Counted from the first letter of the stretch, positions 1-64,000 are shown. The stretch: 64,000 nucleotides of DNA from Macrostomum lignano (GCA_002269645.1 NIVC01001210.1:248001-312000), one strand, 5' to 3'. Translations and numbers: made by a program. The notes: a model not told the origin generated them from the sequence alone.

Positions 1-28
1 GTTAGTTAGTTAGTTAGTTAGTTATCTC

Positions 29-61
<33 letters not shown>

Positions 62-123
62 CTAGTTAGTTACTTAGTTAATTAGTTATTTAGTTAGTTT
101 ATTATTTAGTTAGTTAGTTAGCC

Positions 124-174
<51 letters not shown>

Positions 175-263
175 CAGTTAGTTAGTTAGTCAGTTAGTTA
201 GTTAGTTAGTTAGTTAGTCAGTTAGTTAGTTAGTCAGTTAGTTAGTTAGTTAGTTAGTTAGTC

Positions 264-334
<71 letters not shown>

Positions 335-351
335 CAGTTAGTTAGTTAGTC

Positions 352-394
<43 letters not shown>

Positions 395-407
395 CAGTTA
401 GTTAGTC

Positions 408-438
<31 letters not shown>
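1..438. repeat. (GTTA)n microsatellite with GTCA variants, probably intronic to the LIM gene
   Basis: Directly visible tetranucleotide array from window start to about 438. Confidence 0.98.
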
Positions 439-489
439 AGCATCAGAGTTGGTCCTCAGGCGTGTTAATCGCACGAGTCCCAATTTCAG

Positions 490-830
490 GCCGCCTGCTC
501 TGCGAAGGCTGCGTGAACGACGCCCTAGAAATGTGCGACGCCTGCCGACAGCCCGTCACGGAGCGAATCCTGCGCGCCCTCGGCAAGCCCTACCACCCCG
601 CCTGCTTCCGCTGCACCCAATGCCGCCGCAAGCTGGACGGCCAAGGCTTCACCGTGGACGTGCACAACCGGGTGCTCTGTCTGGACGACTTCCACCGGAA
701 GTACGCGCCAAAGTGCGCCGCCTGCAGGCAGCCCATCACGCCGGCCAGGGGCCAGACTGAGACCCGGCGCGTGCTGGTTGACAACCAGAGCTACCACGTT
801 GGCTGTTACCATGGAAACAGCATGGCCTGA
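490..830 (+). CDS. Terminal exon of a zyxin/LPP/TRIP6-family LIM-domain protein (end of LIM1, LIM2, first half of LIM3); upstream exons lie left of the window
   Basis: CDACRQPVTERILRALGKPYHPACFRCTQC...CLDDFHRKYAPKCAACRQPITP..GQTETRRV matches the zyxin-family LIM2-LIM3 pattern; candidate acceptor AATTTCAG ends at 489. Confidence 0.85.
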
Positions 831-955
831 TTCCGGACAATTGGAATTTTCATGCATAGCCCCAATGCTAAGAATTCAGTGTGACAATTTTGTGTGAAAT
901 ACTCATTTTCACCCTTGAAGGGTGTGACCTGTGGGGTGATCTGTGGGGTGATACT

Positions 956-2945
956 CAGTGAGGGACACAGTGACCTGTGCTAGGACACAATGCATACTCA
1001 ATGGGGGCTCAATGACCTGTGCTAGGACACAATGCACACTCAATGAAGGACACAATGACCTGTGTCCCTCACAATACACACTCAATGCACACACAATGCA
1101 CACTCAATGCACACACAATGCACACAATGCAGTGCACATTCAATGAGGGACATAATCCTATGCTAGGACACAATTCACACTCAATGAGGGACACAATGAC
1201 CTATGCTAGGACACAATTCACACTCAATGAGGGACACAATGACCTGTGCTAGGACACAATGCACACTCAATGAAGGACACAATGACCTGTGTCCCTCACA
1301 ATGCACACTCAATGCACACAATGCAGTGCACATTCAATGAGGGACATAATCCTATGCTAGGACACAATTCACACTCAATGAGGGACACAATGACCTATGC
1401 TAGGACACAATTCACACTCAATGAGGGACACAATGACCTGTGCTAGGACACAATGCACACTCAATGAGGGACACATTACCCTGTGCTAGGACACAATGCA
1501 CACTCAATGAGGGACACAATACCCTGTGCTAGGACACAATGCACACTCAATGAAGGACACAATGACCTGTGCTAGGACACAATGCACACTCAATGAGGGA
1601 CACATTACCCTGTGCTAGGACACAATGCACACTCAATGAAGGACACAATACCCTGTGCTAGGACACAATGCACACTCAATGAGGGACATAATCCTATGCT
1701 AGGACACAATTCACACTCAATTAGGGACACAATGACCTATGCTAGGACACAATTCACACTCAATGAGGGACACAATGACCTGTGCTAGGACACAATGCAC
1801 ACTCAATGAAGGACACAATGACCTGTGTCCCTCACAATGCACACTCAATGCACACAATGCAGTGCACATTCAATGAGGGACATAATCCTATGCTAGGACA
1901 CAATTCACACTCAATGAGGGACACAATGACCTATGCTAGGACACAATTCACACTCAATGAGGGACACAATGACCTGTGCTAGGACACAATGCACACTCAA
2001 TGAGGGACACAATACCCTGTGCTAGGACACAATGCACACTCAATGAAGGACACAATGACCTGTGCTAGGACACAATGCACACTCAATGAGGGACACATTA
2101 CCCTGTGCTAGGACAATGCACACTCAATGAAGGACACAATACCCTGTGCTAGGACACAATGCACACTCAATGAGGGACATAATCCTATGCTAGGACACAA
2201 TTCACACTCAATTAGGGACACAATGACCTATGCTAGGACACAATTCACACTCAATGAGGGACACAATGACCTGTGCTAGGACACAATGCACACTCAATGA
2301 AGGACACAATGACCTGTGTCCCTCACAATGCACACTCAATGCACACAATGCAGTGCACATTCAATGAGGGACATAATCCTATGCTAGGACACAATTCACA
2401 CTCAATGAGGGACACAATGACCTATGCTAGGACACAATTCACACTCAATGAGGGACACAATGACCTGTGCTAGGACACAATGCACACTCAATGAGGGACA
2501 CATTACCCTGTGCTAGGACACAATGCACACTCAATGAGGGACACAATACCCTGTGCTAGGACACAATGCACACTCAATGAAGGACACAATGACCTGTGCT
2601 AGGACACAATGCACACTCAATGAGGGACACATTACCCTGTGCTAGGACACAATGCACACTCAATGAAGGACACAATGACCTGTGCTAGGACACAATGCAC
2701 ACTCAATGAAGGACACAATGACCTGTGCTAGGACACAATGCACACTCAATGAGGGACACATTACCCTGTGCTAGGACACAATGCACACTCAATGAGGGAC
2801 ACAATACCCTGTGCTAGGACACAATGCACACTCAATGAGGGACACAATACCCTGTGCTAGGACACAATGCACACTCAATGAGGGACACATTATCCTGTGC
2901 TAGGACACAATTAATACTGAATGAGGCACACACTATCCTGTGCTA
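956..2945. repeat. 43-bp minisatellite (GCTAGGACACAATGCACACTCAATGAGGGACACAATGACCTGT) with higher-order blocks
   Basis: Period 43 measured (GCTAGGA at 2598 and 2641); identical 201-nt blocks start at 1246, 1782 and 2273. Confidence 0.95.
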
Positions 2946-3418
2946 GGATACTTAATGTAAACTCACGTTTGCGATTTTAAACGCGACGTAATATAATCCT
3001 CAGAGTAAAACTTATTTAGGACACACTACTGCTTGGGGACACAAAGTACGTACGCTCCTAGCAACTGTAAATTGACATGCTTGATCAAATCTTTTCGGTA
3101 TTCTTCACCGTATGTACTTCATCAACCTGTTATTTAGTTAAATAATTTAGCAAACCTCTTAGGCTTCTCAATTAAAATACTGAAATCAGCCATTAATTGT
3201 AGACCAGAATTGTTTACGACTACGAGTACAGTTGCACAAATATACTCGCAAAAATATTTAACAAACCCAGTTGTTTACATTTCTCAAAAACTGACTGACC
3301 ATAAGTTCGCAAAATCGGCAAGTTCAAGATCATGATCTTGTTTTCATAACTACTTCAGCGAAACCACTCAAATTTCGCTGAAATGACTTTCGAATTGCTA
3401 AACTAAGCAAGGTTTCTT

Positions 3419-3555
3419 GCTGTTGTCTATGGTAAAAAATGTGTCAGAGAAACGGTTAAAGCAGAGACAGTGGAATTGGTAGGCTAGTGCTTAAATGCTT
3501 GCCTGAATTATTCATTTGCTTGACGATTTGACAGTTTTTACCATAGACAATTAGC
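3419..3555. mobile_element. Small MITE-like inverted repeat (TTGTCTATGGTAAAAA ... TTTTTACCATAGACAA)
   Basis: About 27-bp imperfect inverted arms roughly 85 bp apart; no TSD identified. Confidence 0.45.
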
Positions 3556-4091
3556 ATAGAGGATACGAATGTGTTCAGTTTTTCGATATTGGATTAATTT
3601 GCTTGTTTGCAAGCTCTACTAGCTTACAGTATAAAATACTGGTATAGAATTATCCAACTTTCAGCCTACTTTTAGGCATATTGAGCGCGAATTACTGTCA
3701 GATTTTGCAATCAAATGGTAGACTTGTAGGTTTTGGCTTCTCTCATAGAGAGAAGGTCACAGATTTCACGACGAGAATATCGAGACTAAATAATCGCACA
3801 TCATATATAATATGGTTTCATACTTGAATAATTGTCTACTGCAGCGGATTGGTTGATTTTGAAAAAAATAGCTCGTAGTGGGTCAGTAAAGAGTTCTATA
3901 TGGTTGGCCATAGAACAATGCTTTTAAATGAGCCTCTAACTATAGGATTTTTCGTTTGATTTCATAAAATTGTCATTTGATTTCGTCCATAGAAGTTACT
4001 TACTTACTTACTTACTACTGACGGGGGGCGCAGGCGCCGCGAATAGGCCGCGAGGCCCCTATCGCAACCCCAAGGTAAAAGAGCACAAGGA

Positions 4092-9177
<5,086 letters not shown>

Positions 9178-9645
9178 TTAGCCAGCAGCCAACTACTTAG
9201 CAGCCACCTGCCCCGCAAAAAAGCAGCAGGGGGGATCCGTCCCCCACCAGCAGACCAAGACGAGGAAGCTAGCCGCTTCCACGCCAGGCCAGAACGAAAA
9301 GGAGGGGGAAGAGCCTCCTCGAAAAACGAAAAGCTGGCGGATGTCACAGAGTCCCTCGGTTTAAGTTGCCGTTTGCCCCCCGTCCATAGAAGTTGGCAGC
9401 GCGGCCATCGAGTCTATGGCAATAAAGTGCGCTGTTCTCCGATTGAATTCATAACTTTGCCACTTCATTTCGACATACCCAGTAGAAAGGCAACAGAAAA
9501 GTCGATGCGCTTGTCCAGTACAGAAAGAACTGTTAAAAACAGAAAGCTGTGTATTTAAGTCACATGAGGAAGTAGGCAGTTGCAACAGTGAAATCAGTTA
9601 TTTCCGCCAAAGTTAATGCTCGTTCGCTGCAACAAGCTACAAATT

Positions 9646-10062
9646 TCACATTATCTGCTGCTCATTGATGCACAGGGGCAGAAACCGCATCACATGTCCT
9701 TCCCAGGCAAGGCACTTCGCGGCGGAAATTTCCTCTAGTGCAACGTAGCCGCAGCGGAAAAGCACCATGAGTCTCCACTGCGTTAGGTTGATGCCATCAG
9801 GCGGATAGCTAAGTTCCTGTTGAAGCTCAGGTGTTGCTAGCTGGCGTTTAAGCGAAGCCTTGAGACAACTGTGTGCCTGCTCCGCGGCGTTAAGAAATGG
9901 AGAGTACGGTGGCAGAGTTCGCAGTTGAATACGATTGGCCGCGTTTATACGTTTCCAATGGACGCGTATGCAGCCATTTTTAGGCACACAAGGAAGGTGA
10001 CTGTTGCCCAAGAAGAGGACACGTTCATATAGGCTTTTCATTTCTATGAGAGGTTTGGCCAT
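9646..10062 (-). pseudogene. C-terminal remnant of Tc1/IS630-like DDE transposase
   Basis: LRTLPPYSPFLNAAEQAHSCLKASLKR motif, homologous to the transposase at 24521-25072; DNA-binding and first catalytic regions missing. Confidence 0.8.
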
Positions 10063-10661
10063 AGATATTCACCCACTGATATCCCAGCCCCCTCTGACAG
10101 TGTTTGAGTCACTCCGCGCGTCAAGTCGAAATGAAGTGGCAAAGTTATGAATTCAATTGGAAAACAGCGCACTTTATTGCCATAGACTCTATGGCCGCGT
10201 TGCCAACTTCTATGGACGAAATCAAATGACAATTTTATGAAATCAAACGAAAAATATTTTTTGCCATGACTTTCGAGTTTAGCTCGTACCGTCCTGAGTG
10301 AGCTTTCGGCCTACTTTTAGGCATATTGAGCGCAAATTACTGCCGGATTTTGCGGATTATGAGTATTTTATGATGCCAACAAAAAGAATTTGACACAAGA
10401 AACAGAATCTTAAAGAACATTATTTTCCCAATAGTGATTAAAATGTTACAAAAATGCCTTTCATTCTCGCTGACAACTTTTATTTCTAAGCCTTGAATTT
10501 GCATTCAGTTTGTTAATGTTAAGCCAGCGTGTCATTATTTTAATTAGTGCATAAGCAAGGGACAGACTGTTCGCTTCTTTGTGAGGCAGGTTTTGCCATA
10601 GACATCCCCCCTCGGCTCTCTTCTCCAGTAATATTTATGAAATCATACAGATAATCATATA

Positions 10662-12286
10662 TCAATCAGCCGTTTTGCCCAAGGACTGCGGCTTAACCAT
10701 GCCCCGCATGCTGAAGTAGCACCTGGCAACGCTGACGCTTGCACCTGCAGTTTCACCTGCCGTCCCTGACGCAGCCTGCCGCCGACCGGGGAACAGGGCG
10801 ATGCACATGGAATACTGTGGCATGGAGTCCATCAGTTTAGCCAGAGGCTCGTCCAGCCCAGACAAGTCAGTCGCTGCTGCTCCATTGCAGTCCAGATCTC
10901 GCAGCCGGAGCACCACCAATCGGCTGCACTTCACCTCGGCTCTGGCGGCTTCAACAGCTGCGGCATCGCTGGCCGAGTCAGCCACCAGGTAAGTCGATGG
11001 CAGGCTGGCCAGGTACTCCTCGGCTGAGTGGCCGTCCGACTGAACTCGGTCGAACACGCGGAAGGAGACGCCGTGCATGCGGAGCCAGTCGAACAGGCTG
11101 GCGGTGGTAGCGCCAGCGGAATGGCTGGCGTGGAAGCCGCCGTGGCCGGGCCTGGCCGGAGATGCTGCTGCAGTCGCATCTTCAGCTGCAATCCGGGGTC
11201 GCTTAGCCGACGGTGGAGAGTCGGCAGCAGCGTCAGCGTCAGCAGCCGACGGGTTCCAATCGCCGGAGGCGGCATCGCCGAATTCCAGTGACCTGGCGAG
11301 TTTTAACTGCACCAGATTCAGCGCGGCCAGCGCGTCCTCGGCCGAGTTGTGACCGACAGCGTCGTCCGACTGGATGTCGCGGCCGAGAAATCGCTGGGCA
11401 AGCGACTTCAGGCTGGACTTGTGCCGCCGATGGCCGGACAGGTTGAACACCACCGAGGTGTCGATGCAGCTTGGATGGTAGAGCCGCAGGGCGTGCAGGT
11501 CGCAGTTAAGCGAATGGCCAACCAAGATGGCGTTGGGCGGGAGCAGCTGGGCCAGCTGATCCTGCGGAGTGAGATCAGGAAATCTGATTTGAGATCGTAG
11601 ACCAGAATCGTAGCACAAGCGGTTGGACCGTCGGAGTCACAACTGAAAGGTCGGGGGTTCGATTCTCCTCGACCAACTCGGAACAAATGGGTGCCAGCAT
11701 TAGCTGGGGTAATAAAACAAAAAAAACAAAAACAATAAAATACTCTACATACTACTGATGTAAAATGAACAGTAGAAATATTATAACATAAGGAGTTGAA
11801 AAAATTCACCTGGACCTCCGCTAAAGTGACAGTGGCTTTGTCAAGCATCTCTCTGGTGATGCCAGACTTAGCTGTGAGGTAGTTCAGCACAGGATTAGCC
11901 GGCTTAACAAGCTGGTCTAGCAGTATCCGGCCCGACTCGTCAACTAACGTAGCCCTGGCCAGCTCATGTTGCTGCGAACTCTCCCCAGCCGGCCCCTCGG
12001 TGACGACCATCTCGCAGTCCAGGCCGAACATTGGCGAGCTCGGGCCGGCTGGCTGGTAGGCCGGCAGGCTGGTCTTGTAGTCCGGCCCGGACTGGGGGCC
12101 ACCGCCGCCGCAGCTGCGCAGGCCCGGCATCGGGTAGTTCTCGTGCAGCAGCTGCACGGAGGAGAGCAGCAGCTGAGTGCGCGGGAACCTGTCCCTGTGC
12201 GATGGTTGGCGGGTTGCGGGCTGCCGCTGCTGTATGAGGGCTGTGGGCAACTGGTGCTTGTGTCGCTAGGTGGTGATGTCTCTGTG

Positions 12287-12325
<39 letters not shown>

Positions 12326-12654
12326 GTCTGTCTGTCTTAGTGTCTGTCTGTCTGTGTGTGTGTCTGTCTGTGTGTCTGTCTGTCTGTCTGTGTGTCTTAG
12401 TGTCTGTCTGTGTGTCTCTGTCTGTCTGTCTGTGTGTCTTAGTGTCTTAGTGTCTTAGTGTCTGTCTGTGTGTCTCTGTCTGTCTGTCTGTGTGTCTTAG
12501 TGTCTTAGTGTCTTAGTGTCTGTCTGTGTGTCTGTGTCTGTGTCTGTCTGTCTGTCTGTGTGTCTTAGTGTCTTAGTGTCTGTGTGTCTGTCTGTGTGTC
12601 TGTCTGTCTGTGTGTCTTAGTGTCTTAGTGTCTTAGTGTCTGTCTGTGTGTCTG

Positions 12655-12697
<43 letters not shown>

Positions 12698-15600
12698 GTG
12701 TCTGTCTCTCAGACAGTAATGTGTCTCTCAGTGAGTGTGCACTGTGTCCATACACAGCAATTGTGTCCTTTGGTGGGTGTAAATCATTAAATGTACTCAA
12801 GCGCAGACAACCAGAGCAGTTATCGCCGCATCGCCGCTTACCTCTCAGGAAAAGCTGCATGCTTCTCCGGTGGATCAACCAGGGTGCCAATGCTTATGTC
12901 GGAGCGCGCCGCAGGCGAAGCTTCCCCAGCCGCTGCGGCTGTCGAGCCCGTTTGCAATTTCTTTCTCCGTTTCTGCAGCCAGTTCAGCAGCAGCTGCCGG
13001 TCTCCGAGAGCCACCGACTGCAGCGGCAGGCTGAACAGGTCCGGGCCTACCCGGTCCGAATAGGCGTACGGCGACATCAGCCGCATCGCCTGCGGGCATT
13101 CGAGGGTGTGGGGTGTGAATGACTGTCTCACTGCTGTGGTGCTTTGCCGCTGCACCGGCTTAACTTATTCTGAAGTCTGTCTGTCTGTTTGTCGTCTGTC
13201 CAAGTGTCTGTCTTAGTGTCTGTCTTAGTGTCTGTCTTAGTGTCTGTCTGTCTGTCTGTCTGTGTGTCTGTCTGTCTGCCTGTGTGTCTGTCCTGTCTGT
13301 CTGTCTGTCAGAGTGTCTGTCTGTCTGTCTGTCGGTTTGTCTTCTGTCTAAGTTTCTGTCTTAGTGTCTGTCTGAGTGTCTACCTTAGTGTCTGCTTTCG
13401 TGTCTGTCTTAGTGTCCATCTTAGTGTTTACCTTAGTGTCTGTCTTAGTGTCTATCTGTCTGTTTTTGTCTCTGTTTAGTGTGTGCCTGTCCGCCCGCCC
13501 GTCCGTCCGTCTATTTGTCTCAGTGTCTGTCCGAGAATCTGCCCATGGGAAACCGCATTACCTGATAGAAGTTGGCCATAAACTTGGGCAGCTGTGCAGC
13601 AGCCGACGGAGGCGCAGAGTCGAAGACAATGACGAGAATGCGGGGCACGCAGTTGGGCTTGGCGATCTTGCACCAGCGTGGCTGCTGCAGGCAGCGATAG
13701 GTCAGCAGCATGTAGCTCAGCAGGCACTGCACGTCCGCCAGCACAAATTTTGGAAACTTTCGTCCGCTGGCATCGTCGTCCTCGTTGTCGTCCGGCTCTG
13801 AGTCGGAATCGCTGTCCGAGGCGCAGCCAGGAAACAGCGGTTGGACGGCCGACTGCGGCTGCGTGGCCATCAAAAAGGCGCGGTGGCTCGGCTGGCGCCG
13901 CTGCCGGGCCTGTGCGAGGATTTAAAGGGCGATTCTTGGTATGTTTAGGGGCGATTCTTGGGATGTTTAGGGGCGATTCTTGGGATGTTTAGGGGCGATT
14001 CATGGGATTTTTAAGGACGATTCTCGGGATGTTTAGGGTCGATTCTTGGGATGTTTAGGATCGATTATTGGGATGTTTAGGGGCGATTCTTGGGATTTTT
14101 AGGGACAATTCTTCGGATTTTTAGGGACGATTCTCGGGATGTTTAGGGTCGATTCTTAGGATGTTTAGGATCGATTCTTGGGATGTTTAGGATTGATTCT
14201 TGGGATGTTTAGGATCGATTCTTGGAATGTTTAGGGGCGATTCTTAGGATGTTTAGGGGCGATTCTTGGGATGTTTAGGATTGATTCTTGGGATGTTTAG
14301 GATCGATTCTTGGAATGTTTAGGGGCGATTCTTAGGATGTTTAGGATCGATTCTTGGTATGTTTAGGGGCGATTCTTGAGATGTTTAGGATCGATTCTTG
14401 GGATGTTTAGGATCGATTCTTGGGATGTTTAGGATCGATTCTTGGGATGTTTAGAGGCGATTCTTGGGATGTTTAAGGGCGATTCTTGGGATGTTTAGGG
14501 CGATTCTTGAGATGTTTAGGGGCGATTCTTGGGATGTTTAGAGACGATTCTTGAGATGTTTAGGGGCGATTCTTGGGATGTTTAGAGATGATTCTTGGGA
14601 TGTTTAGGGGCGATTCTTGGGATGCTTAGGGGCGATTCTTGGTATGTTTAGGGGCGATTCTTGGAATGTTTAGGATCGATTCTTGGTATGTTTAGGGGCG
14701 ATTCTTGGTATGTTTAGGGGCGATTCTTGGTATGTTTAGGGGCGATTCTTGGGATGTTTAGGGGCGATTCTTGGGATGTTTAGGATCGATTCTTGGGATG
14801 TTTAGGATCGATTCTTGGGATGTTTAGGGGCGATTCTTGGTATGTTTAGGGGCGATTCTTGGTATGTTTAGGGGCGATTCTTGGTATGTTTAGGGGCGAT
14901 TCTTGGGATGTTTAGGGGCGATTCTTGGGATGCTTAGGGGCGATTCTTGGATGCTTAGGGGCGATTTTTGGTATGTTTAGGGGCGATTCTTGGTATGTTT
15001 AGGGGCGATTCTTGGGATGTTTAGGGGCGATTCTTGGGATGTTTAGGATCGATTCTTGGGATGTTTAGGATCGATTCTTGGGATGTTTAGGGGCGATTCT
15101 TGGTATGTTTAGGGGCGATTCTTGAGATGTTTAGGATCGATTCTTGGGATGTTTAGGATCGATTCTTGGGATGTTTAGGGGCGATTCTTGGTATGTTTAG
15201 GGGCGATTCTTGGTATGTTTAGGGGCGATTCTTGGGATGTTTAGGGGCGATTCTTGGGATGCTTAGGGGCGATTCTTGGGATGCTTAGGGGCGATTTTTG
15301 GTATGTTTAGGGGCGATTCTTGGTATGTTTAGGGGCGATTCTTGGGATGTTTAGGGGCGATTCTTGGGATGTTTAGGATCGATTCTTGGGATGTTTAGGA
15401 TCGATTCTTGGTATGTTTAGGGGCGATTCTTGGGATGTTTAGGGGCGATTCTTGGGATGTTTAGGATCGATTCTTGGGATGTTTAGGATCGATTCTTGGG
15501 ATGTTTAGGATCGATTCTTGGGATGCTTAGGGGCGATTTTTGGTATGTTTAGGGGCGATTCTTGGTATGTTTAGGGGCGATTCTTGGGATGTTTAGGGGC

Positions 15601-16307
15601 GATTCTTGGTATGTTTAGGGGCGATTCTTGGTATGTTTAGGGGCGATTCTTGGGATGTTTAGGGGCGATTCTTGGGATGCTTAGGGGCGATTCTTGGGAT
15701 GCTTAGGGGCGATTTTTGGTATGTTTAGGGGCGATTCTTGGTATGTTTAGGGGCGATTCTTGGGATGTTTAGGGGCGATTCTTGGGATGTTTAGGATCGA
15801 TTCTTGGGATGTTTAGGATCGATTCTTGGGATGTTTAGGGGCGATTCTTGGTATGTTTAGGGGCGATTCTTGAGATGTTTAGGATCGATTCTTGGGATGT
15901 TTAGGATCGATTCTTGGGATGTTTAGGATCGATTCTTGGGATGCTTAGGGGCGATTTTTGGTATGTTTAGGGGCGATTCTTGGTATGTTTAGGGGCGATT
16001 CTTGGGATGTTTAGGGGCGATTCTTGGGATGTTTAGGATCGATTCTTGGGATGTTTAGGGGCGATTCTTGGAATGTTTAGGGGCGATTCTTGGAATGTTT
16101 AAAATACATTAATAAAGAATTGGTTCAATCCAAAAAGGATTAACATCGATAAGTAAAATTCCACACCTTGTTCATGAACACAATAAATTTTGGCTTTTCA
16201 GGTTGTCGACGCGGCTTTGCTTGAGTCCAGCCTGAGTCATCGTTGCCGTCGGTCGCTCCCGCTGCTGCTGGTCCCGTTGCGGCTGCTCCAGAATCTTCTG
16301 TGCTCAT
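10662..16307 (-). CDS. REXO5: REXO5/NEF-sp-like DEDDh RNA exonuclease; predicted exons 16307-16167, 13909-13562, about 13150/13120-12842, about 12194-11810, 11561-10662
   Basis: [59 protein letters not shown] motifs; GT-AG sites with compatible phases; acceptors of exons 3 and 4 are less certain. Confidence 0.82.
11604..11745 (+). mobile_element. tRNA-derived SINE in last intron of the exonuclease gene
   Basis: A-box-like TAGCACAAGCGG, B-box GGTTCGATTC, AAATGGGTGCCAGC segment, A-rich tail; similar to 36083-36225. Confidence 0.65.
12280..12710. repeat. (TGTC)n / TTAGTGTC compound microsatellite (intron)
   Basis: Directly visible. Confidence 0.95.
13175..13520. repeat. Degenerate (TGTC)n / TTAGTGTC microsatellite (intron)
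   Basis: Directly visible. Confidence 0.92.
13922..16101. repeat. 22-bp minisatellite (GGGATGTTTAGGGGCGATTCTT), about 99 copies, in predicted intron 1 of the exonuclease gene
   Basis: Period 22 measured; variants GGGG/GGAT and GGG/GGT. Confidence 0.97.
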
Positions 16308-16364
16308 TCTGATTGAATGTTGCCCAGTCACCGCTCATGCAATAGTGGGGGCTGATATTATTAT

Positions 16365-16872
16365 CTAATAGACTAATGCCTATCACTGACTCAGTATCAA
16401 ATAGACTAATGCCTATCACTGACTCAGACAGTATCAAATAGACTAATGCCTATCACTAACTTAGTATCCTAATGCCTATCACTGACTCAGTATCTAATAG
16501 ACTAATTCCTATCACTGACTTAGAATCTAATAGACAAATGCCTATCACTGACTCAATATCAAATAGACAAATGCCTATCACTAACTCAGTATCTAATAGA
16601 CTAATGACTATCACTAACTCAGTATCTAATAGACTAATGCCTATCACTAACTCAGTATCTAATAGACTAATGCCTATCACTAACTTAGTATCTAATAGAC
16701 TAATGCCTATCACTAACTTAGTATCTAATAGACTAATGCCTATCACTAACTTAGTATCCTAATGCCTATCACTGACTCAGTATCAAATAGACTAATGACT
16801 ATCACTAACTCAGTATCTAATAGACTAATGACTATCACTGACTCAGTATCTAATACATGTAGACTAATACCT
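16365..16872. repeat. 33-bp minisatellite (TCAGTATCTAATAGACTAATGCCTATCACTAAC)
   Basis: Visible period 33; gives an 11-aa periodic ORF. Confidence 0.93.
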
Positions 16873-17870
16873 ATCATTCTGGTAGCGAAATGAGAAAAAT
16901 TAAAACACAAAAAATCGAGCTTATCAAGATAGAATAAACAAATTTATTGAATGAGAATAGAAAGGTAAAAATATTCAAGAATTAATTATAAGTTTCTCTT
17001 CAAACATTGAACACACATTATGCCCAGGTTAGTACTTTTATTTTAGATTTCTAAAGCTACGCCATGTCTTCAAGCAAAACTGAACTTAGCTAGATAAATA
17101 CTATCGAATAAAGAGCCTAAAAAATGTCATGCATAAAGAAATCAACAGAAACATGCTATACAATTAGTGCTAAAAAACACACTGCATCACTATGAAAACT
17201 AATGTGTAATGCTGCTAAAAAATTGACTACTCAGATTCGATAATAGCAAAAATAGTTTTAAAAACAATGAGATTGATGGGGCATGAATGAAACTCTAGAC
17301 TAGATGATGGGGCATGCATGCGTAACACCCGGCCGCCGACCCGGTGAGGGACCCAGCCAAGGTAAGTCGCAAAAATGCCAACCAAAAAATAGGTAGTACT
17401 AATTAGATGACGAGGCATTTAACTTTAGAAACACAGTCATTGTTACTCCTGCCGTTTACCCAAAATTACGTTAATTTTTCTTAGATCTACTTTATAGGTA
17501 AGTTGCATTTTTGGTGCAAAATAAGCCGGTGTATATCAGGGGGGTTGCGCATGTATGGGTGATGGGGCAGCTAGCAAAGAGGCAAGCACAGCTCTAACAA
17601 GTATGAGATAAGCCAGACTTTTATGCAAGTGTGTTTCTCCAATTTGCACTTACATGTTTACCAAGCTTATAGAGGACACCCGCAGTCACAGCAAGGGCTG
17701 TGCGCGCACATTGTCACACAACCGGCAAGAGGCACTAAAGCCCATTCCGCCGACTACCCTGGCATGTACACTTCACTGTGCCTTGGGGTTTGGCCCTCAA
17801 GGCCGTTAATTGCACTGAGCAGAGCCAAGCCGAGATTCCAATTTAGCCCAATTTAGACACTGATCGTCCA

Positions 17871-18788
17871 TTATTAGTATATCCATGTCTATGGCCCTGA
17901 CCTCCACCGCCTACGTGCTAAGAGGCAGGGCGATTAAATATATTGTTTTAAGCTCTTTGGCTCGCCACCAGAGCAGCCCAAGTTACATTATACTAAAGCA
18001 TATAACATGGCGTCGCAAGCAGGATTCGAACCTGCGAGGGAATATCCCATTGGATTTCAACATATGTATGACGGACGCATTCCTTCTATTATGCTGTATG
18101 GACACCCAGCAAGAGATTCACTTCCTGCTCATCGAAGAAGCTTTAATCCCGAATGGTACAACACGATTAAACAAATGGAGGACACAGCATCAGAAATTCA
18201 CGAGGCTGTGGAGCAACAGTACAACAAGTCCAAGAGAAGCTTCGATGGAATCCGAATAGGGTCGACTGTAGTTCTTCAAGAGCCAACAACGAAACTGTGG
18301 CAACGGAGAGAAGTAGTGGTAGAGGTCAGAAAACACCGCGACTACCTGGTAAAGTTGGCGAGCGGCAGAATACTACGGAGAAACCGTATTTACGTACGGC
18401 CAACATTGCCACTGACCGCCGACAACTGGCAAATGACAAAGACGACAAACGGCGAAAGTACAAGACGTACGGAGACGACTCGTACTACGACGGCCAATCA
18501 ACCAAGCAAGGAGAAACCTCGAAGTAGCTCGAGAGCAACGAAGGGCATCCCGCCCGCCCGACTCCAGTACAGTAGGCTAGGACATCCAAAAGTTAATTTT
18601 GTCGAGTGACAAGGACACTGACTTGAAAGGGGAGATTATGTGGATGGACTCTTATTAGTATATCCATGTCTATGGCTCTGACCTCCACCGCCTACGTGCT
18701 AAGAGGCAGGGCGATTAAATATATTGTTTTAAGCTCCTTGGCTCGCCACCAGAGCAGCCCAAGTTACATTATACTAAAGCATATAACA
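17871..18788 (+). mobile_element. Miniature (TRIM-like) Ty3/gypsy deletion derivative, Mag-like: 150-bp LTR, long tRNA PBS, integrase C-terminal remnant, PPT
   Basis: 3' LTR 18639-18788 (TG...CA) after PPT AAAGGGGAGATTA; 5' LTR 17871-18007 matches 137 bp with 2 mismatches and lacks the first 13 bp; ...RDYLVKLASGRILRRNRIYVRP integrase tail. Confidence 0.9.
18008..18060 (-). other. Extended primer-binding site: 53-nt copy of the 3' part of tRNA-Ser(UGA), including CCA
   Basis: Reverse complement TTGAAATCCAATGGGATATTCCCTCGCAGGTTCGAATCCTGCTTGCGACGCCA gives anticodon loop, long variable arm, T arm, acceptor and CCA. Confidence 0.85.
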
Positions 18789-18852
18789 CAAATGAATGCG
18801 ACTGCACTTGGAATCGAGCCTGGGCCGCTGGCACTCCGGAGCTAGGCTACAT

Positions 18853-20101
18853 TTAGTCATCAATGGACGAAGAGCCAGAAGACTGATAAACAGTATCGAT
18901 AACAGTATAGGTGAGCAGGTCCAGTTCAGCCCGAGGCACCAGGTCCACTTCCGGCATCTGTACAACGGGCGCGTGCTGAGAAGAAGTCTTATTGCTGTTC
19001 ATGGACTGCGACTGGCCAGCACGACTGTCCTTCAGCTGATCGTCCAGCAACAGGGCGTGCGTCGGCGACCGGTACTCGAAGCCGAGGAATCTGCAGACCA
19101 GGCCGACGCTGCCGCCGCCCGGAGATGACCGGCCGGGCCGCTGCAGACAGGCCAGCAGGCTGTTCAGGTAGGCGTCCAGGTCGCGGCGCAGCTCGGCAGC
19201 GTCCGGGCCACCGAGGAATCGCTTGCTGGGCAGGTCCGGCAGGCGGGCAAGCCTGTGGTAGGAAGGGGGTAGACAGCATCTGATTGGCTGTGTACAACAT
19301 GTACAGTACTGGCTGTTTACAACTTGTACAGTACTGGCTTTGTACGACTTGCACAGTACTGGCTGTGTACAACTTGTACAGTACTGGCTTTGTACGACTT
19401 GTACAGTACTGGCTTTGTACGACTTGCACAGTACTGGCTGTGTACAACTTGCACAGTACTGGCTGTGTACAACTTTCACAGTACTGGCTGTGTACAACTT
19501 GCACAGTACTGGTTTTGTACAACTTGTACAGTACTGGCTTTGTACAACTTGTACAGTACTGGCTTTGTACAACTTGTACAGTACTGGCTTTGTACAACTT
19601 GTACAGTACTGGCTTTGTACGACTTGTACAGTACTGGCTTTGTACGACTTGCACAGTACTGGCTGTGTACAACTTGCACAGTACTGGCTGTGTACAACTT
19701 GAACAGACTAGGAAGGCTTGCTTTCAAAGCTGGCGTAAGCAACCTTTTAGATGCGTACTAAGCGAGGCAGACACTGCTTAACTTGAAAGTGCTGGACGGT
19801 GAATGCGCTAAGTGAGGGGAACAGCTCAATGGAAGGATTTGATCAAATAGAACAGCTTGGAGGTAAAAAAACAAGAAAAGTAAAACACAACACACCTGGG
19901 CGATGCGGCCCGCAGCTGCCTGTGAAGGCGCTCAAAGTCGGAGTACCGCTTTTCAACCGCGTGACAGAAGGTCGAGCCCCGATAGATGCTCAGCTGATAA
20001 GCGGTGAAAGGTTTGCTGCTGGCACTGCCAGACTGCGGCATGCATCTCACTGTCCGCTGACCAACAATGGTGATGTAGAGACCAGACAGTGGGTCCAGCA
20101 T
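18853..20101 (-). CDS. SNX22/SNX24-like sorting nexin (PX domain); exons 20101-19896 and 19252-18853
   Basis: FTAYQLSI...VEKRYSDFERLHRQL..LPDLPSKR...RRDLDAYLNSL PX signature; phase-2 donor CCCAG|GTGTGT matches acceptor CCACAG|G. Confidence 0.85.
19285..19705. repeat. 25-bp minisatellite (AACTTGTACAGTACTGGCTTTGTAC) in the SNX intron
   Basis: Period 25 measured; about 17 copies. Confidence 0.95.
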
Positions 20102-21839
20102 GACCGAGCAGCCTCACTTAATGCTTTAAATGACTGTAAAAAGCTGTACAAATCAGTAATTTATGTGGCAAAAGGCTCTTAATTTTTTTTCTGAAAGTAG
20201 CTTTTTATTATCATAGACAAATGTTACAGGTACTATATAAAACAAATGAATAAAAATCCTATAACATCTATGAATAGAGTTGGCAAGAAATAGAAACATA
20301 ACAAAAAGTCATTATATATGCTTACACCTATAAGTACAAAGCCTGAGACATGAAGTAAGAGGAAATAGCTTCACTTTTGAATAGAAAGCAAATAAGCAAA
20401 AAGCTTTAAAAAGATATTTAAAATGAAGCTAAAATGAAGCTATTAACAATAGAATTAGCTATAACCATTTTTTGTATCAATATCTGTACCCATAGCAATT
20501 TTTTCCATAGCCTAAGGGTCAACAAACCCTGTGGCCAGCAAAGCCTCTATCTGGCCCTAATGTCCTTTGAAACTTCACCATAGTAATCTGGCCAGCTTAT
20601 GGTTTGTGTCTCTTCTCAACTCTCTTTCTCTCCTCTCCCCCATCTCCTTTTATTTTATTTTCTCTTCTCTCTCCTCTCTCCTTTGTCTCTCATCTTGCCT
20701 CTTTCTTCTCTACTCTTATCTTGACAACATAGCTCTAATATTATCCTATCTCACCTCTTCTCTCCCCTCTTGTTTTCTATTCCTGCTCCTTTCCTCTCTC
20801 ACATCATAGCCTACAGCCATGAGCTAGATTCTTCAGCTAGCTCTTGAATTGATAAATTTTGCCAATCCCTTGCCAAAATATATATATATAGCCAATTATA
20901 GCTAAGGTCATATTTTCAATCAAAAAGATACATCAACCAACATCTGGGAACATTTTTAATATAGTGGAATAATAACAATATTGCTACAGAAGTAGTATTC
21001 CACCATAGCTACAGCTATGGGATCTTATGGAAAATATGGTAAAATAGGTGACTATAGCAATGGATACACCTACAGTAGATAGCTGCTCTTATAGCTACAA
21101 CTACAGAAATATGATAGTTGCTATTATATTCTGTAGATTCACATAGCCATAGTTATAGATTTAAAAAAAACAAAAAAATATTCAAAACAGGTAGAGTAAA
21201 ACAAAGATACCTTGGTAAACTGTATTATAGATAAGAAGCTTATAAATTATACCTAATATAAATATGATTATAATATGATATGATAAATATGAAAATAAAA
21301 TATTATCATATTATTATTATATTATGATATATATGATAAATATAATAATATAATACAATATAAACCTTAAATTTTAATACATGGGAATATGATAATATTG
21401 GAATCCCTATGGCTATAGAATATAGAGAATTGGAATAAGCCATAGTTTTGTTTACTGCTATGGCTATGGCACATGGACCCCCCTTATAGTGGAACATAAC
21501 ACAGAAGCAATTTTTTGTTTGATGCATTATATATATTATATCTGTGTGACTGTGTTAGATAAATATTCTACTCAAGATATTTATATATCCTGAGTCCATT
21601 GGTATATTTCACATTGGATAAGCAAAGCCTTTATGAGTATATGCAACTTGAGAATGCAACTTATACTTGTTCAGTTATTTTTAGACAGACATGCAGGCAA
21701 ACATAAACAATGTTTTTATCATTTAATAAGGGCAACAACCTTTTTGGGGATGGTTGAACCCCTTATAAGCCTAACCCTTTTCATCTAGAACCTCCTTCCA
21801 ATGAATCCTTTTCAATGAAACTTCTTATAATGATCCCCT

Positions 21840-22019
21840 TCAATTTCCCCTTCCCTTTCCCAATCCCCTCCAGCTAGGCTGCAGGTTCTCCATGGCACCT
21901 AAAGACATCATGTAGAACACACTGTTATACTTCCTAATATCTTTTAGGAACGAAAGGTTTTGAGGGTTGTTGCCACTTACTTTAGTAGTCCCTTTAAGAC
22001 AGTGGGTAGTTCTTGGCAT
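21840..22019 (-). pseudogene. Helitron Rep/helicase N-terminal remnant
   Basis: Manual translation SGNNPQNLSFLKDIRKYNSVFYMMSLGA resembles the conserved Helitron motif F+xNIRxYNSxFxxTSxGA; 59 aa, so absent from the ORF track. Confidence 0.65.
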
Positions 22020-23228
22020 AGCTTGGCATGGCAGATAGAAAACTAATAATGTCAGTAATATATTAGTAGGCTTTAAAATGTTATAGGGGCCTATAAAGTG
22101 AATTCACAAAGATTAATTGAGAAGAAAACTAGGGTAGACTAATTTATTTAATGGTTAAGGCCTATATGTATCTGGTTTATTTTTATTATCTAATGGTAGG
22201 CCATGCTAAATTATAATCACCACTTAACAACTAATAAGTAGCAAGGCAAGTCATAGGCCTACTTCATCTTGTTGCTTACTTTATCTTCAACTACTTCAGT
22301 ATTTAAAATTCTAAATTAGTTATAAATCTAAGCAATTTTAACAAACTATATTTTATAGGCCTAGAAGCTAGATTTTCATATTGAATGCCAAGAATTGGTT
22401 TTAAAATGAAAGACTATGAAATTGAAAGACTCATGCAAAAATATAATGTTTGTAATGTTAACAATAGTGGAATTACTATTGTTAAACAGCATTTTAAGCT
22501 AAAAAATAATAGACTTCAAATCAAAAAGTTTCATTACTAGGGATTAAACTAGGCCTACTAATCTTTTTAGAGCCATGTTTCCTAATTAAAAAATTGTGGC
22601 TAAATATTCTTGTGGTTAAGTCTAGGCTATAGCAAACAAGCATGTGCATGCTATTTATTGGCATTTTCTATTGCCCTATATGTGAGGAGAGGACCCTAGT
22701 AGGGCCTACATTACAAAAAATAGGGCTAATAATTGAGCAATGATAAGTTATAAATATAACCATCTATATAAGCATTTAGCTATAGGCCTATGCACTAATG
22801 CACTAGGCCTATGCTTTTGAGAGCAAAAATCTACATCTTGGCTTTCATGTGATATGCCTTTAATGCCAAGCCTATAGGCCTAGGGCCTATGACAAAAATA
22901 ATAATTATAGGGGTCTAGGCTAGCTAATGCTAATAATAAGTATGAAAGAGATAAATTTTGAAAACGTAATTTTAGTCCACGCATGCATGCATGGACGTCC
23001 GTCCGCGGCGCGCGGCCAGCACCTCGTGCGGGCCAGATTGGAAATGCAATCAAATTTAAATTACTGTGACGATCAACTTCATGGAAAATAATGAGCGAAA
23101 ACCACGATGTGTACGAGCCAGGAGTTCAAAAGTAGCCAGTGACACTTTTGATCGCTGAGCAAAGACGAAAACACCTACAATGACAATTTTTTACACATTT
23201 TAAAGAAAATCTGTTATTTCCAATGAAA

Positions 23229-23709
<481 letters not shown>

Positions 23710-23720
23710 GGCCAAAGTTT

Positions 23721-25253
23721 TGTCTGTGGCCAAAACTGTCCCCGAGTGACGCGCACGCGCTAACTTGAAATTCAAAAGAAACAAAGTCACATTCTATTTC
23801 GACAGAGATTTTTGCACATAGATACATTTTTATTACATTAATCTAATTTTTTGTTTTTCCTGCACTGCATAACTGTACAATCGTTGCGCAACAAGAAACG
23901 ATATGAATGCTGAAGATCAGATTGAAGAAGAGGATGAATTGATGGAAGAAGAAGGAATCGCTGAATTTGAAGCGGAATTCGATGAAGATATCGTGGAACA
24001 GCAGCCTCGCCAGTACGCCATTGTAAGCTATTGATGCTATTGACGGACCGTATCATCAATGCTGCTGATCGTGGGGATGACTTTGTGGAACTGGCGCGCC
24101 AACTTGGAGTCAAGAGGTCAACAGCGTACACAATTGTGCGGTCAGGGAGAGCGGAAAAGCTGCCCAAAGGCGGAGCCAAACGATTCAAGTGGGATGAAGA
24201 AATGCAAGCCCACGTACTTGGTCTCATCCAAGCGAATCCGCTTATAACACTAAAAGAAATGAATGCTGATCTGCGCCAGAAACTCCCAGAAAAGCCGCAC
24301 GTAACGGAGAAAACGATCAGCGTTAAGCTTGATGGAGCTCTGTACACCACTAAGCTGGCACGAGATCTCCCTGCAGATCGCAACTCCCCTCGTGTGATCG
24401 AAGTGTGGAGAGAATTTTGCGAGTGGCTTTGTTCTGTCGATGTTGTATCTGGCTACAAGATATTCATCGATGAATTTGGCTTCAATACGTGGATGAGACG
24501 ATCAATAGGGCGCTCTCGACGTGGTGAACGCGTATACAGGCAAGTGGCTACTCAGAAGGGACTTCGAGTTACCGTCTGTTTGGCCATTTGTCCAGGTGTC
24601 GGTGTCGTGCACTACCAAATGCATGTATGATAAGGGCATGACTAAAGCGAAGTTTGGTGAGTTCCTGCAGATCACCGTCGGAAACTTCCAAGCTGAGTTC
24701 CCAGTCTCGCGTTGTTATGTTGTCATCGACAATGTAAGTTCTCACAATGACGCCGAAGACTACGAGATTCCGGACACCATTCAGGTCAAGCGGCTTCCAC
24801 CATACAGTCCATTTTTGACTCCTGTGGAGAACTCAATCTCCTGTTGGAAGGCCGCTCTGAAGAGAGAACTGGCAGCAGACCAGCAAAAGTTCATCGCTCC
24901 GACAGCCGAGCAGCGCGGGAATCAGTCGATGGCGGCCTATCGGCGAGACATTCTGTACAACATGGTGGACAGAACCATTGGCTGCATCTCTGCGGACAAG
25001 TGCACTGAGTGGTTCAACCATGTGTTTACTTATGTCCCTCGCTGCCTTGGTGGACAGGCAATTGATGGTTAGGTGTCGCAAGTTGACCAACTAACACTGT
25101 CTTGTTCCTGTTTTTTTATTTTACTCTTATTTCCGTCGATTTTTTGTGTTTTATCTCGAGTATTTGTCGAAATAGAATATAATGTGACTTTGTTTCTTTT
25201 GAATTTCAAGTTAGCGCGTGCGCGTCACTCCGGGACAGTTTTTGCCAGAGACA
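23721..25253 (+). mobile_element. Tc1/IS630-like DNA transposon with about 100-bp imperfect TIRs
   Basis: TGTCTGTGGCCAAAACTGTCCCG-AGTGACGCGCACGCGCTAACTTGAAATTCAAAAGAAACAAAGTCACATT at left is inverted at about 25155-25253; encloses a transposase. Confidence 0.9.
23903..25072 (+). pseudogene. Disrupted DDE transposase (HTH plus DDE_3-type domain, DD32E)
   Basis: ELARQLGVKRSTAYTIV HTH; IFIDEFGFN, VVIDNVSSHN, LPPYSPFLTPVE; GCTATTGA duplication at 24027-24043 and frameshift near 24620. Confidence 0.88.
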
Positions 25254-25419
25254 GTCTGAATTGAATTTCTTCTGTTTCAATAGTGTAGTGACTGGCTGCT
25301 ATCTGGTTATTCAGCAGCATTCACTAGCTTTCCCTAAGGGCGCTGTGATCCGCTGCACAGTAGCTCAGTCCACCTGATCTAGTGAGAGAGATACCCTGTG
25401 CTGGGCCTAAGTGTTTACT

Positions 25420-25815
25420 GCCCGATGACTCATCGCCTGAGCGGGCGCGGGCAGCCACACTCAATGTCTTCCCACTCGCGCTGAGGAAGCGTAGCAGGAT
25501 GACTCATCACCTGCGCGGAGTATAATGGCTGCCTAGAGGGAGTAAACAGGATGACTCATCCGCCCATGTTCTATTTTTAGCACAGAATAAGCACGTGACT
25601 GTGCACGCACGCTGTGCGTGGCTACTGACCTTGAGTCACGCCACTGCTGTGTGACAGGGTTGCCTTATTTGGAAGTTGGCCTTGAATCACGCGTCGTTCG
25701 CATGATTTCAATGCCCCAAATAAGGAAGTTTCACGCGCTCACCGCATGAAACTCACGTGACTTTTGGGGGTCCGCTCGTCTATAAATACGGAGCATCTGC
25801 GAGCCATTTTCTCCA
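25420..25815 (+). promoter_or_regulatory. Cluster of 4 AP-1 sites, 2 CArG boxes with adjacent GGAA, a TCACGTGA E-box and a TATA box
   Basis: TGACTCA at 25426, 25500, 25552; TGAGTCA 25632; CCTTATTTGG 25663; CCAAATAAGG 25716; TCACGTGA 25753; TATAAATA 25781. Confidence 0.6.
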
Positions 25816-26454
25816 GACCTGCGTCGTCTCGCGGAGCATTGTGGCTAACTCGTGAAGCCTCTGCCTCCGAGCTCTCCTCTCTCATTTCAGGTTTTACAGG
25901 TTTTCAGGTCCGAGCAGCATTCAACTAAGACGATCGACTGTCGAGACATTTTCAGATTTGGCCTTTGCTCCGAGTGTCTTCGTTAATTTTATTTCAGGTG
26001 ATGGATAGACAACTCTGCCGACACGTCGAGTCCGCACACCAAGGTGGCAGCAACCCTACCAAGTCAAGGCTAACGTTTTAGGTTCATTTTCAGGCAAATC
26101 TATAGGACCGAAGCAAAGGGCAAACGTTACAATAGAAAGGGACTTTGTTTGAATTGAATTTCCGCAAGCGCTGATATTTATTAAAGTGTCTGAATTGAAG
26201 TTCTGCTTGTTTCTTTTGAACAAGACTTTGTTCAAAATAGGAGGTAAAATGGTGTAATACGTAAGTACTTTAATAAATACTACTGACATAGACCAACAAC
26301 AGTCTTTAATTGTGTGTCGCATGCAGTTAAAACAGATTGAAGTCAATCAAAAATCTAAACAAAGCTGCTATAGAGCATTATTATTTAGTAACTTCACTTA
26401 AAAAAGGATTTGGTTAAGACAAATTAACCAATGTGACGTGAATTTGCAATTGAG

Positions 26455-26920
26455 ACAGATGCTAATATAGCCAATGTCTAGACACCCCTAGACACTAGGA
26501 CAGATGCTAAGTATAGTCCCTAGACACCCCTAGACACTAGGACAGATGCTAAATATAGTCCCTAGACACCCCTAGACACTAGGACAGATGCTAAATATAG
26601 TCCCTAGACACCCCTAGACACTAGGACAGATGCTAAATATAGTCCCTAGACACCCCTAGACACTAAGACAGATGCTAATATAGCCAATGCGTAGACACCA
26701 CTAAGACAGATGCTAATATAGCCAATGCCTAGACACCCCTAGACACTAAAGACATGCTAATATAGCCAATGCCTAGACACCCCTAGACACTAAGACAGAT
26801 GCTAATATAGCCAATGCGTAGACACCACTAAGACAGATGCTAATATAGCCAATGCCTAGACACCCCTAGACACTAGGACAGATGCTAAATATAGTCGCTA
26901 GACACCCCTGGACACTAAGA
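26455..26920. repeat. About 42-bp minisatellite (TAGACACCCCTAGACACTAGGACAGATGCTAAATATAGTCCC) with shorter variants
   Basis: Period 42 measured at 26521/26563. Confidence 0.92.
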
Positions 26921-27123
26921 ATTGACTTAATTTACACTGACAGTAACACTACTGACGTTAAGTACACAGATTTAATTAATCACAGTGCTTCCAGGGGGGT
27001 GTAGGATGATAGGATGAGCGGCAGCTTACAGATAAATGCATGAGCTGCCTGTTCTTTGTGCAGACTTCTATATCCTTCAAATTTTAACAGACGGTTGTCT
27101 GGTCCAAGCACTAATGAACAAGC

Positions 27124-28929
27124 ATGCTGGTAATAAGTGTGCTAAATCTCTCCAGTGCTCGACTGGTCAGTAGGCAACGCAATCGGAATTTTCTGAGCAG
27201 CTATGTATTCGGCACCACACGACGCCAGCCGCTTCGAGCTGATACAATCGGCCAAGCGTTGAACGCAGCTAGGCACAGGCAGCCAGATCAAAAAGCGTTC
27301 ACATTTTGCTTCGGTAGTGAAACCGTAGGTAATTCGGGTCCGCGGATTGTACGCTTGATCGGTCAGCTTCGGACTGACGTTGACCGACTGGCGGCTGGAC
27401 TGCTGGCGGCAGGCTTGGAGCCTGGCGATCGAATCGGCGTCTGGGACCCAACAGCCTGCAGTGACTCACAATTCAGTTCGCGGCCGCCAAAGCTGGCCTC
27501 GTTCTGGTGCCCATCAACCCTGCCTATCGGGCTGACGAACTCCGTTACTGTGCAAACCACATCGGACTTCGGGCGCTAGTTTATTCGAAGTCGTCGGACT
27601 ACAATAGAATGCTAGATTTATGGCCACAGTTGGGCACAACGCAAAAAGGCTGCCTGGCTAGGGATTCAATGCCAACACTCAGCCACCTGGTTGCCATGGA
27701 TGATATCAATCGGCCAGGTTGCTTTGGATTCAATGAGATCTGTCCTGTCGGAGAAAACAGCGATGCACTCGACAGACTTGCTCGAATCGAGGTTCGAGTT
27801 CAAATGAATGACATTGCGTGCATTTTATTCACGTCTGGAACTACCGGAAGTCCGAAAGGGGCCGCGCTGACGCATCACAGCATACTCAACAATGCTCGCT
27901 TCGCTGGGATTAATGCTGGTTTCGATGGATTCAGGCAGCGCATTTGTCTGCCGGTACCATTTTATCACTGCTTCGGCATGGCTATGGGCATCTGCAGGTG
28001 CTGTTCCACTCTGCCAGCTTAGTCTATCCGGCACCGAGCTTCGACCCTGTGGCAACAATCGATGCAATAGAAACTGAGCGCTGCACAGCCGTCTACTGTA
28101 CACCAACCATGCTGATCGATCTGCTAGAGCAGCCAGGTGTCGCTTCAAGGAATCTTTGCAGCCTGAGTGGTGGAATCGTCGGGGGAGCGACCTGTCCGTC
28201 GGAAATCATTAGACGAGCAAGTTCGGAGCTCGGCATGTCCCGCGTGACAATGGGCTACGGAGCTACAGAACCGAGCCCGATTATTTTCCATTGCCGTTGG
28301 GATGACAGCCAGGAGAAGCAAGAGAGTTCGGTTGGTCGGGTTGCGCCCCACGTGGAGGTAAAGATTGTAACGCCGAAGGTCTTCTAGTGCCTAGAGGCCA
28401 GCTGGGCGAGATCTGCACCCGAGGCTACCTACTCATGCGAGGCTACCATAACCAACCAGAAGCAACGGGTGAAGTGATCGGGCCCGACTGGTGGTAGAAG
28501 ACTGGCGATCTCGGCTTTATCGATGAAGACGGATACGGCTATGTCAAGGGACGCATCAAGGACATGGTTATTAGAGGCGGCGAGAAAGTCTATCCAGCTG
28601 AGGTTGAAAACCTCCTGCACACTCATCCTTGTGTGTCGGAAGCTCAGGTTGTCGGCGTTCCGGATCCTCGTATGGGAGAGGAACTTTGCGCAGTGGTGCG
28701 TCTGAAGACCCCAGTGAGCGCCGAGGATTTGAGGGCCTACCTACGATGCCGAATTGCCCATTTTAAGGTACCACGTTACGTAATTTTCAGAGACCACGAA
28801 ATGCCCATGACGGTTACAGGCAAGGTGCAGAAGTTCAAGCTGCGTGAGGAAGTTGTCAAAGAACTTAAACTTAAATTTTTTAAAATGACTTTTAGAGGAT
28901 GTCTTTTAATTATAAAGAGAAAAGCATAA
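27124..28929 (+). pseudogene. ACSF2: ACSF2-like medium-chain acyl-CoA synthetase, intronless, with 3 frameshifts and 2 premature stops
   Basis: FTSGTTGSPKG, CLPVPFYHCFG, GYGATE, TGDLG, GRIKDMVIRGGE, TGKVQKFKLR motifs spread across frames; lesions near 27450, 27468 (TGA), 27988, 28368 and 28495 (TAG). Confidence 0.88.
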
Positions 28930-29876
28930 TAAGCCATATTTTTATGAATAATATATGCGTCCATAATTCGTACTACTCTTAGCTATACACTGAAAAAATG
29001 GAGGACAGCAAAATTGAATAAAAAACGTTTTTATTCTGAATATGTAACAAAACCATGCCGCTCATGGTTATTAAATATTTAATTGCTCGACTTCGGCATG
29101 AGCAGACATTTGAGTGCAACTTCTCAAGCAAATAAAGCATGGTTCCTTGCATCTAGAATAAAGTCAGCACGTCTTCTGGGGCAGACACTTCAATTCCCAA
29201 AGCCTTCTTCTCGTATTTGATTGGGCCTCGATCTATTTAGATTAATTCAAAATCTCGCGAAGCCCGAAATTTGCATTCATCAGAAAGAGCATGCCTAAGC
29301 ATAGTTGAAATCATGGATAATCTGCAACAACTGGAGCCCTGCATAAATGGGCCCCTAATCTGCATAGATTTTGCAGAAACTATAAATAGCTACCCGGAAA
29401 CATTCATACTGTCTATACTTCCCTTCTTCATCAACAAATTTCAAGTGCAATTGCTCAAAACTACGAAACTACGAATTAGCAATACCAACGACATATGACA
29501 AAGAATGATAGTAAATAAGCTTCTGCACTTTTAGAGCGCAACAGTAGATAAATAAATGCAATAAAAACCAACTATCCAACAGTTTCGGAAGCATTAATAC
29601 AAAGCCAAAAGAAATTAGACGCATTGCACTTAACCAGAAAGATTACTTAGAATTTGTCAGTTCTTCGCTCTCGCTACTGCAAAGCGGTATACGTACTTTT
29701 CAATCAGACGGCTTGTTCACATCGACATCAAATGAGGCGAAATTTCGAGTGATGGCGCGACTTGCATATTCATTTTCATTACTCTGAACATTAGTCGTGC
29801 GAGTTGACGGCTCATTTGACGGCAGTGTAAATGAGTCTTTAAAGACTGCGAAAAAACGTAGCTGCATACCCGAGCT

Positions 29877-31362
29877 TCAGCAGTAGGGATAGCCAGTCAG
29901 TGCCGCTTTGTCCCCGGTGTACGCAAGTCGACTCTGTCGTTGCAGCTCATTAATACCGGCGTCTCTAAGCCGCCGACAGTCCATGGGACCGATGCTGAAC
30001 GCTGGTGACCAGCGGTTAGCCAGAAACGTGAAGTCGTTCCCGGAGGCGGCGGCGGCATCGCCTCGTTCAAGCGCCCGACAGCGTCTCCGGATGAACTTGC
30101 TGAGACTGCGGAACACGCGAAGCTCTGTACGAAATGAGGGACCTTCTTGGGCCACACGTCTCCAGAAGCTGGCATTGGCTGCCTGGTAGAGTTTGTAGTC
30201 AACGGGACTCCAGGCCTGGTGAACTCGCATTAAGTCGGGACGATGGGCAGCCATCATGCGGGGATAGCGACCAATATTTCGCGACACAAATAAAATGTCC
30301 TTGAAACTCCAGTTCATCAGGCGTTTCAAAAGCACAAGCGAATGCATGAAATAATCTGTGATGAGGATCAGATCGAAATCGGCTATGATGCTGGCAACAA
30401 ATTTATCAGCATCTTGGCCTTCAACGTAACCAAGGATGCGTGACATTGTATTCTTAGTCAGGCTATAGTTGTCCGGCACGCAGTAGCGCTTTGCAGCCCG
30501 GCGTGGTGATTGGTACTCGCTGTCGTAGCGCGGCAGGTCGCTCAGGTACGTCTCAAATGCATCTGGCCGCCCACCTAGCCCTGTTAGGTGTTAGGAATAC
30601 TTATTTATATGGCTGGAAGATTATTTGTTAATCAAATAAATATATCAAACCTGATATCTCCGCCATATTGTAATAGGCAAACAGGGATTGAAACTGCCGG
30701 AATGGCTCCCTCAGGCTAGTGATGTACACACAGGGCTTGGCCATGAGGCCATCGAGGAAGGTGCGGTTGTACACGCACTGGTCCAGCAGTACGCTAGGAT
30801 GGGAGACACCCGAAGGCAGAACGATGTACTCCTGACGCAGAGGGTTCGGCCAGCCCAAATAGATTTTGTTGGGCAGCGGCATGGCGAAGCTGAGATGCCG
30901 AGACAGCCCGAATCTGCGCAGCATCGAAGTAATCGTTTCGCTAGCCGACTTAATCACCTTCAAGTAGACGAAGCTCTGCCGTTCTGCACCTCGCCGGCGT
31001 TTGTTGTTTGAGCCTTCAACGTCGCCGGCAGCATCGTCTTCCTCGGAGTCCGGCAGCAGCAGCGGGGGCGGGGGCGGCCGTGGCTGTAGCTGCGCTCTGA
31101 GTGCCGCACCGAGGAACCGCCACATGCGGCTACCAACACTGTTACCGCCGCCGTTGTTGTGGTCGACAGCGTCGTGAACTTCACCATAACCGTGCGCTGA
31201 ATCGTCTGGCTGGTTGCCAAACCAAGTGGCTGCGGTGGCTAGCAGCCATAGGCCGGCCAGCAGAAGGAGGCTGCGGATGGCGAGCCGTTTTACGGCGGCC
31301 GGATGAACGCAGCAGCGCATGTTGAGACGGCCTGAACGCAGGACGTCGGTGGATGGATACAT
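29877..31362 (-). CDS. Galactose-3-O-sulfotransferase (GAL3ST family); exons 31362-30651 and 30580-29877, 471 aa
   Basis: N-terminal TM anchor; YLKVIKSASET PAPS site, YITSLREP, FDLILITDYF..SLVLL, WSPVDYKLYQAAN; 70-bp phase-1 GT-AG intron. Confidence 0.9.
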
Positions 31363-32307
31363 GCGATTTCCTTGCTCAAACCCATATAAGAACTTTCAGT
31401 CTGTAACCTTAGATTTAGAATTCAGTCATTAAAACAAATGTTTTATAGAGTCAATAAGCAGACTTAGTTTCAATTCAAAGTGCTATGCTATATAAAGTAT
31501 GTGGAGCCGTTTCTCTTCGAGAAATCTATTGTTATTGTTGTGCACCTCAGGTAAGCCTAAAACAGACCACTGCACGAACTCTACATGGACAAATTCTCGT
31601 ATATGCAAGCATTGGCAGGCACCTATTGGTTTTAGTCCCGAATCAAACTTCATGGGATAACTTGTCGGAAACCTTGCCGACGTATAAAATATGTAGCCTT
31701 GAAATATGACTTATAATGGTGATTAAGTGAGCTAGGACTAGTAAAAATATTCGAGGGTTCAATCAGATTCAACAAGTCACGTAGTAATAGCCCATAAATC
31801 AAGCGACCAATATCATTCTGTTACTAGCACTTCTGAGCACTTACCGAGATCGACGCACAAAAATTTACGCGCATAAATCAACGAGCCTTTGCCTATTTAG
31901 CAAGCTATAGCAAAATATGCTGCTCTTGCTGTTTAGCCTTTGCATTCCATAAAGTCAGGCCGCTGAATCTGTCCGCGCTTAATCTAGTTGAGAGTGGTAG
32001 CCTGCCACACACGCACACGTGGCTCCTTACGTATGCTACGCACGTACGTTCTACGTGCCTATTTGTGGGCGGGTGTGTATGGCTACTCCAAGCTTCTCTG
32101 GTCCTGCAAGTACTCCAGCTCAGTAGTGTACGTACTTCAAAGTACACTCCAGGCATTGTCCGGACAGGAGAGAAATTTGAGCTCACCATACTGTACACTG
32201 AGGTCAATACGTTGCAGAATGTAGAGAATACCCACTTGGGTATAGGGAGTGAACGGGCTTTTAACAGCGTCGGATTGCACGCTAGTTTTGTTTCTTTCGC
32301 TTTGATT

Positions 32308-32417
<110 letters not shown>

Positions 32418-33384
32418 TTCTCTCATAGAATATTTCTAATTCTATGATCTGTGCTGACGTGTTGATACGAGCGTGTTAATACATAATCCTCATCCTCTAT
32501 CCATTTAATAAATTATATTGTGGTTGCAGTCGCACAGATGACCAAATCCTTCAATTGAATTAATAATTTTTTTTGTAGCCGAAATCGGCATTCAGTGAAG
32601 CTTGAATTTGAATGGTGCATTGGCACTGCAATAAGGCATTGCTAGAGGCATCACTGTTTCATTCCCATGAAGCAATCATTTCATCATTGACGGTCCGTCG
32701 GGTGCTCCAGAGCAACGAGACTTGACAAGAGAGCTCTTCACAGATGCCTCTTGTCTCTCTGTATGTCTCTTAGACTGTACAGGGGTAAATTGACATAAAG
32801 TACATTTTTTTCAGCTTAAACAGGCACTAAAGCAGCCTTAGGAGATTCGGGACAGAGGGCGGAAGAAATGAAAAGGCGTGTAGGGATGGGCCAGCTGAGG
32901 CCGGGCGACTCTCCGCTTGCTGGCTTCAGTTTCTCTGACTTCACTGCGGAGAAGCTGGAGAACCTATGCCTGCACACAGGCGCAAATCACCATCGGTAAC
33001 AAGCGGCAAATAATAATTGGCCAGCGGACAGGAAACTGTACCGCTAATGGAGATGAACCGTCTCGCTCTCTCCGATGTCTTTTTCCTGAGGGGGAGGGGT
33101 AAACCTAGGGAAGCGGTGGCAATATCGATTGGGACCTCCGGCGAAGCGATAATATAGTTAGAAACAGTTAGAAAGAGAAGCGCGATAGTTCTTAGCTAAC
33201 CTGTGCTATTTTGGCTGTGGAGACGCGGGAACTTTAAAGTTGCTATGCGGCTGTTTTGAATTCGATAATATAGATCATGTAGAAATGTGCGGCTTAGGCT
33301 ACTGGTGCACTTTAGAAAGGTAATTTTACGTCAAAATACAGGCTTTTTTGGTTTGGTGTGCTTCTATCTCCTGTGAGGAAGTTC

Positions 33385-34200
33385 TACTTACTTACTAGTA
33401 CTTGACTTAGCTGCAGGGGTTCCGGGCAACCGGATACAGCGGGGAGGCGTCGCCCCCCATTTCGCTAACCCTCTGGCAATGTGAGTAAGATATTCGCTAA
33501 TTACCTTAATCCTTATCTCAGGTGGCACGACATAGTAAAAAGATGCTGATTGTTGTCTCAAAAATACAACGCCTGTATCGGTCTATGGGATACTGAAAAA
33601 GCAGCAAAGCGTCTGCATGGTCCTGTCCTATTCGACGAAGATACGAATTAAAAATCATTTATTTTTTGCCTGTCTCAGGTGCTCCTAGCAGCCCAGGCTT
33701 AAGATCCTGGGTAAGCGGCTTATGCACATCGGTAGCTTAATCTCTTGATTGCCCGAACGTGCTTAAGTACAGCATTAGCACCTTTAAATCCTGTCCCGTT
33801 AGCCTCTTTTTGCTCGCTATTGGGTTGACACAACTAAGGCTTGAATACATCAAAGAAACGAAAAACATCTCTATAAAGCCTATGCTTATAGCAGCCAATG
33901 AGAGCCGCGCAAAGTCAGATAGGATATAAATCCGGGTCCTTTGCTGTTCCTGTGAACACTGACAGCAGAAAGGCTCTGTAGCGATCCCAACAGACGTAAG
34001 CTCGTAAGATCTACAGAATGATTCCTCCTCTTTGTAACCATTAGTCTCTGCGTCCAAATGGGTCTCTGCCTGGGCGCCTGTTGGCACGGGAAATCCGATC
34101 GACAGTCTCGGGCTGATGACGGAGGCTGCTGCAGCGATGCAAAGCTGCGACAATTTCGTCAACTGGAACCGGTTTCGCCAGGACTCACAGCCGATGAGAA
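33385..34200 (-). mobile_element. Possible decayed 3' fragment of an I-group LINE
   Basis: FCRSY...ATEPFCCQC..R..YIL resembles a degenerate CCHC tail; short TAAGTAAG tail at about 33387-33396 like the intact LINE. Weak. Confidence 0.3.
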
Positions 34201-34659
34201 GAGTATCGGGTAAGCATCAGCATCCTGGAGTTGATCAAATTAACTCTCACTAGCTACGGCGGCTCATGCCATATCTAGTATGGTTCCATTCAGTTGGGAA
34301 CCCGATTTGTAGATGCTAAATAGGATTCCAATGGCTGTTTTTCAGCTCTCGAGAGTTAAGTACATGTATGAACACAGCATTAAAAGCAGTGCATTATCGT
34401 CCGCTTCTCTGAACCCCCATTTACCTCTTATAGACTGCAAGTAAGTATCATAAATTTTAAATGAAGCCCTTAGTAAAAGGCTAAACACTTCTGTGTTGCT
34501 GGCTGCCTTTCCCTGTTCTAAACTGCCTAATCTCGAATTATGCGTTTCAAATACCATCTGTACACTGAAAATAGTAAACTAGCAATCACTTATATGCATG
34601 CTACTCTATATGAATGGTTTCTCTAAACATAGATCTCCCCAAAACGGCTGGGAGCTAAC

Positions 34660-34880
34660 GGAATATAAATGAAAAGGTTAGGGACTAAAGAACTCCATGA
34701 GGAGGCTATAGGGACTATAGAACTCGATGAGAAAGAAGGTTAGGGACTAAAAACTTCATGAGAAGGCTATAGGGACTAGCAAACTTGATGAGAAAGAAGG
34801 TTAGGGACTAAAGAACTCCACGAGAAGGCTATGGGGAATATAGAACTTCATCAGAAGATTATAGGGACTTTAAAACTCGA
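34660..34880. repeat. Degenerate about 30-bp tandem repeat (AGAAGGCTATAGGGACTAAAGAACTCCATG)
   Basis: 6-7 imperfect copies visible. Confidence 0.75.
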
Positions 34881-35667
34881 TGGGCATAGTTAATTCATTG
34901 TGCTTTAATATCCGTACAATTTATTTTAGTACCTTTAAACAGTGCCTATTGTGCAGTCAATGATAGTAGTACATGAATACAAGCTAACAATCAGATACTT
35001 TTCCTGTCAACAATGGAACTATTTAATAAACGATCAAATTAACAAACATCAATAACAGTTTTGTACTCTCATTAACAGGTCAACGCTAGTCGAGCAGTCA
35101 GCAATGCAATTGAGGCAACTGCAGCGACCCTCCAGCAGTGACGATGCTTCAAGGAAGCTGCAAAAACGGACGATGCTCTACGGCCTGAGGTCGATGCGTC
35201 CAGTTGACGAGGAGCCGGACGAGCAATTGAAATAGAAGGATGCTACGGTTTACGCTTCAAAATGCTGTCGGTAGACTGAACTGTCTCAGATCTGACCTTC
35301 TGAACTTTCAATTTGCAAATTAAGCGAGTGCTTGGTTTCTTAGATGCTGATGCACATGCTTTCTGCTATTTTTGGCCTGTTCCAGAGAATTTTCGATTGT
35401 CAAACACGCGTACCACCCAACAACCAAACGGTCGTTGAGACTTCTAGCTCAAAGTCATTTAAATCACCAATCTCAAATATTTTTGCTTAAATTAGTCATC
35501 TATACTGGCTGATCCCAAAGTAAGATTGGCATTCAGCTTTGAGTGCGTAAGTGTCTTAGCTAGGAGTTCTCGTACATAAGTTTTAGTCTTTTCTTGACGC
35601 ACTTGTGGCAGGACAGTTTTGTACCAATCTCATTGTAATATTGGGAAGGTTTTTAGCCATAGAAAAT

Positions 35668-35950
35668 TATGTATCCCCCTTTTGCCCCGGGCGAGTGTCT
35701 ATGTGACGCATGTTTTCATTTATTTCCCTAGGTGAATAAATCATTTATTTCCCGCTGCCCCGCGGGCTGATAGATTCGAGACAACAACCATAGACAACGA
35801 ACGGGGGATACATATCATATTCCCCACTCATTTAGCTGTCTAGGGCCAAAAGCACTCGGTGTCTCGATCATTGACCTCGGCTTCGCCTCGGTCAATAAAC
35901 GAGACACCTCTTGCTTTTGCCCGCTAGACAACAAAATAAATGGGGAATAT
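35668..35950. mobile_element. Two adjacent palindromic non-autonomous elements (35668-35814 and 35817-35950)
   Basis: TATGTATCCCCC...GGGGGATACATA; ATATTCCCCA...TGGGGAATAT with about 60-bp arms centred on GACCTCGGCTTCGCCTCGGTC. Confidence 0.7.
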
Positions 35951-36082
35951 ATACCATTTATTGTAAGCTCTTTTCTTTCTTTTTGTTAGAACTTGAAGAA
36001 TTGGGGGACTAGAATAAAATTCAAACAGGTTGAATCACAACCACGTCCATCCACACAGGCTACGAGCGTTTATTATAACAAG

Positions 36083-36225
36083 GGGGTTGTAGCCTAATGG
36101 GTGGAGCGTCGGACTTACGACTGAAAGGTCGGGAGTTCGATTTTGGACCCAGTGGCCTTGAATTTGTGGCCTTGAGCAAGACACTTAACTCTGCATTGCT
36201 TCAGTTCGCCCAGCTTGGAAAAGTA
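36083..36225 (+). mobile_element. tRNA-derived SINE with CORE/V/Meta-like central segment
   Basis: TAGCCTAATGG A box, AGTTCGATT B box, followed by CCTTGAGCAAGACACTTAAC...GCTTCAGTTCGCCCAGCT. Confidence 0.7.
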
Positions 36226-38715
36226 ATTTCTAAAGCTTCATTTTTAGCTAATTGATTTTGCGCTTCAACAGTAATCAAGAATCGATGGCTGGAACAACCG
36301 GCAATTAAAAAGGACAATTTTCTGATGTCGAAAAATTACGACCCCTCTAGCATTATAAGAAAGTGTTTCAAGTATTGATACGCAAGCTCACGAATCGGCA
36401 CGATAAAAAGGTACTTGTTTTCATGGTTTCTTTTCCATCTGCAAAGACTGCTTGATGGATAACCCATAGGCCGTTAACTCATCTGCTTCGATAGCAGATG
36501 TCGTCTCAATAGCCAGATGAAAGTGTCCGCTTCATCAGAGACCTAATCGGCATGCCTTCTGATTCATGAAACCAGCTTTCAGTGAAAGCCTTAGCTGCTT
36601 CAGCTATCCAAAAGTTTTTATTCTATTCTATTCATTTCTTTGTGCCGTCACTTCCCTCCTTAAACTGTTCATTTCCGAGGTTTCACCGTTGTAGTGTCGT
36701 GTAGCAAAGCAATCCACGCAGTTTTATTGCATTGTAAGCCGTGCTGTAGGCCCTAATTGTTCGCATTTTCCTATCACGCTATCCCAACAACGGGTACACG
36801 CATGGCTCAGAAAAACGAGCCACTCGACAATCTGTTGCAAACGAAGCAAAGTATTAATTCCAATTTCTTCAATGTAGCAACTACACAGCGTAGACTCCGG
36901 ATAGACTCGTAGAAACTCGCAGATTGTAGAAGTTCAGCTTGTATGCGAGTAAATAATGGTTAAGCAATGTAGGTATAAATTGACTATGGTCGAAAAGTAG
37001 AAGCCTAGCCCGAATATTTTGGGACCGTTTTGTCTTCAGATTAACATAAATACAAGTATTGACTCTCCATGACAGCTCCGCACTCTGATCAGGCAGATTT
37101 TCTAACTCTTCAAAAATAACACCGAGAACTTTCTAAGCTACTTGTAGTAGGGCATCCTGGTTTTAATGGGTAATAAAGCCATATGATCTTTGGTAATAAC
37201 TATATTGGATTTCTGCAACTAATGATTTGTAAGTATGCATCTTCAGTATGGATATAGTTAAAATTACTGGATTTTTGCTTGCAGATATCAAATTAAAGCT
37301 AAGTTTACTAAAGACTACTGCATAAAAAGTATAGAAAAAATAAATTATAAAAGTAAAATTACTTCTTAAAGCAAAAAACATGGAGCACAATAAACAACAC
37401 TATTCTGATCTGGGTGTTTCAAAACACGATCACGTGACAATTGTACACGGGTGTGCGCAATGCTCAACATCTTTGAATTTAGTATATTAGTTCGTCGAAG
37501 AAGGTAAGTTTTAAAAAAACGATTGGCTTTTTGCTAATAGAGTCGAAGCAGATATGTACTTTTTATGAAAAACGAATGGAAGCACCCGAACAAAGCGTAA
37601 AATAATAATCTGACTCGCTGAATCGACTATATCAGATGGTCGATCTTAACCTGCATTTTTCCAATGATTTTAACTAAAAAGTGGCGCTAGTTTTCAAGGC
37701 TGGGAGTGACGAGGATGCGCAGCCAAAGAACTGGTTGAATCCGGAATATCCGGAATAAAAGGATCTTTTTTTCTAGACTTTTACTGCATGAAAGAATCGA
37801 TTTCACTGTCCACTTAACTTGGGAAAATTGTGCTGAAATGAGGAAGCACGCGGGTATTCATGTCAGTCTGGGGCTGATGTTGGATTTATTACAAGGTTAA
37901 ACATTAAACAGTTTCTTAATTTCAGTGGAATCTCCCTTACGTGTCTCCAGCCAAACGTGTATTCAGCTCGAAAAAACGCACACTGGACCTCACCGGTAGC
38001 TATTCTATTTAAATTCTATTGCTTCATTTCGAAATTTGATACCGCACGAGCAGCAGAAGTGAAAATGTGGGGGCGGGATAGAATTTGTGTTCGAAAAGAA
38101 AGCTATTTTGGGTTCGTTTCGTCTGCTTTATATTGTCTCGCTCATGCTTCATGTAATGTTCACCATGACACGAATAACGTGTTACGAATAATTTTCTTGT
38201 CGAAAAGGGATGCACAAATTTATAACCATGTATCAATCGGTGAATCTGGGAAAACAGTTTCAAAAAACAGTTTCAGGTTAACCTCAGGTTATGACTCAAG
38301 TGCCGCCCTAAAGCTACATGTAAGGCTACCGGTAAATCTGGGATAAGTATGATGCCCACAGGGATTCTACCGGAACTGCAATTTGTGAGCCCAGACAAAG
38401 TAGGTAAAAAAGGAATCAATTGTTTGGAAGTCTTACTTAGAATAAAGTCTGCTGCATCATACGCTGGGGCCTTTTGTGCTATTCTTGGCGTGTTCCTTCC
38501 AGGCGGGCGTCCTGACAAAAAGCAAACTTCTACACGTGCTGCGGAGTGGATGGAGCTTCCCTGAAAAAAATCAGTTTTGTTATTTTTGTGCCGATGCATG
38601 TTATTCAGCTGCAGTTGGCAGACCAGATCAAGTACGAGTGTATGAAGTTTGTTGTAAAAAACAGACTCTCAATAGATTTATAAACATTTTCCATTCAGTC
38701 TTCGTACTGAAGGCG

Positions 38716-39478
38716 GTTGCGTACTGAAGGCAGTGGCGTATTGAAGACAGTGGCTTTCTGAAGACAGTGGCTTACTGAAGACAGTGGCTTTCTGAAGACA
38801 GTGGCTTTCTGAAGACAGTGGCGTATTGAAGACAGCGGCTTTCTGAAGACAGTGGCGTATTGAAGACAGTGGCTTTCTGAAGACAATGGCTTTCTGAAGA
38901 CAGTGGCGTATTGAAGACAGTGGCGTATTGAAGACAGTGGCGTATTGAAGACAGTGGCGTATTGAAGACAGTGGCGTATTGAAGACAGTGGCGTATTGAA
39001 GACAGTGGCGTATTGAAGACAGTGGCGTATTGAAGACAGTGGCGTATTGAAGACAGTGGCGTATTGAAGACAGTGGCGTATTGAAGACAGTGGCGTATTG
39101 AAGACAGTGGCGTATTGAAGACAGTGGCGTATTGAAGACAGTGGCGTATTGAAGACAGTGGCGTATTGAAGACAGTGGCGTATTGAAGACAGTGGCGTAT
39201 TGAAGACAGTGGCGTATTGAAGACAGTGGCGTATTGAAGACAGTGGCGTATTGAAGACAGTGGCGTATTGAAGACAGTGGCTTTCTGAAGACAGTGGCGT
39301 ATTGAAGACAGTGGCGTATTGAAGACAGTGGCTTTCTGAAGACAGTGGCTTTCTGAAGACAGTGGCGTATTGAAGACAGTGGCGTATTGAAGACAGTGGC
39401 TTTCTGAAGACAGTGGCTTTCTGAAGACAGTTGCTTACTGAAGACAGTGGCTTTCTGAAGACAGTGGCGTATTGAAGA
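38716..39478. repeat. 17-bp minisatellite (GAAGACAGTGGCGTATT / GAAGACAGTGGCTTTCT), about 45 copies
   Basis: Period 17 measured; homogeneous centre, variant edges. Confidence 0.97.
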
Positions 39479-42400
39479 GGGTGACATACATCGAAATCGC
39501 AACTGTCTATCTGATAGGTGATGCTCCCATATTTTTGTGTCACACCAAATTATCAAGTACGCGCCTGATGACTAACTAAGGACTATGGTAGATAGCTAGA
39601 CAATCAGATTTTCACGATCTTCTATTCCAGCTGGCGTTGATGATGCGTAGCCACTGAATCCCTGTCTACATAGGATATCAGCAGGCTACGGGTCCCTGAT
39701 GCAGGTGCTATGCATAGATTTTTGTCTGCCAGTCTCGGCATGAAATCAGATCTCTGGCCGTCTTCACGCTTCTGTGATTAGCACACTAGGTCGACTCGTC
39801 CTCCAGCTCTCTCACCCTCGTTCCCTCCGTGCCGCTGCAACTATGGAGCTCAAAATATCCTGATATTAACCATGCAAAGATCAATCAAAATGCTGGCATA
39901 GGCTAGTCAATGCAGGCCCAGTAAACAGCAACTTTTTTATCTTTTTCTGGATGTCGTAGCTTCATGCTTTGGCTTTGATTTGACCACAATGTGATCTAAT
40001 TATTTCTTCAGGAGCTCAATCAAGGCCTCTTCTCTAGGATCTATAGGACGAAAACAGGCTGAGATCAAAGATACTCGTACCTTAGATAGCCGTATTGATA
40101 CGAAATTTCGATTTCAAGATTCCTGATTCTATGCAGCTGATATATTTTAAAGCAAACTTTCCACGCATCGCATCCCGAAAATGCTCAAAAAAACGATTTT
40201 TTTCGTGGTTCTTAGGAAACAGCGAGCATTGTATCCCATGAGAATTTCGACATATCTTATAGTGTAGAGGGTGCTTTCTAACGGATTGAAGCTGCATAAG
40301 TATTGAAATAATTTCAAAAGCGAACTCTGATACTTATGGTAGTGAAGCTCCTGTCAGGAATTCGGGTCATTCATCACTTGCATGATATGAATAGGCTTGA
40401 GAAGGGTCGATCAGCTTTTGAGCTACTGTTATGATCTGATGGAATATGCATGCAATGCTATCTTTATTCGAAGAACAGTAATTAAGGAGGGTTGCGTTGG
40501 AGGCATGCTTCGACCTAGGAAGCGTATGCATAAAAAGTTGCAGAATCACTGCTCAGTACTAATCTTGAAGCTATGAACTAATGTTGAGCCGAATCAAATT
40601 AGGGAGTCAAGCAATGGCCAATCCCAGTTCAGGTAGAATCTGGTGAGAGACGAATGGAGAGAAAGATTATTGGCTGAAAGCGAGAAAGGGAGCCGTCAGA
40701 TGACAGGGAAGCCTCTGTGTGGCAGCGTCTGTGGAAAATAAAAACTCAATTCTGTGCTCAACTGAGCCTTGGTTACATCCCACGCAAACAGGCTGGAACT
40801 TCCGTCCAGAGGCTATACTTTCGAATTCATTGTTTCCGTATTTCATCCAGTAAATTCGCTTGCTGCTTAAGGCTGCCCTGATGAACTGCCAAACTGGACA
40901 AACAGTCTGCGGCTTGCTGCTGCTGACGCTCTGCCTGCCGGTGACTCTGAGCGGAGGTAAGCATCTCCCGGACCTCTAGGCTGTAGCTGTATACTTGAGC
41001 GTGTACATAGTGACAGCAGCGCGAGCGTGCCAGCGTTGGGCAGTGGTGCAAGAGTGAACGAACGATGCCTGGGCGCTTAGACGGAGATGGCACAGGAGTC
41101 TCATCCGGAATGCTTCCGTTCTGTACTGTTGCTATTAATGATAACAGAAACTGTCACCATCTCAGTATCAACCTTACTTTGTAAGTGCATATAAAAATTG
41201 TCACCAACTGTCAGTCATCGTTCGAGCGTAGGTATTTTTTTACACGAAATCTTGGAAAATCTGCCAAGGTTAAGTTGCTAGCTCTGCTTAAGAATTACGT
41301 CATTCAGTGAAGTATAACGGCTTGGTCGATGGGTAAATGATGTTTTATGAAAGCACCGTCAGTACAAGCGTACAACTTTTTTAGCTTCAGCAATCCTCCC
41401 TCCCCAAAGTGACTGCTTTTTCGGGAGTGCCGATATGAGGCTTCGCAACTAACCATTGTTCCGTCTTCATCGTTCCGTTACTACGATGATTGACTGCCGT
41501 CGGCTTCAGAAGCAGATATTCTTGATTTTTTATATGTACATTTTGAATTTCTGTCCCAAATCAACACCCACGCTATTCCCGCTTCCTGTTGCATTCCTAA
41601 TAGTTTCAGATTTTTACCTGGGGAAAATTTCCCATTATAAGCGGGGCTTCTAGATAAATTTGACTTTTTATATGATGAAGGGCCATACTAATTGATGCTG
41701 GGTGACCAAAATAGTGAGACTCCTTATAACAAGCCAAATTAATTTAGAGAAGAGAACTCGAAAAATGTAATTGAATTCATCATTGAGCCTGCGTCATCGA
41801 ATGACCTCAGTTGCTGTTCACCCGGGACACACCCTTCACAGGGAAGTATCATTATTCCCCGGTCACCATTAGAGAGATTAAAAGTTGGCTTGGCTTTGAA
41901 GTCCGGACAGACTCAGTGAAATAGAGCACGGATTACAGAGAGGAGCGGCAGGACATGCTCCCAATAACAGGGTACCCTTCCATGCATATTTTGCCTCTCT
42001 TGTCTCTGCATAAGTTAAGATGAAGGTAACGATGGCTGACTCTGATTTGAATAGCAAGATGTCTTCTGACCTACCGGCATTTAATCAGAATATCTGATGA
42101 AGAAAGCAGATTATTTGAATTAATAAATTTCGTTCCAACTTGCAGAGTGTACGCTCGTATCGTAGCATAGCGCTGATCCGAGCGGATCTTAGGATTAAAA
42201 TGGCTGCAGATTGGGATCAATAAACCCGGGATTAACCCTCCCCCCCAAATTGAATTTTATGCCCGAACTAAGGAGGAAAAACCGAATCTGATCCAGTCTG
42301 ATGCGGAATCTGTCAGCTCAGTAATGAAAATAATATATAAATTAGCTCACAATCTTGCTTTCTCTGGCTGGGAAGACTTACAAAAACAAGTTTTTTTCAA

Positions 42401-42764
42401 TACCCCGTCCGTGCACTGCCAGGTACATTAGACACCGGAGTTATCTTCAGAGACGAATTCTTCTCGTCTCTGAGTGCATGCAATCCAATGTGCGGAGTTG
42501 CACTAAACTCAGAGAGTCTACAATTAAACAAAAACTGATACATGGTTCGGGACTGTTGCCGGACATGTTACAACAAGTGCTCGAACGTGAAGATTTGAGG
42601 ATGTGAAGTGGATCTATCAGATCTATCTGCACTAATAGTTTCCCAAAATTTTGAAACTCACCTCTTTAGCCTTACAGCAATCCAACGTAGGTAGCCTGGC
42701 CGATGTTCTAACGTCGCTGGTGAAATGGGTACTTTTGTACAATACATCGATTTTTGCCCTTGGT

Positions 42765-42865
42765 GCTGGCGCCCCTTGGTGCTGGCGCCCATTGGCGCTG
42801 GCGCCCCTTGGTGCTGGCGCCCCTTGGTGCTGGCGCCCCTTGGTGCTGGCGCCCCTTGGTGCTCA
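42765..42865. repeat. 16-bp tandem repeat (GGCGCCCCTTGGTGCT), about 6 copies
   Basis: Directly visible. Confidence 0.88.
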
Positions 42866-42915
42866 GGGTTGGTTAATTTGTGAATTTTATCGGGTGATTT
42901 ATTTGAAATTTTCAG

Positions 42916-43142
42916 AAGCTTTGGACCCAGAGGAGCCAGTAGACCGCATTGAACTCGAAGAGCCGTCATTAACCAATTATGACGCCCTTGATGCCGCCGC
43001 CAATGCTGGTGGTGATCGGGCAGGCGCGGCAGGACCTGTGACGCGGCTTCTGGAGGCGCTGCGAGCTGAACAAAACGTCGGGAGTTTCGAACGGCCAGCC
43101 AAGCGTTGCAGGATTAACGGAGCGGCCTGCATGCTGGGCTGA
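42916..43142 (+). CDS. Orphan exon-like segment (ALDPEEPVDRIELEEPS...RPAKRCRING), product unknown
   Basis: Acceptor ATTTTCAG at 42908-42915, GC-rich coding-like composition, stop at 43140; no family recognised. Confidence 0.3.
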
Positions 43143-43686
43143 TTTAACCAACGACAGATGATCGGAAATCCAATCAGGGAGCCGAGTTTTTGCGTCGATA
43201 TTCGTAGGATTGAAACCCACAAAATTATCATGCGCGACTCCTTTGGCTTGTTGTTTATCTTTTTGCTCCCGAAAAGTTAATACAATTCTATTCTCCATCT
43301 TCTCACGCCGGCGTTGCGTTGAGAACCGCTGCCGATATTGAATCGGTGCGAGAGAATGCTGTGGCAAAATAACTTACAGAGCACGTGCTTAGCGCGCATG
43401 CCATTTCGAGTCTTTTCCCGTATTTTCCAATCTCATGTTGTGGGCTATTCTGTACAGCAATGTCACTAGGTACTTTTACTAAAGCTTTTGTCATGCTATG
43501 TGGAACAGTGGGTATGCAAAACGGAACGGCTCGAAAGAGTTTAACTCGAGAAAGCAAGTCAAAGACAAGTCGATTTTGTCATGCTATATGGAACGATGAA
43601 CAAGAATAGAAGGAACGATTTGAGTTTTTCACAAAGACAACAACAAGATACTTTAATTTTTTTTCGGTTGATGGAGCTCAGCTATA

Positions 43687-43830
43687 ATGGCGCCGCTAAT
43701 TTCTGTACGCCATCGTCAGCATATCGTCGCTGCCTTGCACCGTGGACTGTCGATGAAGGATGTGTCAGTGTTGTTAGGTCTCGTGGCTCGTCGACACCCA
43801 ATAAAGCGCACGAGGACAATCCAGACGGGT
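43687..43830 (+). pseudogene. N-terminal HTH fragment of a Tc1/IS630-like transposase
   Basis: RHRQHIVAALHRGLSMKDVSVLLGL fits the R..I+.....G.S...+A..LG+ HTH pattern; no DDE domain follows. Confidence 0.4.
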
Positions 43831-44934
43831 TCTGACATTACGGTTTGCACGTCAATTTCTTCGGAGTTCGGGTTGGTGAATTCTTTCATCCAGAGAGGTG
43901 ACCAAATGGAGCAAAGGATTGCGGTGCAGCCTTCGGGAGCGGAGCGAAGCCCCCACATTTGAACCATTGACAAATTTTCAATGAAATTAAGACAGTTGTT
44001 AATACGAAATTCTTCTTTTTGGTGCGTATGTAAGAAGTACAAATATTAAAAGCTTGAAGGAGACTTTGAATTTCTATTGAAGAAGAATTTGATATCGACA
44101 TTCTTTTAATTTATTCGATCCAGCCCCTGCTGAAAATGTAGTTCCCCTGCCCCTCGGAATTGCTAAAACACTGCCGACAAATCCTATAGCTCTCGTTTCG
44201 GTGAGTTGCTTGATTAGACCGCTTTGGAGCTCAGAAGTTAGAGAGCTTACCTGAGTCTACAGGAGCAAAGGAAAAGTGGGCGATGAATGTGTTCCGGACG
44301 TGGAAGGAGAATTGTGTCCAAGTGCAAATGCAAGGTCATCCGTCAGGACTAATCCAGGCATACATGTAAGTGAGCTAGTCGATTCTGAAGATTCCTGTGC
44401 ATCTATAACTGAACATGGTGTGAAGTCTATCATCATTGATCGAGTAAAAATCGAAAATCGGTTTAAGTGAGTTCGAGAAACCTCTAATGCACGTACGCTC
44501 GTATATAACAGTCTTTTGTTGCATTTTAAGCCCATTGGGCTTACATGCATTGAAGTTCATCTAATATATGTTTGCCAAAGTAATTGCTTTTGTCTATCGT
44601 AGCAAGGCTGGCACAGCGGCATTTAATTTGATCCAACAAGCATCAATTTGGTTTTTTAGCGGCTCTATCCTTAGATTCTAATTTAGGCACGACTGTCACA
44701 AACAGTGAGGACGAAAGCATAACTTTATTTGCAACTGCCGCGGAGAAGGAAGATAGATCAGCCACCAAAATCGTGGACCTTTCTGACGAACGAACGTCAA
44801 ACGAATGAACTGTCGAGACTTGTGATCGGCGTGGAGTTTTTACCGTGCAAAGATGCCTTTTTTGTTTTTTATATTCGAGCAAATTGCATTTTTGTGTCAC
44901 CTGTTATTGGTACATTGAAATTTGCTTAAATAAG

Positions 44935-46145
44935 TTCCCTTTTGTCTACGGTTTTTGTCTATGCAAGAATTTCCCGGCAGCAATGTAACGCTACGCGGCT
45001 TCAGCTTACGCAATTGCTGCCGAAAAAAATCGGTACATGTCATTATTGTACCCTTTTGACTTCCCCTGTCTATGGCCCAGACATGTATAGTGCGGATGCT
45101 GAGTATGAAATGCGATTGTTGCCGGAATGCGCTTTGAAAGGGTTGTAGAGATAATCAATCGTCTATGGCAAATTTAGTTGCTCTCTAAATGAAAGGGTTG
45201 TAGAGATAATTAATCGTTTATGGCAAATTTAAAGGACAGTGAAGACAGCTAGCCTGGCTGCCATGAGTTAATTCTCAAGTTGATTTTGAGCTTGAATTAA
45301 TTCTCCTATTCGGAGTGCAAATAGGAAAACTAGCTATGATTCGCTACGCAAACATTCCTGGCGGAGAAATATGTGGACTCTCCACGGACGAGTTGGCTTT
45401 TGTCACCCGAGAGTCGAGCACGCGCTACGTTCTGGAGATGGACAACCTGGATGCGTCGTCCAGTTCCAACGGGCTGCCTGAGCTAGGTAGCGAAGATCTG
45501 GAAATGTTGGACCGACTTGAGAGTGACTCAGTGCCGAAATCGACCGAGACGCAACGGAAGCTTCACGTGGCAAGGTTCCGACAGTTCCTCAACGAGAAGG
45601 GGCTCTGCCAGGAGTTTGAGCGTGTTCCGGATCGATTTTTGAACGATTATCTGAGGCTTTTCTGAGGTTTGTTCTTAAGAACTTTTTGTGACTATGAAAC
45701 ACTTTCGCCGTGTTGCTATTGTTGTTCCTTGTTTTGATAGCCAAATACATTCGTCTGAAATCCGGCAACAATCGAAAAAAAGCCGACAAACAATTAAATT
45801 GTTACCGCAAGTATGAATGCCGGAAACCATAGACAAAAGGGAACAATATTATTTTTTACCGGCTATTGATCGAAATGTCACTTCACGATAATGACCTCTA
45901 ATTAATGGCCAATAATTAACGAGTATGCCTGTTAGGGCCATAGACAATTCAATCAATTAACGGTTCAATTGACGATTCCATGAACGGTTTTTGCTTTTCG
46001 TTTTAAGCAAATATAATTGCTGCCGGGAATTCTTGCATTGAACCATAGACAAAGGGAGTAATACTTAATACAGATTGCGCTGTCCCAACCATAGACAAAA
46101 GGGAACGATACACATGTGGCCGGCTTTTTTTCGGCAACAATTGCA
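44935..46145 (+). mobile_element. Crypton-like (DUF3504/tyrosine recombinase N-terminus) remnant flanked by inverted subterminal repeats
   Basis: 45315-45665 encodes SVPKSTETQRKLHVARFRQFLNEKG...FERVPDRFLNDYLRLF; TTCCCTTTTGTCTA(C/T)GG blocks at left are inverted as CCATAGACAAAAGGGAA at 45827 and 46089. Confidence 0.55.
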
Positions 46146-47631
46146 CAGCTGTAACTCATGATAGAGTTTCATAATGAACCAAATTAAATGCTGCTATACC
46201 AGCCTTGCCACGATATACAAAAGCTCATTACTTTGGCAAAAATAGCTCGTATATTGGATTAAATTCAATGCATACTTTAAATTTAATTCAAGGCATGCTT
46301 TCGATTAAATTCAATGCCCAAATGGACTGCAAAAAACTGTAATGTCTCACATAAACGGATAAAGGAGTTCTGAAGGCTTGATTATTGGTTCCATATGGAT
46401 TTCAATAAGGACAGAGAAAGACATTAGCATCGAACACATGCTGCTAAAAAGCCAGAGCTGTTCGAGAAGTGCTCAGCTGCTTGAGGATAAGGGAGGGTGC
46501 GGTTTCGTCTACCGGTCTCCAGTTAATGTGTGCTGCCTTTGTGTATTTGAAGAAGATAATAACTTCATTGACATTAGCTGCCTATAATTATGTGGTTCTT
46601 TTGGGGTTCTCACTGAAAAACTACCAAGAATTAAGTAATTTAAAATGATTGCTTCGGCTTTCACAAAAAACGGTCATTACTTCGAATATGGAGATTAAAA
46701 TTATTAGCCTCGAGGGCTGCGGTGTCATTAAATTTAATAGCTAGTCCGAAGATTTGGAAGAAAATATGGATAAAGCTGTGCCTTTATGAGACTGCGACTA
46801 GTCAGCCCATATTCCAAGCTCAGTCCGACCACAACTGAGGCTTCCCAAACAAAAAGGTCCGTGACTTTCCCTGAACAATTTACCAGACAAATTGTTATAA
46901 ACCGCTACAGTTTTACACTCTCAAATCCAAGCATAATAAAACGTATAAAACGATTTGAAGAGTGCAATCCATCAGTTTTTTCTGTTCTCTAAGAGAGAAA
47001 TCTAATAGCATTCGAATCGATACTGCATTTCTGAAGTAGTAAAACAATGTTTATCTTACAAAATCGACTCACTCGAAACAGAAAGCAGGCTTAAAAGGTT
47101 TGGATTGATGAAGCATTCGTGTCTATTAATAAAATAATGTACGCCTCATCAGCTTAACGAATTCAAATACAATCGATTAAAATCTCAAAGCACTTTTCTC
47201 CCAAATGCAAAGTATATCCCCTAGTGAAGGATTTATTGAGAGCATGTCGGACCAGCATATTGTATTCGCGGCAACATGAAATCAATGGCGAACAGCATTT
47301 GCGATATAACTGTATAAATACAGTCTAAAAGGATATTTTGGTTGAAAATAGCAGCAAAACAGTATGGGATTTCAAGCAACAGTGAAGCAAAATACTACTA
47401 AGGAAAGATTTAGAGATAAAGTTTTTAAAAATTTAAAATTCAGAGCCTTGTCGAACGCGTCACACAAGCTTAGTTAATTAAAATTCTGTTTGATATCAAT
47501 CAGAATTAACAATAGCTAATGCAATGAACCGGGTTGCAGCTTAGCGTCTGGGTAAATACAGTTTTTTTACGGGTCGGCACGAAGAATTGTTTTTAAAAAT
47601 GAGATAAGACGCAAATTTAACTATATATAGG

Positions 47632-50385
47632 CTACTCCATCTCAGTCACCTGAATGATCTCCTCGTACTTCGGCGGCTCCTCGTCGGCAGCGAAGCCCGA
47701 GTTGGAGGCTCCCGCGGCCACCTCGTCGTAGCTAGGCGGCATGTCCGGCCTGCGGCGCGTCCTGTCCGAGAAAAGATCTGAGGGCAGTCGGCCGTCCGAC
47801 ACCGTCATGGCAGACGGCGCAGAGCGATGATGGCTCACGGCTCGGGAGCGAGACCTCGAAGACCATCTCTGGCGCAGACAGGTCGAAAGCGCTACGAAAG
47901 CCGTCGCAAAGACGAAGAGCCCGATGAGTACACGAACGATGAAAGACCAGTATTCACTCTGTCCGCTGGACCCACCTTCCGTGCAGTTTGCTTCATCGCT
48001 TGAGTCGCTGCAGTCTGTTTGACCGTCGCACACTTTGGCCGATAGGATGCACTCTCGGCCGTTTGAACAGCGCCACTCTGGAGTTGTGTTGAATTCGTTA
48101 AAACTTGTTTAGCTCGTACTGAATTACTTAATTTACCAATTCATGGCGAAATTTGGAAGCAAACTTTCATGACGCTGACTCCTTAGCGCGCACATGCACA
48201 TGGATACGTGAGCAGGCGCACACTCACGCAATGTGTACAGCGGCTCTGACTTTCTAATCATCAGACACTCTTTGTGCCTTGGGCGTTAGCCATCATGTGC
48301 GAGAATCGCAAAAATCTTTGTGCATTTTCGTGCGCGAGCCTCGCATTAATGTGACTGCATCCGGAAACGAACCTGGGTACGTCGTTGGCGCGAGAGCCAG
48401 ACGCATTGCCACTAGGCTACTTTAAACCCCTCTGTTCATTTCTCCCGATTGTCTTTCGATTTCATATTTGCGAATACGAGCTAAAGATCTATGCCTTCTT
48501 ATCGAAAGATTTTTATAAAACGTACCGCTACTTCCACACTGAAGAGTGCCGTTGACGCCATTGGAACAGTCGCCGTCAGTCACACTTAGGTCATCCAAAA
48601 GCACCGTGTGAACTTTGTCCCATCGATTAGCTCTGACTACGAGGACCACGCTAGTAAATGAAGATATCGCTTCCGAGCTAACTGATCCACTCATCCGATT
48701 CCACTGATTGATAGGTCCAGTTGTGGTCAGCACCACCATCGAGTGTCCTGGATAGGTTCCGGATATTTGAACCTCCATTTGGAAGCTGAACCCGTTGGAG
48801 CCCACTCCGTAAAACCATAATTCGAAGCACCTTTGGCTGCTATACCCAAGACGGCGATTGGACAAAAAAACGGCATCCTCGCTTCCGGGACGCAATCGAA
48901 GCATCCGCTGAGGCAGACGCGGCACACCCCGATCCGGCACTGAGCTTGAAGTGTGGTCCAAGAACGAGCTGATTCCGAATTCACTGGCTACGCTAAAGTC
49001 GGTGACAACTGGCAAGTTAACCGTCTCCCAGCCGCAGGTTGACCACTCAAACGAGCAGATGAACGGCATTCGGCTCTCATAAGCGGAATTACTGCACTCT
49101 GTGGGTTCAGCGCTCAAGTCGTCAAGCCAGTGCGCGCCCCCAGTTGATTTATTCCTGCCATCATCTGACTGGATGATGTTTACATCGATCCAGCCGCCAG
49201 AGAATCCAGACTCAAGCTGCACTTCAGCCATGCTCCAAGTGGTCAGGCTCCAAAGAGCTGGCAGCCGCAGCAGTACTCGACCACCATTCGATTCGGTAAG
49301 CGTCAGGGCCTCGTTATCTGTAGTAAAGCCATTTGATATCCAGTAGAATCGGTAGCAGGTTGCAGATTCTGCTTCGGCTGCAGCTTTGAATCCAGACAAT
49401 CTCAAAGGCGATCGCGTCCGTTGAGCGAACTCAACAGACTTTCGCTGCACTCTCAGACTGCAGTCGCGTAAGTCAAGCTTCTGGCTGAAGTGGTTCGAGT
49501 GGTCCACTTTGCAATCCACCCAGGCATCTTCTCTTTGAATGCTGTGTGCGCCGGTTCGACCAAGAGCAAAATTTGTGCCGAAGTTGCCAGGTGAATAGCA
49601 GCGAGCGTATTCGTAACTTTCGTCGCTTGACATTCCGGCAAAGAAGTCGCTAGAATACGGCCGACTGCAGTCGTTAATGGAGTCGCAGCGCTTGCTGAAA
49701 TTAAACCGCGTGCGATTTAAAGTGAGAGCTTTCAAAAATAATTTTACAGCACACAGTTATTTTTTTAGTGATTTTGTTCTGCATGAACTCACCTCGAATT
49801 GATTTCGGATCCGTCCAGGCACCGATGTCTCCCGATAAGGCTAGAACTGTTTTGCCCCGGCTTCAAGTTTCTGGAGTCCTCGGTAGCAAACTCCGCTAGG
49901 AACAGAGTCACTCTTTCAAGCTTGGGCTGCAAAACTTCAACGTTGTGTACAGTTAAGAAATATCTGTTGATCGTGTCTGAGATGCGAAGGCAGATAGGTC
50001 CGCTGTAAAGACTTTCAGGACGCAGAAAAACAAACGTATCGGAGTCGTCTCGCTGCCACAATATAGAGCCGTTACCCGCGTAGTTAAGAAACGAGTCGTG
50101 CTCACTTTTAAATCCAAATAAAAAGTAAGTCTCATTAGCAGAATAGAATTCGAGCTGTTTGAACTCGATGCACAAGACGTCAGATTCGTTTCTAAACTCA
50201 ATTTCGAACTCGTAGACGCAGTGCGATTGCACAGGTAATGAGTGGGGAAAGTTTTCACTGACGAATATCCCGCTGCTTTTAGTGGTAGAACTTGCATCAA
50301 TATTGAACACTTCTCTGCAGGCGAGGCAGCAACTCTGAAACAGCGTCAGCATCAATAGCTGATAAATCCTCAATTTAAAAATCAT
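47632..50385 (-). CDS. Receptor paralog A: signal-CUB-LDLa-MAM-MAM-LDLa-TM-PPxY x2; exons 50385-49793, 49694-48526, 48077-47632 (735 aa)
   Basis: Exon lengths 593/1169/446 give phases 2 and 1 and an open frame; CGSSEWRCSNGRECILSAKVCDGQTDCSDSSDEANC LDLa; CSFEWSTCGW...DHT...LDDLSV..GDC MAM; PPSYDEV and PPKYEEI. Confidence 0.88.
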
Positions 50386-51261
50386 GTCTGTCCGTTCCTT
50401 GTGTTGATCTCTGCGAGAATAGCTAGATGGAAACTTTTGTTGTCTCATAAACACTGGCAAAGCACCTATTGCTATGCCTAATAGCATGAACAGCGCAAGG
50501 TAGGAAAGCTTGAGCAAAGACTTTAAGTGGTGATAAGATATGCTCGATAAGTACGTTCACCGCACAGTGGGCAGCACCGTAGCACTGTCGACACCCGTGT
50601 TGATATCAAAATTTTAATCGTCAAATTTATATTTGTTTCTATGATGATATGCTTAAAGACGATTCGAAAAAAGCAAGCATTGCATGGTGCCGTTCTGCAC
50701 CTGGCTGCGGGACCTTAAGACACATTCTACCATTTTGCTTGAGACGCGCAAATCTTTCGCATTGTCAAAAGACTAAAATGTTGACTTATACGCCATGCAT
50801 GTAGTGCACTCGTACAAGATGCCTTCTTAGATTTTAACACTGCAAGAGTTCTTGTTTATAGTTCTTATTTTCATTTTTGTAAAGCTTGGGGAGTATTAGG
50901 ATAGGATTGAGCTGGAATCTTTGTGTTTTACCAAACTGGATTTTACCATTCAGAACTTACAATGCTGCCTTCATTGCTTTCCGATTGTAATTTTTCTTCA
51001 TTTTTTATGAAGCTACAAGGCTATTAAATTGAGTAGCAGAGTTGGTGAGTCAAAAAGGACTGATCGACCGATCATGGATCAGTTATAGTCCAAACATGAC
51101 CAGTCATTCAATAGACATGGACTGAATAACCACTCATTGGCCTGTGTTAAATCAGTCATTGAAGTTGATAGACAAACCATAGACCTGTTAGATCTGCAAT
51201 AAACCAGTAATTAAGCTGTAATAAACCGGTATAGTCACTGACCGGCCAGATCAATTTAAGA

Positions 51262-51589
51262 TTAGCCATAGACAAATAATAGCTCATCGTAGACCAGTCC
51301 GCACAGAAAGAGAGACACGGTGCTGAATTTCGCTATCAAGTCGGCTCTCTTAGGCGATATGTTGGCGGCGTCAATATTCTCCGATTCTTCCCCGTTCAGC
51401 AGCTGATTTTTCACTGCCTCTGCTTCGTCTCCTACTGCATCGTCTGGGACTTCGGCGTCGTCTGGCTGTGGTGGAGCAGCTTGTTTTTTGTTGCTCAATA
51501 AGCTCTTGTTTGTTTCCTGAAACCGGTAGGCCATTGTCTCTGAGAGCTGCGCGCAGTTGGGCTACTGTTAACCGGTCGAGATCAGACAT
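51262..51589 (-). pseudogene. Frameshifted SAP-domain plus acidic-linker fragment, probably transposon-derived
   Basis: LDRLTVAQLRAALRDNGLPVSGNKQELIE is a typical SAP motif; continuation lies in another frame after an A-rich run. Confidence 0.6.
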
Positions 51590-52113
51590 GACGACAGATG
51601 AAAAATTTTAGAGCTAAAAAATTGAGCTCACGCAGGCAGCCAAAAACGCTGAGTAAGCAGAGCGAGACGCAAAGAAAAGGGCAGACGGCGCAGAGGCTAA
51701 TCACTGGTAAATCTCTCGCCAGCGCATTAATTAATTATTGCCAGTGAGTCTTGAATGGGTAAAAGTAGTGAGTAGGGACTAATGCTGACGAGAAGTCCAG
51801 CTGTTTCGTTAACCGAGTTGCCAGATTTAGAATATGGCCTTGCAGGTACGGATGTCTGAAGAGGCAGCACGGCTTTGGAAGATTAATACAGTCGGAGTGA
51901 CTTTTCGATACAGTCCGACGGCATTTCGATACAGTCGGAATGAAGGCATCTCGTATCTCTCCGCGTTTTGGAACTGGCAAGACGTCTTGGAGTACAGCAC
52001 TGCTAAATTGACTACAGGTAGTGCCGCTTGCCCAAATTGAGCGATTTTTGGTCTTGCTTCAAGTTTTAATACGAGTACACAAGCCAGAAAAGTAGGTTAT
52101 TACCGAGAAAAGT

Positions 52114-55100
52114 CCCTATGAAAAATTGGCCCGAATTTTCACCCTACTCTTCACCCGAAATCGTCAGCACTTTGCGGGTGTAAAAATTGCCGGGCTACTG
52201 GCCCGGAATCGTTACGAAAAGTTCGTTTTTCGGGCGATGCACCCGTGCATGCACCCGCATTTATACCCGAATATTTACGGGCGATTCACCCAGAATTATT
52301 TTGCGCCGAAAAATCCGGGCCAGTTAACCGATATTTTGCTTGCAAATCCGGCCCGAAGAGCTGGTCATATTTCCTGCTTTTGGTCTTAGTGATAGTGCAC
52401 GATATTATAGTAAGTTTTTAGAGGGCATAAACTTAATTACGGTGACTGCCACTTTTCATAATGTAATAAAACTTGTATCTAGTTGAATAGGAAGATTTTG
52501 CATGTACGAGCTAAATGACCCCCTCCAAGAGAGCTACATGTATCGAGAAGAAAAATAAGGCAATTCTGGAGGGATTCAATAAGAAATCTAGATCTAGATA
52601 GAAATGTTTAAGCTTGGCCACATAATAAGAAAAAGTGTGTGTGATAGTTTATTTAAATATTTAATGAATGCATTCAATACGTTCAGTAAGCAAAAGCATT
52701 AAAGCATTAAAGTAATAAAAGCAAAGGAGGGTTAAGAAAAGAATCGAAACAGAAACAAACAAAGTTGTAAAGAAGATAACATGAAGGGGCTTGACGTAGA
52801 GAAATTCTGAAGAAAACCATAAAAAGGAGAAATAACTAACTATTTATAGGGCATTTGCAGCTAAGAAATAACCAAATATACTAGTACGTTTGCAACTGAA
52901 AAGAGGTAGATCTAAGGCACAGAGTGCAAGGAGAGGGGTGCACACAGAATGCACATGTGAAATAGCTAAGATAGGGAAAGTATTAGCGCGAATATGGAGA
53001 AAGGAGAGAAACGATGTGAGGGGGAAATAGCAACATTCGGAAGGATAGGAAGAACCGAGATCAGTAATGGGGTCTGGTGCAAATTAAGGTGACTTCGAGA
53101 TCCCTCCCTCCCAGTCGCAGCCACATTACGAAGCAATGAAAAAAACAAATCAGTGTAGAACAAAAGCAAATGCGATAGAAATTCATAAGTTCAAAGTTTA
53201 GGTATAGATTTATAACTCAGCGAGCGACAGGATGCGATACTGCGCTTGATTGAACATGTTAGCAGTGTCACTGGTTGTGAGCCTGGTGCTGGGTGGCGTA
53301 ACAGCAGATTCTGGCAGCTGAGATGCTGCAGCACCAGCTAATCGAAGCAGCGCACCTGGAGTAGAAGGGGGCGCAGTTGCAGAAAAGCGTCAATAACGTT
53401 TTAAACAACACTACAATACAAAAAAATGAAAACATCACCTGGTTTGGTCTTCGTCGCCTTTCTAGCGACGCTGGTCTTTCTCGGTAGTTGGCCCTCTCGG
53501 CATCGGGAGTAGGCACACTGCAGCTCGGATTTTGTGATTTTACATGACTTTAAAATAGACTGTTTGGGCTGGAGTATGTCGCCTAACACCAGTCCTGTAG
53601 TGCACGGCATAATCCCGGCGACGACGCTTAGCAGTCCAATGTCATCAGACATTAATGGCCAGAGGAAAACTTGGCTGAGGGGCATGTATACATAGCATAA
53701 ATGACTTAGGAGCATGGTATGATGATGCTAAAATTCTGTTTATTGAGCAATAAAATCTAAACCTAAATTAAAAGGCAACAAAATTGATTATTAATAATTT
53801 TTCTTTAATTATAATGGTATAAGTACAGTGCTTGGAATGTTAAATCTGATGGTAAATGTTTATTCTACAAAACATATTCAGATTATTAGATCTAAAACAT
53901 TCATATAAGAGCAAAAAGAAGGCTTATTTATAAGATATAAAGGGCCTTTATCTCTGGGAATATGTTAAATTGCAAAACTTTTTCAAGTTATTAGCTTCCT
54001 TGAAAAATGCTCAGTTCTAGGCTTTAGGTTCCCTTAGAATATAATAAGTTATCAAAATTATATTAAATAAAATACAAAAAGCATACAGATTAAAAAATAA
54101 TGTGAATACATAGCTTTCTAAAAAGTACTATATAGACTATACAAACTTGAAAAAGCAAAAATTATATTAATGCTACTCAGAGTTTTATGAGCTATATTTG
54201 GACTTTATAAATGGTTTTTTAAATTGATTTGTTACTTATGTTCTAAAACTTTTTACCATTCAGCAAGCTCTCTGTGCTCATATACAATACTATCTTCATT
54301 ATAGGTGAAATATTAATCAGGATAAGTTTTCTAAATTATTTTCTATTTTTACTAACTTTAAGAAATAAATAAATAGGCTAATTACTGGACTTAATTAAAT
54401 TATAATTAACTATGTGACTGCCAATTCCTGAACCAGGGCAGGGGCAGGGGGTCAGTCCTTGCTATTGACTCATTTAGTGAAATAATTCACATTGACTATT
54501 TTTGAAGTTAAATAAACTTTGTCTGTTAGATTATGATAAATTAATACAAAAGTAACAAAACACGCTTCACTAGCTAGCACATAAAATATCGAAGTTCTGA
54601 AAACGTGGCGTCTGAAATTTAAATATTTTTCGAGTAACAAAAACAAACAAAATAGTTTCCTAGCTTTTTTTCACATTGGTCAGCGCAATGAAAGAGTGAA
54701 AAGCACAGCAAATACTTAATAAAAATAGATTTTAGCCTGTGAATAGCTTATTCAGAAACAGGTATTTATAGTAAGCGATTGTAAATGATTTCACTTCCAT
54801 GGGCCTTTTCATATTACCAATTCCAGAACCAGAATCGGTTCGGAATTCCAAGAAAAACAGCAGTATAACTATTAAACTCTGTTAATATTTGACTGCCTTA
54901 ACAACCTAACTTAGCACAATTTTTCACTTTCTTCTTGGCGATTGTCATTCAATAATAAAAACTTTATAGCACGTATCTCCCTCTAGTTATGGAGACAAAA
55001 AGTTATACTTCACAAATTGGTTCTGGTTCTGGAACCAGAGCAAGCAATATGAAAAGGCCCCATGTCGCCAGCCGCATCTCAGCCGCGTCAAAATTTTAAA

Positions 55101-55605
55101 CGCAGTCCCCAGACGCGGCTCGTGTAAAAAATTAAAGATTAGCATGCAAAAAGATTCCCCAAAAGGGCATGGAAGGGCATGGACATGGAAGTAATGATTT
55201 CGACACATTATTTCCCACCATTTGTGATCGATATATAAACTCCTATAATAGTACTTTTTAAAATAATAAACATACATGTACGGTTGAATCTTGGAACCTG
55301 GGCACCTAGCTTCCTACTCGTTTAGCTATATTGATTTAAACCCATTTTTAATCTGCATCGTCAAGTCAAAGTCCCTCAGGACACGCTTTTAGAAAAAAAC
55401 GGGCTAGAGACCCGCACGTCTGGGTTTCTGCTTTCCCCGCTTTCCGGGCGAGAGTCCCGCTTTTTCGCCCGATTTAGTTTCAACCGTTTTGTCGGCGTGC
55501 TTTCCGGGTGAATCGACCGCTTTTTAGTTTTCACCCGCAAATTTAAAGTTCCGGGCCCAATTTCATATGTTTTCGGGCGAAAATTCGGGCCAATTTTTCA
55601 TAGGG
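52114..55605. mobile_element. CACTA/EnSpm (CMC)-like non-autonomous element, 3492 bp
   Basis: TIR CCCTATGAAAAATTGGCCCGAATTTTC at 52114, inverted at 55579-55605; 2-bp GT duplication on both sides; many CCCG/CGGG subterminal motifs; weak transposase-like remnant FLWPL...VVAGIMP at about 53560-53690 (minus). Confidence 0.78.
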
Positions 55606-56053
55606 GTGATTCAAGCCCGACGGAGGACCAGGGATCGCCAGAGTTAGCCAGAACAAGTCCGCTAGCTCGTCTAAAGTTTCGAAAAAAAACTTCGATGACT
55701 TTATAAATTTATTTGTCTTTACGAAGATATTTTTGATAAATGACTTTAAAAATCGAAGAGAAATAAAATTACAATACAATTTCACCTGCAAAAACTGTTT
55801 CGGTCCTCGTCGAGCATATCAAAAAAGCTCTCTGAGATTGATTTTTTAAACCTATAGCACTTACTCCGATGTTCGGACCGGAGTACGTGCGACAGAATAC
55901 GAGGCGTTAAAATTTGACAAGACGTGAATGATTAAAGAATTGAAATAAAAAACTATACAGATTCTGCTACGAATATATGGAATCAAGAGTAAGCAAGAAA
56001 AAGTTATACACGAATTCGTGAAAGGTTTTTCGCGTTTTTATCGTTAGGTTCGC

Positions 56054-58681
56054 TTAAACAGTGGAGCCGCTGCTCTCTTCCTGGTTTTCATTGCCACTTC
56101 TCGCCCTGGGTGGTCGCCGAGGTGGCAGCTGAGGCGGCTGGGATTCTTGCTGCTGCTGCTGCTGCTCCTGCTGCTCTCGCATCTGTATCACCTGAATGAT
56201 CTCTTCGTACTTCGGTGGCTCCTCGTCGGCAGCAAAGCCCGAGTTGGAGGCTCCTGCGGCCACCTCTTCGTAGCTAGGCGGCATGTCCGGCCTGCGGCGC
56301 GTCCTGTCAGAGCAAAGGCCGGGCGGCAGCCGACCGTCCGACACAGTTACCGGTGGCGCCCGGCTGTGGTCAGCGAGGCCTCGAGGCCCGCGACCCCACC
56401 AGAGGCGCCTCTTTCGAAAGCAGATGGACAGCGTCAGAAAAGCCACGACGCTAACTGAGATGCCGAGAACAATGCGAAGGATAAGGGACCAGGCATAATC
56501 TCCAGATCTTTCGTAGCAGTTAAGCTCGTCACTGGCATCCGGGCAATGTATTCGACCATCGCAACGATATCTCTCCAGAATACACTGCTGCCGATTGGAA
56601 CATCTCCATTCTGAAGTAGTTTATTCAAAAGACTTAGTCTAATTAGTATGGCACTTCTGCTAGTACCGATATACTCGTAATACGAGTATTTTAGAGAACA
56701 AGGGAATAATTTTTCTATCTAGTATCCGTATTTCATATATCTTTCAATCTCTAGAAATACTGGAAATACTCGTAGCTAAACAACAAATTTACCACGCACC
56801 ATTGGATCCACATTGCACTGATCCGTTGTTTTCGACATTACAGCTGCCCTCAAATACGCTCAAGTCATCCAGTAGCACCGTAGATAATTCGTATCGATCC
56901 TCAGCTAGCATAGTGACACTTATGATTGGTGATTTTGGGAGCATCGTCATAAAAGTGCCACTCAGACGGTTCCATTGGTTCATTGGCATAGTTGTCGTTA
57001 GCAAGACAAATTCATTAGGAAGAATCCCGGATATCCGAGCCTCAACCGTGACGCTGTAGCCGCTGTATCCGACACCATTGAACCAGATTTCAAAGCACCA
57101 AACACGGTCGAATGCCAAGCGACGCTTGGACTCCAGTTGTCCTTTGAAATTGGTTCCCGGACGCAGACGGAGAACCCGTTGCGGCAGTGGTGGCATCGTC
57201 CGGTCTGGCACCGATATCGAGGTGTGGTCCGATATGCTGACTCTCAACTCTTTTGCAACGCTAACGTCGGTGACGACTGGCAAGTTGGTGGCCTCCCAGC
57301 CGCAGGTTGACCACTCAAAAGAGCAAACGAACGGCATCCGGCTCTCATATGCAGACTTGTCGCAGGCAGCCGGCTCAGCACTCAAGTCGTCAAACCAGTG
57401 CGCTGCCGTAGTCTGATTGCGTTGTTTCGACAGAAAGGCATGAACATAGATCCATTTATTCGTGAATCCGGGTTCTAGCTGGATTTCAGCCAAGCTCCAA
57501 GAGTAAAAACTTTTGCGAGCTGGCAGTCGGAGCAGGACTCGGCCACCATTCGGCTCCGACAGAGTCAGGGCCTCGTTGTCATCGGTGAAGCCACTAGAGA
57601 ACCAAAACAACCGGTAGCAGGATGCGGACCGCGTGTTGGCAGCCCATCTAATTCCGTACAGCCAATAGTAAAGCGGAAGTGAATTGGTGTTGCCCATCCG
57701 AATTTTGAGACTGCAATCGCGGGTGTCAGAGAATGGGAATTGGCGCGAGTGGTCGGTACGACAGTCACGTTCGGTTCCCCAAGTCGAGAGGCTATGTGCG
57801 CTAGCCTGACCTAGGGCAAAGTTGGTGCCAAAACTGCGGTTTGAATTGCAGCGCGCGTGCTCGTAACTTTCATCGCTTGATTGACCAGCGAAGAAGTCGC
57901 TTTGGTACAACTGGCCGTTGTTTCTGCCACAGTCAATTACTGAATTACAGCGGGCGCTGGAAAGCACATTCATGGAGGATTTTTTCTTGTATTTATGGAG
58001 GATAAACAGTATTTCCCCATGTATAATGAACTTTGGTTAATAAAGTGCCTTTTGGTCCTTTTTTGAAGCTCACCTTTCGTTTAAATAGCTGCCATCCAAG
58101 CACCGGTGAAGACCCAAGAAACTTGAATTGTTGTCTATCACTGTCCCCGAGTCCATAGCCTCGTACTCAGCGTAGAAGCGAGTCATTCTACCAATACTGT
58201 TCTCATAAAATTTCCGATTGACCACAGCCACCAGATGAGTGGACATTTGGTAGTTGCAATGCATGCAGAGCGGTCCGTTATGCAGATTTGATGGCCACTT
58301 GTGCACAAATTTACTAGCGTTGGCTCTCTCCCATAAGAGCGAGCCGTTCCCAGTGTAGATAAGGACCGCGTCGAAATGACTCGAACCTCCGACCATAATT
58401 TGCGTCTCCTTGTCCGAGTTCTCGTTCACAGTGAAGAGTTCCAACTCCTTGAATCGAAAGCACAGGACATCGGAGGCGAAGCTTAGTTGCACTTTGAATT
58501 CGTAGACACAATAGGACTCCGTTGGCAGCGAGTGTGGAAAATTTTCGCTGACGAAAACTCCTCGACTGTTAGCGCTTGTTGGACGGCCGTCGACGGTAAA
58601 CACTTCTCTGCAAGCGAGACAGAAATTCGCATGTTGAAGAAGCTGCAACACCGACAGCAGAAGCAGCAATTTTCCTGTCAT
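56054..58681 (-). CDS. Receptor paralog B: same architecture; exons 58681-58074, 57956-56800, 56610-56054 (773 aa)
   Basis: Exon lengths 608/1157/557, phases 2 and 1; EWRCSNRQQCILERYRCDGRIHCPDASDELNC LDLa; TM; PPSYEEV, PPKYEEI, poly-Q and PPQLPPRRPP tail. Confidence 0.9.
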
Positions 58682-60566
58682 TTGAGAAGAGTTTTTTGCT
58701 TCTATATGTCTGAATCTACTCTTGGATAAAAATTCGAGGTGTATATAGGTAAATCAAAGTATTGGGTCGATGCACTGAGCGTAAGTGGCTGGCTCTGTTT
58801 GCTAGCTATACACTTATTTCTTTGCTTTTCAGTATTTCCACCAGCAAATAAACTCTAGCATAAACAGTTTTTTTCAATGCGATAAGATATTGTGCACTTG
58901 CTGGGCCAGTAGAGGGGAGTTAGATACCGAACCTGCTCACTGCCTTTCAGCTCGCAGCAGTCTGAGTTGCCATGGCGATAGGCTTGTGCAGTGCAGGACT
59001 CGAGATTACTCGAGGTTGAGAATTGGAAGCCTGCGAGATATCGCTTTTCGCAGGCCTTATTAACTGTAGCAAATTTCCTGACACATCCGCAACCTGAGTA
59101 GTTCTCTAGAGGATGTTGGCGGTAAAATATTTTGGATTAAACTATATGCATTTTGAAAGAACTATGAGCATATCCTGAGTCTCAAATAACTCCAAAAAAA
59201 GCAATCAAGTGGCCAGAATGAAAGGCTAAAGGTGTCCCCAAGTAACGTCTAAGCCTGTCTTTTTCTCTTTATGGAACCCAATGATTAAAATTTTGCAGGG
59301 CCTTTATAGGCTTTATCTCTTAGCTTTGTTTTGGTTGAAAAAACAAAATAGACCCAATTTAGTTGGATTCGCTGCAATACGGATGCTATGGAGATGAAAT
59401 ATAAAGTTTTAAGATGAAAGTGTAAGCATCATTACATGTAAATTATACTGCAAAGACTCGGTGAGTTTTATGCATCTGTTTATTCTTAGAACGCGTAGCG
59501 AACTCCGGTCGGAGGGGCTGTTACACCTCGAGTTGTTATAATTCTACACATTGGCTGGTGAATTTTATTATTCCATCTGATAAATTCTGTTTATCCAGAA
59601 ATTTAAAGAAAGCTACGAGGTAGGTTTTAAACTTTGTTCTCTTGATGCCTCTGGATTAAGCTGAAAATATGTAAATATTTTTAATCTTTTTCTATTTCGT
59701 ATGAGCGTAGCTCATGTCCTGGATGGTGTCACACATTATAGCGACCGTTACTAGCAGGTAGCACGTACCTGCATCGGACTCACTCCTATAACCGGCTTTA
59801 GCAATTTCATCTGAACACAATTGAAGTAGCAATATACTTCATTTTTATTCGTAGCTCTAGTGCAATCTACGCGTTTTGTTTAGTTCATAGGCACTGCAGG
59901 TTCACTTTACATAGAGCGCGCGCTCTGAGCAATTGCCGGGCATAACTGGTCTATTATACTCGGATGCTTTACTAACAATAGTTGCGCACTCAGCTAAGAG
60001 TATCAGAGCCAACTGGACAGCCCCCCATCGGGGTGCAGGCCGGCAATTGTAGTTAGACAAAGCGCGCTGTTATTGTAAGAGCCTGCCATATGGCTTCATA
60101 GGGGCTAATTGGCATCGTACGCACTGGCGTGGCGCACTTATGATTTTCTAATTGGGCGAGAATTAGCATAATTATAAACGGATAGAACGGTAGACGAAGC
60201 CTCTATCTTTTTATCCGTATTGCATTGGTTGCTTCTGCATAGTGGTGGGGGGTAGACTGGACCACAATCTCCTAGCTATTGAATACACAGTTTGTAATTG
60301 TACATATAATGACATGAGTAGTCATACACCAGCCTGCAGCCCTGCTGTGCACACTTGTCTGCTACGGTCCCCTAAAAGCGCCGCTCCAGAGAGTGCACCC
60401 GATCGGATGCTATATATATAAGATAAGCGTAGAAGCTCTTCGGCAAAAGAAAAAAAGAAAAAAATGGAAAATTCTCTATGCTCGTAAAGCGCAACGATTT
60501 TGTCAGTACGAGCCGTAATAGTAAGTAAATTTTTCTGAACCCTAGATACTTCGGCCTACCGATTGC

Positions 60567-60677
60567 GCATGCAATGAGTGGCCGACATTAGCCATCTAAC
60601 CGAATACAGTTCCGGTTTTATAATGCACATGATGCATAAGAGCTGCTTGTAGTTTAATGTCGCCACTCATTGCATGC
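60567..60677. mobile_element. 111-bp MITE-like palindrome with about 24-bp TIRs
   Basis: GCATGCAATGAGTGGCCGACATTA ... TAATGTCGCCACTCATTGCATGC. Confidence 0.6.
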
Positions 60678-61149
60678 CTATGCGAGCCTGAAGCAACTTC
60701 ATTTCAGCTTACCATTGTCCCTATTTCGCATGAGGCAACCTTTTTTTCTGTCTTTGGAATCATGCGATGTATAACAACGTGAAAAAAAATGCATGCAAGT
60801 TTTTAAATAGGTCAGAAACAGCATTCAAGGCTAGCTAGTAAGCTCGTCAGACGCTAGGTAATGCGTCTGACTCGCACATTAATTTGGGGCTCGGGCAGGG
60901 GATTTTGCAATTCTCGCCCAAGAGCCCTTTAAGTCTCAGAGGTTTGTTCGTGCCTGACGATAAGAAAGTTAGAGGGCCTCCGTACTCTGCGTGCCTGCCG
61001 TGTACAGAGTGCCTAGAGTGTGTGTCGGAGTACATGCGTGTCAGCTGTGGTCAGCGGAGTGTACACGACTGCTTGTTCCCTCCCTCGCTGCCTGCTGGGT
61101 CAACTGTCGTTCTTTATCTACTGGAAAAATAACTAACTTCATGTAGCCA

Positions 61150-61335
61150 CAGGGGCGTCGCCACCGGGAAGGGGGACAGGGGGGAGGCATGCCCCACCCA
61201 GTGAAAGCTAAAGCCCCACCCCACCTTGTGACCCGTTGGGGAAATCCGTAGTTTTGCTTTAGGGCGCCAAAATATAACGCCTTTGGCGCCAAAATGAGTG
61301 CCTGTGGCGCCAAAATGAGTGCTGGCAACACCGAT
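61150..61335 (+). mobile_element. End fragment of a GC-rich non-autonomous DNA element with GGCGCCAAAAT internal repeats
   Basis: CAGGGGCGTCGCCA start, G/C runs, three GGCGCCAAAAT units; no partner TIR found. Confidence 0.35.
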
Positions 61336-62058
61336 TCTCAAAAAATGTACATGTGGGAATTTAGTCATGTACTGAGTACATGTAAGACGTAGATTTCATG
61401 GGGACGCCCCTGCGTAGCCGCCAACTGAGTCAGACTAGCCAAGAGCTTGAGTTAGAATATAGCCAAGCGCTCAGGTACTCGAACTCTGTTTCAAACTCAT
61501 GTCACACTAATATGTTATATGTTATTTATTTCTTAGGACTAGTTGTGATTACTTATCGTAGATTGCCTATACTTACGAGTATAGTGGAACCCAATAAGTT
61601 GATTTACAGTCTTATGATGCCGAGTTAAATATTCCAATTGATTACACTCTAGCAAGGACTATTCAAACATCCTTGAGGTTACTGAGTTAGTAACGCTTGG
61701 TCATTCGCAAAGCAACAAAACACTAAGTAAGTAACAATAGGCTAACTATTAAGAAACGCACTTTTGATTCGTTGGATACATTCGTGCACCAGGTAAATAA
61801 TTTTAGATAATCTCATTCATTACTGAAAAGTACTTCGTATGATGTTTAGTGTACAACGGCTACGTCCAAACAAATCAAGACGTGGGAAATTCTTCAAGTT
61901 TCTGTTAGTCGACATATCTAACTGTTATAGCCCGCCATCTAAATAGAATTTGAATTTCTCTTCTAGTTAGGCATCGCATTTCACAGTTGCGGAGTTGCAG
62001 ATTTGACAGTTCGATAGCGGAGAAACCCGCGTCCAGTCAGTTGACGACTTCACAAAAG

Positions 62059-64000
62059 CTAATGTTGGGGGTGAAGTTCTTCGTACTTTGGCAGCCCCTC
62101 AGTTGCCTCCTCGTAGCTTGGTGGCGCCTCTGGTAACTCATCCAGGCCTGTCGATTGTGCTGCAAAATTACCTGCCGTTTGATGGCTGCTACGAGCAGAC
62201 CTGAGCCGACTGTACTGGTAAGCCCCCAGAAGCAGAAGCAGAATCACTACAACGCTGAGCGGCAGGATGGCTGTCCAGTTTGGCGCCGCGGCTACGAAGC
62301 AATGAGCTTCGTCGCTTTGATCACCGCAATCAAAGTGACCGTCGCATATCTGGTTGACTTGAACGCACTGCTTCCTGTCAGAACAGAGCCATTCTGAAAG
62401 AAGTACGAGGTACGAAGTATATATGATCTGTCAGAATTGGCAGGGATCTGAAGTCACGCTTAGGTTTCTAGTAGCCAGAAGATTTTGACTTTGGGATTTA
62501 ATCAGATTTTGATTCCAGATTTGGAGCATGAGCAGCCAGCGAATAAATAGTATAAGTTTGCACAAACCTAGTATCCCACACTCTACTGTGCCATTAACTT
62601 CGTATTGGCGAAAGCATGAATCATCAACAATGCTCATATCGTCTAAAAACACGGCACGGGTTGTATTGCTTGACTTCACTCTGAATCTGATTGCTACGTT
62701 TGGATGCCTCGACTGTCTTCCAGCTTCGACGCCAAAGGTGCCGGACAGGAGACGCCACTGATTGTTCGGCACGGTGAGGGTCAGAAATGTCCAGCTCTCT
62801 ATGCCGGACAGCAAGTCGATAATGACGTCAATTTTAAAACTGTAGTCTCCGTCACCTAATCCGTACACCCAGATATCGAAGCACCATGAGCTGCCAAATG
62901 ACAAGCTGCGCTCGTACCAAATGCTTGCCATCCAGCTAGTCTCTGGGGTCATGTGAAGCATCCGCTGAGGCAGCCGGGGAACCCTCCGGCCTAGCACCGA
63001 GCTCGAAGTGTGGTCCGACATATTGACTCCGAACTCCTTTTCAACGCTCGCGTCAGTGACAACTGTCAAGTAATTCGTTTTCCAGCCGCATGTTGACCAC
63101 TCAAATGAGCATATGGACAACATGCGTTTCCCATATGCTGAGTCGTTACAGGCTGCGGGCTCGGCACTCAGGTCATCCAACCAATATGTGCCAATCGTTC
63201 GATTCTGCTGCTCCGATTGAATCGCAAGCGCATCGATAGAGCTGCCTGTGAATCCAGGCTCAATCTGCACCTCAGCGATGCTCCAGGTATAGAATCTCCA
63301 TCGAGCCGGCAATCGGAGCAGAGCTTTCCCACCGTTCGGCTCTGCCAGCGTCAGTGCCTCATCGTCTTTGTTGAATCCACTGGAAAACCAGAAGAATCTG
63401 TAGCAGGTTGCAGATCCCGGATTGCCTGCCGCCAGCAGACCAGACAGGCGAAGTTCCGGTATGAACGCTTTCGCTGATTTGGGTTGCAGCATAAGACTAC
63501 AGTCGCGAGAATCAGATAAGCTGCTAAATAGACGCGAATGATCCATTGTGCAGTCCAACTGAATGTCAGCAAGACTGTGTGCACTGGCCTGGCCTCGTGC
63601 AAAATTGGTTCCGAAGCTACGGGTTGAGTTGCAGCGTGCATGCTCGTAGCTTTCATCGCTTGATAAGCCCTCAAAGAAGTCGCTGCTGTTAAAATAATTT
63701 TCACAATCGTTGACTGTATTGCAGCGATCGCTGAAACGGAACAAATTTCGAAAATAAATTATAGTTTCAATTGAAATGTTGTCAAGTTTGTGACTGGGTA
63801 GAAATACTGGATTGGTTAGTTGTTGAGGTAAAATCTAAATTACCTAACCCTTTGGATGCTCCAAAGTTAATGTAGAATTTGATTTACCTTTTATCAACGT
63901 ATGTGCCATCCAGGCATCGATGCCGCGTCTCAGTACTTTTGATGAAGCCGGGGTTAGTCTGCCAGTTCGGATCATTAATATTAATCGCCTCATATAAGGC
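62059..64000 (-). CDS. Receptor paralog C (5' partial): exons >64000-63888, 63730-62568, 62393-62059
   Basis: RHRCLDGTYVDK AG|GTAAAT donor; same intron phases 2 and 1; EWLCSDRKQCVQVNQICDGHFDCGDQSDEAHC LDLa; TM; PPSYEEA and LPKYEEL. Confidence 0.88.

Follow-up and report, generated by a model that had tools for sequence, protein, structure and literature searches.

The analysed window, a 64,000-nt stretch of the Macrostomum lignano contig NIVC01001210.1, contains three neighbouring related genes (A, B and C), all on the minus strand and all annotated already as hypothetical proteins.

47632–50385, minus strand: gene A (Mlig008522g1, PAA70735.1), exons 50385–49793, 49694–48526 and 48077–47632; 735 aa, complete, defined by splice sites and an intact frame
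56054–58681, minus strand: gene B (Mlig012733g1, PAA70736.1), exons 58681–58074, 57956–56800 and 56610–56054; 773 aa, complete
62059–64000, minus strand, continuing past the window: gene C (Mlig002808), exons 64000–63888 (cut by the window end), 63730–62568 and 62393–62059

The model of gene A matches the annotated proteins; its length of 735 aa applies to a start at the ATG at 50385, and the NCBI model, which starts from an upstream ATG at 50487, has 769 aa. The spliced model of gene B corresponds to the retrieved protein across all 773 aa in a by-eye comparison, and the full-length product of gene C, read from the same contig beyond the window end, has 712 aa. All six introns are bounded by GT..AG, the intron phases deduced from the exon lengths are 2 and then 1 in each gene, and none of the three reading frames contains stops or frameshifts, in full agreement with an earlier sequence-only reading, which had described three same-strand paralogs with three exons, these phases and intact frames. 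A syntaxin-6-like gene flanks the array upstream. A tblastn search of the window revealed no fourth copy, fragment or pseudogene of the family; the array consists of exactly three members.

From the N- to the C-terminus, the predicted proteins consist of a signal peptide, a CUB-like domain, an LDLa remnant (LDLa1), a MAM-like domain (D1), a MAM domain (D2), a second LDLa module (LDLa2), a transmembrane helix and a short cytoplasmic tail. The corresponding segments are as follows.

49828–50328, minus strand: CUB-like domain of A (aa 20–186); equivalent in B, 58109–58621
49598–49827, minus strand: degenerate LDLa1 of A (aa 187–230), interrupted by intron 1; B, 57848–58108; C, 63631–63922
49094–49597, minus strand: D1, degenerate MAM-like domain of A (aa 231–398); B, 57362–57847; C, 63148–63630
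48566–49057, minus strand: D2, full-length MAM domain of A (aa 411–574); B, 56840–57325; C, 62614–63111
47983–48538, minus strand: LDLa2 of A, canonical six-cysteine module (aa 584–619); B, 56516–56812; C, 62299–62580
47881–47949, minus strand: transmembrane segment of A (aa 631–653), from hydropathy; B, 56423–56491; C, 62209–62277
47665–47739, minus strand: tail motifs of A, PPSY at 47728–47739 and PPKY at 47665–47676
56207–56281, minus strand: tail motifs of B, PPSY at 56270–56281 and PPKY at 56207–56218
62083–62124, minus strand: tail motifs of C, PPSY at 62113–62124 and LPKY at 62083–62094

This arrangement is essentially the CUB-LDLa-MAM-MAM-LDLa order that had been proposed; D2 and LDLa2 are solid, whereas the CUB, LDLa1 and D1 modules are degenerate. 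LDLa2, which intron 2 splits downstream of the first cysteine, is the sole module that passes Pfam in all three genes (PF00057; 48.1, 36.6 and 33.3 bits in A, B and C, respectively, against a cut-off of 24.1), and its six cysteines and acidic calcium cage, CDGxxDCxDxSDE, are apparent upon direct reading. D2 exceeds the Pfam MAM cut-off of 26.4 bits (PF00629) in A (31.5 bits) but not in B (20.5 bits) or C (12.5 bits), with all three matches spanning profile positions 1–158. A custom MAM HMM yields 45, 28 and 34 bits for D2 of A, B and C, respectively, and the three-paralog D2 profile aligns with 35 verified MAM domains in hhalign with a probability of 98.5% (E 2.6e-15). With all four MAM motifs present as well (CxFE..CxW, DHT, C.FWY and DDI..C), D2 is, by sequence, a bona fide MAM domain.

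Having no match to the Pfam MAM profile in A, B or C, no N-terminal CxFExxCxW start motif and no usable AF2 model (pLDDT 37), D1 is classified as a putative degenerate MAM-like domain from profile comparisons. The custom HMM covers only its C-terminal half, with an identical register in the three genes (5.0, 4.6 and 0.5 bits in A, B and C, respectively), and alignment of the D1 profile with the 35 MAM domains (hhalign probability 51%, E 1.6e-4) brings DHS, C.RFYW, W and DDLS..C into register with MAM. The D1 score of 28.6 was not reached by any of the 150 column shuffles (11.3 +/- 2.1, maximum 17.9; ~8 SD); in the same test, the CUB-like control fell within the null.

The N-terminal domain scores 18.5 bits in A and 20.2 bits in B with the Pfam CUB profile (PF00431), without reaching the cut-off of 21.4, and has no match in C. 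A profile search against the PDB retrieved CUB-containing chains in all ten matches listed, with cubilin alone at E 0.006 and the others at E 0.2–0.75. The AF2 model of this domain is of low confidence (pLDDT 58, pTM 0.56), and each of the best 21 PDB matches to it in Foldseek is a CUB domain (E 4e-4 to 4e-3; TM about 0.5 on single-domain targets). These lines of evidence, each of them weak, converge on what may be a divergent CUB-like domain. LDLa1 matches the Pfam LDLa profile below the cut-off in A (18.1 bits) and C (14.8 bits) and not at all in B, and the match covers just positions 6–30 of the 37 in the profile. Judging from direct reading, in which four cysteines are left, the pair forming the first disulfide is lost and an insert of ~10 residues precedes SDE, LDLa1 is a remnant of an LDLa module. 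As CUB, LDLa1 and D1 are degenerate, they might serve as spacers in the structure instead of binding ligands.

To the extent of the libraries searched, the family appears to be restricted to this lineage, although transcriptomes of other Macrostomum species may be missing there. In an exhaustive search of 1.84 billion representatives with a profile of the D1+D2 core, only two proteins, both from M. lignano, were retrieved below E 1e-10, and word-indexed searches of 5.8 billion proteins with the full-length queries yielded four clusters only, all from M. lignano. Thus, the description of the family as lineage-specific holds within these libraries, with no outside protein below E 1e-10, and the search for a bilaterian orthologue of this architecture produced no strong non-Macrostomum match to the core. 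The non-self matches of the core are exclusively multi-MAM proteins with LDLa (E 1.9e-8 to 9.5e-4), each containing 5–17 MAM domains and no CUB; neither a transmembrane segment nor a PPxY pair is present in the sequences retrieved. E-values in this range indicate domain-level similarity rather than orthology. Membership in the MAMDC4/MALRD1 family was accordingly rejected, the best match (E 1.9e-8) being confined to single domains in a different architecture.

Several known receptors combine some of these modules. The ectodomain of MAMDC4 is built of MAM and LDLa repeats. MAMDC4 (endotubin) and MALRD1-type proteins resemble A–C in being type I single-pass proteins with MAM and LDLa modules and a short sorting tail but differ in having many alternating MAM and LDLa repeats and no CUB. 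Enteropeptidase is a membrane serine protease of type II topology that has SEA, SRCR and protease domains. Its heavy chain combines the same three module types, albeit in another order (LDLa-CUB-MAM-CUB-LDLa) and with no known PPxY tail; the enteropeptidase CUB is among the best sequence and fold matches of the N-terminal domain. In LRP3, LRP10, LRP12 and NETO1/2, which are type I single-pass proteins with endocytic or auxiliary-subunit roles, CUB is followed by LDLa, as is the CUB-like domain of A–C, but MAM is not known to occur and the numbers of CUB and LDLa differ; none of the database searches run yielded a match to these proteins. Neuropilins (CUB-CUB-FA58C-FA58C-MAM-TM) resemble A–C in the N-terminal CUB, which is CUB-like in A–C, the membrane-adjacent MAM and the type I topology, and their CUB domains are among the fold matches of the low-confidence N-terminal model; unlike A–C, they have no known LDLa, contain FA58C and end in a PDZ-binding tail instead of PPxY.

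The three paralogs are 45–54% identical (tblastn E 1e-108 to 1e-170), with 51–54% identity in the core and 36–45% in the N-terminal domain. Synonymous sites are saturated (pS 0.66–1.0), which indicates that the triplication is old, and dN/dS, where computable, is about 0.14–0.31. The whole array is also present as a recent duplicate on a second contig; comparison of A with its duplicate copy A' gives a dN/dS of 0.25 overall and 0.20 in the ectodomain. From these sequence comparisons, we infer that the family arose through old local triplication, evolves under purifying selection and was duplicated recently together with the rest of the genome block. The distal tails of A and B have a separate history.

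47646–47805, minus strand: gene-conversion tract in the distal tail of A; partner in B, 56188–56347

Across these ~160 nt, nucleotide identity is about 90% versus about 58% elsewhere, and pS is 0.28 versus at least 0.68 elsewhere; the alignment edges are sharp (blastn 89–91% over 160 nt). This pattern points to later gene conversion that homogenised the motif-bearing tails of A and B.

These observations bear on the proposal that A, B and C represent a rapidly expanding and diversifying recognition family, involved in immunity, gamete interaction or self/non-self discrimination, with the ectodomain under positive selection. The ectodomains are indeed only 36–59% identical between paralogs, as the sequence-only reading had estimated (roughly half), versus 92% for the distal tails of A and B, and, in the libraries searched, the family was found only in M. 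lignano. However, the sharp-edged conversion tract, rather than a contrast to a rapidly evolving ectodomain, accounts for the likeness of the A and B tails; the paralogs number only three and diverged long ago, with no fragments or pseudogenes nearby, and the dN/dS values are low, including the ectodomain value for A and A'. The gene identifiers are also absent from the reproduction-related gene tables searched, which are possibly incomplete. The claim of expansion and diversification fails on the uniformly low dN/dS and the lack of further paralogs, the very observations that the earlier reading had named as evidence against it, and a recognition family of this kind, already weakened, is very improbable. 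That the three genes are relics without function, or artefacts of annotation, is scarcely credible: several modules are degenerate and C', the duplicate of C, has two indels of 1 nt, but the three frames are long and intact, the splice sites are conserved, dN/dS is well below 1, and the indels occur in a 99.5% identical copy in a long-read assembly and may be assembly errors. Furthermore, the gene models of this assembly were built from RNA-seq-guided transcript assembly (PMC5730564).

A hydropathy scan detects one transmembrane segment per protein; with a signal peptide and a short tail in addition, A, B and C are predicted to be single-pass type I proteins. The double PPxY tails described previously are present in A and B (PPSY and PPKY), whereas the second motif of C is an LPKY variant. 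Apart from these motifs, no residue is invariant in the tails of A, B and C, which otherwise cannot be aligned; the motifs also persist in the duplicate array and in the alternative assembly's proteins. Both tail tyrosines of A and B lie in YxxPhi contexts (YDEV/YEEV and YEEI); in C, this applies to one tyrosine (YEEL), the context of the first (YEEA) not being YxxPhi. Only B has a proline/arginine-rich tail extension and a C-terminal STV, which is consistent with a class I PDZ ligand.

PPxY motifs bind group I WW domains and YxxPhi motifs bind AP-2 mu2. The retention of two motifs in an otherwise unalignable tail makes signalling through NEDD4-type ligases plausible. The best explanation, to which we give roughly even chances on the strength of sequence and analogy, is that A, B and C are Macrostomum cell-surface or endosomal receptors with an endocytic or sorting function that recruit WW-domain proteins through the tail. 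The ectodomain would bind an extracellular ligand or partner, with CUB and LDLa employing their usual basic-residue and calcium-dependent binding and MAM mediating oligomerisation or adhesion. The PPSY and (P/L)PKY motifs would recruit WW-domain proteins, most likely HECT ligases of the NEDD4 family, such that the receptor and its cargo would be marked with ubiquitin, taken up and delivered to endosomes or lysosomes; given the YxxPhi contexts of the tail tyrosines, AP-2 endocytosis may act in parallel. Alternatively, the receptor might regulate the ligase, in the manner of LDLRAD3. The three gene identifiers were not found in the literature full text or paper supplements searched for expression, localisation, binding, and immune or gamete roles.

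LDLRAD3 (LRAD3) appears to be the best analogy for the working of the tail; LDLRAD4 and PMEPA1 are conceptually related. Like A–C, it is a type I receptor of small size in which an LDLa module lies next to the membrane and the tail is short, with two PPxY motifs; unlike A–C, its ectodomain consists of three LDLa repeats only, with no known CUB or MAM, and neither full-length nor MAM-core queries detected any sequence relationship outside the LDLa module. Both PPxY motifs of this small LDLa receptor are conserved, and its primary study, cited as Noyes 2016, addresses, according to the title, the regulation of Itch and Nedd4 (PMC11150648).

The tail is also the starting point for two other readings. 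PPxY motifs also bind YAP/Yorkie, Kibra, MAGI and WWOX, which weighs against fixing the NEDD4 family as the partner. The proteins could be Hippo or contact-sensing adaptors, in which the PPxY pair relays homophilic MAM contact, at the surface or on endosomes, to WW domains in Yorkie/YAP, Kibra or a scaffold of the AMOT type so as to control proliferation, loosely like vertebrate MAMDC4. The conserved PPxY pair and the presence of a MAM domain fit this rather unlikely possibility. Furthermore, a precedent exists in MAMDC4, a type I protein that resides in apical endosomes, is involved in endocytosis and consists of a large ectodomain and a tail of 40 aa: its cytoplasmic domain acts through AMOT to modulate YAP and Wnt; however, the PPxY motif is not mentioned in that paper (0 occurrences of the term; PMC11125477). 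A–C also lack orthology with MAMDC4-type proteins, the best MAM-repeat match being the one at E 1.9e-8, in a different architecture.

Phosphotyrosine receptors, in which the tail tyrosines would be phosphorylated to dock SH2 proteins, with phosphorylation switching off PPxY-WW binding, are quite unlikely. The extended motif is PPKYEEI in A and B and LPKYEEL in C, and YEEI is the textbook optimal Src-family SH2 ligand; the extension and STV of B could be added in favour. Nevertheless, this extension and the PDZ-like end are confined to B, no kinase domain is present, and the invariant prolines preceding both tyrosines are a requirement of WW, not SH2, binding.

Beyond the receptor function outlined above, the family might be a Macrostomum-specific invention, with a domain order found in no other animal, that would link MAM contact or ligand capture to WW-domain proteins of the NEDD4 or Yorkie type. 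On this view, which we consider rather improbable, the receptors would serve a process peculiar to flatworms, for example epithelial uptake, adhesion or stem-cell niche signalling, with the tails kept uniform by gene conversion while the ectodomains specialise.

Three paralogous minus-strand genes, A, B and C, each encoding a predicted single-pass receptor, extend from position 47632 to the end of the window and share a common three-exon layout:

50385-49793, 49694-48526 and 48077-47632, minus strand: exons of gene A (735 aa)
58681-58074, 57956-56800 and 56610-56054, minus strand: exons of gene B (773 aa)
64000-63888, 63730-62568 and 62393-62059, minus strand: exons of gene C, with exon 1 continuing past the window end

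The six introns, of 98-448 nt, all have GT..AG boundaries; in each gene, the exon lengths place intron 1 in phase 2 and intron 2 in phase 1. The three reading frames are unbroken, and the paralogs match one another in tblastn with E-values of 1e-108 to 1e-170. The same-strand array described in the sequence-only reading is thus borne out by exon lengths, splice sites, frames and homology, and the pattern is not due to chance. The NIVC01001210.1 locus of GCA_002269645.1 (L001) is identical to the window across 17,947 nt, and database matches of the three proteins are confined to Macrostomum lignano entries. The product of gene B is PAA70736.1 (BOX15_Mlig012733g1), with the same reading across 773 aa; gene A corresponds to PAA70735.1 (Mlig008522g1), for which the annotated model begins at an upstream ATG at 50487; and gene C encodes the Mlig002808 product of 712 aa. 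Automatic UniProt names are 'CUB domain-containing' or 'MAM domain-containing protein', and all three genes are already public as hypothetical 'CUB/MAM domain-containing' proteins. Given that the gene models of this assembly rest on RNA-seq-guided transcript assembly (PMC5730564), spliced transcripts with the A, B and C junctions exist. Gene identifiers retrieved no expression data, either by full-text search or from the supplements, possibly truncated, of PMC5730564, PMC7336406, PMC5816591 and PMC12896417.

A syntaxin-6-like gene lies upstream of C. Three UniProt entries (P0004, P0016 and P0017) are 925-935 aa long, far exceeding the gene C product. P0004 joins the syntaxin-6-like gene to C (L001, 1739-2916 and 4154-6623, just past the window end), and P0016 and P0017 probably represent the same fusion, judging from length alone. 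Polycistronic precursor transcripts have been described in this trans-splicing species (PMC5730564), and the P0004-type models may reflect such a precursor.

The domain order proposed from the sequence, CUB-LDLa-MAM-MAM-LDLa, stands for two of its five modules, whereas the other three are degenerate or fall short of Pfam thresholds (LDLa, 24.1; MAM, 26.4; CUB, 21.4 bits). The membrane-proximal LDLa module (LDLa2) scores 48.1, 36.6 and 33.3 bits in A, B and C, respectively, and, with six cysteines and a CDGxxDCxDxSDE cage, is canonical; intron 2 interrupts it four residues past the first cysteine. Pfam scans of the full-length proteins missed MAM altogether, and single-domain scans recovered it in the second MAM domain (D2): D2 of A scores 31.5 bits over profile positions 1-158, and those of B (20.5 bits) and C (12.5 bits) are under the cut-off yet match end to end. 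Our own MAM HMM, built on 35 domains of Pfam-verified multi-MAM proteins, gives 45 (A), 28 (B) and 34 (C) bits, and hhalign aligns D2 with MAM at 98.5% probability (E = 2.6e-15); D2 is a full-length MAM domain.

The preceding domain (D1) has no Pfam matches. The same HMM detects it weakly, only in the C-terminal half and in a register common to all three genes, and hhalign matches it to MAM (probability 51%, E = 1.6e-4), placing DHS, C.RFYW, W and DDLS..C on MAM landmarks. The hhalign score of 28.6 was reached by none of 150 column shuffles (mean 11.3, SD 2.1, maximum 17.9), whereas the control, the CUB-like domain, gave a score inside the null (reached by 14 of 150). The AF2 model of D1, based on a three-sequence alignment, has a pLDDT of 37, too low to confirm a MAM fold. 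Most likely, D1 is a degenerate MAM domain that has lost the CxFE..CxW start. Between D1 and D2, hhalign yields 2.6% probability; because only the common DDLS..C end aligns, an internal duplication is not directly demonstrable. Basigin and ferritin, the top PDB sequence-profile matches to D1 and D2, had E-values above 0.01 and were rejected as chance.

The module following the N-terminal domain, LDLa1, is a remnant that retains four cysteines and is split by intron 1; it reaches 18.1 bits in A and 14.8 bits in C, with no match in B. The N-terminal domain itself is below the CUB cut-off in A (18.5 bits) and B (20.2 bits) and unmatched in C. Nevertheless, all 10 listed matches in the PDB profile search are CUB chains (cubilin, E = 0.006; others, E = 0.2-0.75), and the top 21 Foldseek matches of its modest AF2 model (pLDDT 58) are all CUB domains, arguing for a CUB-like fold. 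By direct reading, each protein has a hydrophobic N-terminus; each also carries a single transmembrane segment and 8-9 ectodomain N-glycosylation sequons.

Double PPxY motifs, claimed for all three tails, are present in A and B, as PPSY(D/E)EV and PPKYEEI, whereas in C, PPSYEEA is followed by LPKYEEL. The motif residues are the sole invariant tail positions across the three proteins, the remainder being unalignable. A block of ~160 nt (47646-47805 in A, 56188-56347 in B) shows ~90% nucleotide identity against a ~58% background, with sharp edges, and a pS of 0.28 versus at least 0.68 elsewhere. The block is a gene-conversion tract rather than a product of protein-level constraint alone, and it homogenises the PPxY-bearing distal tails of A and B. 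Comparisons across the two contigs carrying the array likewise give 89-91%, implying that the tract is older than the array duplication. In P0001, an allele or alternative-assembly protein, the juxtamembrane stretch differs by what looks, by eye, like a compensated frameshift, and the distal motifs are intact. The tail alone, as a word-indexed query, returned no candidates, itself included, a result that is uninformative on whether other receptors share a tail cassette.

The array has exactly three members, and the other 47 kb of the window, in which no further copy or fragment is present, include the following:

462-830: LIM-domain exon
4092-9027, minus strand: non-LTR retrotransposon with three ORFs, all open frames
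4092-6893, minus strand: its reverse transcriptase and RNase H
6890-7909, minus strand: its APE-type endonuclease
7909-9027, minus strand: its putative gag-like ORF
12000-16000: repetitive stretch in which strand asymmetry is extreme (GC skew as high as 0.59; AT skew, -0.43)
18850-19780, 23220-23770 and 38680-39560: repetitive stretches
24031-25072: degraded Tc1/mariner-type transposase
27124-28929: AMP-binding (acyl-CoA synthetase-like) gene
29877-31362: galactose-3-O-sulfotransferase gene

Several satellite or microsatellite arrays in the window read as long repetitive ORFs. Between A and B, an unannotated ORF (51265-51607, minus strand), where NCBI calls no gene, encodes a clear Pfam SAP domain (E = 4e-11), followed by an acidic region in a second frame that overlaps the first; this may represent either a small SAP-domain gene with an intron or a frameshifted pseudogene.

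Beyond the window, the whole array (syntaxin-6-like gene, C', B' and A') is duplicated on NIVC01002379.1 (L002, 1680-18073) at 97-99.5% identity (C', 99.5%; B', 99.1%; A', ~97.7% in exons), which fits the known sequence redundancy of this assembly (PMC5730564). The stretch missing from the duplicate is exactly a 3.49-kb element at 52114-55605, between A and B, bounded by 31-nt terminal inverted repeats 97% complementary; it is a polymorphic TIR DNA-transposon insertion. The frame of C' is broken by two 1-nt indels, which may be errors of the assembly or mark the onset of pseudogenisation; no gene is called at A', although its frame is intact.

The sequence-only reading considered these genes an expanding, diversifying receptor family, with recognition among its possible roles. 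Comparison of the paralogs is limited by saturation at synonymous sites (pS 0.66-1.0), so that the dN/dS of 0.14-0.31 in D1 and D2, where computable, is indicative only. A and A' differ by a dS of 0.055 and a dN of 0.0136 (dN/dS 0.25; ectodomain, 0.20); the tail value of 0.52 involves eight changes only, with both motifs retained. Low dN/dS and the lack of further paralogs, which that reading had itself named as grounds for refutation, speak against expansion and diversification. Its proposal of lineage specificity holds: with 1.84 billion representatives searched exhaustively by profile, in libraries that may lack the transcriptomes of other Macrostomum species, no protein outside M. lignano fell below E = 1e-10. 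The few weak outside matches are to single MAM domains within giant proteins built of MAM/LDLa repeats; weak core (D1+D2) matches to P0005 (Ig V-set) and P0008 (bacterial-type CBM) were treated as spurious or generic beta-sandwich similarity. The family is thus old, small and constrained, and restricted to M. lignano in the libraries searched.

Judging from motifs and domain families, the best-supported reading is that A, B and C are putative type I endocytic or sorting receptors, by analogy with LDLRAD3 for the tail and with MAMDC4 as a MAM/LDLa endosomal protein. The PPxY pair would recruit WW-domain proteins, of which NEDD4-family ligases are the likeliest, and AP-2 may be engaged by YxxPhi signals that overlap the pair. 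Alternatively, the same motifs could couple the tails to the WW domains of Yorkie or Kibra, or YEEI could serve phosphotyrosine/SH2 signalling; the diversifying-recognition family of the sequence-only reading is a third rival. The endocytic or sorting mechanism is testable, given that RNAi and transgenesis are established in M. lignano.

Overall, the cluster is real, correctly described and conservatively evolving. Receptors with shuffled CUB, LDLa and MAM modules are a common theme in animals, as are PPxY tails, and these modules are among the most commonly shuffled in metazoans; their order here is without counterpart in the libraries searched. Although the locus opens no long-standing question, it illustrates how gene conversion may preserve a signalling tail amid ectodomain drift and, if the proposed mechanism is true, would provide a compact, genetically tractable mosaic receptor in which a CUB/MAM/LDLa ectodomain is coupled to WW-domain ubiquitin ligases.
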